DNA of 48,971 bases, taken from NCBI GenBank assembly GCA_016782605.1, contig JADHYE010000004.1:1-48971 (forward strand). The letters run 5' to 3'. Shown in pieces: positions 1 through 48,971 of this stretch. The translations under genes and the position numbers were made by a program. This DNA comes from Minisyncoccota bacterium (GTDB lineage Bacteria; Patescibacteriota; Minisyncoccia; Minisyncoccales; RBG-13-42-11). The notes under the pieces are model-generated. The model was given only the letters and a program-made list of their open reading frames with translations, was not told the origin of the DNA and made no database searches. The number at the start of each line of letters is the position of its first letter. The stretch's first letter is position 1.

Positions 1-22
1 ATCAAAAACAAAAGAAAAAACC

Positions 23-54
23 AAAAAAAACGATTGCGATAAATCGGTTTTTTC
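23..54 (-). terminator. Putative intrinsic terminator downstream of the FemAB-like gene
   Basis: Short stem CGATT/AATCG (31-35 / 42-46) flanked by an A-run and a T-run; on the minus strand the stem is followed by T8. The stem is only 5 bp. Confidence 0.35.
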
Positions 55-89
55 CTCTTGTATCTGTGCGATTTCCTGTAATGCTTCAT

Positions 90-1106
90 CTAAAGGCTTC
101 TTTTAATTTTCCTCAATTTCTCAAAAGCGAAAGTCAGCCAGTATTTCCAAGATAAAGGAAAATCCTGCGTCTTTAAGTACTGATAAAGTTCTCCGGAAAA
201 GCCCATTTTAAAAAGGGTCGGGCCTGCCCAAGGATGATTGGGATTTTCTTTGGGATCAACAAACCCCCAGAAATCATATGTCTTACATCCCCTTTCTTTT
301 GCTTCTTTTATCGCCTCCCACTGCAAAAGATAGGCAACAGGTATTTTATGATATTTCGGAGATAAAGCTGCCTGATGGTAAAAAGCAATGCCAGACCAAA
401 AAACAACCAAAGCTGAAGCAACAATCTCGCCTTTGTACTTGCCGAAAAATAATAAAGTTTGATTATCCTTTGATAAAACATCAAACTCATTCTTAACAAA
501 ATCAAGGGAAAAAGGAACAAACTTTTGATGCCTGGCAACCTCTTTATTAAGCTTGTCAAAAAGCGCCACGTCTTTCATCTCATTGCTTTTTGAAATTTCA
601 ATTTCAGGATTCTTTTGAGCCTGGCGGATAAGGTAGCGGGTGGTTTTGCGCATATCAGACAAAAGCTCTTGCTCTGGCAAACTAATATCAAGCTTCAAGG
701 TAGCTTCATAAGCATTGGCATGCATTTGGGCTGTTTTAAAACCAAGCTTTGTAAAAATGTCTTTGTCCCCCCACAAAGGATTCATTCTTATAAAACAAGC
801 TCCCTCTTTTTCACCGAGCTTTTTCAATTCTTCCAAAAGCGCATTTAAAACTTCCAGCTTTTTACTTTCTGTTTTTACATTTGGACCATGCTGAATCAAT
901 AAAAAAGTTCCTCTTCTGGCAGAAACCTTTGAAACCAAAGCTGTTCCAACTAATTCATTCCAATCATAAATACCAAGTCTCCAAATCTTATTCCCCATAG
1001 CCTTATTGAAATCTCCCCAGTTCCAGGATTGTAAAAAGGTTTTATCAGTAAACGACAAAAGAAAATCTTCCCAAATCTTTTTATCCTGTATTTCCTTAAT
1101 CTCCAT
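90..1106 (-). CDS. FemAB-family peptidoglycan interpeptide-bridge (aminoacyl-tRNA-dependent) transferase
   Basis: 338-aa ORF; N-terminal FLQSWNWGDF and the overall length and pattern are typical of FemX/FemAB (lipid II amino-acid transferases). ATG start; overlaps the upstream gene by 11 nt. Confidence 0.75.
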   Translation of the reverse strand: MEIKEIQDKKIWEDFLLSFTDKTFLQSWNWGDFNKAMGNKIWRLGIYDWNELVGTALVSKVSARRGTFLLIQHGPNVKTESKKLEVLNALLEELKKLGEKEGACFIRMNPLWGDKDIFTKLGFKTAQMHANAYEATLKLDISLPEQELLSDMRKTTRYLIRQAQKNPEIEISKSNEMKDVALFDKLNKEVARHQKFVPFSLDFVKNEFDVLSKDNQTLLFFGKYKGEIVASALVVFWSGIAFYHQAALSPKYHKIPVAYLLQWEAIKEAKERGCKTYDFWGFVDPKENPNHPWAGPTLFKMGFSGELYQYLKTQDFPLSWKYWLTFAFEKLRKIKRSL

Positions 1107-2367
1107 AAGATTTAATGAAATCTGAAACTATTTTCGCTTCTTTCTCAGATATATTGATATGAGTCGGCAGATTTAAAACGACTTTAGCCAATTTTTCAGC
1201 TTGAGGACAAGAACCCAATATATATCCTACCTTTTCCAATCTGGTATCATAAGGAGCAATAGGAGTCGTATACCAATCCCCTATTAAAATATTTTTCTGC
1301 CAGGCTGATTTAATAATCTCGTGCGCTTTTAAGTGTTTTATCGTAAACCTTAAAAAAGTTTGCTTTGAATCAACTGAATCCAAGGGTAATTCAAAGCCAG
1401 TATTCTTTAATTCATTATAGTAAAAATCAGCAATTTCCCGACGATGATTATTAAACTTCTCTAACTTTTTAAACTGATTTAAAGCAAGCATAGCCAAGGC
1501 ATTGGGCATTCTTTTGGGAAAATGGCAGGGCCTTTTGCCCCTTTTTTCCTTCCAGTGGACAGCTTTTGATAAAACCCGAAGCCACTGAAACAAAACAAGT
1601 AAATATTTGCCGAATATCTTATAAGTCGGTAGAATCAGCCAGTTCATCAACACAGGATGCAATAATTGCTGGAAAGTCCAACAGCGAGAAGGATATCCGA
1701 CTTGCTTTTGGAACTGCCTCAGTCTTCTAGCCAGTTCATCATCATCAGTCACAGCCATTCCGCCGTAAACAGAAGAGATAATCTTATCTCGAGAAAAACT
1801 GAAAAAAGCAGCTTTGCCAAAAGTACCCACCTTCTTTCTTTTATAGTTTGCTCCCAAAGCATGAGCGCAATCTTCAATCAGAATTAAATTGTTTTTTTGG
1901 CAAACCTCCAAAACTTCCTCCATAGCTGCTGGTAAACCGAAAGTATGCTGAACCATTACTGCCCTGCTTTGAGAACCAATCTTTTTCTGCAAATCAGCTG
2001 TATCAATATTAAAAGGTTTCTCGTCGCAATCCACGTAAATAGGCCTTAATCCCGACCAGATTATAGGATTAGAAGCTGCATTGCAGGTAAAAGCCTGAAG
2101 CAAGACTTCATCATTTTTCTTCAATCCTAAAGATTCAAGAATAGCCATTAAAGCTGACCTTCCGCTATTAAAAGAAACAACATGTTTCACCCCAAGATAT
2201 TTTTTAAACTCATCTTCCAGTTCTTTGATTGCTGGACCATCTCGCCAGGGCTGCCAGCCCAAGGCGGGTCCGCCTATGGCGGAAAAAAGCAACTTAAAAG
2301 CTAATCGGACATCGTCTTTTTCGACGTTTGGCGATAAAGATATTGAAATTGGTTTTATCAAATTCAT
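1096..2367 (-). CDS. DegT/DnrJ/EryC1/StrS-family PLP-dependent sugar aminotransferase
   Basis: 423-aa ORF with family hallmarks: DCAHALGA and the FSFSRDK segment holding the PLP-binding Lys. 4-nt ATGA overlap with the upstream Mur-ligase gene. Confidence 0.8.
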   Translation of the reverse strand: MNLIKPISISLSPNVEKDDVRLAFKLLFSAIGGPALGWQPWRDGPAIKELEDEFKKYLGVKHVVSFNSGRSALMAILESLGLKKNDEVLLQAFTCNAASNPIIWSGLRPIYVDCDEKPFNIDTADLQKKIGSQSRAVMVQHTFGLPAAMEEVLEVCQKNNLILIEDCAHALGANYKRKKVGTFGKAAFFSFSRDKIISSVYGGMAVTDDDELARRLRQFQKQVGYPSRCWTFQQLLHPVLMNWLILPTYKIFGKYLLVLFQWLRVLSKAVHWKEKRGKRPCHFPKRMPNALAMLALNQFKKLEKFNNHRREIADFYYNELKNTGFELPLDSVDSKQTFLRFTIKHLKAHEIIKSAWQKNILIGDWYTTPIAPYDTRLEKVGYILGSCPQAEKLAKVVLNLPTHINISEKEAKIVSDFIKSYGD

Positions 2368-3860
2368 AATAAACTCTTAATTAATTGTTTTGGCACCCTG
2401 CTTTCCAAAAGCACCACGTCTCCTTCTTTGCAAAAACTTTCAATCTTTTTAAAAATATCTTTGGCATCTGGAATAAACACGGCCTTATCCCCTGCTCCTT
2501 CTTTAATTTCTTTAAGTCTATCTTTAGTTGTAATTATAGCTAAATCACAAACCTCGCCAATCTTCCGACCAATCCTCAAATGCACTTCTTTCGAAGCACG
2601 ACCCAATTCAATCAAACAAGGCATAACGATTACTTTTTTCACCGAGCGATAGCGAAGGTCAAAAAGAGATTCATCTCTTTGAGCGAAAAAACTCTTCAAA
2701 TATTCCAGATTCGCCATAACCCCATCAGGATTAGCAGAATACGTGGAATCAATAACAGTCAAACCGTTAATTCCCTTTTTAATTTGGACGCCTGGAACTT
2801 TATCAACTTTTTCAACAAACCTGGAAATTTCATCTTCCGGTACTCCCAATTCACGGGCCACAGCCACAGCTCCCAGAATATTCTCCTCTCCAGCAAACCT
2901 GGCTTCCTGGCCGTATAAGAATTTCTTAATGCTAGTTTTATCACAAAGCCCCAAACAATATTTGTTCTTTGCGTTAAAAAAAGCTACACCGTCTTCTGGC
3001 AAACTTTCAATCAGCTCGTATTTTCCTTTAACAATGTTTTCCTGGGAACCGAAGGTAGCCATATGCTGCTCGTTGATTCCGGTCAAAATACCTATTTTCG
3101 GCAAAGCGATATCGCACAATAACTTTATCCCTCCCCTGTTATAAGCTCCCATTTCACAGACAAAAACCTCGTGTTCGTCTTTCAAATCATTTAAAATACA
3201 TTGGGAAATGCCCACCTCTGAGTTTTGATGCTCTTTTGTTTTCAAAACTTTGTATTTAAAAGATAAAATATCAGCTAACAACTCCTTGGTCGAAGTTTTA
3301 CCGTAGCTGCCGGTAATGCCGATAACCAACAGATTCCCAAACCTTTTTCTTTTTTCTTTCGCTTTCTGAATAATCCGGTTTCTCAGCAAAACAGCAAATG
3401 GTTGGAAAAGAAGAACGATCAAAGAAGCAATAACCGGAAGAAAAACATCAAAAACTAAAAGCCAGAAAGCGAACAAGCGAATGTTATTAATATTTGAAAA
3501 AACAAAGAAAACAATCAATCCCTCAGTAAGCAATCCCATTAATATTAAAAAGGCGGTCTTTTTAGTCAGAACCGGCCTCCTCAATCTTCTCTTCAAGATA
3601 TCCAAGGTAACTTTAAAAGATTCAAAGATATATAAAAAAAGAATCAAAAAGAAAACTAAAACAGGATAAAAAGGAAAAAGAATCAATAAGAATATTTTAA
3701 AAACATTCAATTTGCTGAAAAGCAGATTCTTGCCTTTTTCAGTGCGGAAATGATCCAGAAACCTGCCAATATGATATTCTTTCAGTTGCCAAAGGTAAAA
3801 CCAGAACAAAACCGCTTTTGTCGTCCTAACCAGCCAAAGAGAGCTTAAAAGATAAAACAT
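2364..3860 (-). CDS. Mur-ligase-family protein (MurF-like central and C-terminal domains) with an N-terminal polytopic membrane domain
   Basis: 498 aa. Residues 1-165 are hydrophobic helices. They are followed by the Mur ligase P-loop GITGSYGKTSTKE and a MurF-like C-terminal domain. No recognisable soluble N-terminal UDP-MurNAc-binding domain. Confidence 0.7.
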   Translation of the reverse strand: MFYLLSSLWLVRTTKAVLFWFYLWQLKEYHIGRFLDHFRTEKGKNLLFSKLNVFKIFLLILFPFYPVLVFFLILFLYIFESFKVTLDILKRRLRRPVLTKKTAFLILMGLLTEGLIVFFVFSNINNIRLFAFWLLVFDVFLPVIASLIVLLFQPFAVLLRNRIIQKAKEKRKRFGNLLVIGITGSYGKTSTKELLADILSFKYKVLKTKEHQNSEVGISQCILNDLKDEHEVFVCEMGAYNRGGIKLLCDIALPKIGILTGINEQHMATFGSQENIVKGKYELIESLPEDGVAFFNAKNKYCLGLCDKTSIKKFLYGQEARFAGEENILGAVAVARELGVPEDEISRFVEKVDKVPGVQIKKGINGLTVIDSTYSANPDGVMANLEYLKSFFAQRDESLFDLRYRSVKKVIVMPCLIELGRASKEVHLRIGRKIGEVCDLAIITTKDRLKEIKEGAGDKAVFIPDAKDIFKKIESFCKEGDVVLLESRVPKQLIKSLL

Positions 3861-3863
3861 AAT

Positions 3864-4646
3864 TTATTTATTCAAAAACTTTAAAATAGTTTCGGATAAT
3901 TGTTCCGGCGCTTTTAAATGAGGACTGTGACCGACACCGGGGATTATCGCCAATTCCGAATCAGCGATTTTCTCCTTCAATAAATGGGCAATACTTTGCG
4001 GCGTCAGATTGTCTTTTTCGCCCCAAACTACCAATGTTTTATTCTTTATCTGAGGCAAGCAATCAAACAAATCCTCCTCGATAACCTTTTTAAAAGTTTC
4101 CTTCATTACCGGGCTTTTTATCGCATAATAGTCCCCGGTTCCAGAAAAAATATATATTGCCCGACGCAAGGAATTATGGAAAATGTTCAAAATCGGCAAT
4201 TTAGCTAAGAAATGGAAAAACTTTAATCCTTTGATTACAACTCTTTGTCTTAAACTCCAGCTTTTACTCCGCTGCAGCCCGGCTGAACCAACAAGAATAA
4301 GGCTTTTCAATTTATTGGGATGCAAAGCGGAAAATTTAATGGCTATCCTTCCTCCGAAAGAATGCCCCAAAAGGAAGAATTTATCAAGTTCCAGCTTCTC
4401 AGCGAACCGCAAAACAAAATCAGCGTATTCTTCCACGCCCCAGGCTACAGGCGGATTGGCCGTAGCACCGAATCCCGGAAAATCAGGAGTAATAACCTGA
4501 TATCCTTTCTCGCTTAAAATCTCCTGGATTTTTACCCAGGAATCAGACGAACCTCCCCAACCGTGCAAAACCAAAATCGCAGGGCCTGAACCTGCAATTT
4601 TGTAGTTTGTCTCAAGACCGTTGATTAAAATTCTTACTTCTTTCAC
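3864..4646 (-). CDS. Alpha/beta-fold hydrolase
   Basis: 260 aa; HGWGG oxyanion motif, GHSFGG nucleophile elbow, C-terminal GHSPH. GTG start at 4646. Confidence 0.8.
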   Translation of the reverse strand: MKEVRILINGLETNYKIAGSGPAILVLHGWGGSSDSWVKIQEILSEKGYQVITPDFPGFGATANPPVAWGVEEYADFVLRFAEKLELDKFFLLGHSFGGRIAIKFSALHPNKLKSLILVGSAGLQRSKSWSLRQRVVIKGLKFFHFLAKLPILNIFHNSLRRAIYIFSGTGDYYAIKSPVMKETFKKVIEEDLFDCLPQIKNKTLVVWGEKDNLTPQSIAHLLKEKIADSELAIIPGVGHSPHLKAPEQLSETILKFLNK

Positions 4647-4775
4647 CCCGTTAGAAGTCTGTCTTTATATAGTTTGGAACTAATTTCAGACAGATATTTA
4701 TTTTTGGTAATACCCCGTTATTGCAGAGCAGAAAAAATTAATCTAATTTTTTCTGCCCAAGACTTCTAACGGGGT
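4645..4775. repeat. TIR-bounded intergenic element A (MITE-like), 131 bp
   Basis: Perfect 15-bp terminal inverted repeat: ACCCCGTTAGAAGTC (4645-4659) and GACTTCTAACGGGGT (4761-4775). It fills the whole intergenic gap. The 12-nt TIR core ACCCCGTTAGAA recurs at 13813-13913. Confidence 0.7.
4728..4756. terminator. Bidirectional hairpin terminator inside element A
   Basis: Perfect 13-bp stem GCAGAAAAAATTA / TAATTTTTTCTGC with a 3-nt loop, directly downstream of the stop of the 4776-5183 gene. Confidence 0.6.
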
Positions 4776-5183
4776 TCATTTAATTTTATTTAAGATAGTT
4801 GAATGAAATTTCCCCGGTTTATAAGCTTTCAATTTATAAAGCTTTATTTTAGAATTTATCTTTTTTAACTCTGCAGATAAATTTCTGATAAATGTTTTTT
4901 GGTCGTAACCTAAACAAATTACATCGGGATTTATTTCTTTAATGATTCGATACGGGTTATTCCTGTAGCCTAATACTGCTTTATTAACTAACTTACAAAC
5001 ACTAACATCTCTTAATCTTTCTTTTTCACTCTTAAAAGGCGAGCGTTTTTTTATTTTTTTAACTGTATTATCCCTAGCAACCACTGCTATTAAATAATCG
5101 CCATACTTTTTTGTTTGCCTAAAAAAGCTTAAATGTCCTTTATGAAGATTGTCAAAAGTTCCAAAAACCAAAATCTTTCTCAT
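4776..5183 (-). CDS. Cytidylyltransferase-like nucleotidyltransferase (RibL/TagD-like)
   Basis: 135 aa; N-terminal GTFDNLHKGH is the (H/T)xGH nucleotidyltransferase signature. Confidence 0.65.
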   Translation of the reverse strand: MRKILVFGTFDNLHKGHLSFFRQTKKYGDYLIAVVARDNTVKKIKKRSPFKSEKERLRDVSVCKLVNKAVLGYRNNPYRIIKEINPDVICLGYDQKTFIRNLSAELKKINSKIKLYKLKAYKPGKFHSTILNKIK

Positions 5184-5189
5184 AAGTAG

Positions 5190-6467
5190 TTAATTTTCCT
5201 TTCTAATCATTTTTAACCCTTTTAGATAATGTTGAAGAGCTTCCGGTATCTGAACACTTCCGTCTTTTTGCTGATAATTTTCAATTATAGCGATAATAAT
5301 TCTTCCTATGGCAAAAGCGGTGCCATTTAAAGCATGAGCAAATTCTAACTTTTTTGTCTTTGAATCTCGATAACGGATATTCAAACGCCTTGTTTGGAAG
5401 TCTGTATCATTAAAAGTGCTGTGTGTTTCACGATAGCGATTTTCTTTTGGCAGCCATGCTTCAATGTCGTAACAAGCAGCTGCTGGAAAACCAAGATCTC
5501 CAGTACAAATATTAATAACCCTATAAGGAATTTTTAAAGCATTCATTAATTTTTCCTGGCAAGATAACAAGAATTCATGTTCTTCTCTCGTTTTTTCCGG
5601 ATGACAAATACTAAACATTTCTATTTTATCAAACTGATGAACCCTTAAAATTCCCCTTGTATCTTTACCATAAGCGCCAGCTTCCCGTCTAAAGCAAGTA
5701 GAAAAACCAAGGTATCTGCGAGGTAAATCTTTTTCCTCAAAAACCTCATCTGCATGCATGCCGGCAATCGGCTGCTCAGCGGTTCCTGCCAGATATACAT
5801 TGTCTTTTTCAATAAAATACCTCTCTGGCTTATCTCTTTCTGAAAGATGACCAGATTTCTCCAACATTTCAGGCCTCAACATAACCGGTGGGATAACTGG
5901 AATAAATCCTTCTTTAACTAAAGTATCAAAAGCTAAGTTTATCAAAGCAAACTCAAGCAAAGCTGCCTCGTTCTTTAAATAACCAAAACGAGTTCCTGAA
6001 ACTTTAGCTGCTCTTTTAACATCAATTAAATCTAATGATTCGGCAACTTCTAAATAATCTTTTGGATTAAAATTAAATCTGGTTTTTTCACCAACCTCTT
6101 TTACAACAACATTATCATTCTCATCCTTGCCACTAGGAACTTCATTAAAAGGAATATTTGGAAGTTCATACATCAGCTTATGGAACTTCTTTTCCAGATC
6201 TTTCAAGTTTTTATCCAACCTGTCGCTATTTCTGTCTAATTCCTTCATCTCCAGAATAATCTTGTTCTTTTCCCTTGAGCTGGCAGTTTTCTGGATTTCC
6301 TTGTTGGCTTTATTCTTTTTGGCTCTCATATCTTCTATACCCTGCAAAGCTTCCCGCCTCCTCCTATCAATATCCAAAAGCTCGTCAATGTCAACTTTGA
6401 CATTCTTTTCCTGGCAAGCTCGTTCCACTTTCTTTGAATTATCACGAATGAATTTAATATCTAACAT
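5190..6467 (-). CDS. serS: Seryl-tRNA synthetase
   Basis: 425 aa; N-terminal coiled-coil arm plus class II core motifs (FRREAGAYGKDTRGILRVHQF, GTAFAIGR). Confidence 0.95.
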   Translation of the reverse strand: MLDIKFIRDNSKKVERACQEKNVKVDIDELLDIDRRRREALQGIEDMRAKKNKANKEIQKTASSREKNKIILEMKELDRNSDRLDKNLKDLEKKFHKLMYELPNIPFNEVPSGKDENDNVVVKEVGEKTRFNFNPKDYLEVAESLDLIDVKRAAKVSGTRFGYLKNEAALLEFALINLAFDTLVKEGFIPVIPPVMLRPEMLEKSGHLSERDKPERYFIEKDNVYLAGTAEQPIAGMHADEVFEEKDLPRRYLGFSTCFRREAGAYGKDTRGILRVHQFDKIEMFSICHPEKTREEHEFLLSCQEKLMNALKIPYRVINICTGDLGFPAAACYDIEAWLPKENRYRETHSTFNDTDFQTRRLNIRYRDSKTKKLEFAHALNGTAFAIGRIIIAIIENYQQKDGSVQIPEALQHYLKGLKMIRKEN

Positions 6468-7675
6468 AAAAAATCAAGAGTGGTTAAGGCATAAATTTTT
6501 GTTACATCAATCATGCTTTTTAGTTCCACGTATTCATTTCTATCGTGTGCTCCTTTACCATCGCAACCGAAATTCACAGCCGGAATCCCTTTCTCGATAA
6601 ACATCCACATATCGCTCCAAGGACCAGAACCTTCAGTTAAAGGTTCTTTTTTTAGCATCTGTTTACTATTTTTTTTAAGAATTTGAATAAATAATTCTGA
6701 TGGTTTTACAAAAACTGCTGGCACATAGACGATTGGCGTTAACTTATAGTTCACCCCTAACTTATCTAAACTTTTTCTAATTTCTTTTTCCATGAACTCT
6801 TTGGTAATCCCGGGTAGAATTCTTGCGTCACCAAAAGCCAAACAAGAATCTGGAACCATATTTATTGCTTTTCCACCTTTAATTAATACTGGAAAGGTTA
6901 ATACATTTTTTCTTTTAGGAAAAACCGGATGTTCTTTTGTCGGAAAGCTAAAATCTTGTAAAGCATAAATTACTTTCGCCATTTCCAATATAGCATTTAA
7001 TCCTTGATTCTTCTGCTCCCATTCTCTTGAACCGGTATGGACCGCGTCCCCAAATACTTCTATTTTGAATCTATAACCACCCCTATTTCCAATGGTGATT
7101 TTTTTTGCTCCTGGTTCTCCAACTATTGCCGCATCGCCAGTATAACCCTTTTCTAAAAGATACCTTGTGCCGAAATGTGAAGCGGCCATTGGTTCTTCAT
7201 CAATAACGAATTGCAAACAAATTTTTCCTTTTAATTCTTTCTCAAATTTCGAAAGAGCTTTTGCCATAAAAATATAACAGCAAAGGCTAGCTTTCATATC
7301 CAAGGCACCGGCGCCATAAAGTTTCCCATTCTTTATAAAACCCAGAAATGGATTAAAGTCATATCCCTGGGCCGGCGGAACAGTATCCATGTGACCATTA
7401 AAAATTAAAGTTTTCTTTCCTTTGCCAAACTGACAAACCACATTGGGTCTAGAAGGAGAAACGCTTTCAAATTTTGGCTCTAAGCCCAACTCTTTCAATT
7501 TTTTAAAAATCAATTCTGCCAATTCTAATTCAATGGGATCATAGGGGCTAGACTTTGTCGGGTCATCCATATGAGGATTTACCGAATGAGTTTGGACTAA
7601 TCTCTGCAAAAATTCAATCTGCTGTTTTTTTGATTTTTCTATTTCTTCAATAACTTTTAATTTAATTTTTTCCAT
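6461..7675 (-). CDS. M20-family metallopeptidase (ArgE/DapE-like)
   Basis: 404 aa; GHMDTVP metal-binding motif, the DEE segment and a dimerisation-domain pattern typical of ArgE/DapE/ACY1. Confidence 0.8.
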   Translation of the reverse strand: MEKIKLKVIEEIEKSKKQQIEFLQRLVQTHSVNPHMDDPTKSSPYDPIELELAELIFKKLKELGLEPKFESVSPSRPNVVCQFGKGKKTLIFNGHMDTVPPAQGYDFNPFLGFIKNGKLYGAGALDMKASLCCYIFMAKALSKFEKELKGKICLQFVIDEEPMAASHFGTRYLLEKGYTGDAAIVGEPGAKKITIGNRGGYRFKIEVFGDAVHTGSREWEQKNQGLNAILEMAKVIYALQDFSFPTKEHPVFPKRKNVLTFPVLIKGGKAINMVPDSCLAFGDARILPGITKEFMEKEIRKSLDKLGVNYKLTPIVYVPAVFVKPSELFIQILKKNSKQMLKKEPLTEGSGPWSDMWMFIEKGIPAVNFGCDGKGAHDRNEYVELKSMIDVTKIYALTTLDFLC

Positions 7676-7685
7676 AATGAGCTTT

Positions 7686-9152
7686 TTATCTTTTTGGACG
7701 CATTGTTGGAAATAATATAACTTCTCTTAAAGAATGGGAATCAGTTAATAAAGCGACTAATCTATCAATCCCCATGCCGAATCCGGCAGCCGGCGGCATA
7801 CCGTATTCCAAAGCCTCAATGAAATCCTCATCCATTCTCTGAGCCTCTTGTAATCCTTCCTTAAAGAACTTTTCCTGCTCTTTAAAGCGCTTTCGCTGTT
7901 CTGAAGGATCATTCAACTCAGAATACGCATTAACCAGTTCCCAGCCGGCAACAATCAAATGGAAATTGGCTGATCTTTTCAAATTATCTTCCAAGGTTTT
8001 GGCCAAAGGCTTCAAAGACGAAGGATAGTGAATTATGAAAGTGGGGTTCCAGATTTTCGGCTGGCAGTATTTCTTGAAAATTTTGTCTGCCATTTCCGGC
8101 TTGCCCTCCCCTTTTTCAACTTTAATTTCCAGCTTCTTTGCTTTTTCTTTCAGCGCTTTTTCGTTTATCTCTTCCAGATCAATCTTTGTATATTTTTTAA
8201 ACAAGCTGTTGAATTCCATTCTCGGCCAGGGAGTTTTAAAATCAATCTTTTTCCCTTCGTATTCAACCTGCAGCTTACCGAATATGTTCTTGACAACGAT
8301 TTCAATCATTTCTTCTGTTAATTTCATTGCCATTTTGTAATCGGCATAAGCCCAGTAGAACTCAAAAATAGTATAGTCGGGATTATGAAACCTGTCCATG
8401 CCTTCATTTCTAAAAACCCTGCCTATTTCGTAAACTTTTTCAAATCCGCCGACCAAAAGCCTCTTTAAATAAAGTTCTGGCGCAATGCGCAAAAATAAAG
8501 GTAAGTCTAAAGCATTTAAATGTGTTTTAAAAGGTTTGGCAGCCGCTCCTCCGTAAATCGTCTGCAAAATAGGCGTTTCCACTGCCAAGAATCCTTGTTT
8601 TTCCATAAACTGCCTGATTTCCTGAATGATTTTTGAACGAATCTCGAATTTCTTCCTTACTTCAGTATTAAAAAGCAAATCCAAGTATCTTTTCCTGAAT
8701 CTTTCTTCAACGTCCTGCAACCCGTGCCATTTTTCCGGCAAAGGCAGCAATGATTTAGCCAACATCTTAAAATCGCTTATCTCTATTGTCCTCTCCCCCT
8801 TTTTTGTCTTAAACAAAATCCCTCTCAATTCAATGAAATCGCCGATATCAAAACCATCCGAAAAAAACTTGTATCTTTTCTCGCCTACTCCATCTTTCTT
8901 CAAAAAAGCCTGAATCTTTCCTGTTCCGTCTTCAATATCCAAAAATACAGAACCGCCGTGTCCCCTCAGAGATTTAATACGACCAACCAAAACAATCTCT
9001 TTCTGGGAACGGGAAAGAACATTAAAATCAGCCAAAGCCTGTAAAACACTATGGGTTCTTTTGCTCTTTTCAGGATACGGATTCAAAAGCGATTTTTTAA
9101 TCGCCTCTAACTTCTTCAACCGAATTTTCCTTAATTCTTCAATCGTCGCCAT
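7686..9152 (-). CDS. lysS: Lysyl-tRNA synthetase, class II
   Basis: 488 aa; OB-fold N-domain and class II motifs (FRNEG, GMGIDRL). Confidence 0.95.
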   Translation of the reverse strand: MATIEELRKIRLKKLEAIKKSLLNPYPEKSKRTHSVLQALADFNVLSRSQKEIVLVGRIKSLRGHGGSVFLDIEDGTGKIQAFLKKDGVGEKRYKFFSDGFDIGDFIELRGILFKTKKGERTIEISDFKMLAKSLLPLPEKWHGLQDVEERFRKRYLDLLFNTEVRKKFEIRSKIIQEIRQFMEKQGFLAVETPILQTIYGGAAAKPFKTHLNALDLPLFLRIAPELYLKRLLVGGFEKVYEIGRVFRNEGMDRFHNPDYTIFEFYWAYADYKMAMKLTEEMIEIVVKNIFGKLQVEYEGKKIDFKTPWPRMEFNSLFKKYTKIDLEEINEKALKEKAKKLEIKVEKGEGKPEMADKIFKKYCQPKIWNPTFIIHYPSSLKPLAKTLEDNLKRSANFHLIVAGWELVNAYSELNDPSEQRKRFKEQEKFFKEGLQEAQRMDEDFIEALEYGMPPAAGFGMGIDRLVALLTDSHSLREVILFPTMRPKR

Positions 9153-9190
9153 ATTTTAATCTTAGTTTATTTTTTCATTAAGGTCAAAAT

Positions 9191-10666
9191 CTAATTCGAG
9201 ATGGCTTCGGTATCCTGTTTTATCTCTTGGCTAAATATTTTTAGAATTTTTCGTTTGGTCGTTCGCAAAGGATTAAAAATCGCATTGATTAACTTCGGAG
9301 CATATCTAAAGCTGAAAATTTTGTCAACCAAGAAAACCAAAGGATGAGAAAAGGGCAACTTAAAGAGGAAACTGTAGATTCTTTTTAAGAAATAGAAATA
9401 ATGGAATAAAAAGTCAATCTGCTCTTTTTTGATAGTAGGCAAGGATAAAATAGAGTAAGAATAATAATTTTGGGGAATTTTTTCTTTTTCTTCTTTAAGA
9501 AAGCCTTTTTGAAGGCAAAAATCATAAAGATGAGTTCCTTTATATGGATAAAAAATAGAAACAACCGATATATCCGGTTTAATTTGGGCGTTTAATTTAA
9601 TCGTATCTAAAATTTCTTTTACTCCCTCACAAGGCACTCCTATCATATTATAGGCTTGAGCTTTAATCCCTTTCTTTCTAGATAACTTAAAAGCTTTTTT
9701 AATTTGGGCAGTTGTTATGCCTTTATTCAAAACTTCTTTTAAAATATAATCATTGCCCGATTCCACTCCGAATCGAAAAAGATGAGCTCCGGCTTCTTTT
9801 AGGGTATTAAAAAGTTCCTCATCAGCTAAATCCGCCCTCATATCAGCCGAAAAAGGAAGTCCTACCTCCTTCTGATAAAATTTTGTAAATTCTTTAACCC
9901 ATCCCCTATCAACAAAAAGTAAATCGTCATCAAAACGGACGAATTTAATAAAGGGGTATTTTTTAATTGTTTCTTTTATTTCTGCTATGGCCAATTGGGG
10001 AGACCGAAAACGAATATAATTTTGAGGGTTGGGATAAAGTTTTCTTAAAGCGAACTCGCAGCAAAAGGCGCATTGATAAGGACACCCTCGAGAAAACATA
10101 AAAGTGCCCACACCTTTTTTTTCTAAATTAAGATGGGGGTAGTCAAAAATCTCCCGATCAGGAAAAGGCAACTGATTAAGATCTGGGATGCATGGTCTAA
10201 TTTTATTTTTGAATACTTTTCCATCTTTTTTAATCCAGATACTCTCAATATTTTCAGTAGGTTCTTTCTTCTCAATTTTTTGGCAAAGCTCCGAAAAAGC
10301 CATCTCCCCCTCCCCACGACAAATCATATCAATGTTTTCGTCGCTCAAAACTTCTTCCGGACAAATTGTTGGATGAACTCCGCCACAAATAATAGGAACT
10401 TTAGTGATTTCTTTAGCTACGGCAGCATATTGCCGAACCAAATGAAACATATGAGAAGTAGAAGAAAAACTAATCAAATCTGGTTTTAAGACTTTTATTC
10501 TCTTTTGAAATTCAGCGAAAGAAATCTGTTTAGTAAGTTGAATAAGATTGGTTTGATGGCCATCCTTCTTTAAAACTGCCGAAAGATAAGCAATACCATG
10601 ATAAAAATAACCGCTATAGGTCGGGTCGTCGGTGGCTAAATCAAGATAAACAAAAGTAATGCGCAT
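9191..10666 (-). CDS. B12-binding-domain radical SAM protein
   Basis: 491 aa; N-terminal B12-binding-like domain and a CxxxCxxC cluster (GCPYQCAFC). Confidence 0.8.
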   Translation of the reverse strand: MRITFVYLDLATDDPTYSGYFYHGIAYLSAVLKKDGHQTNLIQLTKQISFAEFQKRIKVLKPDLISFSSTSHMFHLVRQYAAVAKEITKVPIICGGVHPTICPEEVLSDENIDMICRGEGEMAFSELCQKIEKKEPTENIESIWIKKDGKVFKNKIRPCIPDLNQLPFPDREIFDYPHLNLEKKGVGTFMFSRGCPYQCAFCCEFALRKLYPNPQNYIRFRSPQLAIAEIKETIKKYPFIKFVRFDDDLLFVDRGWVKEFTKFYQKEVGLPFSADMRADLADEELFNTLKEAGAHLFRFGVESGNDYILKEVLNKGITTAQIKKAFKLSRKKGIKAQAYNMIGVPCEGVKEILDTIKLNAQIKPDISVVSIFYPYKGTHLYDFCLQKGFLKEEKEKIPQNYYSYSILSLPTIKKEQIDFLFHYFYFLKRIYSFLFKLPFSHPLVFLVDKIFSFRYAPKLINAIFNPLRTTKRKILKIFSQEIKQDTEAISN

Positions 10667-10697
10667 AGAGAATGTAAATTAAATTTGAGTTTAATTA

Positions 10698-12713
10698 TTA
10701 TTTATTAAAATACCACTCTAAAACCGCTCTGGCCACTGGCAAGGCAGCAGCTTGAACTCCAATTATATCTTCAATCATCACTGTCAAAACAATTTCAGGA
10801 TTATCGTAAGGAGCAAAAACCGTAACCCAGTTATTATAGTGGTCTCTTCCCAGTTCAGCAGTTCCAGTTTTAGCTGCGGAAGAAACGGGCAAAGTATTTA
10901 AAAAAACAGAAGAAGCTTGAGGACTGTTTTCTCCTGTCACTGCCTGCCTCATTCCCTCTCTGACAATTTGAAGATACTCAGAATCAATGAAATTCTGGCG
11001 GATAACTTTTGAAGAAAACTGCTCTACCAGTTGGCCTGAACCGTCAATTATTTCTTTGACAACTTGAGGCTGGTACATTATGCCTCCATTAGCAATTGCT
11101 CCAAAAGCAGTAACCACTTCCAAAGGCGTAATCTGAATATAGCCCTGGCCGATAGCTAAGTTGTAAGTGTCCCCGTCCCACCATGCTTCTCCAATTTTTT
11201 CCTTTTTCCAGGCTTGATCAGGAATGAATCCGGCAATTTCCCCGGGCACGTCAATTCCTGTTTTTTCGTCCCAGCCGAACAATTCAAGATACTCTTTGAT
11301 CTTAGTCGGGCCCAATCCGTCCTGCTTTTCATATCCTCCGCCGACCGTATAGAAATAGACATTGCACGATTCGGCAATCGCTTTTCTCATGTCAGTCCAG
11401 CTGTGAATGGCATTGTCTTTTTTAATTGTCGGATTGCCAGGATCCCAGGGATTGGGAATCTCAATCTGTCCGTGGCAGCTTATCTCTTTGTCAGGATCAA
11501 TTATTCCTTCTTTCAAAACAGCGGAAGCAATCAAGGGTTTGATCGTGGACCCTGTCAGATATCTCCCGGAAATGGCCCGGTTAAAAAGAGGATTAAGCTT
11601 CTGAGAATCGTTTAAAAGAAACTGCAAGGCTTTTTCGTCAGCCCCTTTCTGGAATAGATTACTGTCAAAGCTAGGCAAAGAAACCAAAGACAGCACTCCC
11701 CCGTTTCTCGGATCCAAAGCAATGGCCACTGCTTTCTTGGTGCCTGTATTCTGTAAAATTGCTTTTAACTCAGTGGTAATTTTCCTTTGAAGTTCAGCGT
11801 TCAGCCACAAAACCAAGCTGTTCCCGGATTCAGGCAAAGAAACTGTTTCTTCTGAAATGGCATTGCCCAAAGCGTCCCTTTTAATCCTCAACTCCCCGGG
11901 ATTCTTCCTTAAAGCGCTTTCATAGAAGCTTTCCACGCCGGTTCTGCCGACATAGTCATTAACCAAATAAAAATCTGGATCTCCTTCAAGCTCCTTGCTT
12001 TGTATCCTGCCGGTATAGCCTAAAAGATGGGCAAAAACTTCGCTGTCTTTGTACTCTCTGACAACGTTGCTGCCTATCTCAAAGCCGATCAAAGCGCCAA
12101 TCTTTGTTTCAAATAGAATTAATTCCTCATGAGAAAGATTTGCAGCCACTAAAACTTGGTCTGATTCAGATTCTTCAATCTCTTTTTCAAGCTCTCCTAC
12201 ATTTTTCTTTAAAATCCCGGCAACCTCCCGAAAAACCTTCTTTTTTTCAGCTTCAAGCTCGGAAAGCTCAGCTTTCTGGCAAACTAAATTAAATGTTGAT
12301 TTATTAAAAACCAGCTGTTCAAAATTCCGATCGTAAATCACTCCCCTTTCTGCCCGAATTTGATGGATAATGAATTTATTCTTATTGGCCAACTGCATAA
12401 AATCTTTTCCTTCTATTACTTGGAGCTGGAACGTCTTGCAGAAAAGAATCAAAAGGATAAAAAAACAAAAAAGATAAAACCCCTTGATGATTTTCTGCAT
12501 AAGGGGAACCTCGAGCTTCCTGCCGGAAAAGCCGAATTCTTTCTCCTGTTTTTCAGCCAGAGAATCCAGGATAATTTCATGCGGCTCAATATCCTGTTTG
12601 GAAGCCAGCTGGATCCTCCTGTTACCGAGTTTCCATTTATGGAAGCGAGGTGAAAGAAGAGGACGAAGTCCTCTTTGCCCTTTAAAACTTTTTAATGATT
12701 GGAATCCGAACAT
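10698..12713 (-). CDS. mrdA: Penicillin-binding protein 2 (elongasome transpeptidase)
   Basis: 671 aa; N-terminal TM anchor, PBP dimerisation domain, and transpeptidase motifs STIKP, SCN and KTGTA. Sits in the mreC-mreD-PBP2 gene order. Confidence 0.85.
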   Translation of the reverse strand: MFGFQSLKSFKGQRGLRPLLSPRFHKWKLGNRRIQLASKQDIEPHEIILDSLAEKQEKEFGFSGRKLEVPLMQKIIKGFYLFCFFILLILFCKTFQLQVIEGKDFMQLANKNKFIIHQIRAERGVIYDRNFEQLVFNKSTFNLVCQKAELSELEAEKKKVFREVAGILKKNVGELEKEIEESESDQVLVAANLSHEELILFETKIGALIGFEIGSNVVREYKDSEVFAHLLGYTGRIQSKELEGDPDFYLVNDYVGRTGVESFYESALRKNPGELRIKRDALGNAISEETVSLPESGNSLVLWLNAELQRKITTELKAILQNTGTKKAVAIALDPRNGGVLSLVSLPSFDSNLFQKGADEKALQFLLNDSQKLNPLFNRAISGRYLTGSTIKPLIASAVLKEGIIDPDKEISCHGQIEIPNPWDPGNPTIKKDNAIHSWTDMRKAIAESCNVYFYTVGGGYEKQDGLGPTKIKEYLELFGWDEKTGIDVPGEIAGFIPDQAWKKEKIGEAWWDGDTYNLAIGQGYIQITPLEVVTAFGAIANGGIMYQPQVVKEIIDGSGQLVEQFSSKVIRQNFIDSEYLQIVREGMRQAVTGENSPQASSVFLNTLPVSSAAKTGTAELGRDHYNNWVTVFAPYDNPEIVLTVMIEDIIGVQAAALPVARAVLEWYFNK

Positions 12714-13002
12714 ATTGTTTCAAAACTATTTTCAAAAATAAGGAAAATAATATCAAAATGAGAGTGTAAGAGCCGAAAAATCCTAAAAAACCGCTCAAAG
12801 AGAAAATATCCAGATAAAGGCCGCCGACAACAGAAGAAATTATGGCCGATTCCCGGCCGGGACCAAAAACATTGATAAGAATTACCGCAAGCAAAACAAG
12901 ATTGGGCATAATGCCCCATATATTAAAATGAACCAAAAAGCTGGTCTGAATCAAAATCAAAAGATAGAAAAAGAAAATAAAAAAAAGAATTCTTTTAATC
13001 AT
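12682..13002 (-). CDS. mreD: Rod-shape protein MreD-like small membrane protein
   Basis: About 106 aa and entirely hydrophobic, sited between mreC and PBP2. The ATG at 13002 is preferred over the TTG at 13005. Confidence 0.55.
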   Translation of the reverse strand: MIKRILFFIFFFYLLILIQTSFLVHFNIWGIMPNLVLLAVILINVFGPGRESAIISSVVGGLYLDIFSLSGFLGFFGSYTLILILFSLFLKIVLKQYVRIPIIKKF

Positions 13003-13005
13003 CAA

Positions 13006-13800
13006 TTAAAAATTAGTAATAACGAACAGATAATCCAGATTTCCAATATCAAAGCCAGGATCTATTACTGCTGTCTGGAATTGCTCGACATCCGACTTTC
13101 TCACTTCTTTGATTTTTCCAACCAAAAAACCCTGAGGGAAAACGCCTCCCAAGGCAGAAGTAACAATCAAGTCGCCATTAGAAATTTCTTTGTCTTTTGG
13201 CACCAAATCAAAGGAAAGCTCAAAGCTTCCTTTTCCTTTTACTATTCCGTAAATTTCCTTTTCTCTGATTTCCGCGTCAAAAGAACTTTTTTTGTTTGAA
13301 ATCAAAATCACTTCTGAAAAATTCCGGTAAACCTTGCCGACTCTCCCCAAAAGCAGTTTCTGGCTGGTAACCACCGGAAATCCTTCTGAAATTCCGTCTC
13401 CTGTTCCCTTATTGATTAAAATTGAATCTGCAGAAACGTCTTTGCTAATTATCTGAACCAACTCTAATTGGAATTCTTTTTCCAAGCCGACATCCAAAGC
13501 CTTCCTTAAAAATTCATTCTCTTTTTTAAATTCTTGCGAAGCAACCACTTCACTCAAAAGCTCCTGATTTTTTAAATTAAGATCCGCCAATTCTTTCTCC
13601 AAGCTTTCTGTTTTTGCCATTCTGCTAAAAAACCCGGAAACATTATCCCCTAATCTCCAAAAGGCTTTTTGAGAAGGGGCTGATACGGAATAAAAAAAAT
13701 CTTTAATGTTTTTTGAAAAACCACTCAAGTTCAAAACAACGAAAATAGCCGCCGCTAAAATCAACAATATGATAATTTTCATACTTTGACGCCTCTTCAT
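13006..13800 (-). CDS. mreC: Rod-shape-determining protein MreC
   Basis: 264 aa; TM anchor, coiled coil, then a beta-barrel domain pattern (GDLIVTSALGGVFPQGFLVGKI). A TAAAAT hexamer lies 7 nt upstream of the ATG. Confidence 0.85.
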   Translation of the reverse strand: MKRRQSMKIIILLILAAAIFVVLNLSGFSKNIKDFFYSVSAPSQKAFWRLGDNVSGFFSRMAKTESLEKELADLNLKNQELLSEVVASQEFKKENEFLRKALDVGLEKEFQLELVQIISKDVSADSILINKGTGDGISEGFPVVTSQKLLLGRVGKVYRNFSEVILISNKKSSFDAEIREKEIYGIVKGKGSFELSFDLVPKDKEISNGDLIVTSALGGVFPQGFLVGKIKEVRKSDVEQFQTAVIDPGFDIGNLDYLFVITNF

Positions 13801-13812
13801 TGAACTAATTTT

Positions 13813-13913
13813 ACCCCGTTAGAAATTTTATAGCAATAATTAACAAAAAACGCAGTTAACACTCAAAAAACAAATTTTTTCAGAAGACAAGGTATTAAAA
13901 ATTTCTAACGGGG
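13813..13913. repeat. TIR-bounded intergenic element B (MITE-like), 101 bp
   Basis: Perfect 16-bp TIR: ACCCCGTTAGAAATTT and AAATTTCTAACGGGGT. It has the same 12-nt core as element A, but the interior sequence differs. Confidence 0.7.
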
Positions 13914-13968
13914 TTTATCATAAATCAAAAGTATTTTCCAAATTTAAAGACCTGTTAATTAACCGGTA

Positions 13969-13996
13969 TTGACAAGGATTCTTGCATCAATATACT
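13969..13996 (+). promoter_or_regulatory. Sigma70-like promoter (TTGACA-N16-TATACT)
   Basis: Consensus -35 at 13969-13974 and a near-consensus -10 at 13991-13996. It faces a structured leader of about 160 nt and a tiny acidic ORF. Confidence 0.4.
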
Positions 13997-14162
13997 AATC
14001 TTAGCAATTAAAAACCAAGCTTCCGAAGGAGGTCAAAGAGGTAAACCTCTTCTTCCGTTTCAGTTAAAACTTCGGTAAGCGAAGGTGGAAAAGAGCGCGA
14101 AGCGCTCTTTGACAAGGTCGGTCTAATATTACAAAAAGTTTTAACTATTTTTTAAAATTCTC

Positions 14163-14297
14163 ATGATGAAAGACGAACTTTTCGTCTCCCCGGTTTGCCT
14201 GGAGGACGAGGAAAATGAGGAAGAATCATCGGACTCAGAAAAAGATTCCGAAGAAGATGATTCCGAAGAAGATCCAGAACTAGAAAATGAATACTGA
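14163..14297 (+). CDS. Hypothetical 44-aa highly acidic peptide
   Basis: ATG..TGA ORF translated by hand: MMKDELFVSPVCLEDEENEEESSDSEKDSEEDDSEEDPELENEY. Too short for the supplied ORF track. Coding status is uncertain. Confidence 0.25.
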   Translation: MMKDELFVSPVCLEDEENEEESSDSEKDSEEDDSEEDPELENEY

Positions 14298-14330
14298 GAT
14301 TAGGACGGAGACAGCGAATAAAGACAAATC

Positions 14331-14449
14331 AAAAAATCACCCAAAAACAGGTGATTTTTTGGTTCTAAACCAGGTAGTAGAAATTTGCCTTTTTTTAAAA
14401 ACTATCGCGAAGCGAGGCAAATTTTCACTACCTGGCAAAAGGCGTTGGG
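14331..14449. repeat. 119-bp direct repeat, left copy (duplicate of the 5S 3'-flank)
   Basis: 117/119 identical to 15358-15476. Contains hairpin ATCACC..GGTGAT flanked by A6/T6, and a 20-bp stem CCAGGTAGTAGAAATTTGCC / GGCAAATTTTCACTACCTGG. Confidence 0.9.
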
Positions 14450-14573
14450 AACGAAGCGGAAAGCCGTAACCATCCGCATATTCGCCTACTACCATTATTA
14501 TTGTATCACAAAATTATAAATCCCCCAAAAAACTTTTGGAGGATTTGCGAACGAAAACGAAGTTTTCAAAATA

Positions 14574-15194
14574 TTAGATACTTGCGAGAACCGCCGAGGG
14601 ACTGCTGACGTCCCAGTCGTCCTCAAGCCAGTGGTAGCCCCAGTTCCACTGACCATCAGCCCAGCACAGAAAGAGAACGCAGCGACGACCACTCGAGTCC
14701 CGAAGAATGGTATCAAAGAAAATAAAGGTCGGGTTGCCATTCGTCTTCTCTTTCCAGGATTCCGGAATCAACACCTGGTTTTCCCAAAGCGTCTGGAAGA
14801 CCTGGACATCCAGACGGATATGACCCGCCTTCTTCAAGCGCTTCAACTTCTCTTCGCCACCGATGTGACTCTCGCCAGACTCGAGCATGTGCTTAAGTTG
14901 AACCCTGGCGAGATCCACCTGAGCAAAAGCGAGCGAACGCTCGTCCTGCTCATCAATAGCCCAACCTTGACCCAGTAACTTTACCGAGTCAAATGGTTGG
15001 GTGCGGTCAATGGTAATGATGCGCGATTCACCAATAGGGTACGAACCGTTGCAGAACTGATCTCGCTCCTGCATGGTCAATTTGTTAAACCACCCCAAGT
15101 GGTCCAAACTAACCTGTCCGTCGCTAATTTTCTGCAACAGATCAATTTGCAGACCAGCCAGTTTGGCCGTATCTGCGCCGATGATAGTATTCAT
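14574..15194 (-). CDS. Hypothetical protein (206 aa), compositionally foreign
   Basis: Intact ORF, visibly GC-richer than its neighbours. Strong SD (GGGAGGA 5 nt before the ATG), its own promoter and a terminator hairpin. I recognise no family. Confidence 0.7.
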   Translation of the reverse strand: MNTIIGADTAKLAGLQIDLLQKISDGQVSLDHLGWFNKLTMQERDQFCNGSYPIGESRIITIDRTQPFDSVKLLGQGWAIDEQDERSLAFAQVDLARVQLKHMLESGESHIGGEEKLKRLKKAGHIRLDVQVFQTLWENQVLIPESWKEKTNGNPTFIFFDTILRDSSGRRCVLFLCWADGQWNWGYHWLEDDWDVSSPSAVLASI

Positions 15195-15322
15195 CGTTTT
15201 CCTCCCTCTGCTAGCGGGCTACTTCTGTAGTCATAGCCAGCAAACACCGAAAAAATCAGTGCCTTTTGGCTATGACTACAAACTCGCAAATAAACGATAA
15301 AAAGAACTATTTATTATTTTCA

Positions 15323-15351
15323 ATAATAACACATTGTTTAATTTTTGTCAA
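15323..15351 (-). promoter_or_regulatory. Sigma70-like promoter (TTGACA-N17-TATTAT) for the orphan gene
   Basis: Read on the minus strand. The 5'-UTR that follows holds a perfect 12-bp stem (15227-15238 / 15268-15279). Confidence 0.45.
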
Positions 15352-15357
15352 TCAAAC

Positions 15358-15476
15358 AAAAAATCACCCAAAAACAGGTGATTTTTTGGTTCCAAACCAG
15401 GTAGTAGAAATTTGCCTTTTTTTAAAAACTATCGTGAAGCGAGGCAAATTTTCACTACCTGGCAAAAGGCGTTGGG
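15358..15476. repeat. 119-bp direct repeat, right copy (native 5S 3'-flank)
   Basis: Its last 13 nt (GCAAAAGGCGTTG) pair with CAACGCCTTTTGC on the other side of the 5S gene, forming a processing stem. The left copy has no such partner. Confidence 0.9.
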
Positions 15477-15585
15477 GTGGCGGCTACCTACTTTCGCGAG
15501 AAAACTCACTATCATCGGCCTTGAAGAATTTCACTTCCGTGTTCGAAATGGGAACGGGTGGGACATCTCCAGTATTACCGCCACC
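15476..15585 (-). rRNA. rrf: 5S rRNA
   Basis: The reverse complement reads GGTGGCGGTAATAC...CCCACCCGTTCCCATTTCGAACACGGAAGT...GTAGCCGCCACC. Helix I closes and loop motifs are conserved. Confidence 0.9.
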
Positions 15586-15810
15586 TCAACGCCTTTTGCT
15601 TTTGCGAAAGGCGAAGAAAACAAAGTTTTCTTCTTCACCTTCGCCCCGCTATCGCGGGGCTTGGTCATTAATTACTAGCCCAACTTTTAAGGGCGAACAA
15701 AAAACAATGATTTATTAGTACTGCTCGGCTGAATGCATTGCTACACTTACACCTGCAGCCTATCAACCCCGTGTTCTTCGGGGAATCTGGAAGTCCTGAT
15801 CTTGGAGCCT

Positions 15811-15841
<31 letters not shown>

Positions 15842-15983
15842 AGTTCCCGACTTAGCTACCCAGCGATGCTCCTGGCGGAACAACTGGTACACCAGAGGTC
15901 AGTTCACTCCGGTCCTCTCGTACTAAGAGCAACCCTCCTCAAGACTTGACGCCTACGGTAGATAGGGACCAACCTGTCTCACG

Positions 15984-16676
15984 CATATTTCTCACTTATT
16001 ACTAAATGTATGGACTATACCATTACCCAAAATAAATTGGGCAATCGACGTTTTAGCCGCTCTTTTGCGACTCTAACCATTTAAGGTTAAGTCTCTACGG
16101 GGTCAGTATACGAACTTTTCGTTTCTTAGAATAATTTAATTCGCGAAAAGTATCAATTAATTTCGCAAGTTCATTAAAATTTTTCTGATTTTTAATTCTG
16201 CTCTTCAACACAATGATTTTCTCTAGAAGATTTAGTTGAGCTTTTTTCATTACTGAATATGGCTTAACCAGTTCAATAAATTTCTTTATTCCCTCTTGTG
16301 TTCCAACAATATATTCTAAAATTCCATCATTTCTAACCCTTAAGTGCCCTAGATTAATTAATGCACAAATTTTAGCAAAATTATTTTGTTCTTTTTGTGA
16401 CTGAAATAGCACAATATAATACACAACTTGAAAACCATATTTGTATGTTTTGTTTGGTTTTAGTTGTGCATAAACACTGCCATCTCCATCAAGAAATCCT
16501 GCTAAATATGATCTTTGTGTTTGCGAAATTATTTTTTTCATACACGACTTCCCTCGGTATTATCCTAACATACGACAGATTGTAATGCAAGGAATTTACC
16601 GATATGAGTCGATTTATTCACTGTGATATTACTATCACAGGCCGCCTAGCTTGTTAACAGTAACAAGCTCTAGTCG
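15984..16676 (-). mobile_element. 23S intron 1 (about 693 nt) at approximately E. coli position 2593
   Basis: The conserved exon strand CTGTCTCACG | ACGGTTTGAACCCAGCTCACG is split here. The rejoined sense site CAAACCGTCGTGAGACAGGTTGG is nearly the canonical I-CreI homing site. Boundary uncertain by +/-2 nt. Confidence 0.8.
16095..16541 (-). CDS. LAGLIDADG homing endonuclease (single-motif, I-CreI-like size)
   Basis: 148 aa; N-terminal YLAGFLDGDGS motif; encoded inside 23S intron 1 in the sense orientation. Confidence 0.85.
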   Translation of the reverse strand: MKKIISQTQRSYLAGFLDGDGSVYAQLKPNKTYKYGFQVVYYIVLFQSQKEQNNFAKICALINLGHLRVRNDGILEYIVGTQEGIKKFIELVKPYSVMKKAQLNLLEKIIVLKSRIKNQKNFNELAKLIDTFRELNYSKKRKVRILTP

Positions 16677-17331
16677 ACGGTTTGAACCCAGCTCACGTAC
16701 CTCTTTAATTGGCGAACAGCCAAACCCTTGGGACCTACTCCAGCCCCAGGATGAGATGAGCCGACATCGAGGTGCCGAACAGAGCCGTTGATGTGGACTC
16801 GCGGGCTCTACCAGCCTGTTATCCCCGGGGTAGCTTTTGGTTGATGATCTTCCGCGGTTCTACTAACCACGGTCGGTTCACTAAGTTCGAGTTTCCTCTC
16901 TGCTCAAGTTATCCCTCTCGCAGTCAAGCCGGCTTATGCCTTTACACGACGAGCACGATTTCCATCCGTGCCTAGCCGACCTTAATAAACGCCTCCGTTA
17001 CCTTTTAGGAGGCAAGCGCCCCACTTAAACTGCCCATTAAACACTGTTTCCAGCTAAAAGCGAGATTAGGATAAAGACCTTGAAAGATGGGTGTTTCATT
17101 GGCGTCCTCTCCGAAGAGAGAACTCCCCACTACGCTACACAATCAAAACCAAAATCCAATGTCTAACTACAGTAAAGCTCCCGGGGTCTTTCCGTCTAGC
17201 CGTAGGTAACCGGCATCTTCACCGGTATTGCGTTTTCACCGGGCGCCTCGTTGAGACAGTCCCCAAGTCGTGAAGCCTTTCGTGCGGGCCAGAACTTACC
17301 TGGCAAGGGATTACGCTACTTTAACACGGTT

Positions 17332-18087
17332 CATTTCGTTATCACCCTTTCGGGCTCCTCTATGTCGCCATAGAGATCGGACTATATCATATCCTGATTT
17401 GTTTCAGGATTTCGGCGTATAGTCTCTGGGGATTTTCTTTGAGCAAAATTAACATCTTTTAAATTATATTTGCGTTTTCTTCCTCTCCCTTCATTAAGTA
17501 TTTCTCTAAGATCAAGAATTTTCTTAAATCCTTCCGGATTCAAGTGTTCTTTTTTATCTATTAAGAATACTATTTTTCTGAAGATTGAGAAATTCGTCTT
17601 TGTTCTAGAAGAAAGAAAATTAAATCGTTCGAAGAAAGGAGTTACTCTCTCTTTTAACGAAGTGAAATTTTCGACAACAAAAGAATGTAATCCATCTTTT
17701 CTTGTTTTTATTCTTCCGCATCCTAAATATCTCTTTAAGAGATATAGATTTGTTTTGTCTCTCTGGGAAACATTGAAGCTTAATCCCAATTGCCATCCAT
17801 ATCTATATCCTTCGCCTTTTCGAACAGAGAGATTAAAACTTCCTTCTCCATCTACGAAGCCGGCTAAATAATAGCCGATTCTAAATGGAATTATTTTTAG
17901 CCAATGTTCCATAAGCCTTAAGACACTCAAAGAAACTTTCCTGCGGATAATCTGCACTAGTGTCTTTTTACTGGCTTTCGACGTTGAAAAAGCTTAGTAA
18001 CACTAGATACTTTTAAATGACGTATACTATACGCCAACCAGACTTCCCCGCATATAGCCGAATTTTCTAACTACAATCCGTGATTTT
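17332..18087 (-). mobile_element. 23S intron 2 (about 756 nt) at approximately E. coli positions 1917-1919 (helix 69)
   Basis: The conserved strand GCTACTTTAACACGGTT | ATAGTTACCGCGG is interrupted (E. coli GCTACCTTAGGACCGTTATAGTTACGGCC). Boundary uncertain by +/-2 nt. Confidence 0.75.
17382..17912 (-). CDS. LAGLIDADG homing endonuclease (single-motif)
   Basis: YLAGFVDGEGSF motif near the N-terminus. The ATG at 17912 is preferred; the ORF stays open up to a GTG at 17957. Encoded inside 23S intron 2. Confidence 0.8.
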   Translation of the reverse strand: MEHWLKIIPFRIGYYLAGFVDGEGSFNLSVRKGEGYRYGWQLGLSFNVSQRDKTNLYLLKRYLGCGRIKTRKDGLHSFVVENFTSLKERVTPFFERFNFLSSRTKTNFSIFRKIVFLIDKKEHLNPEGFKKILDLREILNEGRGRKRKYNLKDVNFAQRKSPETIRRNPETNQDMI

Positions 18088-20274
18088 ATAGTTACCGCGG
18101 ACGTTCACTGGCGCTTCACCCAATGAGCATTCACCTTGCGGCAAACACCCTCGGGATTAACGTTCCAGCACTGGTCAGGCCTCAGCCCCTATACATCCTC
18201 TTACGAGTTTAGCAGGGACCTGTGTTTTTGGTAAACAGCCGCCAGGGGTACTTTCGCTGCGACCGCCCATAGGGCGGTAGATCTTATTGCGAACTTACGA
18301 TCACTTTTTTGCCTAGTTCCTTAACGAGGTTTCACCCGTTCACCTTGGCGCGTTTACGCCAACCCACCTGTGTTGGTTTTGCGGTACGGACCAAACGCAC
18401 TTAACCCTACGAGTTTTTCTAGGCAGTCTGCTCTCCGAGACGGTCAGAACGAATCCTGACCTGGAAATCCAATAATCTTCCCGGAAACTTCAACTGCGTC
18501 ACTCTTCAGAAATGCGCTTGGGGGCCGGAATATTAACCGGCTGTCCATCATCCTAACCTTTCGGTCACGGACTAAGGACCGCCTAACCCTTGGATGATTT
18601 TCATTGCCAAGGAAACCTTGGGTTTTCGGTGTGCCGCTATCTCAGCGGCATTGCGGTTACTCATGCCAACATTCTCTCTTCTCCATCCTCCACCAAACCT
18701 TACAGTTCAGCTTCGCTGGATGAAGAATGCTCCCCTACCCCCTGCACTTTTCGAAAAAAATGCAGAGCCTTATCTTCGGTACTAAGCTTAGTCCCGATAA
18801 ATCTTTGGTGCAAAACTCCTTAGTTAGTAAGCTATTACGCACTTTTTAAAGGGTAGCTGCTTCTAAGCTAACCTCCTAACTATCATAGGCGCTTCACTTC
18901 CTTAAGTACACTTAGCTTAGTTTAGGGACCTTAGATGAAGATCTGGGCTGTTTCCCTTTTGATCATGGAGCTTAGACCCCACAGTCTTACTGGTACTATT
19001 TTTTTCCAGCATTCGGAGTTTGGTAGGAAAATCTAGGCAAAGCCCACGAAATTCCTTCCAGTGCTCTACCTCTGGAAAAATTGAGGTACCGCTAGCCCTA
19101 AAGCTATTTCGGGGAGAACCAGCTATTACCAAGCTCGTTTAGCTTTTCACTTCTTACCACAGCTCATCCCAGAGTGTTGAACGGCTCACGGGTTCGGGCC
19201 TCCTCCCGGATTTCTCCGGAATTCACCCTGGCCATGGCAAGCTCGCTTGGCTTCGGGTCTTGAACATACAACGAAAACGCGCTATTAACGCTTGCTTTCA
19301 CTGAGTCTCCGCCCCAGAAGGGCTTAGACAAGCTGTATGGTCAAACTCGTTGGCTCGTTCTGCAAAAAGCACGCCGTCATCCGCCTCAGCGGCGGACTCC
19401 GACTCTTTGTAAGCATGATGGTTTCAGGTTCTATTTCACCGGGATCACCTCCCTACTTTTCACCTTTCCCTCACGGTACTGGTTCACTATCGGTGAGATT
19501 GAGTATTTAGCCTTAGCCGGTTAGTCCGGCTTGTTTCTCCCAAGGATATCGTTTCTCGGGATACTCAAGATAAATAACAAGGAGCGTAAAGGAGTTTTCG
19601 AATACAGGGCTATTACCTTCTTTGGCTTCTCTTTCCAGAGAGATTCTTCTAACCAACCTCCACCAAAATGTTCTCCCTCGGGTACTAAGCACATAAAAAA
19701 TTATGTGCTCGGCTCCCGACGCTATTTTCTTACAACCCCCATTTTCTCTTGCGAAAAAATAGGTTTGGGCTGTTTCCCTTTTCGCTCGCCGCTACTAAGA
19801 GAATTAACTTCGTTTTCTTTTCCTCTGGGTACTGAGATGTTTCACTTCCCCAGGTTTGCTCGCATTGCAAAACAATGCGTTGCACTGTTTATCGCAGTGC
19901 AGGGTTATCCCATTCGGAAATCCCCGGATCAAAGGTTGCTAGCCACCTCCCCGAGGCTTATCGCAGACACGCCACGTCCTTCGTCGCCTCAATCTCCCAA
20001 GGCATCCACCATCTGCTTGTAAAATTTTTGTTCGCCCAGTTAGTTAGAAATAAATCCAACTAAGCTGAGCTAGCAATTAATAACCACAAAATGAGTATAT
20101 ATTTTTTTTGACGGTTTAAGACGTATTCAGTTTTCAACGAACTTTCCAAACAATCTTTCAATTAAAAATCGCCCCGTTGGAAGCAGGACGATTTCTGAGA
20201 CATAAAAAAACTCAGAAATTTTTAACTGCTTCCTTTGTTTAAGAATTGTCTTGTGTTTCTCATACCTAAAATCA

Positions 20275-20302
20275 ATTTTAGCAAAATATGAATCTCTGTC
20301 AA
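20275..20302 (-). promoter_or_regulatory. Candidate 23S-5S promoter (TTGACA-N16-TAAAAT)
   Basis: Consensus -35 (rc of 20297-20302) and -10 (rc of 20275-20280), immediately after the hairpin that ends the upstream protein gene. Confidence 0.45.
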
Positions 20303-20324
20303 GGGGCTGGAAAACGCCAGCCCC
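20303..20324 (-). terminator. GC-rich hairpin downstream of the 20346-21023 gene
   Basis: Stem GGGGCTGG / CCAGCCCC with a 6-nt loop. The T-tract after it is poor. Confidence 0.4.
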
Positions 20325-20345
20325 AAGAGAGAAGTAATATCGAAT

Positions 20346-21023
20346 TTATTCCTTTAATTTCCTTCTCAAATCCTGCAGCAATTCCGCTGCCACGTCCTTT
20401 CCGCCCAAGCCAAAAGCAATTACAAAAACAGCTACCACTCCATAAACCAAAGCGCCAAACAAAGTGTCAACCATTTCCGGGACAATAAGCAGCTGTCTGA
20501 GAATGGCTAAAATAGCAAAAAGCCAGATAGCCCATTTAACAATCGCTCCAGCAGCACGGGTGTAGTTAAACCTGGCGCTTTCAGCTGCGGCCACCACCAC
20601 TTTCTGAACAATGTCAGCGACAATGGCTGCCACCACAAAAATCAAAGCAGCGACAACAACATTGGGTAAGTAACCAATCACTTTTCCCAAAAGAACGGCA
20701 AAGTCCGACCATCCCAAAATACCGACTGAGATTTGCAGGAAAACGATAATCAAAATCCATTTGACAATCGCTCCGACAAAACTTGAAGGATCGACTTTGA
20801 TTTCCGCTTTTTCCAAAGCGTTTTTCCAGTCTCCCCTGTCAAAAATCTTGTTGAATTTCAGTTTCTTTAATACTTCCGCTATTAATTTACCCAGGAAGAC
20901 TGAAATAAACCAGCCGATGACAAATAATATGATTGCTCCAAGTAAAACAGGAATGAATTGTAAAAAATTCTGCCAAAGAGCTTGAAACGCCTGAATAGTT
21001 GCTGAATACCAATCTAAAACCAT
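20346..21023 (-). CDS. Conserved-TM-helix-repeat membrane protein (mechanosensitive-channel-related family)
   Basis: 225 aa; repeated hydrophobic modules with a GAIVKW-type motif, as in TM_helix-repeat proteins. Located between tRNA-Ala and the 23S gene. Confidence 0.55.
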   Translation of the reverse strand: MVLDWYSATIQAFQALWQNFLQFIPVLLGAIILFVIGWFISVFLGKLIAEVLKKLKFNKIFDRGDWKNALEKAEIKVDPSSFVGAIVKWILIIVFLQISVGILGWSDFAVLLGKVIGYLPNVVVAALIFVVAAIVADIVQKVVVAAAESARFNYTRAAGAIVKWAIWLFAILAILRQLLIVPEMVDTLFGALVYGVVAVFVIAFGLGGKDVAAELLQDLRRKLKE

Positions 21024-21196
21024 GGTTTTAATTCTTAAATTAATTTTATTCGACCTTTACCGAAGACATAATTTAAATAGGCTCAGATTTGCGAATATTA
21101 AGGTATTATAGCATTGCAAGAGAAACAAAAAAGCTTCCCTGTGGAAAACTTTTATGAGCTCGCGTATATCAGTTGAAACCAGATTATAAAGTTTCT

Positions 21197-21610
21197 CTAT
21201 TTAATCAACGACAAATCCCCATTGATAACAATCGGCCTTACTGCCTCAATCTCGGTTTTGTAATAAGGAATTTCCGGAACGGGATTAAGCAAAAAGATTT
21301 TCTGATTCAATACGTGGGCAAAGCCGATCTCCATTAAGCCATTGCCGCCGATATAATTCTTAATACCGTTTTTATCGTAATTCAAAACAAGAATAGCATC
21401 GGCCCCCTGCATCTTTTTCCAAAATTCCCGTATCGCATCCATATTATATTTTTGATGCAGTTTAATTTTTTCTTTTTCTTCATCGGTTTTGCCAACCAAC
21501 GCTTTATAAAGATCTGTTACAAAAGCATCATGTCCAAACTTAATAAGCTCGTCACGAGCCTCAAGCATTTTTTCCGTAAATTGCATACTGCCGATAATTC
21601 CTATTCTCAT
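21197..21610 (-). CDS. Nucleoside 2-deoxyribosyltransferase-like small Rossmann-like protein
   Basis: 137 aa; MRIGIIGS N-terminus, then ADAILVLNYDKNG..NYIGGNGLMEIGFA, a pattern reminiscent of NDT-like proteins. Assigned from motif memory only. Confidence 0.4.
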   Translation of the reverse strand: MRIGIIGSMQFTEKMLEARDELIKFGHDAFVTDLYKALVGKTDEEKEKIKLHQKYNMDAIREFWKKMQGADAILVLNYDKNGIKNYIGGNGLMEIGFAHVLNQKIFLLNPVPEIPYYKTEIEAVRPIVINGDLSLIK

Positions 21611-21629
21611 AGATATAAATAAATTAAAG

Positions 21630-21703
21630 TGGACCCGAGCGGACTCGAACCGCTGACCTCCTCATTGCAAATGAGGCGTTCTAGCCAACTGAACTACGGG
21701 CCC
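21630..21703 (-). tRNA. tRNA-Ala (UGC)
   Basis: Cloverleaf folded by hand. Acceptor GGGCCCG/CGGGTCC includes the G3:U70 Ala identity pair. Anticodon loop TTTGCAA. No encoded CCA. Confidence 0.9.
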
Positions 21704-21708
21704 AAAAC

Positions 21709-21784
21709 TGGTGGGCGGCGAAGGAATCGAACCTTCGACCTCTGCTTTATCAGAGCAGCGTTCTAACCACTGAACTAGCCGCCC
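21709..21784 (-). tRNA. tRNA-Ile (GAU)
   Basis: Cloverleaf folded by hand; anticodon loop CTGATAA; T-loop TTCGATT; CCA is encoded. Confidence 0.9.
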
Positions 21785-22045
21785 AATATATTCCCAGTAT
21801 ATCAAAAAAAAGTTAAAAAACAAGCTTCCATTTATGGAAGCGAAGTTGAAGAGAAGATGAAAACTTCGTTTTCATCGCCTCGCCAAACAAATTAAAAAAT
21901 ACGCTTCCGCGTATTAATTAATTCAGTCACTTGAAGCTGTCCCGAAAGCCAACCTTTAAGGTACGCTGGCCAGCACCTCAGAGTCAAAGAGAGAATTCTT
22001 CCCCTTCAACTCCAGCCGACACTTTGTTCTAATCAAAAAAATTAG

Positions 22046-23990
<1,945 letters not shown>

Positions 23991-24262
23991 AATAAATTCG
24001 GGACAACTTCAAATAACTGATACTTCGACAGGCTCAGTATTAGTCCTGAGTTTGCCGAAGGACTGACTCTTTTAACTGACTTGTTTCGTTATTAAATTTT
24101 CAAGGTTCTTCCCTCCGGCATTCAGGGTATAAAAAAACAGGAAGAGATTCCTGATTCCAACGAATTCTCTTTGTCTGCAGCTTTCCTTAGCAGCAGCAGC
24201 AACATTCTGATTTTTTCTTCTTTTTCTTTTTAGCCATATGTTTGTCTTTCTTTCTGTTTCTA

Positions 24263-24290
24263 ATTCTACTTTTTTAAAACTTCTTGTCAA
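24263..24290 (-). promoter_or_regulatory. Candidate 16S promoter (TTGACA-N16-TAGAAT)
   Basis: Consensus -35 (rc of 24285-24290) and a good -10 (rc of 24263-24268), just downstream of tRNA-Thr and about 270 nt upstream of the 16S 5' end. Confidence 0.45.
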
Positions 24291-24299
24291 GCCTTTCAA

Positions 24300-24371
24300 A
24301 GCCGGCAGCAGGATTTGAACCCGCGACCCACAGTTTACAAAACTGTTGCTCTACCACTGAGCTATGCCGGC
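24300..24371 (-). tRNA. tRNA-Thr (UGU)
   Basis: Cloverleaf folded by hand; acceptor GCCGGCA/TGCCGGC; anticodon loop TTTGTAA. Confidence 0.9.
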
Positions 24372-24381
24372 ACAAAAAACA

Positions 24382-24717
24382 CTATTTCCTGGTGTGGTTC
24401 TTTATCTCTCGCCAATAGTTATCGTCTTCGTCAAATTTCTTTTTCTGTCCCCTTTCCCTCAGTTTCTGCAGCCAGTTTGAAGTTTTGTTGTCCGTTTTTA
24501 AAGTCAAAACCCTTACCCTGGAAAGTATTTTCTGCAGAAAGATTTCAAAAGAGAAGTTGCCAGTAGGAAATAAATCCTTAACCCCTGTCAACCATTCTTT
24601 CCAATTGAAAGGCGCGGTTTCCGGCAACTGTAAAAGCAGGGGTATTTTCTTCAGTATGATCACCGCCAAAACGATTAAACTCAAAAGAAAAACGATGAAA
24701 ACGATTATTGACATCAT
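24382..24717 (-). CDS. Small membrane-anchored hypothetical protein
   Basis: 111 aa; an N-terminal TM helix followed by a charged tail. No recognisable family. Confidence 0.5.
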   Translation of the reverse strand: MMSIIVFIVFLLSLIVLAVIILKKIPLLLQLPETAPFNWKEWLTGVKDLFPTGNFSFEIFLQKILSRVRVLTLKTDNKTSNWLQKLRERGQKKKFDEDDNYWREIKNHTRK

Positions 24718-24722
24718 AATTT

Positions 24723-25166
24723 TTAAATTTCGTACCTGGTAAAGTTTTTGACAACGATGTTTTCGCCTGTTCTTGCGATGTAATCGTCAATCAAATCCTT
24801 TAATATCTTTGCCTGGTCTTTTACCCAGGGCTGCTCCAGTAAAGGGAGCTCCTCCCTGATAGCAGCGATCTGCAAGCATAATTCGTGGGCCAGATTCTGG
24901 AAATCCTGGCCTTTGGCGACAAAATCCGTTTCGCAGTTCAGTTCCAATAAAACTCCTATCTTTTTGTTAGGGTGGATGTAGCTGGCGATAATTCCCTGTT
25001 CTGCTCCCCTGCCTGCTTTTTTGCCCGCAAAATCTTTCCCCCATTTTTTCAAAATATCCTTTGCTTTGGCCAAATTTCCCTTTGCTTCCTCAAGCGCTTT
25101 TTTGCAGTCGGAAACAGCAGCAGCCGTCTCTTCCCTTAATTGTTTTACCTGGTCGATTGAAACCAT
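24723..25166 (-). CDS. tsf: Elongation factor Ts (short form)
   Basis: 147 aa; UBA-like N-terminus (VKQLREETAAAVSDCKKALEE) and the conserved LELNCETDFVAK core. Follows rpsB as usual. Confidence 0.85.
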   Translation of the reverse strand: MVSIDQVKQLREETAAAVSDCKKALEEAKGNLAKAKDILKKWGKDFAGKKAGRGAEQGIIASYIHPNKKIGVLLELNCETDFVAKGQDFQNLAHELCLQIAAIREELPLLEQPWVKDQAKILKDLIDDYIARTGENIVVKNFTRYEI

Positions 25167-25167
25167 G

Positions 25168-25953
25168 TTATTTCTTGGGTTTGGCTTTTGATTTTTTGTC
25201 CAGTATCGCCTTTTTCACTTTTTCCAAAATATACTTTATTGAGCTGACGGCATCGTCATTAGCCGGTATGGGATAATCAGCCAAAGTCGGATCGCAATTA
25301 GTATCAACTACGGCAATAACAGTCACGCCTTTTCTTTTTGACTCTTTTATGGCTAAAGTGTCTTTCTGCATGTCCAGCACAAAAACAGCGTCGGGAATTC
25401 TGGTTAATTCCTTTATTCCTCCCACTTTCGCTTCAAGGGTTCTCAGCTCCTTGTCTATCATCGATTTTTCTTTCTTGGTGTATTTTTCCAACTCCCCTGA
25501 AGATTTTTTCTCTTCCAAATCCTTAAAGTAATCAATTCGTTTTTTAATCGTTTCAAAGTTAGTGAAGGTGCCACCCAGCCATCTTTCAGAAACAAAAGAC
25601 AAACCGCACTCTTTGGCAACAGACTTTACCATCTCTTTCATCTGGATTTTCGTGCCGACAAGCAGCAATATCTTCTCTTCTGAAATCAGCTGCTGGATGA
25701 AATTCAAAGCTTCTTTCAATTTTTCAGCTGTTTTTTCCAAATCAAAAACATGAACGGCGTTCCTGGCGCCGAATAAATACGGCTTTATCTTCGGATGGAC
25801 GCTCGAAGCTTTATGCCCGAAATGAACTCCTGCCTGAGTCATTTCCTCAACGTCTATGCCGAAGGTCGAAGAGGACTTCGCACTCTTCTTCACCTCCGCT
25901 TCCCTTGGAAGTTCGGTATCATATTGTTTTGTTTTCTTTTTTGTTTCTGTCAT
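25168..25953 (-). CDS. rpsB: 30S ribosomal protein S2
   Basis: 261 aa; the GVHFGH motif and S2 core. A lysine-rich tail is present. Confidence 0.95.
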   Translation of the reverse strand: MTETKKKTKQYDTELPREAEVKKSAKSSSTFGIDVEEMTQAGVHFGHKASSVHPKIKPYLFGARNAVHVFDLEKTAEKLKEALNFIQQLISEEKILLLVGTKIQMKEMVKSVAKECGLSFVSERWLGGTFTNFETIKKRIDYFKDLEEKKSSGELEKYTKKEKSMIDKELRTLEAKVGGIKELTRIPDAVFVLDMQKDTLAIKESKRKGVTVIAVVDTNCDPTLADYPIPANDDAVSSIKYILEKVKKAILDKKSKAKPKK

Positions 25954-26066
25954 GAAAAATATTCGCTTTTGAATATAGCACGGATAAAAATTAATATCAA
26001 GCTAAAGGGTTGATTTTTTTTCCAGCCTTGCTAAGATATTAAAGGACAATTAAAATATTATCACAT

Positions 26067-26204
26067 ATACCCTGTAATACAACATCCAGAATACTTCGTA
26101 TTAAAATATCAAACAAAGTTATTATGTTAAATATATTATTAAATAAAAACAGCCTTCAGAGTGTTTTCGCATTGAAAATGCCTGGATGTTGATATACAGG
26201 GTAT
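26067..26204 (+). promoter_or_regulatory. Long-range inverted repeat enclosing the rpmE leader and start codon
   Basis: ATACCCTGTAATACAACATCCAG (26067-26089) pairs at 20/23 positions with CTGGATGTTGATATACAGGGTAT (26182-26204). The right arm ends inside the rpmE ATG. Confidence 0.45.
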
Positions 26205-26433
26205 GAAAAAAGATATCCATCCCAAATACCACGAGAACGCCCAAGTCCGCTGCGCCTGCGGAAACGTTTTTACCGTTGGTTCGACAAAAGAAGTGATTGA
26301 AGTGGAGGTCTGCTCTTCCTGCCATCCCTTTTACACCGGCAAGGAAAAGAGCATGGACGCAGTGGGACAGGTTCAGAAATTCAGGAAAAGACTGGCCAGA
26401 AAAGAAGAACTGAAAGGAAAAAAGAAAAAGTGA
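26203..26433 (+). CDS. rpmE: 50S ribosomal protein L31
   Basis: 76 aa; MKKDIHPKY, and a CxC...CxxCHPFYTG zinc-ribbon form. Confidence 0.95.
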
Positions 26434-26434
26434 A

Positions 26435-27487
26435 ATGTTGAACCTTGAAAAGGTGAAAACAGAATACCAAGAACTCTTAGAGCAGCTCAGCGATCCTGAG
26501 CTAATTTCAAATTGGGATAAATTCGAAGAGCTGAATAAAAGAAAAATCTTTCTTGAAAAAATCATTGAAAAGGAAAAAGAAATTGAAGACTTAAATAACA
26601 AAATCGAGGAAAACAAAGCAATCCTGAATTCCCAGGAAGACAGAGAGCTTTTCTCTCTGGCGGAAACGGAAATAGGGCAGCTAAATGAAAAATTAAAGAA
26701 TGTTGAACAGGAAATCCAAAAACTATCAACAGAAGAAACAAAATCTTCAAAAAACGCTGACTTGGCAAAAGCAGCCATTATTGAAATAAGGGCTGGCACC
26801 GGAGGCGAAGAAGCAGCTCTTTTTGCCGCAGATCTATTCAGAATGTATTCAAGATACGCTCAATTAAAAGGATGGAAACAAAAAGTCCTGGATTCAAGGC
26901 CGAGCGAAATAGGCGGCTTCAAAGAAATAGTTTTTGAAATCAAAGACGGTGAAATATGGCCTGCCATGAAAAACGAGGCAGGCGTTCACCGGGTACAAAG
27001 AATTCCAACCACCGAAAAATCAGGCAGAGTCCACACTTCAACAGCTTCAGTAGCTGTTCTGGCCAAACCGAAAAAAGGAAAATTGATCATCAACCCCAAA
27101 GATCTGAAACTCGATACATATAAAGCGTCAGGTCCCGGAGGCCAATACGTCAATAAAAGAGAAACAGCTGTCAGAATCACCCACTTGCCGACAAACACCG
27201 TTGTCACTTCGCAAACAGAAAGAAACCTGCAGCAGAACAAGGAAAACGCATTGGCCATTCTGGAAGCGAGGATACTGGAAAAAACAGTCAAAGAAGAAGA
27301 AAAGAAATTGAAAGACGCAAGGAAAACGCAAATAGGCAAAGCGGAAAGATCAGAAAAGATAAGGACCTACAATTTTCCCCAAAACAGGGTGACCGACCAC
27401 AGAATAAAAAAAAGCTTCCATAATATTGAAAAAATCATGGAAGGAAACTTGGACCCGCTAATCGATTCTCTCAAGGAAAACCTCTAA
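26435..27487 (+). CDS. prfA: Peptide chain release factor 1
   Basis: 350 aa; GGQ motif (SGPGGQYVNK) and an RF1-type tripeptide region (RIPTTE). Confidence 0.9.
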   Translation: MLNLEKVKTEYQELLEQLSDPELISNWDKFEELNKRKIFLEKIIEKEKEIEDLNNKIEENKAILNSQEDRELFSLAETEIGQLNEKLKNVEQEIQKLSTEETKSSKNADLAKAAIIEIRAGTGGEEAALFAADLFRMYSRYAQLKGWKQKVLDSRPSEIGGFKEIVFEIKDGEIWPAMKNEAGVHRVQRIPTTEKSGRVHTSTASVAVLAKPKKGKLIINPKDLKLDTYKASGPGGQYVNKRETAVRITHLPTNTVVTSQTERNLQQNKENALAILEARILEKTVKEEEKKLKDARKTQIGKAERSEKIRTYNFPQNRVTDHRIKKSFHNIEKIMEGNLDPLIDSLKENL

Positions 27488-28849
27488 TTATTTGCTTGCT
27501 TCAAGTATCTTAATGTCGTCTGCAAAACCGTCAGCTATCTTTAACACGCTGTTAGCGTAAAAAGAGTATTTAGAATTGAGCGAACCTGCAAAATAGTACA
27601 TGGCTGCTGCCCATTCAGCATCCCTGGTTTGTTTTGCCGCTCCGTATCTTGCAAGATAAAGTCCGGAAGCCAGGAAAGCGTCCTGGATATTCCAGGGATT
27701 GGCAGGTCTGCCGAGAATCTTTGCCAAATCGCTCTTGTAAATCATCCAGGTTGTCGGAATGAACTGGGCAGGCCCCATTGCTCCTCCATACCCAAAGCTC
27801 ATCGGGCAGGAAACCGGAGTTTTGTAAGGATCCATTCCCAGCTCTCTGGTTATTGTCAGGAAGGCTTCAACATCTCCTTTTCTGCCGGAAAGCCCCATCG
27901 GCTTCATAACGTTTTTTATTGAAGCGCCGGTATTGATGTTTATTCCGGCTGCTGTCGCAGCATTGGACAAATAGCATTGCCCAACATTCTTGCCGATGGC
28001 TGATTCCTGCTGCAAAACTGCCAGTAAAAATGCCGGCCTGACGCCTGTCAAACCTTCAACCCATTTGGCGATTGAATAGGCTTCTCCGAAAGTGGGAGCT
28101 TTAGTTATACCGACCACATCAAAAATCCTGGCTCTGATTTCAGCTGCTTTTGCCTCTGTTGCCTGCTTTTCTTTCAGATACTGCTGGTATTGGGTTTCTG
28201 TCAGCTGCAAGAAATATTCCTGCTGTTTTTGCACGTTCTGACTTTCCTGTTTTTGCAGAGTCTGCATTTTAAGGGCGCTCTCCAAATCGCCTTTTTCAGT
28301 GTCCAAAGACTGTTTCTGACCTTCCAAAGAAGTTTTCAAACCTTTGATCTCCTGCAGAAAGTCGTGGCTTTTTTCATCCAAAGTTTCCAGGGCCATCAGA
28401 TTTTCGAAAAACTCTGATATGTCAACGCCTGAAAGCAAAATCTCAACAAGCGAGGTCTGGTCTTCCTCATAAATGATTTGCAGAATAGCTGCCAGCTGAT
28501 TCCTCATGTTCCCGATTTGCGAAAACGTCTGATCTATCGAGCCCTCGGTATCTTTTATCTGATAGCTGATGTCTTTTATCATGACGCTGCTTTGCTGTAT
28601 CTGCAAATCTATTTTCTTAACTTTTGATTTTAAGGTGCTGATCTGATTCTGGAGATTTTTTTTCTCCTGTTCTGTTTTTCCGATAACCTGTTCCAATTTT
28701 GCAATCTCGTCCTCGTACTGCTGCAGCAAAGCCTCGCACTCTTCCTTGGTTTTACAGTCTTCCTGGGCAAGAATATATAAATTAGGCAATATTAAACCAA
28801 AGACCAAACAAATCAGCAGAATTGGTTTTAACAGTTTGGAGATCTTCAT
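27488..28849 (-). CDS. Secreted coiled-coil protein with a C-terminal lytic-transglycosylase-like domain
   Basis: 453 aa; signal/TM segment, about 230 aa of heptad-rich coiled coil, then an MltB/SLT_2-like region (LLAVLQQESAIG, GAMGPAQFIP). Confidence 0.6.
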   Translation of the reverse strand: MKISKLLKPILLICLVFGLILPNLYILAQEDCKTKEECEALLQQYEDEIAKLEQVIGKTEQEKKNLQNQISTLKSKVKKIDLQIQQSSVMIKDISYQIKDTEGSIDQTFSQIGNMRNQLAAILQIIYEEDQTSLVEILLSGVDISEFFENLMALETLDEKSHDFLQEIKGLKTSLEGQKQSLDTEKGDLESALKMQTLQKQESQNVQKQQEYFLQLTETQYQQYLKEKQATEAKAAEIRARIFDVVGITKAPTFGEAYSIAKWVEGLTGVRPAFLLAVLQQESAIGKNVGQCYLSNAATAAGININTGASIKNVMKPMGLSGRKGDVEAFLTITRELGMDPYKTPVSCPMSFGYGGAMGPAQFIPTTWMIYKSDLAKILGRPANPWNIQDAFLASGLYLARYGAAKQTRDAEWAAAMYYFAGSLNSKYSFYANSVLKIADGFADDIKILEASK

Positions 28850-29538
28850 TTTTCCTTGGGTTCTTCCTCTTTTTTTTCTTCTTTTTCTTGAGATTCTTCT
28901 TCAGCAGCTTCTGGTTCTTTTTCGCCCTCAACCGGCACTTCTTCTGCTGCTTTTTCTTCTTCTAGAGACTTGGCTAATTCTTCTTCCACTTTTTCTGGTT
29001 CAGCAACAAAAATAACTGTTTCTTCCGGATCCTTGAGAATCTTCACCTCTTTTGGCACAAGCAAATCCTTAACCAGAATATTGTCTTCAAACGTTTTCAG
29101 CATGCCGATATCAACCTTAATTTCATGGGGAAGATTCTGAGGCAGAGCTTTCACTTCCAACTCATGGATATTTTTGACCAGAGTGCCTCCAAGATTCTTT
29201 ATCGCTTCCGATTCCCCTTCAAAAACCAAAGGAATGTGGGCTGTAATTTCCTCGTCTAATCTTGGCTGGTAAAAATCAACATGAAGCGGCTTTTGGGAAA
29301 GGCAATCAATTTCAACAGCATTAATCAGAACCAAAAACTTTTCCTGGCCGACAAAAAGCTGCAGCAAAGAGCTTTCGCCAGCTGCCTTGTAAGCTTTTTC
29401 AAATTCCTTCAAATCAACCTCTAATGAGGCGTTCTTTATTTTGGGGCCGTATAAAACCGCGGGAATAATCCCCTTTTGCCTTATCTTTTTTACTTTTTTG
29501 CCAAAATCTTTCCTGACTTTGGCCGAAAGATTAATCAT
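28846..29538 (-). CDS. rplY: 50S ribosomal protein L25 (Ctc form) with an acidic/lysine-rich tail
   Basis: 230 aa; L25/Ctc N- and C-domains, followed by a low-complexity E/K tail. Confidence 0.85.
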   Translation of the reverse strand: MINLSAKVRKDFGKKVKKIRQKGIIPAVLYGPKIKNASLEVDLKEFEKAYKAAGESSLLQLFVGQEKFLVLINAVEIDCLSQKPLHVDFYQPRLDEEITAHIPLVFEGESEAIKNLGGTLVKNIHELEVKALPQNLPHEIKVDIGMLKTFEDNILVKDLLVPKEVKILKDPEETVIFVAEPEKVEEELAKSLEEEKAAEEVPVEGEKEPEAAEEESQEKEEKKEEEPKEK

Positions 29539-29543
29539 GTATC

Positions 29544-29563
29544 GAAATAAATTGAAAATTTAT
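29544..29563. repeat. 20-nt palindromic leader motif, copy 1
   Basis: GAAATAAATTGAAAATTTAT is identical to 31396-31415. It lies 5 nt upstream of the L25 start codon (minus strand). Confidence 0.8.
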
Positions 29564-29611
29564 GAGATGTGAAATGAATCAACGGATTCATTGAACTTTG
29601 TTTACTGAGGC

Positions 29612-29642
29612 GAGAAGATGAAAACCAAGTTTTCATCTTCTC
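29612..29642 (-). terminator. 14-bp hairpin downstream of the aldolase gene
   Basis: GAGAAGATGAAAAC-CAA-GTTTTCATCTTCTC. It belongs to the GAAAAC-N3-GTTTTC hairpin family. There is no clean T-tract. Confidence 0.45.
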
Positions 29643-29649
29643 TTCCCCC

Positions 29650-30420
29650 TCAACTGCGGTTTCGGGAACCGAATAAATTAATTTTCTTCTCAACTACCCG
29701 CTGAACAGCTTCCAGGCCTTTCTCCTTATAAGCTATTTTCAGTTCGGTGCTGATATTGATTTTAACAATGCCTGATTTGACAGCGGCTTTAATATCCTTT
29801 TCCGCTGTGCCTGAACCGCCGTGCAGGACTAAAAACGTTCTGCCTGTTTTCTTTTTTATCTCTTTTAATCTCTTTAAAGATATTGGCGGATTCTTCTTCC
29901 CTAATTTCACTATGCCGTGAATAGTGCCGACGCTGACTGCCAAAGTGTCTACGCCAGTTTCTTTGATAAATCTTTTAGCGTCTTTGGGTTCAGTTAACTC
30001 TCCGCCGATTACCCCAACCTCCCCTTCAACCAAAACATTCTTTTTCCTGGCGTATCTGACAACCTGCCTGGCAATACTGATATTTTTTAAAAGAGGTAAA
30101 TCAGAACCGTCAAAATGCACTGCGTCATATCCTGCATCTATCGCCTTTTTAATATATATGAAAGATTTGCCGTGGTCAAGATTTAAAAAAACAGGAAAGC
30201 TGCTTTCTTCTCTTAGCTTTCTGACCAAGGCAACTGCCTTTTTTAATCCCAGGCGCTTACTCCTGTTCTCAGATATGCCGATAATCACCGGGCTTTTCAG
30301 CTTTTTCGCCGCCTGGAAAATCGGCTTTAAGGTCTTAAAATCAGAAACGTTGAAGTGGCCAATCGCCCATTTCCCTTTCTGAGCTTTATTAAAAAGTTTT
30401 TTCAATTGGTTTACAGGCAT
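29650..30420 (-). CDS. fba: Class II fructose/ketose-bisphosphate aldolase
   Basis: 256 aa; LDHG, HGGSG and related class II aldolase motifs. Confidence 0.85.
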   Translation of the reverse strand: MPVNQLKKLFNKAQKGKWAIGHFNVSDFKTLKPIFQAAKKLKSPVIIGISENRSKRLGLKKAVALVRKLREESSFPVFLNLDHGKSFIYIKKAIDAGYDAVHFDGSDLPLLKNISIARQVVRYARKKNVLVEGEVGVIGGELTEPKDAKRFIKETGVDTLAVSVGTIHGIVKLGKKNPPISLKRLKEIKKKTGRTFLVLHGGSGTAEKDIKAAVKSGIVKINISTELKIAYKEKGLEAVQRVVEKKINLFGSRNRS

Positions 30421-31394
30421 TTTCCTTTTTGTACTTTCACCTTTTCAAACTTTTGATTGGCGGCTAACAAACCTTTTTTCGCTCCCAGTTCTTTCAAACA
30501 AGCAGATGAATTAGCAACCCCCAATTGAATTGCCTGGACAATATCCCCTTTTCTCTTGATTAAACCTGAAATAAACCCTGAAGCAAAAGCATCGCCTGCT
30601 CCGGTTCGGTCGATTGTTTTAATCTTCAAAGAACTTGCTTTATAAAGACATTTTCCGTCAGAAACCAATACTCCCAAAGGCCCTTTGGTCATTACAGCGA
30701 TTCCCGGGCAAATATCATCAATCTTCCTGAAAATCTCTTTTTCCCTGTTAAAAGGAATTTTAGACAAAAAGCAAGCTTCTTCCTGGTTCAAAATCAAAAC
30801 ATCTACTTTATTCAAAATTCTGGTCAAAGTTTTTCTGGGCAGAGAAAGCTGGGTATGGCCGGGATTCAAAGCGATTTTAATTTTGTTTTTCCAGGCAAAA
30901 TCCACTAATTTTTCAAAGGTATTGCAAAGTTTTCCGGAAAGAGGCGCTAGATACAACCACTTTGCCTTGATTTTCGGCCAAGGAATGTCTTTAACAGCCA
31001 ATTCGCTGGAAGCTCCACAATAAACCAAAATAGTTCTTTCCTGGTTATCGAAAGAAAGAACGACAGAATGATTGGTCGGCTTCTTCTCGGTTTTTTTCAT
31101 TAACTGGGTGCTGACGCCGTTTTTTGCCAATTCTTTAATCATTTCCTGCCCGGCAGAATCTGCGCCAACCATGCCGCAAAAAGCAGTTTTAAATCCCTGC
31201 CTGGCAAAGACAACAGCTGTGTTTGTTCCTCCCCCGCCGCTCAGAAAATTGATGTCTTTAACCTGAATCTTTGAACCTAAAGAAAGACAAATCCCTTTGC
31301 CGGTGATAAATCTCTTTTCCTCAACTATCTTAAAGCTTTTGGGCTGCAAGAAAATGTCTTGAGTGGCTGAGCCGAAAGTAATGATGTCAAACAT
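30411..31394 (-). CDS. PfkB-family carbohydrate kinase
   Basis: 327 aa; N-terminal GG dipeptide region and C-terminal DRTGAGDAF signature. Overlaps the aldolase gene by 10 nt. Confidence 0.85.
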   Translation of the reverse strand: MFDIITFGSATQDIFLQPKSFKIVEEKRFITGKGICLSLGSKIQVKDINFLSGGGGTNTAVVFARQGFKTAFCGMVGADSAGQEMIKELAKNGVSTQLMKKTEKKPTNHSVVLSFDNQERTILVYCGASSELAVKDIPWPKIKAKWLYLAPLSGKLCNTFEKLVDFAWKNKIKIALNPGHTQLSLPRKTLTRILNKVDVLILNQEEACFLSKIPFNREKEIFRKIDDICPGIAVMTKGPLGVLVSDGKCLYKASSLKIKTIDRTGAGDAFASGFISGLIKRKGDIVQAIQLGVANSSACLKELGAKKGLLAANQKFEKVKVQKGKCL

Positions 31395-31395
31395 T

Positions 31396-31415
31396 GAAAT
31401 AAATTGAAAATTTAT
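31396..31415. repeat. 20-nt palindromic leader motif, copy 2
   Basis: Identical to 29544-29563. It lies 1 nt upstream of the PfkB-kinase start codon (minus strand). Confidence 0.8.
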
Positions 31416-31422
31416 TGACCGA

Positions 31423-31471
31423 GTCCCGTTCGCGGGACGAAGGTGAAGGGACGATGAGACGAGGTCTCATC
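31423..31471 (-). terminator. Two tandem hairpins downstream of ppsA
   Basis: GTCCCG-TTCG-CGGGAC (31423-31438) and GATGAGAC-GAG-GTCTCATC (31453-31471). The second abuts the ppsA stop codon. Confidence 0.5.
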
Positions 31472-33882
31472 TACCCGCCTAAAATTGGGCAAAGATGTTT
31501 TTTCTTTTCTTTTTTGGCAACGATTAACGTGGTTTTAATAACAGTGTCAGGATTTAATGACATTGATTCTATTCTTTGGCTGACCAGGAATTCGGCAAAT
31601 TCCGGAAAATAGCTTGGCGCTTCCCCGCATATTCCGCAGTATTTTTTTCTTTTTTTACAAACAGCAATTACCGTTTTTAACATCTCTTTTACGGCTTCGT
31701 TTCTTTCATCGCCCACCGAAGAAATCAAAGCAGAATCCCTGTCCAATCCCAAAACCAGCTGGGTCAAATCATTACTGCCTATGCTCATTCCGTCAAAAAC
31801 ATCCAGGAATTTATCAGCCAGAATGACGTTGGACGGTATTTCGCACATAACGTAAACTTCCAAACCGTCCTTTCTCCTTTCTAGACCGAATCTTTTCATC
31901 AATGATATAACTTTTTTACCTTCTTCGATCGTCCGACAGAAAGGAACCATCACTTTTACGTTTTTTAATCCGAATTTTTCTCTGACTCTTTTTATGGTTT
32001 GGCATTCCATCTGAAAAGCCGGTTTAAATTTTTCGTCGTAGTATCTTGAAGCTCCCCGCCAGCCCATCATTGGATTTGATTCTTCCGGCTCAAAAAGTTC
32101 TCCCCCTAATAACTGGGCGTATTCGCTTGATTTAAAATCGGAAAATCTGACAATAACCGGCTTGGGATACATCCCAGCGGCAATTTTACCAATCCCCTGT
32201 GAAAGTTTATCAATAAAATATTCTTTCTTGTTTGCATAGCCGACAGTCAATTTGTCAATTTTCCTTTTCAATCCAGCATTCTTTAATTTGTTAAAGTTAT
32301 AAAGGGCCAAAGGATGAATCTTAATCTGGGAAGCAATAATAAATTCTTCTCTGGCCAATCCCACTCCTGAATTGGGCAAGAACGAATTCAAAAATGCTAA
32401 GTCAGGATAGCTGGTATTGATCATTATCTTGGTCTTGGTTTTCGGAATTTTCTTCAAATTGTATTTTCTGATTTCAAATTTCAGCTGGCCTTCAAAAATC
32501 CTGCCTGTCTGGCCCAAAGAACAATCCACGGTAACCATCTTGCCTGTTTTTAAAAGCTTGGTTGCTTTGTCAGCGCCAACAATACAAGGAATCCCCAACT
32601 CACGAGAAACAATCGCTGCATGGCACGTCCTTCCGCCTTCCTCAGCAATAATTGCTTTTGCCTGCTTCATAATACTTGTCCAGTCAGGGTCTGTCATTTC
32701 GGTGACTAAAATCTCTCCGGGCCTGAATTTCTTTATTTGAGCAATGTTGGGAATAACCTTTGCTTTCCCAGAAGCGATTTTAGAGCCGATTGCCTCTCCC
32801 TCTAAAAGCAATTTCCCTTTTTGTTTTAAAAAGTATTGATTGTAACTTTGGCCGATTCTTGAAGCGTGAATTGTCTCCGGCCTTGCCTGAACAATGAATA
32901 ATTCTTTGGTCTTCCCGTCTTTTGCCCATTCAATATCCATGGGAAATCCATAGTGGTTTTCAATCTGGTAAGCCCATTTGGCAAGCCGCAATATCTCCCG
33001 GTCGTTTAAAACAAACCTGTTTTGGTCTCTTTTGGAAACCGCTTTTTCTTCCGTTGTTTTATTACCTTTATTAGTATAGATAAGCTTTCTTCTTTTGGTC
33101 CCGAGAATCCTTGAAATAATGGGCGAGAATCCTTTTTTCAAAGTCGGTTTGTGCACCAGAAACTCATCCGGGACAACCCTCCCTTTTACGACCACTTCTC
33201 CAAGGCCCCAGGAACCGTTAATCAAAACAACGTCTCTAAACCCGGTTTCCGTGTCTAAAGTAAATATCACTCCGGCAGAACCGACGTCCGACCTGACCAT
33301 TTTCATCACACCGACCGACAAAGCAACTTTAAAATGGTTAAATCCTTTTTCTTCCCTGTAATAGATCGCCCTGTCCAAAAATAAAGAAACAATGCATTTT
33401 TTAACCGCTCTTAATACTTCTTTTTCACCGCTTACGTTCAAATACGTTTCATGCTGGCCGGCAAAAGAGGCTGTCGGCAAATCTTCAGCAGTGGCTGAAC
33501 TTCTGGCGGCCACGCTGAGATTCTTTGTTTTGTATTTTTTAGATAAGATTCTGTATGCTTTCAATATTTCTTCTTTTAAGTCTTCGGGAAATTCAGCTTT
33601 TGAAATAAGGTTCCTCGCTTCCCTGCCCGCCATCTGCAATTTTCTAATATTTCTCGTATCCAGAGACTTTAAAATCTTCTTCAGTTTCGGCAAAAGATTA
33701 TTTACTTTTAAAAAATCCCAATAGGCAGTGCTTGTTGTGGCAAAACCGTCAGGAACCCTAATCCCCTTTTTGTTTAATTGTGAAAACATCTCTCCCAAAG
33801 AAGCGTTTTTGCCACCGACTAAACCGACGTCTCTTTTGGAAATTTCTTTGAACCAAAGAATGTATTTTTTTTGTTTAGTCAT
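31471..33882 (-). CDS. ppsA: Phosphoenolpyruvate synthase (pyruvate, water dikinase)
   Basis: About 803 aa from the ATG at 33882 (MTKQKKYILWF..GGKNASLGEM). ATP-grasp, phosphohistidine (TSHAAIVSRELGIP-like) and PEP-utilising TIM domains are present. The longer ORF to 33957 would overlap acs by 83 nt. Confidence 0.9.
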   Translation of the reverse strand: MTKQKKYILWFKEISKRDVGLVGGKNASLGEMFSQLNKKGIRVPDGFATTSTAYWDFLKVNNLLPKLKKILKSLDTRNIRKLQMAGREARNLISKAEFPEDLKEEILKAYRILSKKYKTKNLSVAARSSATAEDLPTASFAGQHETYLNVSGEKEVLRAVKKCIVSLFLDRAIYYREEKGFNHFKVALSVGVMKMVRSDVGSAGVIFTLDTETGFRDVVLINGSWGLGEVVVKGRVVPDEFLVHKPTLKKGFSPIISRILGTKRRKLIYTNKGNKTTEEKAVSKRDQNRFVLNDREILRLAKWAYQIENHYGFPMDIEWAKDGKTKELFIVQARPETIHASRIGQSYNQYFLKQKGKLLLEGEAIGSKIASGKAKVIPNIAQIKKFRPGEILVTEMTDPDWTSIMKQAKAIIAEEGGRTCHAAIVSRELGIPCIVGADKATKLLKTGKMVTVDCSLGQTGRIFEGQLKFEIRKYNLKKIPKTKTKIMINTSYPDLAFLNSFLPNSGVGLAREEFIIASQIKIHPLALYNFNKLKNAGLKRKIDKLTVGYANKKEYFIDKLSQGIGKIAAGMYPKPVIVRFSDFKSSEYAQLLGGELFEPEESNPMMGWRGASRYYDEKFKPAFQMECQTIKRVREKFGLKNVKVMVPFCRTIEEGKKVISLMKRFGLERRKDGLEVYVMCEIPSNVILADKFLDVFDGMSIGSNDLTQLVLGLDRDSALISSVGDERNEAVKEMLKTVIAVCKKRKKYCGICGEAPSYFPEFAEFLVSQRIESMSLNPDTVIKTTLIVAKKEKKKHLCPILGG

Positions 33883-35794
33883 TTTGGATAATTGTTTTAA
33901 TGGTTTCAACTGTTTCCGGATTGGCCAAAGTGGATAAATCCCCCAATTCCTCGCCACTGAACAATTTCCTCAAAATCCTCCTCATTATCTTTCCTGACCT
34001 GGTCTTTGGCAAGTCTTCAACCAGATAAATTTCCTTTGGCATGGCAATCGGCCCTATTTCTTTTTTAATATGCCCTATCACTTCCTGTTTTACCTGGTCA
34101 GCCGGTTTCTGTCCCTTATAAACCACAAATGCCAAGGGCACTTCTCCTTTTATTTCATCCGGCATACCGATAACAGCGCATTCTGTAATATCAGGATGAT
34201 GATTGATAGCTGCTTCCAGTTCTCCGGTGGAAACCCTGTGGCCTGCCACTTTAATAACATCATCAACCCTGCCGACAATCCTGATCAATCCGTTCTCGTC
34301 CTTAAAAGCGCTATCAGAAGTGAAATATATTTCCTTTCCGTACTGACTCCAGTAGGTATCCAGGTATTTTTCAGGATTCTTGTAAACTCCCCTCAACAAT
34401 CCCGGAGCAAAAGGCGGGAACAAAACCAAGTTTCCCTTTTCATTAACAGAACAAGGCTTTCCTTCTTTGTTCAAAATATCAAACTTCAATCCAGGAAAAG
34501 GCAAACCGGTAAAAGCCGGTTTAAAAGGACCGATTCCTGGCAAAGAGGTAATCAATATTCCGCCTGTTTCTGTCTGCCACCAGGTATCAACAATCGGACA
34601 CTTTTCCTTGCCGATTTCCCTGAAATACCAAAGCCAGGCAGACTCGTCTATCGGTTCGCCAACCGAACCTAAAAGCCGTAAAGTGTCTAATTTACAACTT
34701 TTAAAAACTTCTGCTCCGTTCTTCTCAAACATCCTAATGGCTGTGGGAGCGGTGTAGAAAATAGTTACTTTGTAATCGTCAATAATCTTTGCCCATCTGT
34801 CAGGGCCAGGAGAAATTATCAATCCTTCAAAAATTACAAAGGTTGCCCCGCACAATAAAGGCCCGTAGCAAGAGTAAGTGTGGCCGGTAATCCAGCCGAC
34901 ATCAGCTGTTGACCAGAAAATATCATTATCATGTAAATCAAATATCCATTTTGAAGTGGCATAGGCCTGAACAGCGTATCCTCCGACAACATGCAAACAG
35001 CCTTTGGGTTTGCCTGTTGAGCCTGAGGTGTAAAGAATGAATAAAGGATCTTCAGAATCCATTGGTTCAGCTTCGCAGGAATCTTTCTCGTCTTTAACCA
35101 ATTCATGCCACCATAAATCCCTGCTTTCCTGCCAATTCACCTCATTACCAGCCCTTTTTACCACTACTGTTTTTTCAACAGCCGTATCTTTCAACGATTC
35201 GTCAGCGCCGTTCTTTAAATTAATCAATTTGCCGTTTCTGTAATATCCGTCAGCTGTAATCAAGATTTTTGCTTCAGAATCAATTAAACGACTCTGAAGA
35301 GAGGTCGCTGAAAAAGCGGAAAAAACAACTGCATGGACAGCGCCGATTCTGGCACAGGCCAACATTGAAATTATGACTTCAGGAATCATCGGCATATATA
35401 TGCCTACCCTGTCGCCCTTCCCTATTCCTAGTTTTTTCAAGGCATTGGCGAATTTATTAACTTCCCAAAATAATTCCTGGTAAGTAAATGTTTTTGCTTT
35501 TTCTTCGGTCGGCTCCGGCTGCCAAACCAAAGCTATCTTATCCTTTTTATCCTTTAAATACCTGTCTAAACAGTTTTCAACGATATTGATTTTGCCGTCT
35601 AAAAACCATCTGAAGTAAGGCGCCTGGTGCTCAAAGGCTTTTCCCCATTTTTTTTGCCATTGCAATTCTCCAGCCAGCTTTTCCCAGAATTTAGTCTGGT
35701 CTTTTGCCGCTTCCTTGTAAACCTTATCGTCATTTACCCAGGCTTTTTTCTTGAAGTCTTCAGTCGGATAGTATATGTCTCCTTTTTTAATCAT
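33875..35794 (-). CDS. acs: Acetyl-CoA synthetase (AMP-forming)
   Basis: 639 aa; YTSGSTGKPKG AMP-binding motif and an Acs-type N-terminus. A TATAAT hexamer lies 6 nt upstream of the ATG. Confidence 0.9.
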   Translation of the reverse strand: MIKKGDIYYPTEDFKKKAWVNDDKVYKEAAKDQTKFWEKLAGELQWQKKWGKAFEHQAPYFRWFLDGKINIVENCLDRYLKDKKDKIALVWQPEPTEEKAKTFTYQELFWEVNKFANALKKLGIGKGDRVGIYMPMIPEVIISMLACARIGAVHAVVFSAFSATSLQSRLIDSEAKILITADGYYRNGKLINLKNGADESLKDTAVEKTVVVKRAGNEVNWQESRDLWWHELVKDEKDSCEAEPMDSEDPLFILYTSGSTGKPKGCLHVVGGYAVQAYATSKWIFDLHDNDIFWSTADVGWITGHTYSCYGPLLCGATFVIFEGLIISPGPDRWAKIIDDYKVTIFYTAPTAIRMFEKNGAEVFKSCKLDTLRLLGSVGEPIDESAWLWYFREIGKEKCPIVDTWWQTETGGILITSLPGIGPFKPAFTGLPFPGLKFDILNKEGKPCSVNEKGNLVLFPPFAPGLLRGVYKNPEKYLDTYWSQYGKEIYFTSDSAFKDENGLIRIVGRVDDVIKVAGHRVSTGELEAAINHHPDITECAVIGMPDEIKGEVPLAFVVYKGQKPADQVKQEVIGHIKKEIGPIAMPKEIYLVEDLPKTRSGKIMRRILRKLFSGEELGDLSTLANPETVETIKTIIQND

Positions 35795-35824
35795 TGTTCT
35801 ATTATAACGTAAATCTTTTAAACA

Positions 35825-35855
35825 AAAAAGAGGATGATGGACAAAACCTCTTTTT
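35825..35855 (-). terminator. Intrinsic terminator after the first cassette ORF
   Basis: AAAAAGAGG..CCTCTTTTT stem, followed by a T-run on the minus strand. Confidence 0.55.
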
Positions 35856-35862
35856 AAACAAT

Positions 35863-35877
35863 ATTAGGAACCTGTTT
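35863..35877. repeat. Junction repeat R0 (right-end motif only)
   Basis: ATTAGGAACCTGTTT, a degenerate copy of the GTTAGAACCTGKTTT motif. It lies 8 nt after the stop codon of the 35886-36248 ORF. Confidence 0.5.
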
Positions 35878-35885
35878 GGAAAAAT

Positions 35886-36248
35886 TTATTCTCCAAACCT
35901 CTTCTTTTGAAGCCAACTTAGAAAGAAAAAAATTGCAACCATAAAGGCCGGTCCCGATATAAAGGCATACCAGGTCCAGTGACGACCAAGTCCAGCCGCA
36001 CAAACATAGAAAACGGCAAAAGCGAAAAAAACAATTGCCCCCACTAAATCATATTTCCAGGAAATTGCAACAACTGCCAGCAAAACAAGTGAAGGTAAAA
36101 GATGCATAAAAAGCGCCAAAACCAAATCCCAACCGGTATATTCTGTAAAAACATCTAAAGCAAATAAAGATAAAAATAAAACAAATGCTATGCTTAAAAT
36201 TCTCGGCAGCCAATGAATAACTTTTCTTTTATTTATAGATATATTCAT
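35886..36248 (-). CDS. Hypothetical polytopic membrane protein (cassette ORF)
   Basis: 120 aa with about 4 TM helices. The start codon lies 6 nt downstream of a TAGAAT hexamer inside repeat R1. Confidence 0.6.
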   Translation of the reverse strand: MNISINKRKVIHWLPRILSIAFVLFLSLFALDVFTEYTGWDLVLALFMHLLPSLVLLAVVAISWKYDLVGAIVFFAFAVFYVCAAGLGRHWTWYAFISGPAFMVAIFFFLSWLQKKRFGE

Positions 36249-36255
36249 ATTTCTA

Positions 36256-36334
36256 TTCTACCAAAAAACCGCCTTTTCTGCAAGGCGGCCAAAATCTGCT
36301 CCCCCTGGGGCTACGGGGCGATGTTAGAACCTGG
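36256..36334. repeat. Junction repeat R1 (family A, full)
   Basis: TTCTACC-A6-CCGCC..GGCGG...CTCCCCCTGGGGCTACGGGGCGAT-GTTAGAACCTGG. Confidence 0.85.
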
Positions 36335-36343
36335 TTAGTAGGA

Positions 36344-36913
36344 CTATAGCAACGTTTTCTCTTTAAATTTCTCTATATCCCGAGGTAATAAAAGAATGGA
36401 AAAATTAGCGTATTTTTGTATACCCAAAGATGGAGAATGGGCAAAGCCAACATATTCAATCTTCTTATTTTTATATTTTACATATCTTACGGCTGGAATT
36501 AAATCAGTATCAGAACTCACTAAAATAGCTGTGTCGTATAAATTATCAACAGCCCCAACGATTAAATCTACTGCAATTTTTACATCGGTTCCTTTTTCTT
36601 TATACACTTTATCAATCGGCATTATTCTGCCACGCTTAATAGCAAAACCATCGTTTTTAAGATTTGAAAAGAATTTTTGTTGTCCACTTACAAGATTTTT
36701 ACTTTTATCGCTTCCGTCGAGATTTCTGAAAACACCCGTGTAATACCTCTTTGAAATAAGCTCTCTTTTATCGCTAACTAAAAAATCTACGAATTCTTTA
36801 AAATTAAACTTTGTTCCTTTCGGAAAATTTATCTCTTTATCTTTTAGATAACCATAAAAATTGCTTCCATCTATATAAACAGCTACTCTTTCTTTTTTAT
36901 TAAAAATATCCAT
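36344..36913 (-). CDS. NYN-domain (LabA/DUF88-like) putative RNase (cassette ORF)
   Basis: 189 aa; VYIDGSNFY near the N-terminus, KGTDVKIAVDL, and LVSSDTDLIPAV, matching the PIN-like NYN catalytic acidic residues. Confidence 0.7.
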   Translation of the reverse strand: MDIFNKKERVAVYIDGSNFYGYLKDKEINFPKGTKFNFKEFVDFLVSDKRELISKRYYTGVFRNLDGSDKSKNLVSGQQKFFSNLKNDGFAIKRGRIMPIDKVYKEKGTDVKIAVDLIVGAVDNLYDTAILVSSDTDLIPAVRYVKYKNKKIEYVGFAHSPSLGIQKYANFSILLLPRDIEKFKEKTLL

Positions 36914-36987
36914 ACAATATGATTATAGAATAACTCTAAATAAAAAACTACCCTTGCCGGAGCAGGAGTAGTGTTCATAGTAAGTAT

Positions 36988-37016
36988 ATATTATCTCTAA
37001 TATATTTTTTTGTCAA
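36988..37016 (-). promoter_or_regulatory. Sigma70-like promoter (TTGACA-N17-TAATAT) upstream of the NYN gene
   Basis: Read on the minus strand. A second TATAAT sits 8 nt before the ATG (rc of 36922-36927). Confidence 0.4.
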
Positions 37017-37026
37017 GTGGAAAACT

Positions 37027-37067
37027 TGGCTCCCCTGGGACTATGGGACGATGTTAAAACCTGTTTT
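37027..37067. repeat. Junction repeat R2 (family A, right half only)
   Basis: TGGCTCCCCTGGGACTATGGGACGATGTTAAAACCTGTTTT. Confidence 0.75.
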
Positions 37068-37120
37068 AGGTAATAAAAAAGCGGTTTGAAGTTATCTCCC
37101 CGCTCTTGATTGCTTCCGTC

Positions 37121-37582
37121 TTAAATGTCTTCGAGATGCAGCTCAATCTTGCCCCTTTTGGGATCCAATATGCCTACAGTTGGTCGTTCCCTTCCTTTTG
37201 TTCCTAAAAGTTGTTCAAGCATATAGTATGTTTGCTCAAGGGTCATTCTCTTTGTTATTTCATTCTTAATTTCGAGCAATGCTTGCTTGTGGGCCGACAA
37301 TAGGTTCCTTATCTTCTGAAGCGTATGTGCATCTTCAGAATTCCAACCTGTAGACAATTCATAACCTTCGACAAACTTGGTAGTTTCATCAATAATATCT
37401 TCTTTTACCATTCGTGCCCAATAGGGACCATCTTCTTCTGCTGCTGACTGTATCCGCTTTTGTTCTTTCAAAACTAAGTCTTTTATTTTTTGGATAACTC
37501 CTCCGCATTCCTGCTCTGTGATTTTCTTTTTTATGTTGGGCGAATCTTTTTTCTCTGTATATCTATTTGGCAGTAAAGCCAT
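37121..37582 (-). CDS. Hypothetical protein (cassette ORF)
   Basis: 153 aa, hydrophilic and helical. Strong SD (AGGAGGA 6 nt before the ATG). Has its own terminator hairpin. No recognisable family. Confidence 0.6.
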   Translation of the reverse strand: MALLPNRYTEKKDSPNIKKKITEQECGGVIQKIKDLVLKEQKRIQSAAEEDGPYWARMVKEDIIDETTKFVEGYELSTGWNSEDAHTLQKIRNLLSAHKQALLEIKNEITKRMTLEQTYYMLEQLLGTKGRERPTVGILDPKRGKIELHLEDI

Positions 37583-37646
37583 TTGGTTTCCTCCTTTTTT
37601 GTTGTTGTTCTGTTCTTAAACTACTAAATTTAATAAAAAAATCAAG

Positions 37647-37734
37647 TTCACTACCAAAAACCGCCCTCTTGTGAAAGCGGCCAAAATCTACTCCCCCTAG
37701 GGCTATGGGGCGATGTTAGAACCTGGTTTCTAAC
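37647..37734. repeat. Junction repeat R3 (family A, full) ending in a perfect 7-6-7 palindrome
   Basis: TTCACTACC-A5-CCGCC...CTCCCCCTAGGGCTATGGGGCGAT-GTTAGAA-CCTGGT-TTCTAAC. Confidence 0.85.
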
Positions 37735-37789
37735 AAAAAACCTACTCGTCATTAAGACTTTCGGTATTAAAATAAAGAACTATAATATT

Positions 37790-38040
37790 AGTCGTGAGAA
37801 GCCGGGGGAACATGCCGACTTCTCACTTGGTGATTCGCCAGCCTCCTAAACGAGAACCATATATTCGAAGAATACAGATCCTTATTAGCCTGAGCCAATC
37901 TTAGGCAAGCTAATCCTAGTGATCACCCCTCCTGTCCTCACTCCGAAACAAAAGGGACTCTAGGACTGGCATAGGGTTAAGAATCTTTATGTTAACATTC
38001 TCAATCCTGTGCCAACCAATAATCTTAGCTTTGTTCAATG
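37790..38040 (-). ncRNA. Candidate structured non-coding RNA in an ORF-less cassette
   Basis: No ORF of 60 aa or more on either strand between repeats R3 and R4. A consensus promoter faces into the region. It ends at an 8+3-bp hairpin GTGAGAAGYCGG..CCGRCTTCTCAC (37794-37826). I cannot assign an RNA class. Confidence 0.3.
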
Positions 38041-38045
38041 GTTAT

Positions 38046-38073
38046 ATTATAGCATATATAAAAATCTTGTCAA
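38046..38073 (-). promoter_or_regulatory. Consensus sigma70 promoter TTGACA-N16-TATAAT
   Basis: Both hexamers are perfect on the minus strand (rc of 38068-38073 and 38046-38051). It abuts repeat R4. Confidence 0.5.
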
Positions 38074-38082
38074 GAGTCTACA

Positions 38083-38167
38083 TCCTACCCAAAAACTGCC
38101 CAATGGCGGTAATTTGTTATCCACAAGCAATAACTCTCCTGGGGCTATGGGGCGATATTAGAACCTG
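38083..38167. repeat. Junction repeat R4 (family A, full, diverged)
   Basis: TCCTACC-CAAAAA-CTGCC..GGCGG...CTCTCCTGGGGCTATGGGGCGAT-ATTAGAACCTG. Confidence 0.8.
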
Positions 38168-38224
38168 TTTTGGATAAAAGAAAACCGCCTCAACTAATTG
38201 AATAGTATATTGGCGGCAGCTCTT

Positions 38225-38602
38225 CTAGTTTAAGAGATTGATAGCGACCAGTCCTATCGCTAAAAGGTGCAAAAGCTGGTCTACGCCGAAAACGATAAGA
38301 TAAATAAAGTTGTCTTTTCCCTTTTTACCTGTCATGACTCTAAACTTTATGCTTTTTCTTGCTATCCAAGCAAGCAAGTCCCATGTCCAGGGTAAATCAA
38401 TAAGCCAATGGGAAATATAGATAAAAAGGAGTCCCGATAAATTAACTTGGAAGTATAAAAATTGAGGGACAAAAAAGAGTGTATAAAGAAGCAAATGTAG
38501 GAAGAACAACTTTCCCTCCCTGAATCTGTGCGTAAGAAAATCTCCTAAACCATGCGCTATCAGACCGAAGAAAATGAACACAGCTACCTCGCAATAATCC
38601 AT
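38225..38602 (-). CDS. Hypothetical membrane protein, DUF3307-like (cassette ORF)
   Basis: The internal ATG at 38602 is preceded by AAAGGAGG at 9 nt (MDYCEVAVF..). HGLGDFLTH and HWLID histidine motifs sit within TM helices. The ORF stays open up to 38647. Confidence 0.55.
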   Translation of the reverse strand: MDYCEVAVFIFFGLIAHGLGDFLTHRFREGKLFFLHLLLYTLFFVPQFLYFQVNLSGLLFIYISHWLIDLPWTWDLLAWIARKSIKFRVMTGKKGKDNFIYLIVFGVDQLLHLLAIGLVAINLLN

Positions 38603-38670
38603 TCCTTCAGACCTCCTTTCCCTTATGCTAATAAAACAATGCCACATTTCTGTGGTATTGTCAATAATTT

Positions 38671-38710
38671 AGCTCCCCTGGGGCTATGGGGCGATGTTAG
38701 AACCTGGTTT
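38671..38710. repeat. Junction repeat R5 (family A, right half only)
   Basis: AGCTCCCCTGGGGCTATGGGGCGATGTTAGAACCTGGTTT. Confidence 0.8.
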
Positions 38711-38755
38711 GAAAAATAATTAATAAAATTTTATTTCAGCATTTTTATAAATTAA

Positions 38756-39391
38756 TTATTCCCAACTTATTTTATATTCATGATAAGGATCTCCCCTAAA
38801 GGTGCATTGTGTTTCTTCCGCTTGAACCTTCTTTTTCCCAATTAATTCAAAAAGTCCTATAAAATATCCTTTTATATATAGACAAACTAAAGGATGGAGC
38901 CCGTATTCTTTTAACCTAAATATTAAATATTTATTAGCTTCGTTAATTTCATGTGGTTCAATTTCTCCATAATCAACGTTTTTATGCCAAAGCTTAGGGG
39001 CTGCCCAAAATGCTGTTTTTGCAGAAACAAGATATTTAAAAGCCATTTTCATAACAAAAGAATGTCTGGGAGAAAACCTTCCCAAATTAACAATATCTTC
39101 ATTATTCCAATTGAACTGTTCTCGAAAAACCAACATAAAAACAGCACAAAAAGGATCCTTATACCATTCATAAGACTTTATATCTCCAAGCATCAAGGGA
39201 TAACCAAGTTCCCTTAATCTGTCCTCCATCTTTTCCACGGCTCTTTCGCCCTCTCTTTTTTTCAAATAAATCAAATTATCTCTTAAAAGCTCACCCCTCA
39301 TACTTCCTTCAATTCTCATTAATATATCTATCTTTTCTTTTAAGGTTTTCCCGTCTTCTATTTCTTTTAATAATTTTTGGCTATCAATCAT
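38756..39391 (-). CDS. Hypothetical protein (cassette ORF)
   Basis: 211-aa intact ORF. No motif I can name with confidence. Confidence 0.55.
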   Translation of the reverse strand: MIDSQKLLKEIEDGKTLKEKIDILMRIEGSMRGELLRDNLIYLKKREGERAVEKMEDRLRELGYPLMLGDIKSYEWYKDPFCAVFMLVFREQFNWNNEDIVNLGRFSPRHSFVMKMAFKYLVSAKTAFWAAPKLWHKNVDYGEIEPHEINEANKYLIFRLKEYGLHPLVCLYIKGYFIGLFELIGKKKVQAEETQCTFRGDPYHEYKISWE

Positions 39392-39423
39392 TTTTTATTT
39401 TTAAATAGTTAATTATTATTCTA

Positions 39424-39500
39424 TTCTACCAAAAAACCGCCCTCTTGTGAAAGCGGCCAAAATCTACTCCCCTGGGGCTATGGGACGATGTTAGAACCTG
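39424..39500. repeat. Junction repeat R6 (family A, full)
   Basis: TTCTACC-A6-CCGCCCTCTTGTGAAAGCGG...CTCCCCTGGGGCTATGGGACGAT-GTTAGAACCTG. Confidence 0.85.
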
Positions 39501-39515
39501 CTTTATTAAGATAAA

Positions 39516-40007
39516 TTAGCTCCTCTTTATTGTTTCATTCCTTAACTTCATCCAAATCTTCCCTAATTCATTTCTTCCGTCTCTTTTCTTGCCCCATCCC
39601 CAAAAATAATCTTTCGGAGAGTCTTCGACAATTTTTCTTTTTCCGGTTTGCAATAACTTATGCATTACATAAGGATTCTGATTTAATTTGTGCCTGAGTA
39701 TGTCTTCCATAATCGCTACTTTTTTCTTTACCCAATTTATTGGATCTTTATGTGCATTCGCGTTGGCAATTCTTTTGGCTTCGTCTGCCGATTTAGCTTT
39801 ATAAATTTTTTCTACCAAATCAGGCGCGGTTTTAAAAAAATGCGCGGCTTGATATGCATGTTCAGAAGTCGGCCATAGCCTTCCATTCCATCTAACTGCA
39901 AAACTGGAAAAGTTAGAAAAACAATAAAATTCTCTTTCGTAAAATCCGACAATTTTACCTGAAGTTTCTAATTGAGGATCTCTATTTTGATATTTTGTTT
40001 TTAACAT
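39516..40007 (-). CDS. NADAR-family (DUF1768/YbiA-like) protein (cassette ORF)
   Basis: 163 aa; FSNFS...W.TSEHAYQA...and C-terminal GRNELGKIWMKLR, matching the NADAR signature pattern. Confidence 0.75.
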   Translation of the reverse strand: MLKTKYQNRDPQLETSGKIVGFYEREFYCFSNFSSFAVRWNGRLWPTSEHAYQAAHFFKTAPDLVEKIYKAKSADEAKRIANANAHKDPINWVKKKVAIMEDILRHKLNQNPYVMHKLLQTGKRKIVEDSPKDYFWGWGKKRDGRNELGKIWMKLRNETIKRS

Positions 40008-40025
40008 ATAAAGTTTGCTGACCGA

Positions 40026-40045
40026 GTGATGCTAGAACTTATTTT
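40026..40045. repeat. Junction repeat R7 (degenerate right-end motif)
   Basis: GTGATGCTAGAACTTATTTT, compared with the consensus GCGATGTTAGAACCTGKTTT. Confidence 0.45.
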
Positions 40046-40058
40046 TTGATAAACTAAC

Positions 40059-40083
40059 GAAAAACCCCTTAAAGGGGTTTTTC
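40059..40083 (-). terminator. Intrinsic terminator of the RRM gene
   Basis: Perfect 11-bp stem GAAAAACCCCT / AGGGGTTTTTC with a 3-nt loop, 6 nt after the stop codon. Confidence 0.7.
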
Positions 40084-40089
40084 AATTTC

Positions 40090-40413
40090 TTACCAGCGAT
40101 CTCTGCTACCTCTGTCAGATCCTCTGTCGCCGCGGTTGAATCCGCCTTGTCTGGGAGCTCTTGGCTCCATCGGACGGGCTTCATTCACGGTAACGTTCCT
40201 GCCTTCGATCTCTTTGCCGTTGAACATTTCAATCGCTTTTTGTGCCTCTTCGTCAGTAGACATTTCTACGAAGCCGAATCCTTTTGAACGGTTGCTCATC
40301 CTGTCTATAATGACGGCTGCCGATTCAACTGTTCCAGCTGCGGAAAAAGTTTCCTTTAAAGTGGCATCGGTGGTGTTGTAAGACAATCCACCTACATATA
40401 ATTTTTTAGCCAT
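40090..40413 (-). CDS. RRM-type RNA-binding protein with an RG-rich tail
   Basis: 107 aa; RNP-2 LYVGGL and RNP-1 KGFGFVEM. GC-richer than the flanking sequence. Confidence 0.85.
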   Translation of the reverse strand: MAKKLYVGGLSYNTTDATLKETFSAAGTVESAAVIIDRMSNRSKGFGFVEMSTDEEAQKAIEMFNGKEIEGRNVTVNEARPMEPRAPRQGGFNRGDRGSDRGSRDRW

Positions 40414-40687
40414 GTTTATTTTAATGATTTTATTATCAGTAAGCCGACCAACTATCTTATTTCTATTCTACGGCTTACTTTTAATAAAACCTCAAAAGAA
40501 ATGCAATAGATACTTACCTTATTATGATAGCTTATTATCAATAAAAAGTCAAGGAGTTATTTTTTACTCCTGTGTTTTTTCTTTAAACCGATTTTGTGGC
40601 GATGCTTTAAAACGAACTTTCTGTGGAGCCGTTTATTTCTGTTTTTGTTCGGATTGCATGAATTTTTCATATAGTTTAATCAATTTT

Positions 40688-40939
40688 CTATCCTTCCTTA
40701 ATGCTTTCTTTTTCTTTCAATACCGAGGAAGTAAGCCATAAAACAAACGGTCTCCTAAGCTTATCTATGGACCAATTATCGTCCTTAAAAAGCGAGGCTT
40801 TTTCCGTTTTAAAGCGGGAAAGTAAAGAAATAGTGGCTTTCAAATTTACCGGAGACAATCTGTTGTGCTCTTCTAAAAACTCCTCTTTCTTTAAGTGTTG
40901 GTTTATAACTTTTTGAACTTTTTTGAATCTTGGAATCAT
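40688..40939 (-). CDS. Hypothetical small protein (cassette ORF)
   Basis: 83 aa from the ATG at 40939; the track start at 40960 is a TTG. A TTGCTC-N17-TATAAT promoter lies upstream. Confidence 0.4.
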   Translation of the reverse strand: MIPRFKKVQKVINQHLKKEEFLEEHNRLSPVNLKATISLLSRFKTEKASLFKDDNWSIDKLRRPFVLWLTSSVLKEKESIKEG

Positions 40940-41058
40940 GTTTTTAAAAATAAAAAACAACTCCTAATAACGGTGAGTCGCAAATAGTACTATTAAGTGT
41001 TTTTAAATGATAATCTAATAACTATTTGTAGTTCAAAACTCTCAAAACCTATATTTCT

Positions 41059-41087
41059 ATTATAGCACTATTCTCTTAAAAGAGCAA
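41059..41087 (-). promoter_or_regulatory. Sigma70-like promoter (TTGCTC-N17-TATAAT)
   Basis: Read on the minus strand upstream of the 40688-40939 ORF. Confidence 0.4.
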
Positions 41088-41132
41088 TCCCAAAAGAAAA
41101 AAATCTCAGACAAGACGTGTCCGCCTATAAAA

Positions 41133-41152
41133 CGATGTTAGGAACCTGTTTT
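41133..41152. repeat. Junction repeat R8 (right-end motif only)
   Basis: CGATGTTAGGAACCTGTTTT, 20 nt after the stop of the hydrolase ORF. Confidence 0.6.
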
Positions 41153-41171
41153 ATGGATATATAAATATAAG

Positions 41172-41744
41172 TTAGAGAAAAACCTTGTCGTGCCTACTTT
41201 TTATAAAAGTAATAACTTTTGGTATAAAATTTTCACTGTTTATTATATTGTCATGATTTGTATCGGGAATCACTATGCCAATATAATCTTTAAGAAGGCC
41301 ACTCTTTCTTGGCCACACCTTTAATTCTGATTCAGGAATAAAATTTACTGTTTCTTCTGGTAATGACACTTTTGCCAGCTCTTTAATTTTTTTTCTAAAA
41401 GGTAATAGTTCCCGGGCTGCAGGAACCATAGTAAGAAATAAGGCCTGCCAACTTCCTCCATGAGGTACAGCTACAAAGATAATACTACTAATGTTTTTCT
41501 TAACTTCTGGATAATGATGAATAATATATTTCAATACAATGCCGCCAAAGCTATGAGCAATAATATCATGTTTTTCAGAAGTTTCTGTGAGTTGTTTTTT
41601 TACTATTTCTGAAGTATTTTTAAGTCCTCGGGTATTTAAGCCCAAATCAATGACTTTAGCAGTAAGCCCCACCTTCTGAAGTTTATTCAATAAAGGATTA
41701 TAGCGTTCTCTTGTCCCGAAAAGTCCTGGAATAATAATAATCAT
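41172..41744 (-). CDS. Small alpha/beta hydrolase (lipase/PGAP1-like) (cassette ORF)
   Basis: 190 aa; AHSFGG nucleophile elbow and N-terminal IIIIPG. A degenerate repeat left arm (CAAAAAACCACCTGATTGGCGATTT) lies just upstream at 41757-41786. Confidence 0.65.
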   Translation of the reverse strand: MIIIIPGLFGTRERYNPLLNKLQKVGLTAKVIDLGLNTRGLKNTSEIVKKQLTETSEKHDIIAHSFGGIVLKYIIHHYPEVKKNISSIIFVAVPHGGSWQALFLTMVPAARELLPFRKKIKELAKVSLPEETVNFIPESELKVWPRKSGLLKDYIGIVIPDTNHDNIINSENFIPKVITFIKSRHDKVFL

Positions 41745-41782
41745 GTTTCCTCGTTATGCAAAAAACCACCTGATTGGCGATT

Positions 41783-42112
41783 TCAATAATTATAAATATT
41801 TATAGAGTTTAATGTTTGATTGAATGAATCCACCAACCTTTCAGTAGACCAAATCGTAACAATTATAGATATTATGGTCAAAATTAAAGCGGCAATACCG
41901 ATTCTTTTTAATTTGCCGTCTTTCTGTTTTAAATATTTCCACACATACCAAAGTCCGAATGGTGGCAAAAATAGACTAACTGCATATACAACTATCTGCG
42001 TTGACAACGATATTGAAGGAGGCCTGTCTCTTTGCGGCTTTCCGCAATTAGGACAAGACAATGCTTCATCAGATATTTCGTGTCCGCATTCTTTGCATTT
42101 TACTAGTGCCAT
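41783..42112 (-). CDS. Zinc-ribbon membrane protein
   Basis: 109 aa; CKECGHEI..CPNCG zinc ribbon followed by two TM helices. Confidence 0.6.
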   Translation of the reverse strand: MALVKCKECGHEISDEALSCPNCGKPQRDRPPSISLSTQIVVYAVSLFLPPFGLWYVWKYLKQKDGKLKRIGIAALILTIISIIVTIWSTERLVDSFNQTLNSINIYNY

Positions 42113-42117
42113 AATTT

Positions 42118-42417
42118 TTAACCCTTTTTGTCTAATTTATCTAATTTCAGCAGTTTAACGCCGAAATAAACGACAAAGGCAATTACGAAAAAATCAATGA
42201 TAACGCTGAGAAAATCTCCCCATAATATTTTTACTTGCCCGACAGCCAAGCTGGCATTTTCCAAACCTTCAACCCTGCCGAGAAAAATACTGAGAGTTGG
42301 GTTTATAATATCTCCGACCAATGCTGACACTAATTTGGAAACAGCGCCGCCCAGAATAAAACCAACTGCCAAACCGACAACGCCCTGTTTCCTTATAAAA
42401 TTAACGAATCCCGACAT
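42118..42417 (-). CDS. mscL: Large-conductance mechanosensitive channel
   Basis: 99 aa; FIRKQGVVGLAVGFILGGA...DIINP, typical of the MscL TM1/periplasmic loop. The C-terminus is short. Confidence 0.8.
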   Translation of the reverse strand: MSGFVNFIRKQGVVGLAVGFILGGAVSKLVSALVGDIINPTLSIFLGRVEGLENASLAVGQVKILWGDFLSVIIDFFVIAFVVYFGVKLLKLDKLDKKG

Positions 42418-42450
42418 ATTTTTAAAGTTAATTAATATTAATTCTTTGTT

Positions 42451-42816
42451 TTACCCTCCCAAACACCCCTTTGCCTTGAAAAAATCAATAGGACCAGGGG
42501 AAGCGCCCCCCATTATTTCTTGTACCCGCTCTGCGCCCAATGTCTCTGTGAAACACTTTTCCATTTCAGGGGTTATTTGTGTGGGCAAACTCCCAACATC
42601 AACACCAATTGTTTCCAATAATCTTTCTTGCTCATTACTAAGCAAAGGATGCTTGTCACCCCCTCCAGTAGTAATTGGAGTATTAGTTTGGAAGCCAGTC
42701 AACAAATTAGACAAAAGTGGCTTTAAATTAAACGGGTCAAGGATAATAAAGATAGCAATGGCAATAATAAGAACAAGGAAAATAATGCCTAATGTTATAA
42801 AGATAGTTTTCAACAT
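42451..42816 (-). CDS. Hypothetical membrane-anchored protein
   Basis: 121 aa; one N-terminal TM helix. No recognisable family. Confidence 0.5.
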   Translation of the reverse strand: MLKTIFITLGIIFLVLIIAIAIFIILDPFNLKPLLSNLLTGFQTNTPITTGGGDKHPLLSNEQERLLETIGVDVGSLPTQITPEMEKCFTETLGAERVQEIMGGASPGPIDFFKAKGCLGG

Positions 42817-42849
42817 ATTTTTAATAATTTATTTTTGACCTTTACGCTA

Positions 42850-42998
42850 TTCTACCACTTCGACAAGTTCAGTGTAAACAAAAAACCGCCGAAATGGCGA
42901 TTTTTATCGTGGCTTGCCCTGAGCGAGCGAAGCGAGTCGAATGGGCTCCCCTGGTTGGACGATGCCTGCCCTGAGTCGCATCGAAGGGTTAGAACCTG
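42850..42998. repeat. Junction repeat R9 (family B, full, with an internal partial duplication)
   Basis: TTCTACC...A6-CCGCCGAAATGGCG-ATTTTTATCGTGGCTTGCCCTGAGCGAGCGAAGCGAGTCGAATGGGCTCC...GCCTGCCCTGAGTCGCATCGAAGG-GTTAGAACCTG. Confidence 0.85.
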
Positions 42999-43011
42999 TT
43001 TAGTGGGATAA

Positions 43012-43518
43012 TTATTTCTTCTTTATCAACTTAAAAGCAAGTTCAACTGCATTTTTGGCACTATTGACACCAATAATCTTCACTTTTTTCTTATTATCCA
43101 TATATTTCCCAATAAAAGGCTCTGGCATTCCTTTGAGACCCTTTATAACTATTATTGGTTTAGAGTACGTATATCCATAAGCCATCTCACAAAAAGTTCC
43201 AACTCCTCCACCAATTGATATTATTGCATCGGCCGAAAAGGCAATTATTTGATTTCTGGCAAATCCTACACCAGTTAAAATTGGTATATCTATGTATTTA
43301 CTGACATTTGTTAAATCGGAATCTGGAGATATCCCAATAGACAACCCTCCATTTTGCTTCGCTCCTTTTGCAACAGCATTAGCTACGCCTCTATTCTTTC
43401 CGCCACATAATACAATACCGCCCCTTAAAGCAATTTCCTTCCCAACCCTTTCAGCAATCTTTAAATGAATTCTTTTTGCGTATTTATCGTGGCCGATAAC
43501 ACTAATTAATTTTTTCAT
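43012..43518 (-). CDS. LOG/TIGR00725-family (SLOG-like Rossmann) protein (cassette ORF)
   Basis: 168 aa from the ATG at 43518. GGGVGTFCE matches the LOG-family PGGxGTxxE motif. The upstream ATG at 43527 lies inside the TAGAAT hexamer of repeat R10. Confidence 0.65.
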   Translation of the reverse strand: MKKLISVIGHDKYAKRIHLKIAERVGKEIALRGGIVLCGGKNRGVANAVAKGAKQNGGLSIGISPDSDLTNVSKYIDIPILTGVGFARNQIIAFSADAIISIGGGVGTFCEMAYGYTYSKPIIVIKGLKGMPEPFIGKYMDNKKKVKIIGVNSAKNAVELAFKLIKKK

Positions 43519-43526
43519 ATACTTCA

Positions 43527-43626
43527 TTCTACCAAAAAACCGCCGGATTGGCGATTTTTATCGTGACTTGCCCTGAGCGAGCGAAGCGAGTCGAATGGGC
43601 TCCCGTAGTCGATCTAGAACCTGTGG
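43527..43626. repeat. Junction repeat R10 (family B, full)
   Basis: TTCTACC-A6-CCGCCGGATTGGCG-ATTTTTATCGTGACTTGCCCTGAGCGAGCGAAGCGAGTCGAATGGGCTCC..GATCTAGAACCTGTGG. Confidence 0.85.
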
Positions 43627-43756
43627 TTTAAGGAGAAAATTAGGGCTTTTTGGGAGTGTCTCACAATGCATCTCGGTCGGGGCTATTTTAAGCTAAAATG
43701 AGACAAATGAAACACTGTAAAGGGGTATGTCGAAGTGTCTCATTTTGAAAGAAATA

Positions 43757-43784
43757 GTCCGCGACCTTGTAACAAGTCGCGGAC
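43757..43784 (-). terminator. Near-perfect palindromic hairpin after the GC-rich two-gene operon
   Basis: GTCCGCGACCTTGT / ACAAGTCGCGGAC with a one-base bulge, followed by a T-rich stretch on the minus strand. Confidence 0.55.
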
Positions 43785-43808
43785 CTTAATCTTCGCTTTT
43801 CTTTCCCT

Positions 43809-44399
43809 TTAATCACCTAGCCAGATGTATGCTGTTGGCCCGAATTCTCTCGTGGATTCAACGATGTGACCTTCCCTCCGAAGGTAGCCAATAGCGCCTC
43901 TGATAGCTTGCCTAGCCCTTTTAATATTGGGCGGATTGCAAAGACGCATAAAATGATTTGGTGTATAACATGAAAGAACACCATCATCGCTGAGAATTTC
44001 ATCAATCGGCACAGGCCTACCTTGCTGTCGTTTTAAGACTTTCATTACGCAACGATATAATTCATGGCCTTCTACGACATAATGCCATCCTCCCCAGTAG
44101 TGCGGGTTTTGTTCCGGCTCTTCTACATCGGGACGATTGTGATTCATCAGTTGTTCCAGAGAATAATTGGAGGTTATCCACACGGCACATTGTACAAATC
44201 CCAACCATCGGAATGCTTTTTCTCTCCGTCCTTCTTTGACAAATTGTTCTATTTTTTTCAGCATTCCGTGACAGTGAGCAAGCCCGTAATCTATAGAATC
44301 AAGTATTAACTCGTGCGGATAGTCAATGGGTTCAATGCCTTTTGTCTCAAAAAACTTGCGATATGTCTGGACCACTTCTAATATTTTCGCATTATCCAT
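43809..44399 (-). CDS. Hypothetical protein (196 aa), second gene of the GC-rich operon
   Basis: SD AAGGAG 6 nt before the ATG. Cys/His/Trp-rich, with a possible winged-helix-like C-terminus (RGAIGYLRREGHIV). No family recognised. Confidence 0.6.
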   Translation of the reverse strand: MDNAKILEVVQTYRKFFETKGIEPIDYPHELILDSIDYGLAHCHGMLKKIEQFVKEGRREKAFRWLGFVQCAVWITSNYSLEQLMNHNRPDVEEPEQNPHYWGGWHYVVEGHELYRCVMKVLKRQQGRPVPIDEILSDDGVLSCYTPNHFMRLCNPPNIKRARQAIRGAIGYLRREGHIVESTREFGPTAYIWLGD

Positions 44400-44409
44400 T
44401 TGCTACTCC

Positions 44410-45135
44410 TTAAGGGTCCTGCTTTTCTTTTACCCACGGTTTCGCCGCTTCTAAAAATCGACGAACTTTCTTTAGGTCAAAGACCTTGTCATTTTCCGAT
44501 CTCAACAAGGTTTCAGCATCAATCCAGATCTGACCGGTGGCCACTTTAGAGATTTTCTCCATTTCTTCCTGCAGATTATCGGGCGAAAGTCCTCCAGCAT
44601 AGCCACAGTATTGATTTGACGGCTGCTTCGGCCATTCGTTTGGCAGTAATCCGATCCCGCCTGATTGGTCGAACAGAGGAAATGCCGCGATTCCCCATCT
44701 AGCGTCCTGGGAATAGAAGATTCTCTCGTTCACGCCATCCATCTGAAAGATGATGGGTTTGTCAGGAAGATATTGCCTGATTAAATCGGAAAATTTCCTG
44801 TCATCGACCGGATGATGCTCGGCATGAAAGTTCAGCTGGAAACGGCTGAACATCTTCCAGGTATATCCGAACTCTTCGAAAAAACTCGGCACACCAAGAC
44901 ATAGGTTTCGCACCCATTCACCGCATATGTGACCAGACAGGGCAAGGTTCTCGTATCGCCACAAGATATACAGTTTCTCCCACCAATTACGGGACGGGAA
45001 TCTCTTATTCCCCTGTTGTTTCTTCGACAATAGGATGCCGAATTCAACAAAGGGATAATCCCTGGCGATCGGAACCAACTCTTCCGGCCGAATGCTGTCG
45101 TCTGCTCCAGTAACAGTAACAACTCTAATAGCCAT
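44410..45135 (-). CDS. Phosphoribosylanthranilate-isomerase (TrpF)-like TIM-barrel protein
   Basis: 241 aa. Motif order matches TrpF: VVTVTGADD (VKICGIT), QLNFH (LQLHG), LFDQSGGIG (LLD..GGTG), YAGGLSPDNL (LAGGLNPDNV), WIDAE (VDVSSGVE). SD AGGAGGGAG is present. No other trp genes are nearby. Confidence 0.5.
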   Translation of the reverse strand: MAIRVVTVTGADDSIRPEELVPIARDYPFVEFGILLSKKQQGNKRFPSRNWWEKLYILWRYENLALSGHICGEWVRNLCLGVPSFFEEFGYTWKMFSRFQLNFHAEHHPVDDRKFSDLIRQYLPDKPIIFQMDGVNERIFYSQDARWGIAAFPLFDQSGGIGLLPNEWPKQPSNQYCGYAGGLSPDNLQEEMEKISKVATGQIWIDAETLLRSENDKVFDLKKVRRFLEAAKPWVKEKQDP

Positions 45136-45200
45136 GTTAATGTGCTCCCTCCTTTCTTTTAGTATCTTCTTTCTACAATATGCCGCAAAAAAGTCAACCC

Positions 45201-45297
45201 ATCTACCAAAAAACCGCCGAAATGGCGATTTTTATCGTGGCTTGCCCTGAGCGAGCGAAGCGAGTCGAATGGGCTCCGGAGGTAGGATTCGAACCTC
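45201..45297. repeat. Junction repeat R11 (family B, terminal copy next to gap)
   Basis: ATCTACC-A6-CCGCCGAAATGGCG-ATTTTTATCGTGGCTTGCCCTGAGCGAGCGAAGCGAGTCGAATGGGCTCC-GGAGGTAGGATTCGAACCTC. The right end has diverged. Confidence 0.8.
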
Positions 45298-45304
45298 TTA
45301 AATA

Positions 45305-46318
45305 CTACATCTTATTCCCCACATATCCAGCCATTTCAGCCAGACGACAAGCATAAGCCCATTCGTTATCATACCAGGCAACTATTTTAACCAGATTATC
45401 ATTAGCCATAGTCAAAGAAGCATCAACAATAGCAGAAAAACAGTTTCCCTTGTAATCGGAAGAAACCAAGATAGCGTCCTCCACTCCCAGAATAGCATCT
45501 AAACTCTTTTCCTGGGAAGCTTTTTTGAAAATATAATTTACTTCTTCGGCAGTCGTGCTTTTTTCAACTTCACAAATTAGATCTAAAATCGAAACTACGG
45601 CTGTCGGCACTCTCAAAGCAATTCCATCTAGTTTTCCTTTCAATTCCGGCATTACGTTTCCAATGGCTTTAGCAGCTCCAGTAGTTGTCGGAATAATGTT
45701 CATGGCAGCTGCCCTAGCTCTTCTTAAATCCTTGTGGGGCAAATCAAGAATCCTTTGGTCATTGGTATAGCTGTGAACCGTAGTCATGAATCCTTTGACT
45801 ATCTTGAAGTTTTCGTTCAAAACCTTAGCAATGGGTGCTAAACAATTTGTCGTGCAAGAACCCATATCTATTACTTTGTCTTTTTTAGGGTCAAACTTTT
45901 CTTCATTCACTCCAAGAATGTATGAAGGTATTTTGTCCTGATCTTTGGAAGGAGCGGAAATTATAACTTTTTTTGCACCGGCAGCGATATGCTTTGCAGC
46001 TCCATTATAATCAGTAAAAACACCTGAGCACTCCAGAACAACATCAACACCCAATTCTTTCCAAGGAAGCTTTGCCGGATCTTTCTCAACCAACACTTTT
46101 ATCTGCTTGCCGTCAATAACCAAAGCAGAACCAACAGCCTTAACCGACTTATTATAAATGCCGTACAAAGAATCGTATTTCAAAAGATGGGCTAAGGTAG
46201 CAGCGTCCGTCAAATCATTAATGGCCACCACTTCCAAATCCTTGTGCTTTTCTAAAAGCCTTCTGAGTGTCGGCCGGCCGATCCGGCCAAAACCGTTGAT
46301 TGCGATTTTTACAGCCAT
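45305..46318 (-). CDS. gap: Glyceraldehyde-3-phosphate dehydrogenase
   Basis: 337 aa; INGFGRIGR, and the active-site SCTTNCLAP. Confidence 0.95.
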   Translation of the reverse strand: MAVKIAINGFGRIGRPTLRRLLEKHKDLEVVAINDLTDAATLAHLLKYDSLYGIYNKSVKAVGSALVIDGKQIKVLVEKDPAKLPWKELGVDVVLECSGVFTDYNGAAKHIAAGAKKVIISAPSKDQDKIPSYILGVNEEKFDPKKDKVIDMGSCTTNCLAPIAKVLNENFKIVKGFMTTVHSYTNDQRILDLPHKDLRRARAAAMNIIPTTTGAAKAIGNVMPELKGKLDGIALRVPTAVVSILDLICEVEKSTTAEEVNYIFKKASQEKSLDAILGVEDAILVSSDYKGNCFSAIVDASLTMANDNLVKIVAWYDNEWAYACRLAEMAGYVGNKM

Positions 46319-46320
46319 AT

Positions 46321-46554
46321 TTAATCTTTAATTTTTAATAATTTAACGATTCTTTCCCTATCAAAACCGGCAATAACCTCGCCCTCTATGTCGATCACCG
46401 GCACTTCCATCTTGCCTGTTTTTTCGATAATGAAATCGCGCGATTTAGCATCCTGGGAAACGTCTATTTCCTCAAAAGCCACATTATGTTCCTTTAAAAA
46501 CTCTTTAAGGGTATAACAATAAGGGCAGATTGGAGTGGTAAAAAGTCTGACCAT
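46321..46554 (-). CDS. Glutaredoxin-like protein (NrdH/Grx family)
   Basis: 77 aa from the ATG at 46554 (MVRLFTTPICPYCYTLK); CPYC redox motif. The 131-aa track ORF would overlap the upstream gene. Confidence 0.8.
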   Translation of the reverse strand: MVRLFTTPICPYCYTLKEFLKEHNVAFEEIDVSQDAKSRDFIIEKTGKMEVPVIDIEGEVIAGFDRERIVKLLKIKD

Positions 46555-46558
46555 AAAC

Positions 46559-47515
46559 TTAACCGCAGGTATTATCGCTGGAAGAACCTGTTCCTCCGCC
46601 AAATCCCGGGGCAGGAGATTCCTCAGAAAGAGCCTGGGAACATTCATCAGGCTGCGAATTGAAAGTCTGACAAATAATCTCCTTGAAGTTTTCCGGAGTT
46701 CTCGGACTGACATCAACCACTTTGCCGTTAATGACCACTGTCGGTGAACCGGAGACCCCGTATTGTTCGTTCAGATCAGCCTGCACGTCAAACTTGGGAT
46801 AGGTACCGTTCAGCCAGGTGCTTTTATCGTTGTAAAGCGAAGTGATGCTAAACTCTTCATCTGTCTGTGAAACACAGCTATTAACCTTTTCTGTATCTAT
46901 CCCAGCCTCAGAAAGACAGGCAGCAGAATCTCCAGATACGACAAAACAGCTGAGATATGAAGCATATTTTTCATTTTGCTCTTTCTGAATGCAATACTGG
47001 CTCAAGTTCTCATCGATCTCCTTTTTATCGTGCATAATGTAGTCAACGAAATATATTCCCATGTCAGCTTTATCCTTAAGCAAATCATAAACAGGCAAAA
47101 ACATCTTTTCAGCCTGCAGTCCGTAAGGACAGTAACTCATGATAAAAAGCTTAACGTCAGGCCTGTCGCTCTTTGCCGAAGCCTCCACTTCCCCTTTCAT
47201 CCTGTATCCTTCCGGAAACAGAAACATTCCGTCTTTAGTAACGTAAGACTCGTATTCCTGATTGCCTATTTGCATGGCAAATTTGTAAACTACTTTTTCC
47301 TCAGAAACGGAATTCAAAGAAGCAACATTGCCTTCAGCCAGAAGATTCTCGTTAATGTATTTGACGGCGTTTTCAGCAGCAAGGTCAGCTGGCAAGTCTT
47401 TACCCAGCAACTTGTTTATCGTCCCATAGCCTAAATAAACGCTGGCTGAAGCAGCAACAGCTCCTGCCAAAAAAACAGCCACTAAAATTATTATTTTATT
47501 TACTTTTTTTGTCAT
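46559..47515 (-). CDS. Membrane-anchored thioredoxin-fold (DsbA-like) protein
   Basis: 318 aa; N-terminal TM helix, SYCPYG (CxxC-like CPYG), and a C-terminal GSPTVVINGK cis-Pro loop region. Confidence 0.55.
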   Translation of the reverse strand: MTKKVNKIIILVAVFLAGAVAASASVYLGYGTINKLLGKDLPADLAAENAVKYINENLLAEGNVASLNSVSEEKVVYKFAMQIGNQEYESYVTKDGMFLFPEGYRMKGEVEASAKSDRPDVKLFIMSYCPYGLQAEKMFLPVYDLLKDKADMGIYFVDYIMHDKKEIDENLSQYCIQKEQNEKYASYLSCFVVSGDSAACLSEAGIDTEKVNSCVSQTDEEFSITSLYNDKSTWLNGTYPKFDVQADLNEQYGVSGSPTVVINGKVVDVSPRTPENFKEIICQTFNSQPDECSQALSEESPAPGFGGGTGSSSDNTCG

Positions 47516-47536
47516 ATATTTAATATATCACAAATA

Positions 47537-47746
47537 TTATTTTTTAATAACTTCGTTCAACTCTTTTAACAGTTTTTTGACGTCGATATCGTACATTTTA
47601 CAGACGTCTCCAAGCTTTAAACCTTTCACCTCATACTGGGCAAAAGGACAAGACAAACAGGGAAAATTGTATCTGGCTAAAATCTCCTTGAACTTTGGAT
47701 CATCCAGAATTTCAGATAAAGTTGTATTTTCCGTAATTCCAGCCAT
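47537..47746 (-). CDS. DUF1858-type redox-disulfide small protein
   Basis: 69 aa; the FPCLSCP motif typical of the hybrid-cluster-protein-associated DUF1858 domain. Confidence 0.6.
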   Translation of the reverse strand: MAGITENTTLSEILDDPKFKEILARYNFPCLSCPFAQYEVKGLKLGDVCKMYDIDVKKLLKELNEVIKK

Positions 47747-48507
47747 TAAACTGAAAGCCAGCCACCGTCAATGACCACGGTTGAACCTGTCATATATGAA
47801 GAAGCATCTGAAGCCAAAAATAAAACAAGATTGGATACTTCTTCAGATTTGCCTACTCGACCTAAAGGCAATCTAGCTAAAATGCCCTGCATTGTTTTTT
47901 CATCCTGCTTTATAGGATCAATCATCGGCGTTCCAATAACGCCAGGGGCAATGGCATTAACCCTGATATTGTAGGGGCCTAATTCTATAGCCATTGTTTC
48001 TGTCATAGCGACTATGCCTCCTTTGGAAGCGGAATAATGGGCTAAGGTTGAAAAACCGACTCCCACCTGCCCCATGGCAATGGAAGCCACATTAACAATC
48101 GCTCCTGACTTTTGCTTTGCCATTTCCTTGGCTGCTGTTTGGGCGCAAAGGAAATATCCTTTTAGGTTAATATCAATAGTTCTGTCCCACTCTTCTTCAG
48201 TCAGGTCCAGAAAAGGCTTGAACTGGCAAATGCCAGCATTGTTAACCAGAACATCAAGCTTACCCCATTTATCAATAGCTGTCTTTACCATTTTTTCCAC
48301 TTCTTCTTTTTTTGAAACGTCGCACTTTACTGCCATTGCTTCTCCGTCTGCTTTTTCGATTTCATCAACCACCAGCTGGCATTCTTCCTGGGAAATGTCG
48401 GAAAGCAAAACTTTGGCTCCGGCTTTTGCCAGAGTCAAAGCATGGGACTTACCCATTCCCCTCCTGGCTCCGGTAACAATGGCTACTTTGTTTTTTAAAT
48501 CAAACAT
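47746..48507 (-). CDS. Short-chain dehydrogenase/reductase (FabG-like)
   Basis: 253 aa; TGARRGMG cofactor motif, NNAG, and the YSASK catalytic motif. Confidence 0.85.
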   Translation of the reverse strand: MFDLKNKVAIVTGARRGMGKSHALTLAKAGAKVLLSDISQEECQLVVDEIEKADGEAMAVKCDVSKKEEVEKMVKTAIDKWGKLDVLVNNAGICQFKPFLDLTEEEWDRTIDINLKGYFLCAQTAAKEMAKQKSGAIVNVASIAMGQVGVGFSTLAHYSASKGGIVAMTETMAIELGPYNIRVNAIAPGVIGTPMIDPIKQDEKTMQGILARLPLGRVGKSEEVSNLVLFLASDASSYMTGSTVVIDGGWLSV

Positions 48508-48548
48508 ATTTAAAAAGTTTTAAAATTAAAGTTTTCGACCTTATATAT

Positions 48549-48971
48549 TTATTTTATTACGTTTTTGACAAACAGTCCACAAAGGCACTTACCGTCTCTC
48601 TCAAGTTCTTCCAGATGGTAGGCGCAAGGACAGACAATCTTCTTGTTTTCTTCTGCGTCATCCGTTACTCTCCGACAAGGGCAATATTTGGCCCCCAAAT
48701 TCTTTTCTTTTTCCAGCAAGCTTTTAACGATCGTTTCCACCACTTTTTTATTGGGATTCAAGGAAAAGCCGTTCTTTTCAGCATATTCTTCATATACCCG
48801 AGCCGCAGCGAAGGGTGAAGAAGAGGATTTATCCTCTTTGCCCTCCTCTACCCGAGCCGCAGCGAAGGGTGAAGAAGAGGATTTATCCTCTTTGCCCTCC
48901 TCTACCCGAGCCGCAGCGAAGGGTGAAGAAGAGGATTTATCCTCTTTGCCCTCCTCTACCCGAGCCGCAGC
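48549..48971 (-). CDS. Ferredoxin-thioredoxin-reductase catalytic-subunit-like protein, 5'-partial (open to the window edge)
   Basis: CPCR...CPC...C.CGLF cysteine pattern of FTR-beta. The frame stays open upstream through YEEYAEKNGFSLNP and through all the 54-bp repeats; hand translation found no stop. The track start at 48761 is a TTG. Confidence 0.5.
   Translation of the reverse strand, partial: AAARVEEGKEDKSSSSPFAAARVEEGKEDKSSSSPFAAARVEEGKEDKSSSSPFAAARVYEEYAEKNGFSLNPNKKVVETIVKSLLEKEKNLGAKYCPCRRVTDDAEENKKIVCPCAYHLEELERDGKCLCGLFVKNVIK
48796..48971. repeat. Perfect 54-bp tandem direct repeat, 3.3 or more units, truncated by the window end
   Basis: Unit ACCCGAGCCGCAGCGAAGGGTGAAGAAGAGGATTTATCCTCTTTGCCCTCCTCT begins at 48796, 48850, 48904 and 48958. 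Each unit holds the palindrome AAGAGGAT-TT-ATCCTCTT. Confidence 0.95.

Follow-up and report, generated by a model that had tools for sequence, protein, structure and literature searches.

Small gene modules in a sedentary Patescibacteria array, bounded by a lineage-wide core and probably assembled by a serine recombinase

The stretch of DNA analysed here (the window, 48,971 nt) belongs to the chromosome of a Minisyncoccota bacterium. Between acs and gap, it carries 15 small ORFs, all on the minus strand, and ORF calls over the whole window verified both these ORFs, which a first-pass annotation had reported, and the two flanking genes. From gap towards acs, the array encodes proteins of 241 and 196 aa, a SLOG/LOG protein, a 121-aa protein, MscL, a Zn-ribbon TM protein, an alpha/beta hydrolase and a 90-aa protein, then RRM, NADAR, V4R-like and DUF3307-like proteins and, beyond an ORF-free module (37735-38080), a 153-aa protein, an NYN protein and a DUF7670 protein. 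Each repeat comes with one or a few small, unrelated genes in a single orientation. A mosaic of GC content and SD usage across the segments had also been proposed; heterogeneity was seen, in qualitative terms only.

Both repeat families previously described in this interval (A and B) were recovered in place by a repeat search. In the window, GATGTTAGAACCTGKTT (up to 3 mismatches) gave 8 matches for 0.34 expected and TTCTACCAAAAAACCRCC gave 6 for 0.28 expected, every match lying on the plus strand within 35.8-45.3 kb. A profile of the conserved part, hereafter the core, located six strong and five degenerate copies (Table 1), and none in the remaining ~39 kb of the window. A core is present in 11 of the 15 intergenic gaps inside the interval versus 0 of 38 outside (p ~2e-8 in a rough Fisher test, with gaps tallied by hand). 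These results confirm that the repeats are real, confined to the interval within the window and all in the same direction.

Table 1. Features of the acs-gap array, listed from the gap side to the acs side
Feature	Position	Strand	Remarks
Cargo, 15 small ORFs	35886-45135	-	between gap and acs
tRNA-Asn 3'-end-like fragment AGGTTCGAATCCTACCTCCGGAG	45274-45296	-	9 nt past gap stop codon; takes the place of the core at the gap-proximal array edge
Family-B unit 1, remainder	45201-45273	-	genome-specific 40-nt insert 45234-45273; hairpin CGCCATTTCGGCG 45215-45227 and T-run; then GGTAGAT
Family-B unit 2, degenerate core ACAGGTTCTAGATCGACTACGGGAGC	43599-43626	-	
Family-B unit 2, rest	43523-43598	-	40-nt insert 43560-43599; terminator 43541-43553 and T-run; promoter TGGTAGAAT, extending into the LOG/SLOG gene start; promoter-like TCGCCA-17-TAGAAT with TG at 43554-43526
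Split core	42945-43001	-	AAACAGGTTCTAAC, 24-nt insertion CCTTCGATGCGACTCAGGGCAGGC (42964-42987), ATCGTCCAACCAGGGGAGC
Family-B unit 3	42849-42944	-	40-nt insert 42906-42945; terminator 42887-42899 and T-run; promoter TTTACA-18-TGGTAGAAT 42878-42849
Degenerate core AAAACAGGTTCCTAACATCGTTTTATAGGCGGAC	41119-41152	-	3' of alpha/beta-hydrolase ORF; nhmmer 14 bits
Degenerate core	40017-40045	-	3' of RRM gene and that gene's own terminator
Core, 44 bits	39471-39504	-	3' of NADAR gene; then terminator 39435-39458 and TGGTAGAAT (-10 at 39428-39423)
Core, 41 bits	38677-38710	-	3' of V4R-like gene; then promoter module with palindrome TTGACAATACCACAGAAATGTGGCATTGT (38664-38636) and SD
Core, 41 bits	38138-38171	-	~55 nt past DUF3307-like gene, beyond that gene's own terminator
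Core, 39 bits	37696-37729	-	3' of ORF-free module; then terminator hairpin 37661-37682 and degenerate -10
Core, 42 bits	37034-37067	-	3' of ORF 37121-37582 and its terminator
Core, 40 bits	36304-36337	-	3' of NYN gene; then terminator 36267-36290 and TGGTAGAAT (-10 at 36260-36255, 6 nt upstream of DUF7670 ATG, 36248)
Degenerate core remnant	35861-35877	-	3' of DUF7670 gene; then terminator and acs promoter (TATAAT 35806-35801, 6 nt upstream of ATG 35794)

The composite repeat seen at first pass is real as a unit, but only about 26-34 nt at its stop-codon-proximal end are conserved outside this genome. Three parts follow one another in each unit: the 26-34-nt core, with the consensus AAACAGGTTCTAACATCG(T/C)CCC(A/G)TAG plus a tail, an intrinsic terminator (CCGCC...GGCGG and a T-run) and, in many cases 6-7 nt upstream of an ATG, an extended -10 promoter, TGGTAGAAT. 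Terminator-like sites number 28 for 8.6 +/- 3.1 expected, and most modules own a promoter and a terminator. The non-core part of the unit is ordinary expression signal: the terminator closes the upstream module, and the extended -10 promoter, which is often leaderless, serves the module that follows. TTCTACC, which had been taken for a repeat terminus, is the gene-strand extended -10 box, and the supposed inverted-repeat termini are actually the TTCTAAC of the core and the TAGAA of the promoter.

The core was found in more than 100 Patescibacteria contigs, core-bearing stretches amounting to 18 from at least 10 Patescibacteria MAGs in a genome collection and 92 in a metagenome collection. Its 214 copies fall into 110 loci, and none of the 52 multi-copy loci shows mixed orientation. 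Strong copies are intergenic in 170 of 175 cases, at a median of 28 nt past a co-oriented stop codon, and adjacent copies are separated by a median of 697 bp. The cargo behind these cores (97 non-redundant ORFs, median 149 aa) is diverse and devoid of transposases. In other genomes, the core may stand alone 13-22 nt upstream of the next ATG, with the -10 element absent or different. Several distinct conserved intergenic modules mix mosaically; besides the core, they comprise the terminator-promoter, a palindrome-bearing promoter and GACCGAGAYGS (41 forward, 0 reverse).

Comparison of the acs-gap interval with relatives, as the first-pass annotation had advised, revealed gain and loss of whole modules with breakpoints at the repeat, and similar arrays exist in many related genomes. 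The window and locus L009 (acs 96% identical in aa) differ by the presence or absence of three modules (1865 bp), and homology begins at the 5' edge of core 38677-38710. Relative to L087 (88-94% nt identity), two other modules stand in for six, the hydrolase module is missing from L087 (the gene together with core 41119-41152), and the 94% homology stops at the 3' edge of core 40017-40045. Elsewhere, L019 and L040 share a 1077-bp module, 99.4% identical in unrelated contexts, that ends at core position 34, and homology in the pairs L082/L088 and L061/L062 ends at core positions 34-36; the latter two differ by a clean 930-bp single-ORF indel between copies of an 86-nt direct repeat ending in the core. 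The core serves as a recombination junction. Some breakpoints lie in other shared intergenic modules, for example in the terminator-promoter (L014/L030, L009/window) and, in L019, in a 22-nt duplication flanking an ORF, and these are explained equally well by RecA recombination on short repeats. No ongoing rearrangement was seen in strain-level contigs. Orthologous cores of the window and L009 are 84-92% identical versus 86-89% in the flanks, and the L082/L088 pair has 100% identical flanks and, within 24 nt of core, 2 mismatches. Since orthologous cores decay like neutral DNA, what maintains the consensus is spread and not constraint at the site.

In sequence, the core mimics a tRNA-Gln gene at its T-arm and acceptor 3' end: tRNA-Gln 3' ends give the best alignment of core positions 6-28, with a score reached by 0 of 1000 shuffles, or by 6 of 1000 with CAGGTTC kept constant. 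Canonical cores carry a tail (CCCCAGC or GCGGAGC) that corresponds neither to a host tRNA 3' end nor to the antisense of a large serine recombinase (LSR) gene, so that these cores may represent attB, attP or a scar. Arrays often begin at tRNA genes, tRNA-Gln foremost. At ~20 loci, cores have a co-oriented tRNA gene less than 4 kb upstream, tRNA-Gln in 10 cases, versus only 2 tRNAs on the opposite strand. Moreover, the same downstream modules occur behind tRNA 3' ends and behind cores; in L036, an intact tRNA-Asn heads the array and is followed by the same module as the L036 cores. It is to the 3' end of this tRNA-Asn gene that AGGTTCGAATCCTACCTCCGGAG, next to gap in the window, is identical at 22 of 23 positions.

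tRNA 3' ends are the integration targets of a Parcubacteria-wide LSR family, in which the recombinase gene overlaps, with its own 3' end, that of the target tRNA or, for two members, a core-type site. C-termini reading as tRNA antisense were found in 91 of 120 LSRs (e.g. ..EMLRDLDSNQD). In L116, L120 and L121, homologues are convergent on tRNA-Gln, and the one in L119 occupies a tRNA-Gln 3' fragment; L116 and L121 also have cores on the tRNA strand, immediately past the LSR element. In L049, the last codons of an LSR with Resolvase, Recombinase and Zn_ribbon_recom domains, whose homologues are abundant in Parcubacteria, are the core in antisense, and the element's end is the next core; in L122, a homologue lies inside an array on the core-type site AAACAGGTTCTAA, directly followed by the junction. 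Both of these elements have their host/element junction right after TTCTAA, and the break in the split core of the window is 1 nt from this position. They are the only two LSR elements that occupy core-type sites, their recombinases are 83% identical, and no empty site was found for them. An LSR is present in only 1 of the 110 core-selected loci, and searches with hand-typed recombinase probes detected no LSR, Rep gene or remnants thereof in the window. The core has no obvious dyad symmetry.

We favour, with a probability of about 0.55, an array made of modules captured at pseudo-tRNA att sites, most likely by LSRs acting on core-type sites. Modules would be captured successively at a tRNA 3' end or at an existing core, each capture would leave one more core copy in the same orientation, and old copies would decay. 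The likeliest enzyme would be one of the Parcubacteria-wide LSR family, whose members reside on small Rep+LSR integrative elements and would work either in cis or in trans. We infer that LSRs act on the cores and that the array was built by this action.

A less likely origin lies in mosaic intergenic repeats of the REP/BIME/NIME type. In this view, the core and the other short conserved modules would have built up in a variable island as regulatory signals or non-autonomous repeats, without a dedicated recombinase, and gene modules would have been gained and lost through ordinary RecA recombination on 26-90-nt repeats, perhaps following natural transformation. The mosaic combination of distinct conserved modules, the breakpoints inside non-core ones, the 86-nt repeat around the L061 insert, which is long enough for homologous recombination, and the 109 of 110 core loci without a nearby recombinase all agree with this. 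However, it leaves the tRNA-Gln association and the LSR elements on core-type sites unexplained, and the core has no palindromic hairpin. Unlike REP/BIME, cores occur in clusters, with few copies in each genome and strict co-orientation, so that the REP/MITE-type fallback mentioned at first pass fits only in part. A Y1/RAYT-like ORF was looked for at core loci and none was found; in addition, a near-invariant consensus across genera combined with neutral decay in place requires a source of fresh copies.

It is improbable that the modules are bounded by sites of another host recombinase working in trans, be it an unrecognised enzyme or, on the model of Acinetobacter pdif modules, Xer on dif-like sites. 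The core is indeed short, conserved, about dif-sized and without a linked recombinase, and a weak 11-7-11 dyad (6 of 11 positions symmetric) can be read by eye from its profile, but this dyad is at chance level and is lost in the GCGGAG variant. Moreover, core sites are direct repeats rather than alternating, and the sole recombinase seen on a core is of the serine type. Quite improbable, too, is an element acting as RNA, in the mRNA 3' UTR or between cistrons, for instance as a stabiliser, an antitermination signal, a protein-binding site or, in the way of tRNA-like punctuation, a processing site. Strict co-orientation with genes directly past stop codons, the tRNA-like sequence and the terminator usually found downstream would suit such a role, whereas the core has no conserved secondary structure (T-stem equivalents are unpaired), matches no Rfam family and, in orthologous copies, is no better conserved than its flanks. 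Many cores lie beyond the upstream gene's own terminator and therefore outside its transcript, and the break of homology at cores between relatives is a DNA-level property.

The integron or CALIN proposed at first pass matched the architecture and the module-level variation at repeats, but not the rest. A genuine cassette array, with repeats serving as attC sites that an IntI from another part of the genome would recombine as folded single strands, is hardly credible: single orientation, small unrelated ORFs, a repeat beginning right past stop codons, TTCTAAC agreeing with RYYYAAC at 6 of 7 positions and cassette-level differences between relatives are outweighed by the lack of an end-to-end hairpin, L boxes and extrahelical-base geometry, by modules bearing their own promoters and terminators and by the likeness of the core to a tRNA 3' end. 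Folded as ssDNA, the seven full units do not pair end to end (z -1.6 to +0.9, not significant), and only the terminator hairpin is stable. The putative R' box was rejected, as it is the -10 box GGTAGAA (5 of 7 positions of GTTRRRY), absent or different in other genomes and missing from many copies there. A search around cores with similarly hand-typed probes, covering 1510 ORFs in ~710 kb, window included, detected no tyrosine recombinase. Since attC-like folding is absent and no IntI was found in these ~710 kb, the array is not an integron.

In this Patescibacteria (CPR) chromosome, small gene modules form a sedentary array between acs and gap, and the boundaries of these modules are a lineage-wide 26-34-bp core. 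On the reading favoured here, the modules were captured at pseudo-tRNA sites, probably by a serine recombinase; the array resembles an integron in outcome and is unrelated to it in mechanism.

A scan of the window with the two end motifs of the repeat reported between acs and gap gave 8 and 6 matches where 0.34 and 0.28 were expected, every one of them on the + strand and within 35.8-45.3 kb. The repeat is thus real and confined to this interval, and a repeat search of the window also recovered the two forms that the first-pass annotation had named families A and B. The 15 ORFs that it had placed on the minus strand between acs and gap were found as well. Their Pfam matches, some of which are weak, are mutually unrelated (DUF7670, NYN, DUF3307, V4R, NADAR, RRM, alpha/beta hydrolase, Zn-ribbon, MscL and SLOG/LOG), and 5 of the 15 have no Pfam match. 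The window comes from a bacterium of the Patescibacteria (CPR), whose nearest relatives are MAGs of that group; its acs product shares 96% amino-acid identity with that of CAYZSL. Look-ups of the exact gap, acs, hydrolase and NYN proteins indicated that the array is stable in the sampled population, with no strain-level change of order. We also noted that short-read contigs of the same strain (L003, L004 and L001/L002) end right after gap or near window position ∼40.5 kb, so that assemblies tend to break in the array; MAGs may show too few arrays of this type, or pieces of them.

On the gene strand, a full repeat unit runs from the stop codon of the upstream gene through the core, a G+C hairpin with a T-run and TGGTAGAAT to the next ATG. 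The core, the conserved sequence that delimits the gene modules, reads AAACAGGTTCTAACATCG(T/C)CCC(A/G)TAG in the window and is followed by a tail of ∼8 nt. The hairpin and T-run form a predicted intrinsic terminator, and 28 terminator-like sites were counted against 8.6 ± 3.1 expected. TGGTAGAAT is a predicted extended -10 box, and a promoter scan picked three sites in the array, each with the TG. In most units, a terminator and then TGGTAGAAT or a TTGACA-type promoter, all predicted purely from consensus matches, immediately precede the next ORF; this part would turn each module into an insulated transcription unit. The TTCTACC terminus, earlier taken as one end of an inverted repeat, corresponds to the predicted promoter element on the gene strand, and its complementarity to GTTAGAA is incidental. 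For the DUF7670, LOG and acs genes, the -10 box lies only 6-7 nt before the ATG, so that their mRNAs are likely leaderless, which suggests that such mRNAs may be frequent in this organism. These three genes have no Shine-Dalgarno sequence; strong ones were seen in other cassettes (the 241-aa ORF, the DUF3307-like gene and the 153-aa ORF).

Family B is the ordinary unit with a 40-nt insert, CCCATTCGACTCGCTTCGCTCGCTCAGGGCAAGCCACGAT, which is present in none of the ∼120 other loci compared. Together with a related 24-nt piece, it resembles an insertion element of very small size that spread recently. A promoter module of the window, TTGACAATACCACAGAAATGTGGCATTGT, contains a 14-20-bp palindrome in its spacer and recurs upstream of unrelated genes in five other Patescibacteria loci (L009, L008, L024, L048 and L087); the module may be a shared operator for some regulator. 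One cassette is ORF-free, with a 12/12 promoter (TTGACA-16-TATAAT) and a terminal hairpin with a U-run, ∼300 nt in all (MFE -101 kcal/mol). It has no Rfam match and no copy in any locus compared, and is therefore a candidate novel ncRNA. Rfam 15 scans (gathering and E-value thresholds) of the window and 19 array loci returned only rRNAs and tRNAs.

The rRNA operon of the window was examined in passing. Its 23S gene exceeds the model length, and the LAGLIDADG ORF within it points to an intron; long rRNA-operon insertions with such ORFs are a typical CPR trait. The two-ORF content of the 16S-23S spacer is unusual for an rRNA operon. The positions of these features and of those found in other loci are listed in the table.

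Coordinates of the features discussed in the window and in the Patescibacteria loci compared with it
Feature	Position	Remark
acs	33875-35794	flank of the array
gap	45305-46318	flank of the array
Terminator-like sites	36267-36290; 39435-39458	two of those counted
Promoter-scan picks	39451-39423; 42878-42849; 43554-43526	predicted
-10 box/ATG pairs	36255-36260/36248; 35801-35806/35794; 43526-43531/43518	-10 boxes predicted
CCCATTCGACTCGCTTCGCTCGCTCAGGGCAAGCCACGAT insert	42906-42945; 43560-43599; 45234-45273	97.5-100% identical
24-nt piece related to CCCATTCGACTCGCTTCGCTCGCTCAGGGCAAGCCACGAT	42964-42987	inserted inside a core
TTGACAATACCACAGAAATGTGGCATTGT promoter module	38636-38664	
ORF-free cassette	37735-38080 (-)	promoter at 38073-38046
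23S rRNA gene	16628-20032 (-)	3405 nt versus 2925-nt model
LAGLIDADG homing-endonuclease ORF	17382-17957	inside the 23S gene
Second LAGLIDADG ORF	16095-16541	between the 23S and 5S genes
16S-23S spacer	20033-22564	about 2.5 kb, with tRNA-Ile and tRNA-Ala
Spacer ORF	20346-21023	mechanosensitive-channel TM helix
Spacer ORF	21197-21610	no Pfam match
194-aa ORF insertion	L019 491-1150 versus L040 3731-3785	
Large serine recombinase gene	L049 7031-8506	
Defence-type cargo	L049 9870-12074	N6/N4 methylase-Mrr fusion and HEPN protein
Defence-type cargo	L116 3635-5961	CfrBI-type restriction-modification pair
RVT_1 reverse-transcriptase ORF	L119 2034-3566	near a serine recombinase element

Outside the window, an exact-pattern scan for the core in species-representative genomes gave 18 stretches from at least 10 MAGs, including Nealsonbacteria, Wildermuthbacteria and members of the 'Patescibacteria group', with several contigs per genome, and metagenomes yielded 92 further stretches. 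Viral contigs (IMG/VR) returned 0 matches, and IMG/VR thus holds no evidence for a phage attP. Common to all copies are only AAACAGGTTCTAACATCGTCCC(A/G)TAG and a semi-conserved tail (CCCCAGC or GCGGAGC); the sequence 3' of the core varies and may be absent, in which case the next ATG follows at 13-22 nt. A profile search retrieved 214 core copies from 110 loci. In each of the 52 loci with more than one copy, all cores have the same orientation. Of the 175 strong copies, 170 are intergenic; they follow a co-oriented stop codon at a median distance of 28 nt, and in many cases the upstream gene's own terminator as well. Neighbouring cores are spaced by a median of 697 bp, and no representative genome has more than 6 exact-match copies. 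Cores are preceded by small genes (median 149 aa) of many kinds (NUDIX, HAD, Ser hydrolases, methyltransferases, NADAR, NYN, AbiGi and others), with no mobility gene among them. Families that recur near cores are ABC/MacB, NUDIX, HAD, NYN, Ser hydrolase, EngB and DnaX, and the recurrence survey gave no recurring mobility gene. A second conserved intergenic motif, GACCGAGAYGS, was found 41 times forward and 0 times reverse in the core-oriented loci L006-L115, often within a short hairpin and located 32-83 nt before or ∼20 nt after cores; the same sequence is the host-side arm of a serine recombinase junction in locus L119.

The comparison of related acs-gap intervals that the first-pass annotation had proposed revealed differences by whole core-bounded modules. 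Two syntenic relatives of the window, L009 and L087, share the acs-PPDK flank and have different arrays. In L009/L071, DUF3307 is directly followed by DUF7670, the ncRNA-like, 153-aa and NYN modules of the window (1865 bp) being absent, and four unrelated ORFs lie further up the array. L087 is without the hydrolase module and has two other small ORFs in place of six window modules (3.7 kb). The homology blocks that the window shares with L009 and L087 begin or end at cores. Moreover, a three-ORF module of 1077 bp is 99.4% identical between L019 and L040, the contexts of which are otherwise unrelated, and ends at core position 34; homology in the pairs L082/L088 and L061/L062 ends at positions 34-36, and that of other pairs begins at position 3. 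L061 and L062 (98-100% identity) differ by one 930-bp ORF module, which in L061 is flanked by an 86-nt direct repeat ending in ...AAACAGGTTCTAACATCGTCCCATAG. Some junctions fall instead in other shared intergenic modules, outside cores. As read from these alignments, the cores are apparent recombination junctions. A precise ORF-level indel of a different kind was also observed between L019 and L040, in which a 194-aa ORF is inserted exactly, from the ATG to just past the stop codon, and is flanked by a ∼22-nt duplication (CCAAAATTTCCCTTAAAATT), with no core.

Arrays often start immediately behind a co-oriented tRNA gene, an arrangement seen in about 20 loci (tRNA-Gln, tRNA-Asn or tRNA-Tyr), 10 of them headed by tRNA-Gln at the conserved dnaX-tRNA-Gln locus, and only 2 tRNAs near arrays lie on the opposite strand. 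The same downstream modules are found behind tRNA 3' ends and behind cores. In length and layout, core positions 6-28 correspond to a T-arm plus acceptor 3' strand, and they align best to tRNA-Gln 3' ends (score 11 versus ≤8 for other isotypes). An initial undirected comparison of the core with tRNAs on both strands was not significant (28/300 shuffles reach the score); in the later test directed at tRNA 3' ends, the score was reached by 0/1000 shuffles, or by 6/1000 with CAGGTTC fixed. The window unit adjoining gap has a 23-nt tRNA-Asn 3' end (22/23 identical) in place of the core, which is the only tRNA fragment at the boundary of the window's array, and a tRNA-Gln-like fragment lies at the distal end of locus L121.

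No tyrosine recombinase of the IntI or Xer type, the enzyme expected if the array were an integron, was found by phmmer with XerC and IntI1 among 1510 ORFs of ≥70 aa from the window and 115 loci (∼710 kb; no match at E≤1), and Pfam scans of the array and flank ORFs gave no Phage_integrase. Probes for IS200/IS605 TnpA, Y1 transposase, RAYT and small serine recombinases detected nothing in the same ∼710 kb besides one large serine recombinase (LSR). This gene, in locus L049, encodes Resolvase, Recombinase and Zn_ribbon_recom domains and is antisense to the array. Its last codons (..EMSTGRL and stop) are the complement of a core, AAACAGGTTCTAA joined to AGTCGTCCCGTAG, and the 5.5-kb element ends at the next canonical core. 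The LSR family is abundant in Parcubacteria: the best 120 matches are 48-100% identical and mostly ∼490-505 aa long, and in 91 of these 120 the C-terminus reads as tRNA antisense, DSN being GATTCGAAC, the complement of the T-loop.

In L116/L118 and L121, dnaX and tRNA-Gln are followed by a convergent LSR gene whose 3' end overlaps the tRNA 3' end, and beyond it by a replication-type (Rep) gene and/or a restriction-modification system. Past the element, cores on the tRNA strand are present, one in L116 and four in L121, the latter lying between small genes, among them a DUF7670 homologue. At their distal boundary, the elements integrated at tRNA-Gln thus have a core and not the tRNA end of the host. 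In L120, the complete tRNA-Gln(ctg) is overlapped in antisense by the 3' end of the LSR gene, and the LSR of L119 is located on a 3' fragment of tRNA-Gln. L122 carries an LSR 83% identical to that of L049 inside an array, at a site where AAACAGGTTCTAA is joined to TCCAGTCC.... In both core-type sites, the host-side half is the canonical AAACAGGTTCTAA, followed by element-specific sequence, and one core of the window is split by an insertion 1 nt from this host/element junction. The window contains no LSR at an element edge abutting a site, and no LSR or Rep pseudogene remnants. Defence-type genes were observed as cargo in L049 and L116, and a reverse-transcriptase ORF lies near the L119 element.

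These LSRs share their domain architecture with those of phages and ICEs (phiC31, Bxb1, TP901-1 and CcrAB types), which also lie at the element edge beside the att site, in elements whose cargo includes restriction-modification and other defence genes. In contrast to them, the family described here targets tRNA 3' ends, so that the called LSR ORF continues into tRNA antisense. Small Rep genes (REP_ORF2-G2P or Phage_rep_O) accompany the family, which, as far as sampled, is confined to Parcubacteria. In the literature searched, we found no description of a repeated pseudo-tRNA site inside gene arrays as an LSR target.

We consider it slightly better than an even chance (about 0.55) that tRNA 3' ends and pseudo-tRNA cores are the places where modules are captured, with tRNA-targeting serine-recombinase elements, or modules that these would mobilise in trans, as the likeliest agent. 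Each capture would add one co-oriented core, and old cores would then decay. The main rival explanation, which we regard as improbable, holds that genes are shuffled by RecA recombination between cores that are simply short repeats in common. Orthologous cores diverge at the pace of their flanks: those shared by the window and L009 were 84-92% identical versus 86-89% in the flanks. In a test of orthologous-core conservation that had one usable pair, because alignments almost always stop at cores, the L082/L088 core had 2/24 mismatches between flanks that are 100% identical. At least five decayed core copies are present in the window. A consensus that is near-invariant across genera, together with decay in place, requires a source of fresh copies, i.e. 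mobile DNA; core conservation would come from spread, not from constraint in place.

The integron cassette array or CALIN proposed initially holds in part: the architecture and the cassette-wise variation between relatives stand, whereas the attC structure and the integrase do not. As in integrons, co-oriented small, diverse and mostly uncharacterised genes are followed by a repeat at or just after the stop codon, the repeats are homogeneous within a genome, relatives differ by whole cassettes and the array is sedentary within a population. However, seven full units folded as ssDNA on both strands gave no attC-like stem (z -1.6 to +0.9). Their energies are indistinguishable from those of shuffles, the terminator hairpin is the only stable structure and the ends pair weakly, an outer stem of 4-5 bp being present in one unit's MFE structure and in two units' centroids. 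TTCTAAC matches RYYYAAC at 6/7 positions and GGTAGAA matches GTTRRRY at 5/7; GGTAGAA is the predicted -10 box, which many copies elsewhere lack. Integron cassettes are mostly promoterless and expressed from a common Pc, and a CALIN is without integrase but must have demonstrable attC sites. An attC, R''(RYYYAAC)-L''...L'-R'(GTTRRRY), folds in the single strand into one imperfect hairpin with extrahelical bases. In place of a folded attC of 57-141 nt, the site here is ∼30 bp and resembles a tRNA 3' end; in place of IntI, the sole linked enzyme is an LSR; modules usually carry their own predicted promoter and terminator, and arrays have tRNA genes, not attI, at their start. We thus rejected the integron/CALIN reading, having shown that the array is integron-like in architecture and evolutionary behaviour, yet departs from integrons in every structural criterion. 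No description of integrons in these bacteria was found in the literature searched. Integron-like architecture alone does not identify an integron.

Parallels also exist in tRNA-gene islands. 'Gene capture' at archaeal tRNA genes was reportedly described by She et al. in 2001, and Williams is said to have treated tRNA sublocation preferences in 2002. Tandem islands of this kind have a tRNA at one end and co-oriented partial tRNA-3'-like repeats between captured segments, the integrase gene adjoins or overlaps the att site, and integrases decay with the cargo kept; the arrays compared here resemble them in these features. However, their enzyme is a tyrosine instead of a serine recombinase, and their repeats copy the host's own tRNA end, whereas the repeat here is a lineage-wide consensus pseudo-tRNA site; modules here are mostly single small genes, ∼0.5-1.4 kb apart, and arrays also lie away from any intact tRNA, as in the gap-acs interval of the window.

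The pdif modules of Acinetobacter plasmids are small gene modules with ∼28-bp XerC/D dyad sites in alternating orientation. They likewise combine small modules, a short site and no linked recombinase, so that in both cases the enzyme would come in trans; pdif sites are alternating dyads on plasmids, whereas the cores are asymmetric, directly repeated and chromosomal. REP/BIME elements are imperfect palindromes with a 5' GTAG, in hundreds of dispersed copies of both orientations, with a RAYT gene. Like REP/BIME of E. coli and NIME/dRS3 and Correia of Neisseria, the units described here are short intergenic elements that combine mosaically and carry terminators or promoters, often at gene 3' ends. 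The core is without a palindromic REP hairpin or any stable one, RAYT probes were empty, and copies number tens instead of hundreds per genome, are clustered in islands and 100% co-oriented, and lie at module boundaries, so the cores do not fit RAYT-associated REP/BIME. Also dismissed, by eye, were a dif-like dyad in the core (6/11 symmetric, lost in the second variant), a sigma54, ECF or T7-like promoter (poor spacing or matches), a boxA or ops antitermination signal (weak similarity), a DNA-uptake sequence (wrong density and orientation), a C-terminal read-through peptide (weak frame bias only) and a split or punctuating tRNA-like RNA (no pairing).

Returning to capture by tRNA-targeting serine-recombinase elements, a more far-reaching and distinctly tentative version is that Parcubacteria possess an integron analogue built from other parts. 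A lineage-wide LSR, supplied in trans from small Rep+LSR elements, would capture single-gene modules, each with a ∼30-bp pseudo-tRNA(Gln) 3'-end site, stack them and exchange them between genomes; arrays would first form at tRNA genes and later give rise to others, e.g. gap-acs. Tandem capture at tRNA genes and LSR integrases are already known kinds. New here is a pseudo-tRNA site, common to the lineage, that bounds modules of mostly one gene in arrays, some of which lie away from any tRNA; we found no description of the core motif or of pseudo-tRNA module arrays in the literature searched.

CPR/Patescibacteria genomes are tiny, and the routes by which they acquire accessory genes are, to our knowledge, poorly understood. 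In >100 contigs from several Patescibacteria lineages, exchangeable single-gene modules are bounded by a conserved ∼30-bp tRNA-like site, and the tRNA-targeting LSRs on Rep-bearing elements are a candidate enzyme family. The finding points to a concrete, sequence-defined and testable mechanism of accessory-gene gain in CPR, and LSRs with compact natural target sites could be of interest as tools. If true, a cassette-array system would have evolved a second time, independently of integrons, and the core motif would be a ready marker for variable accessory islands in CPR metagenomes.
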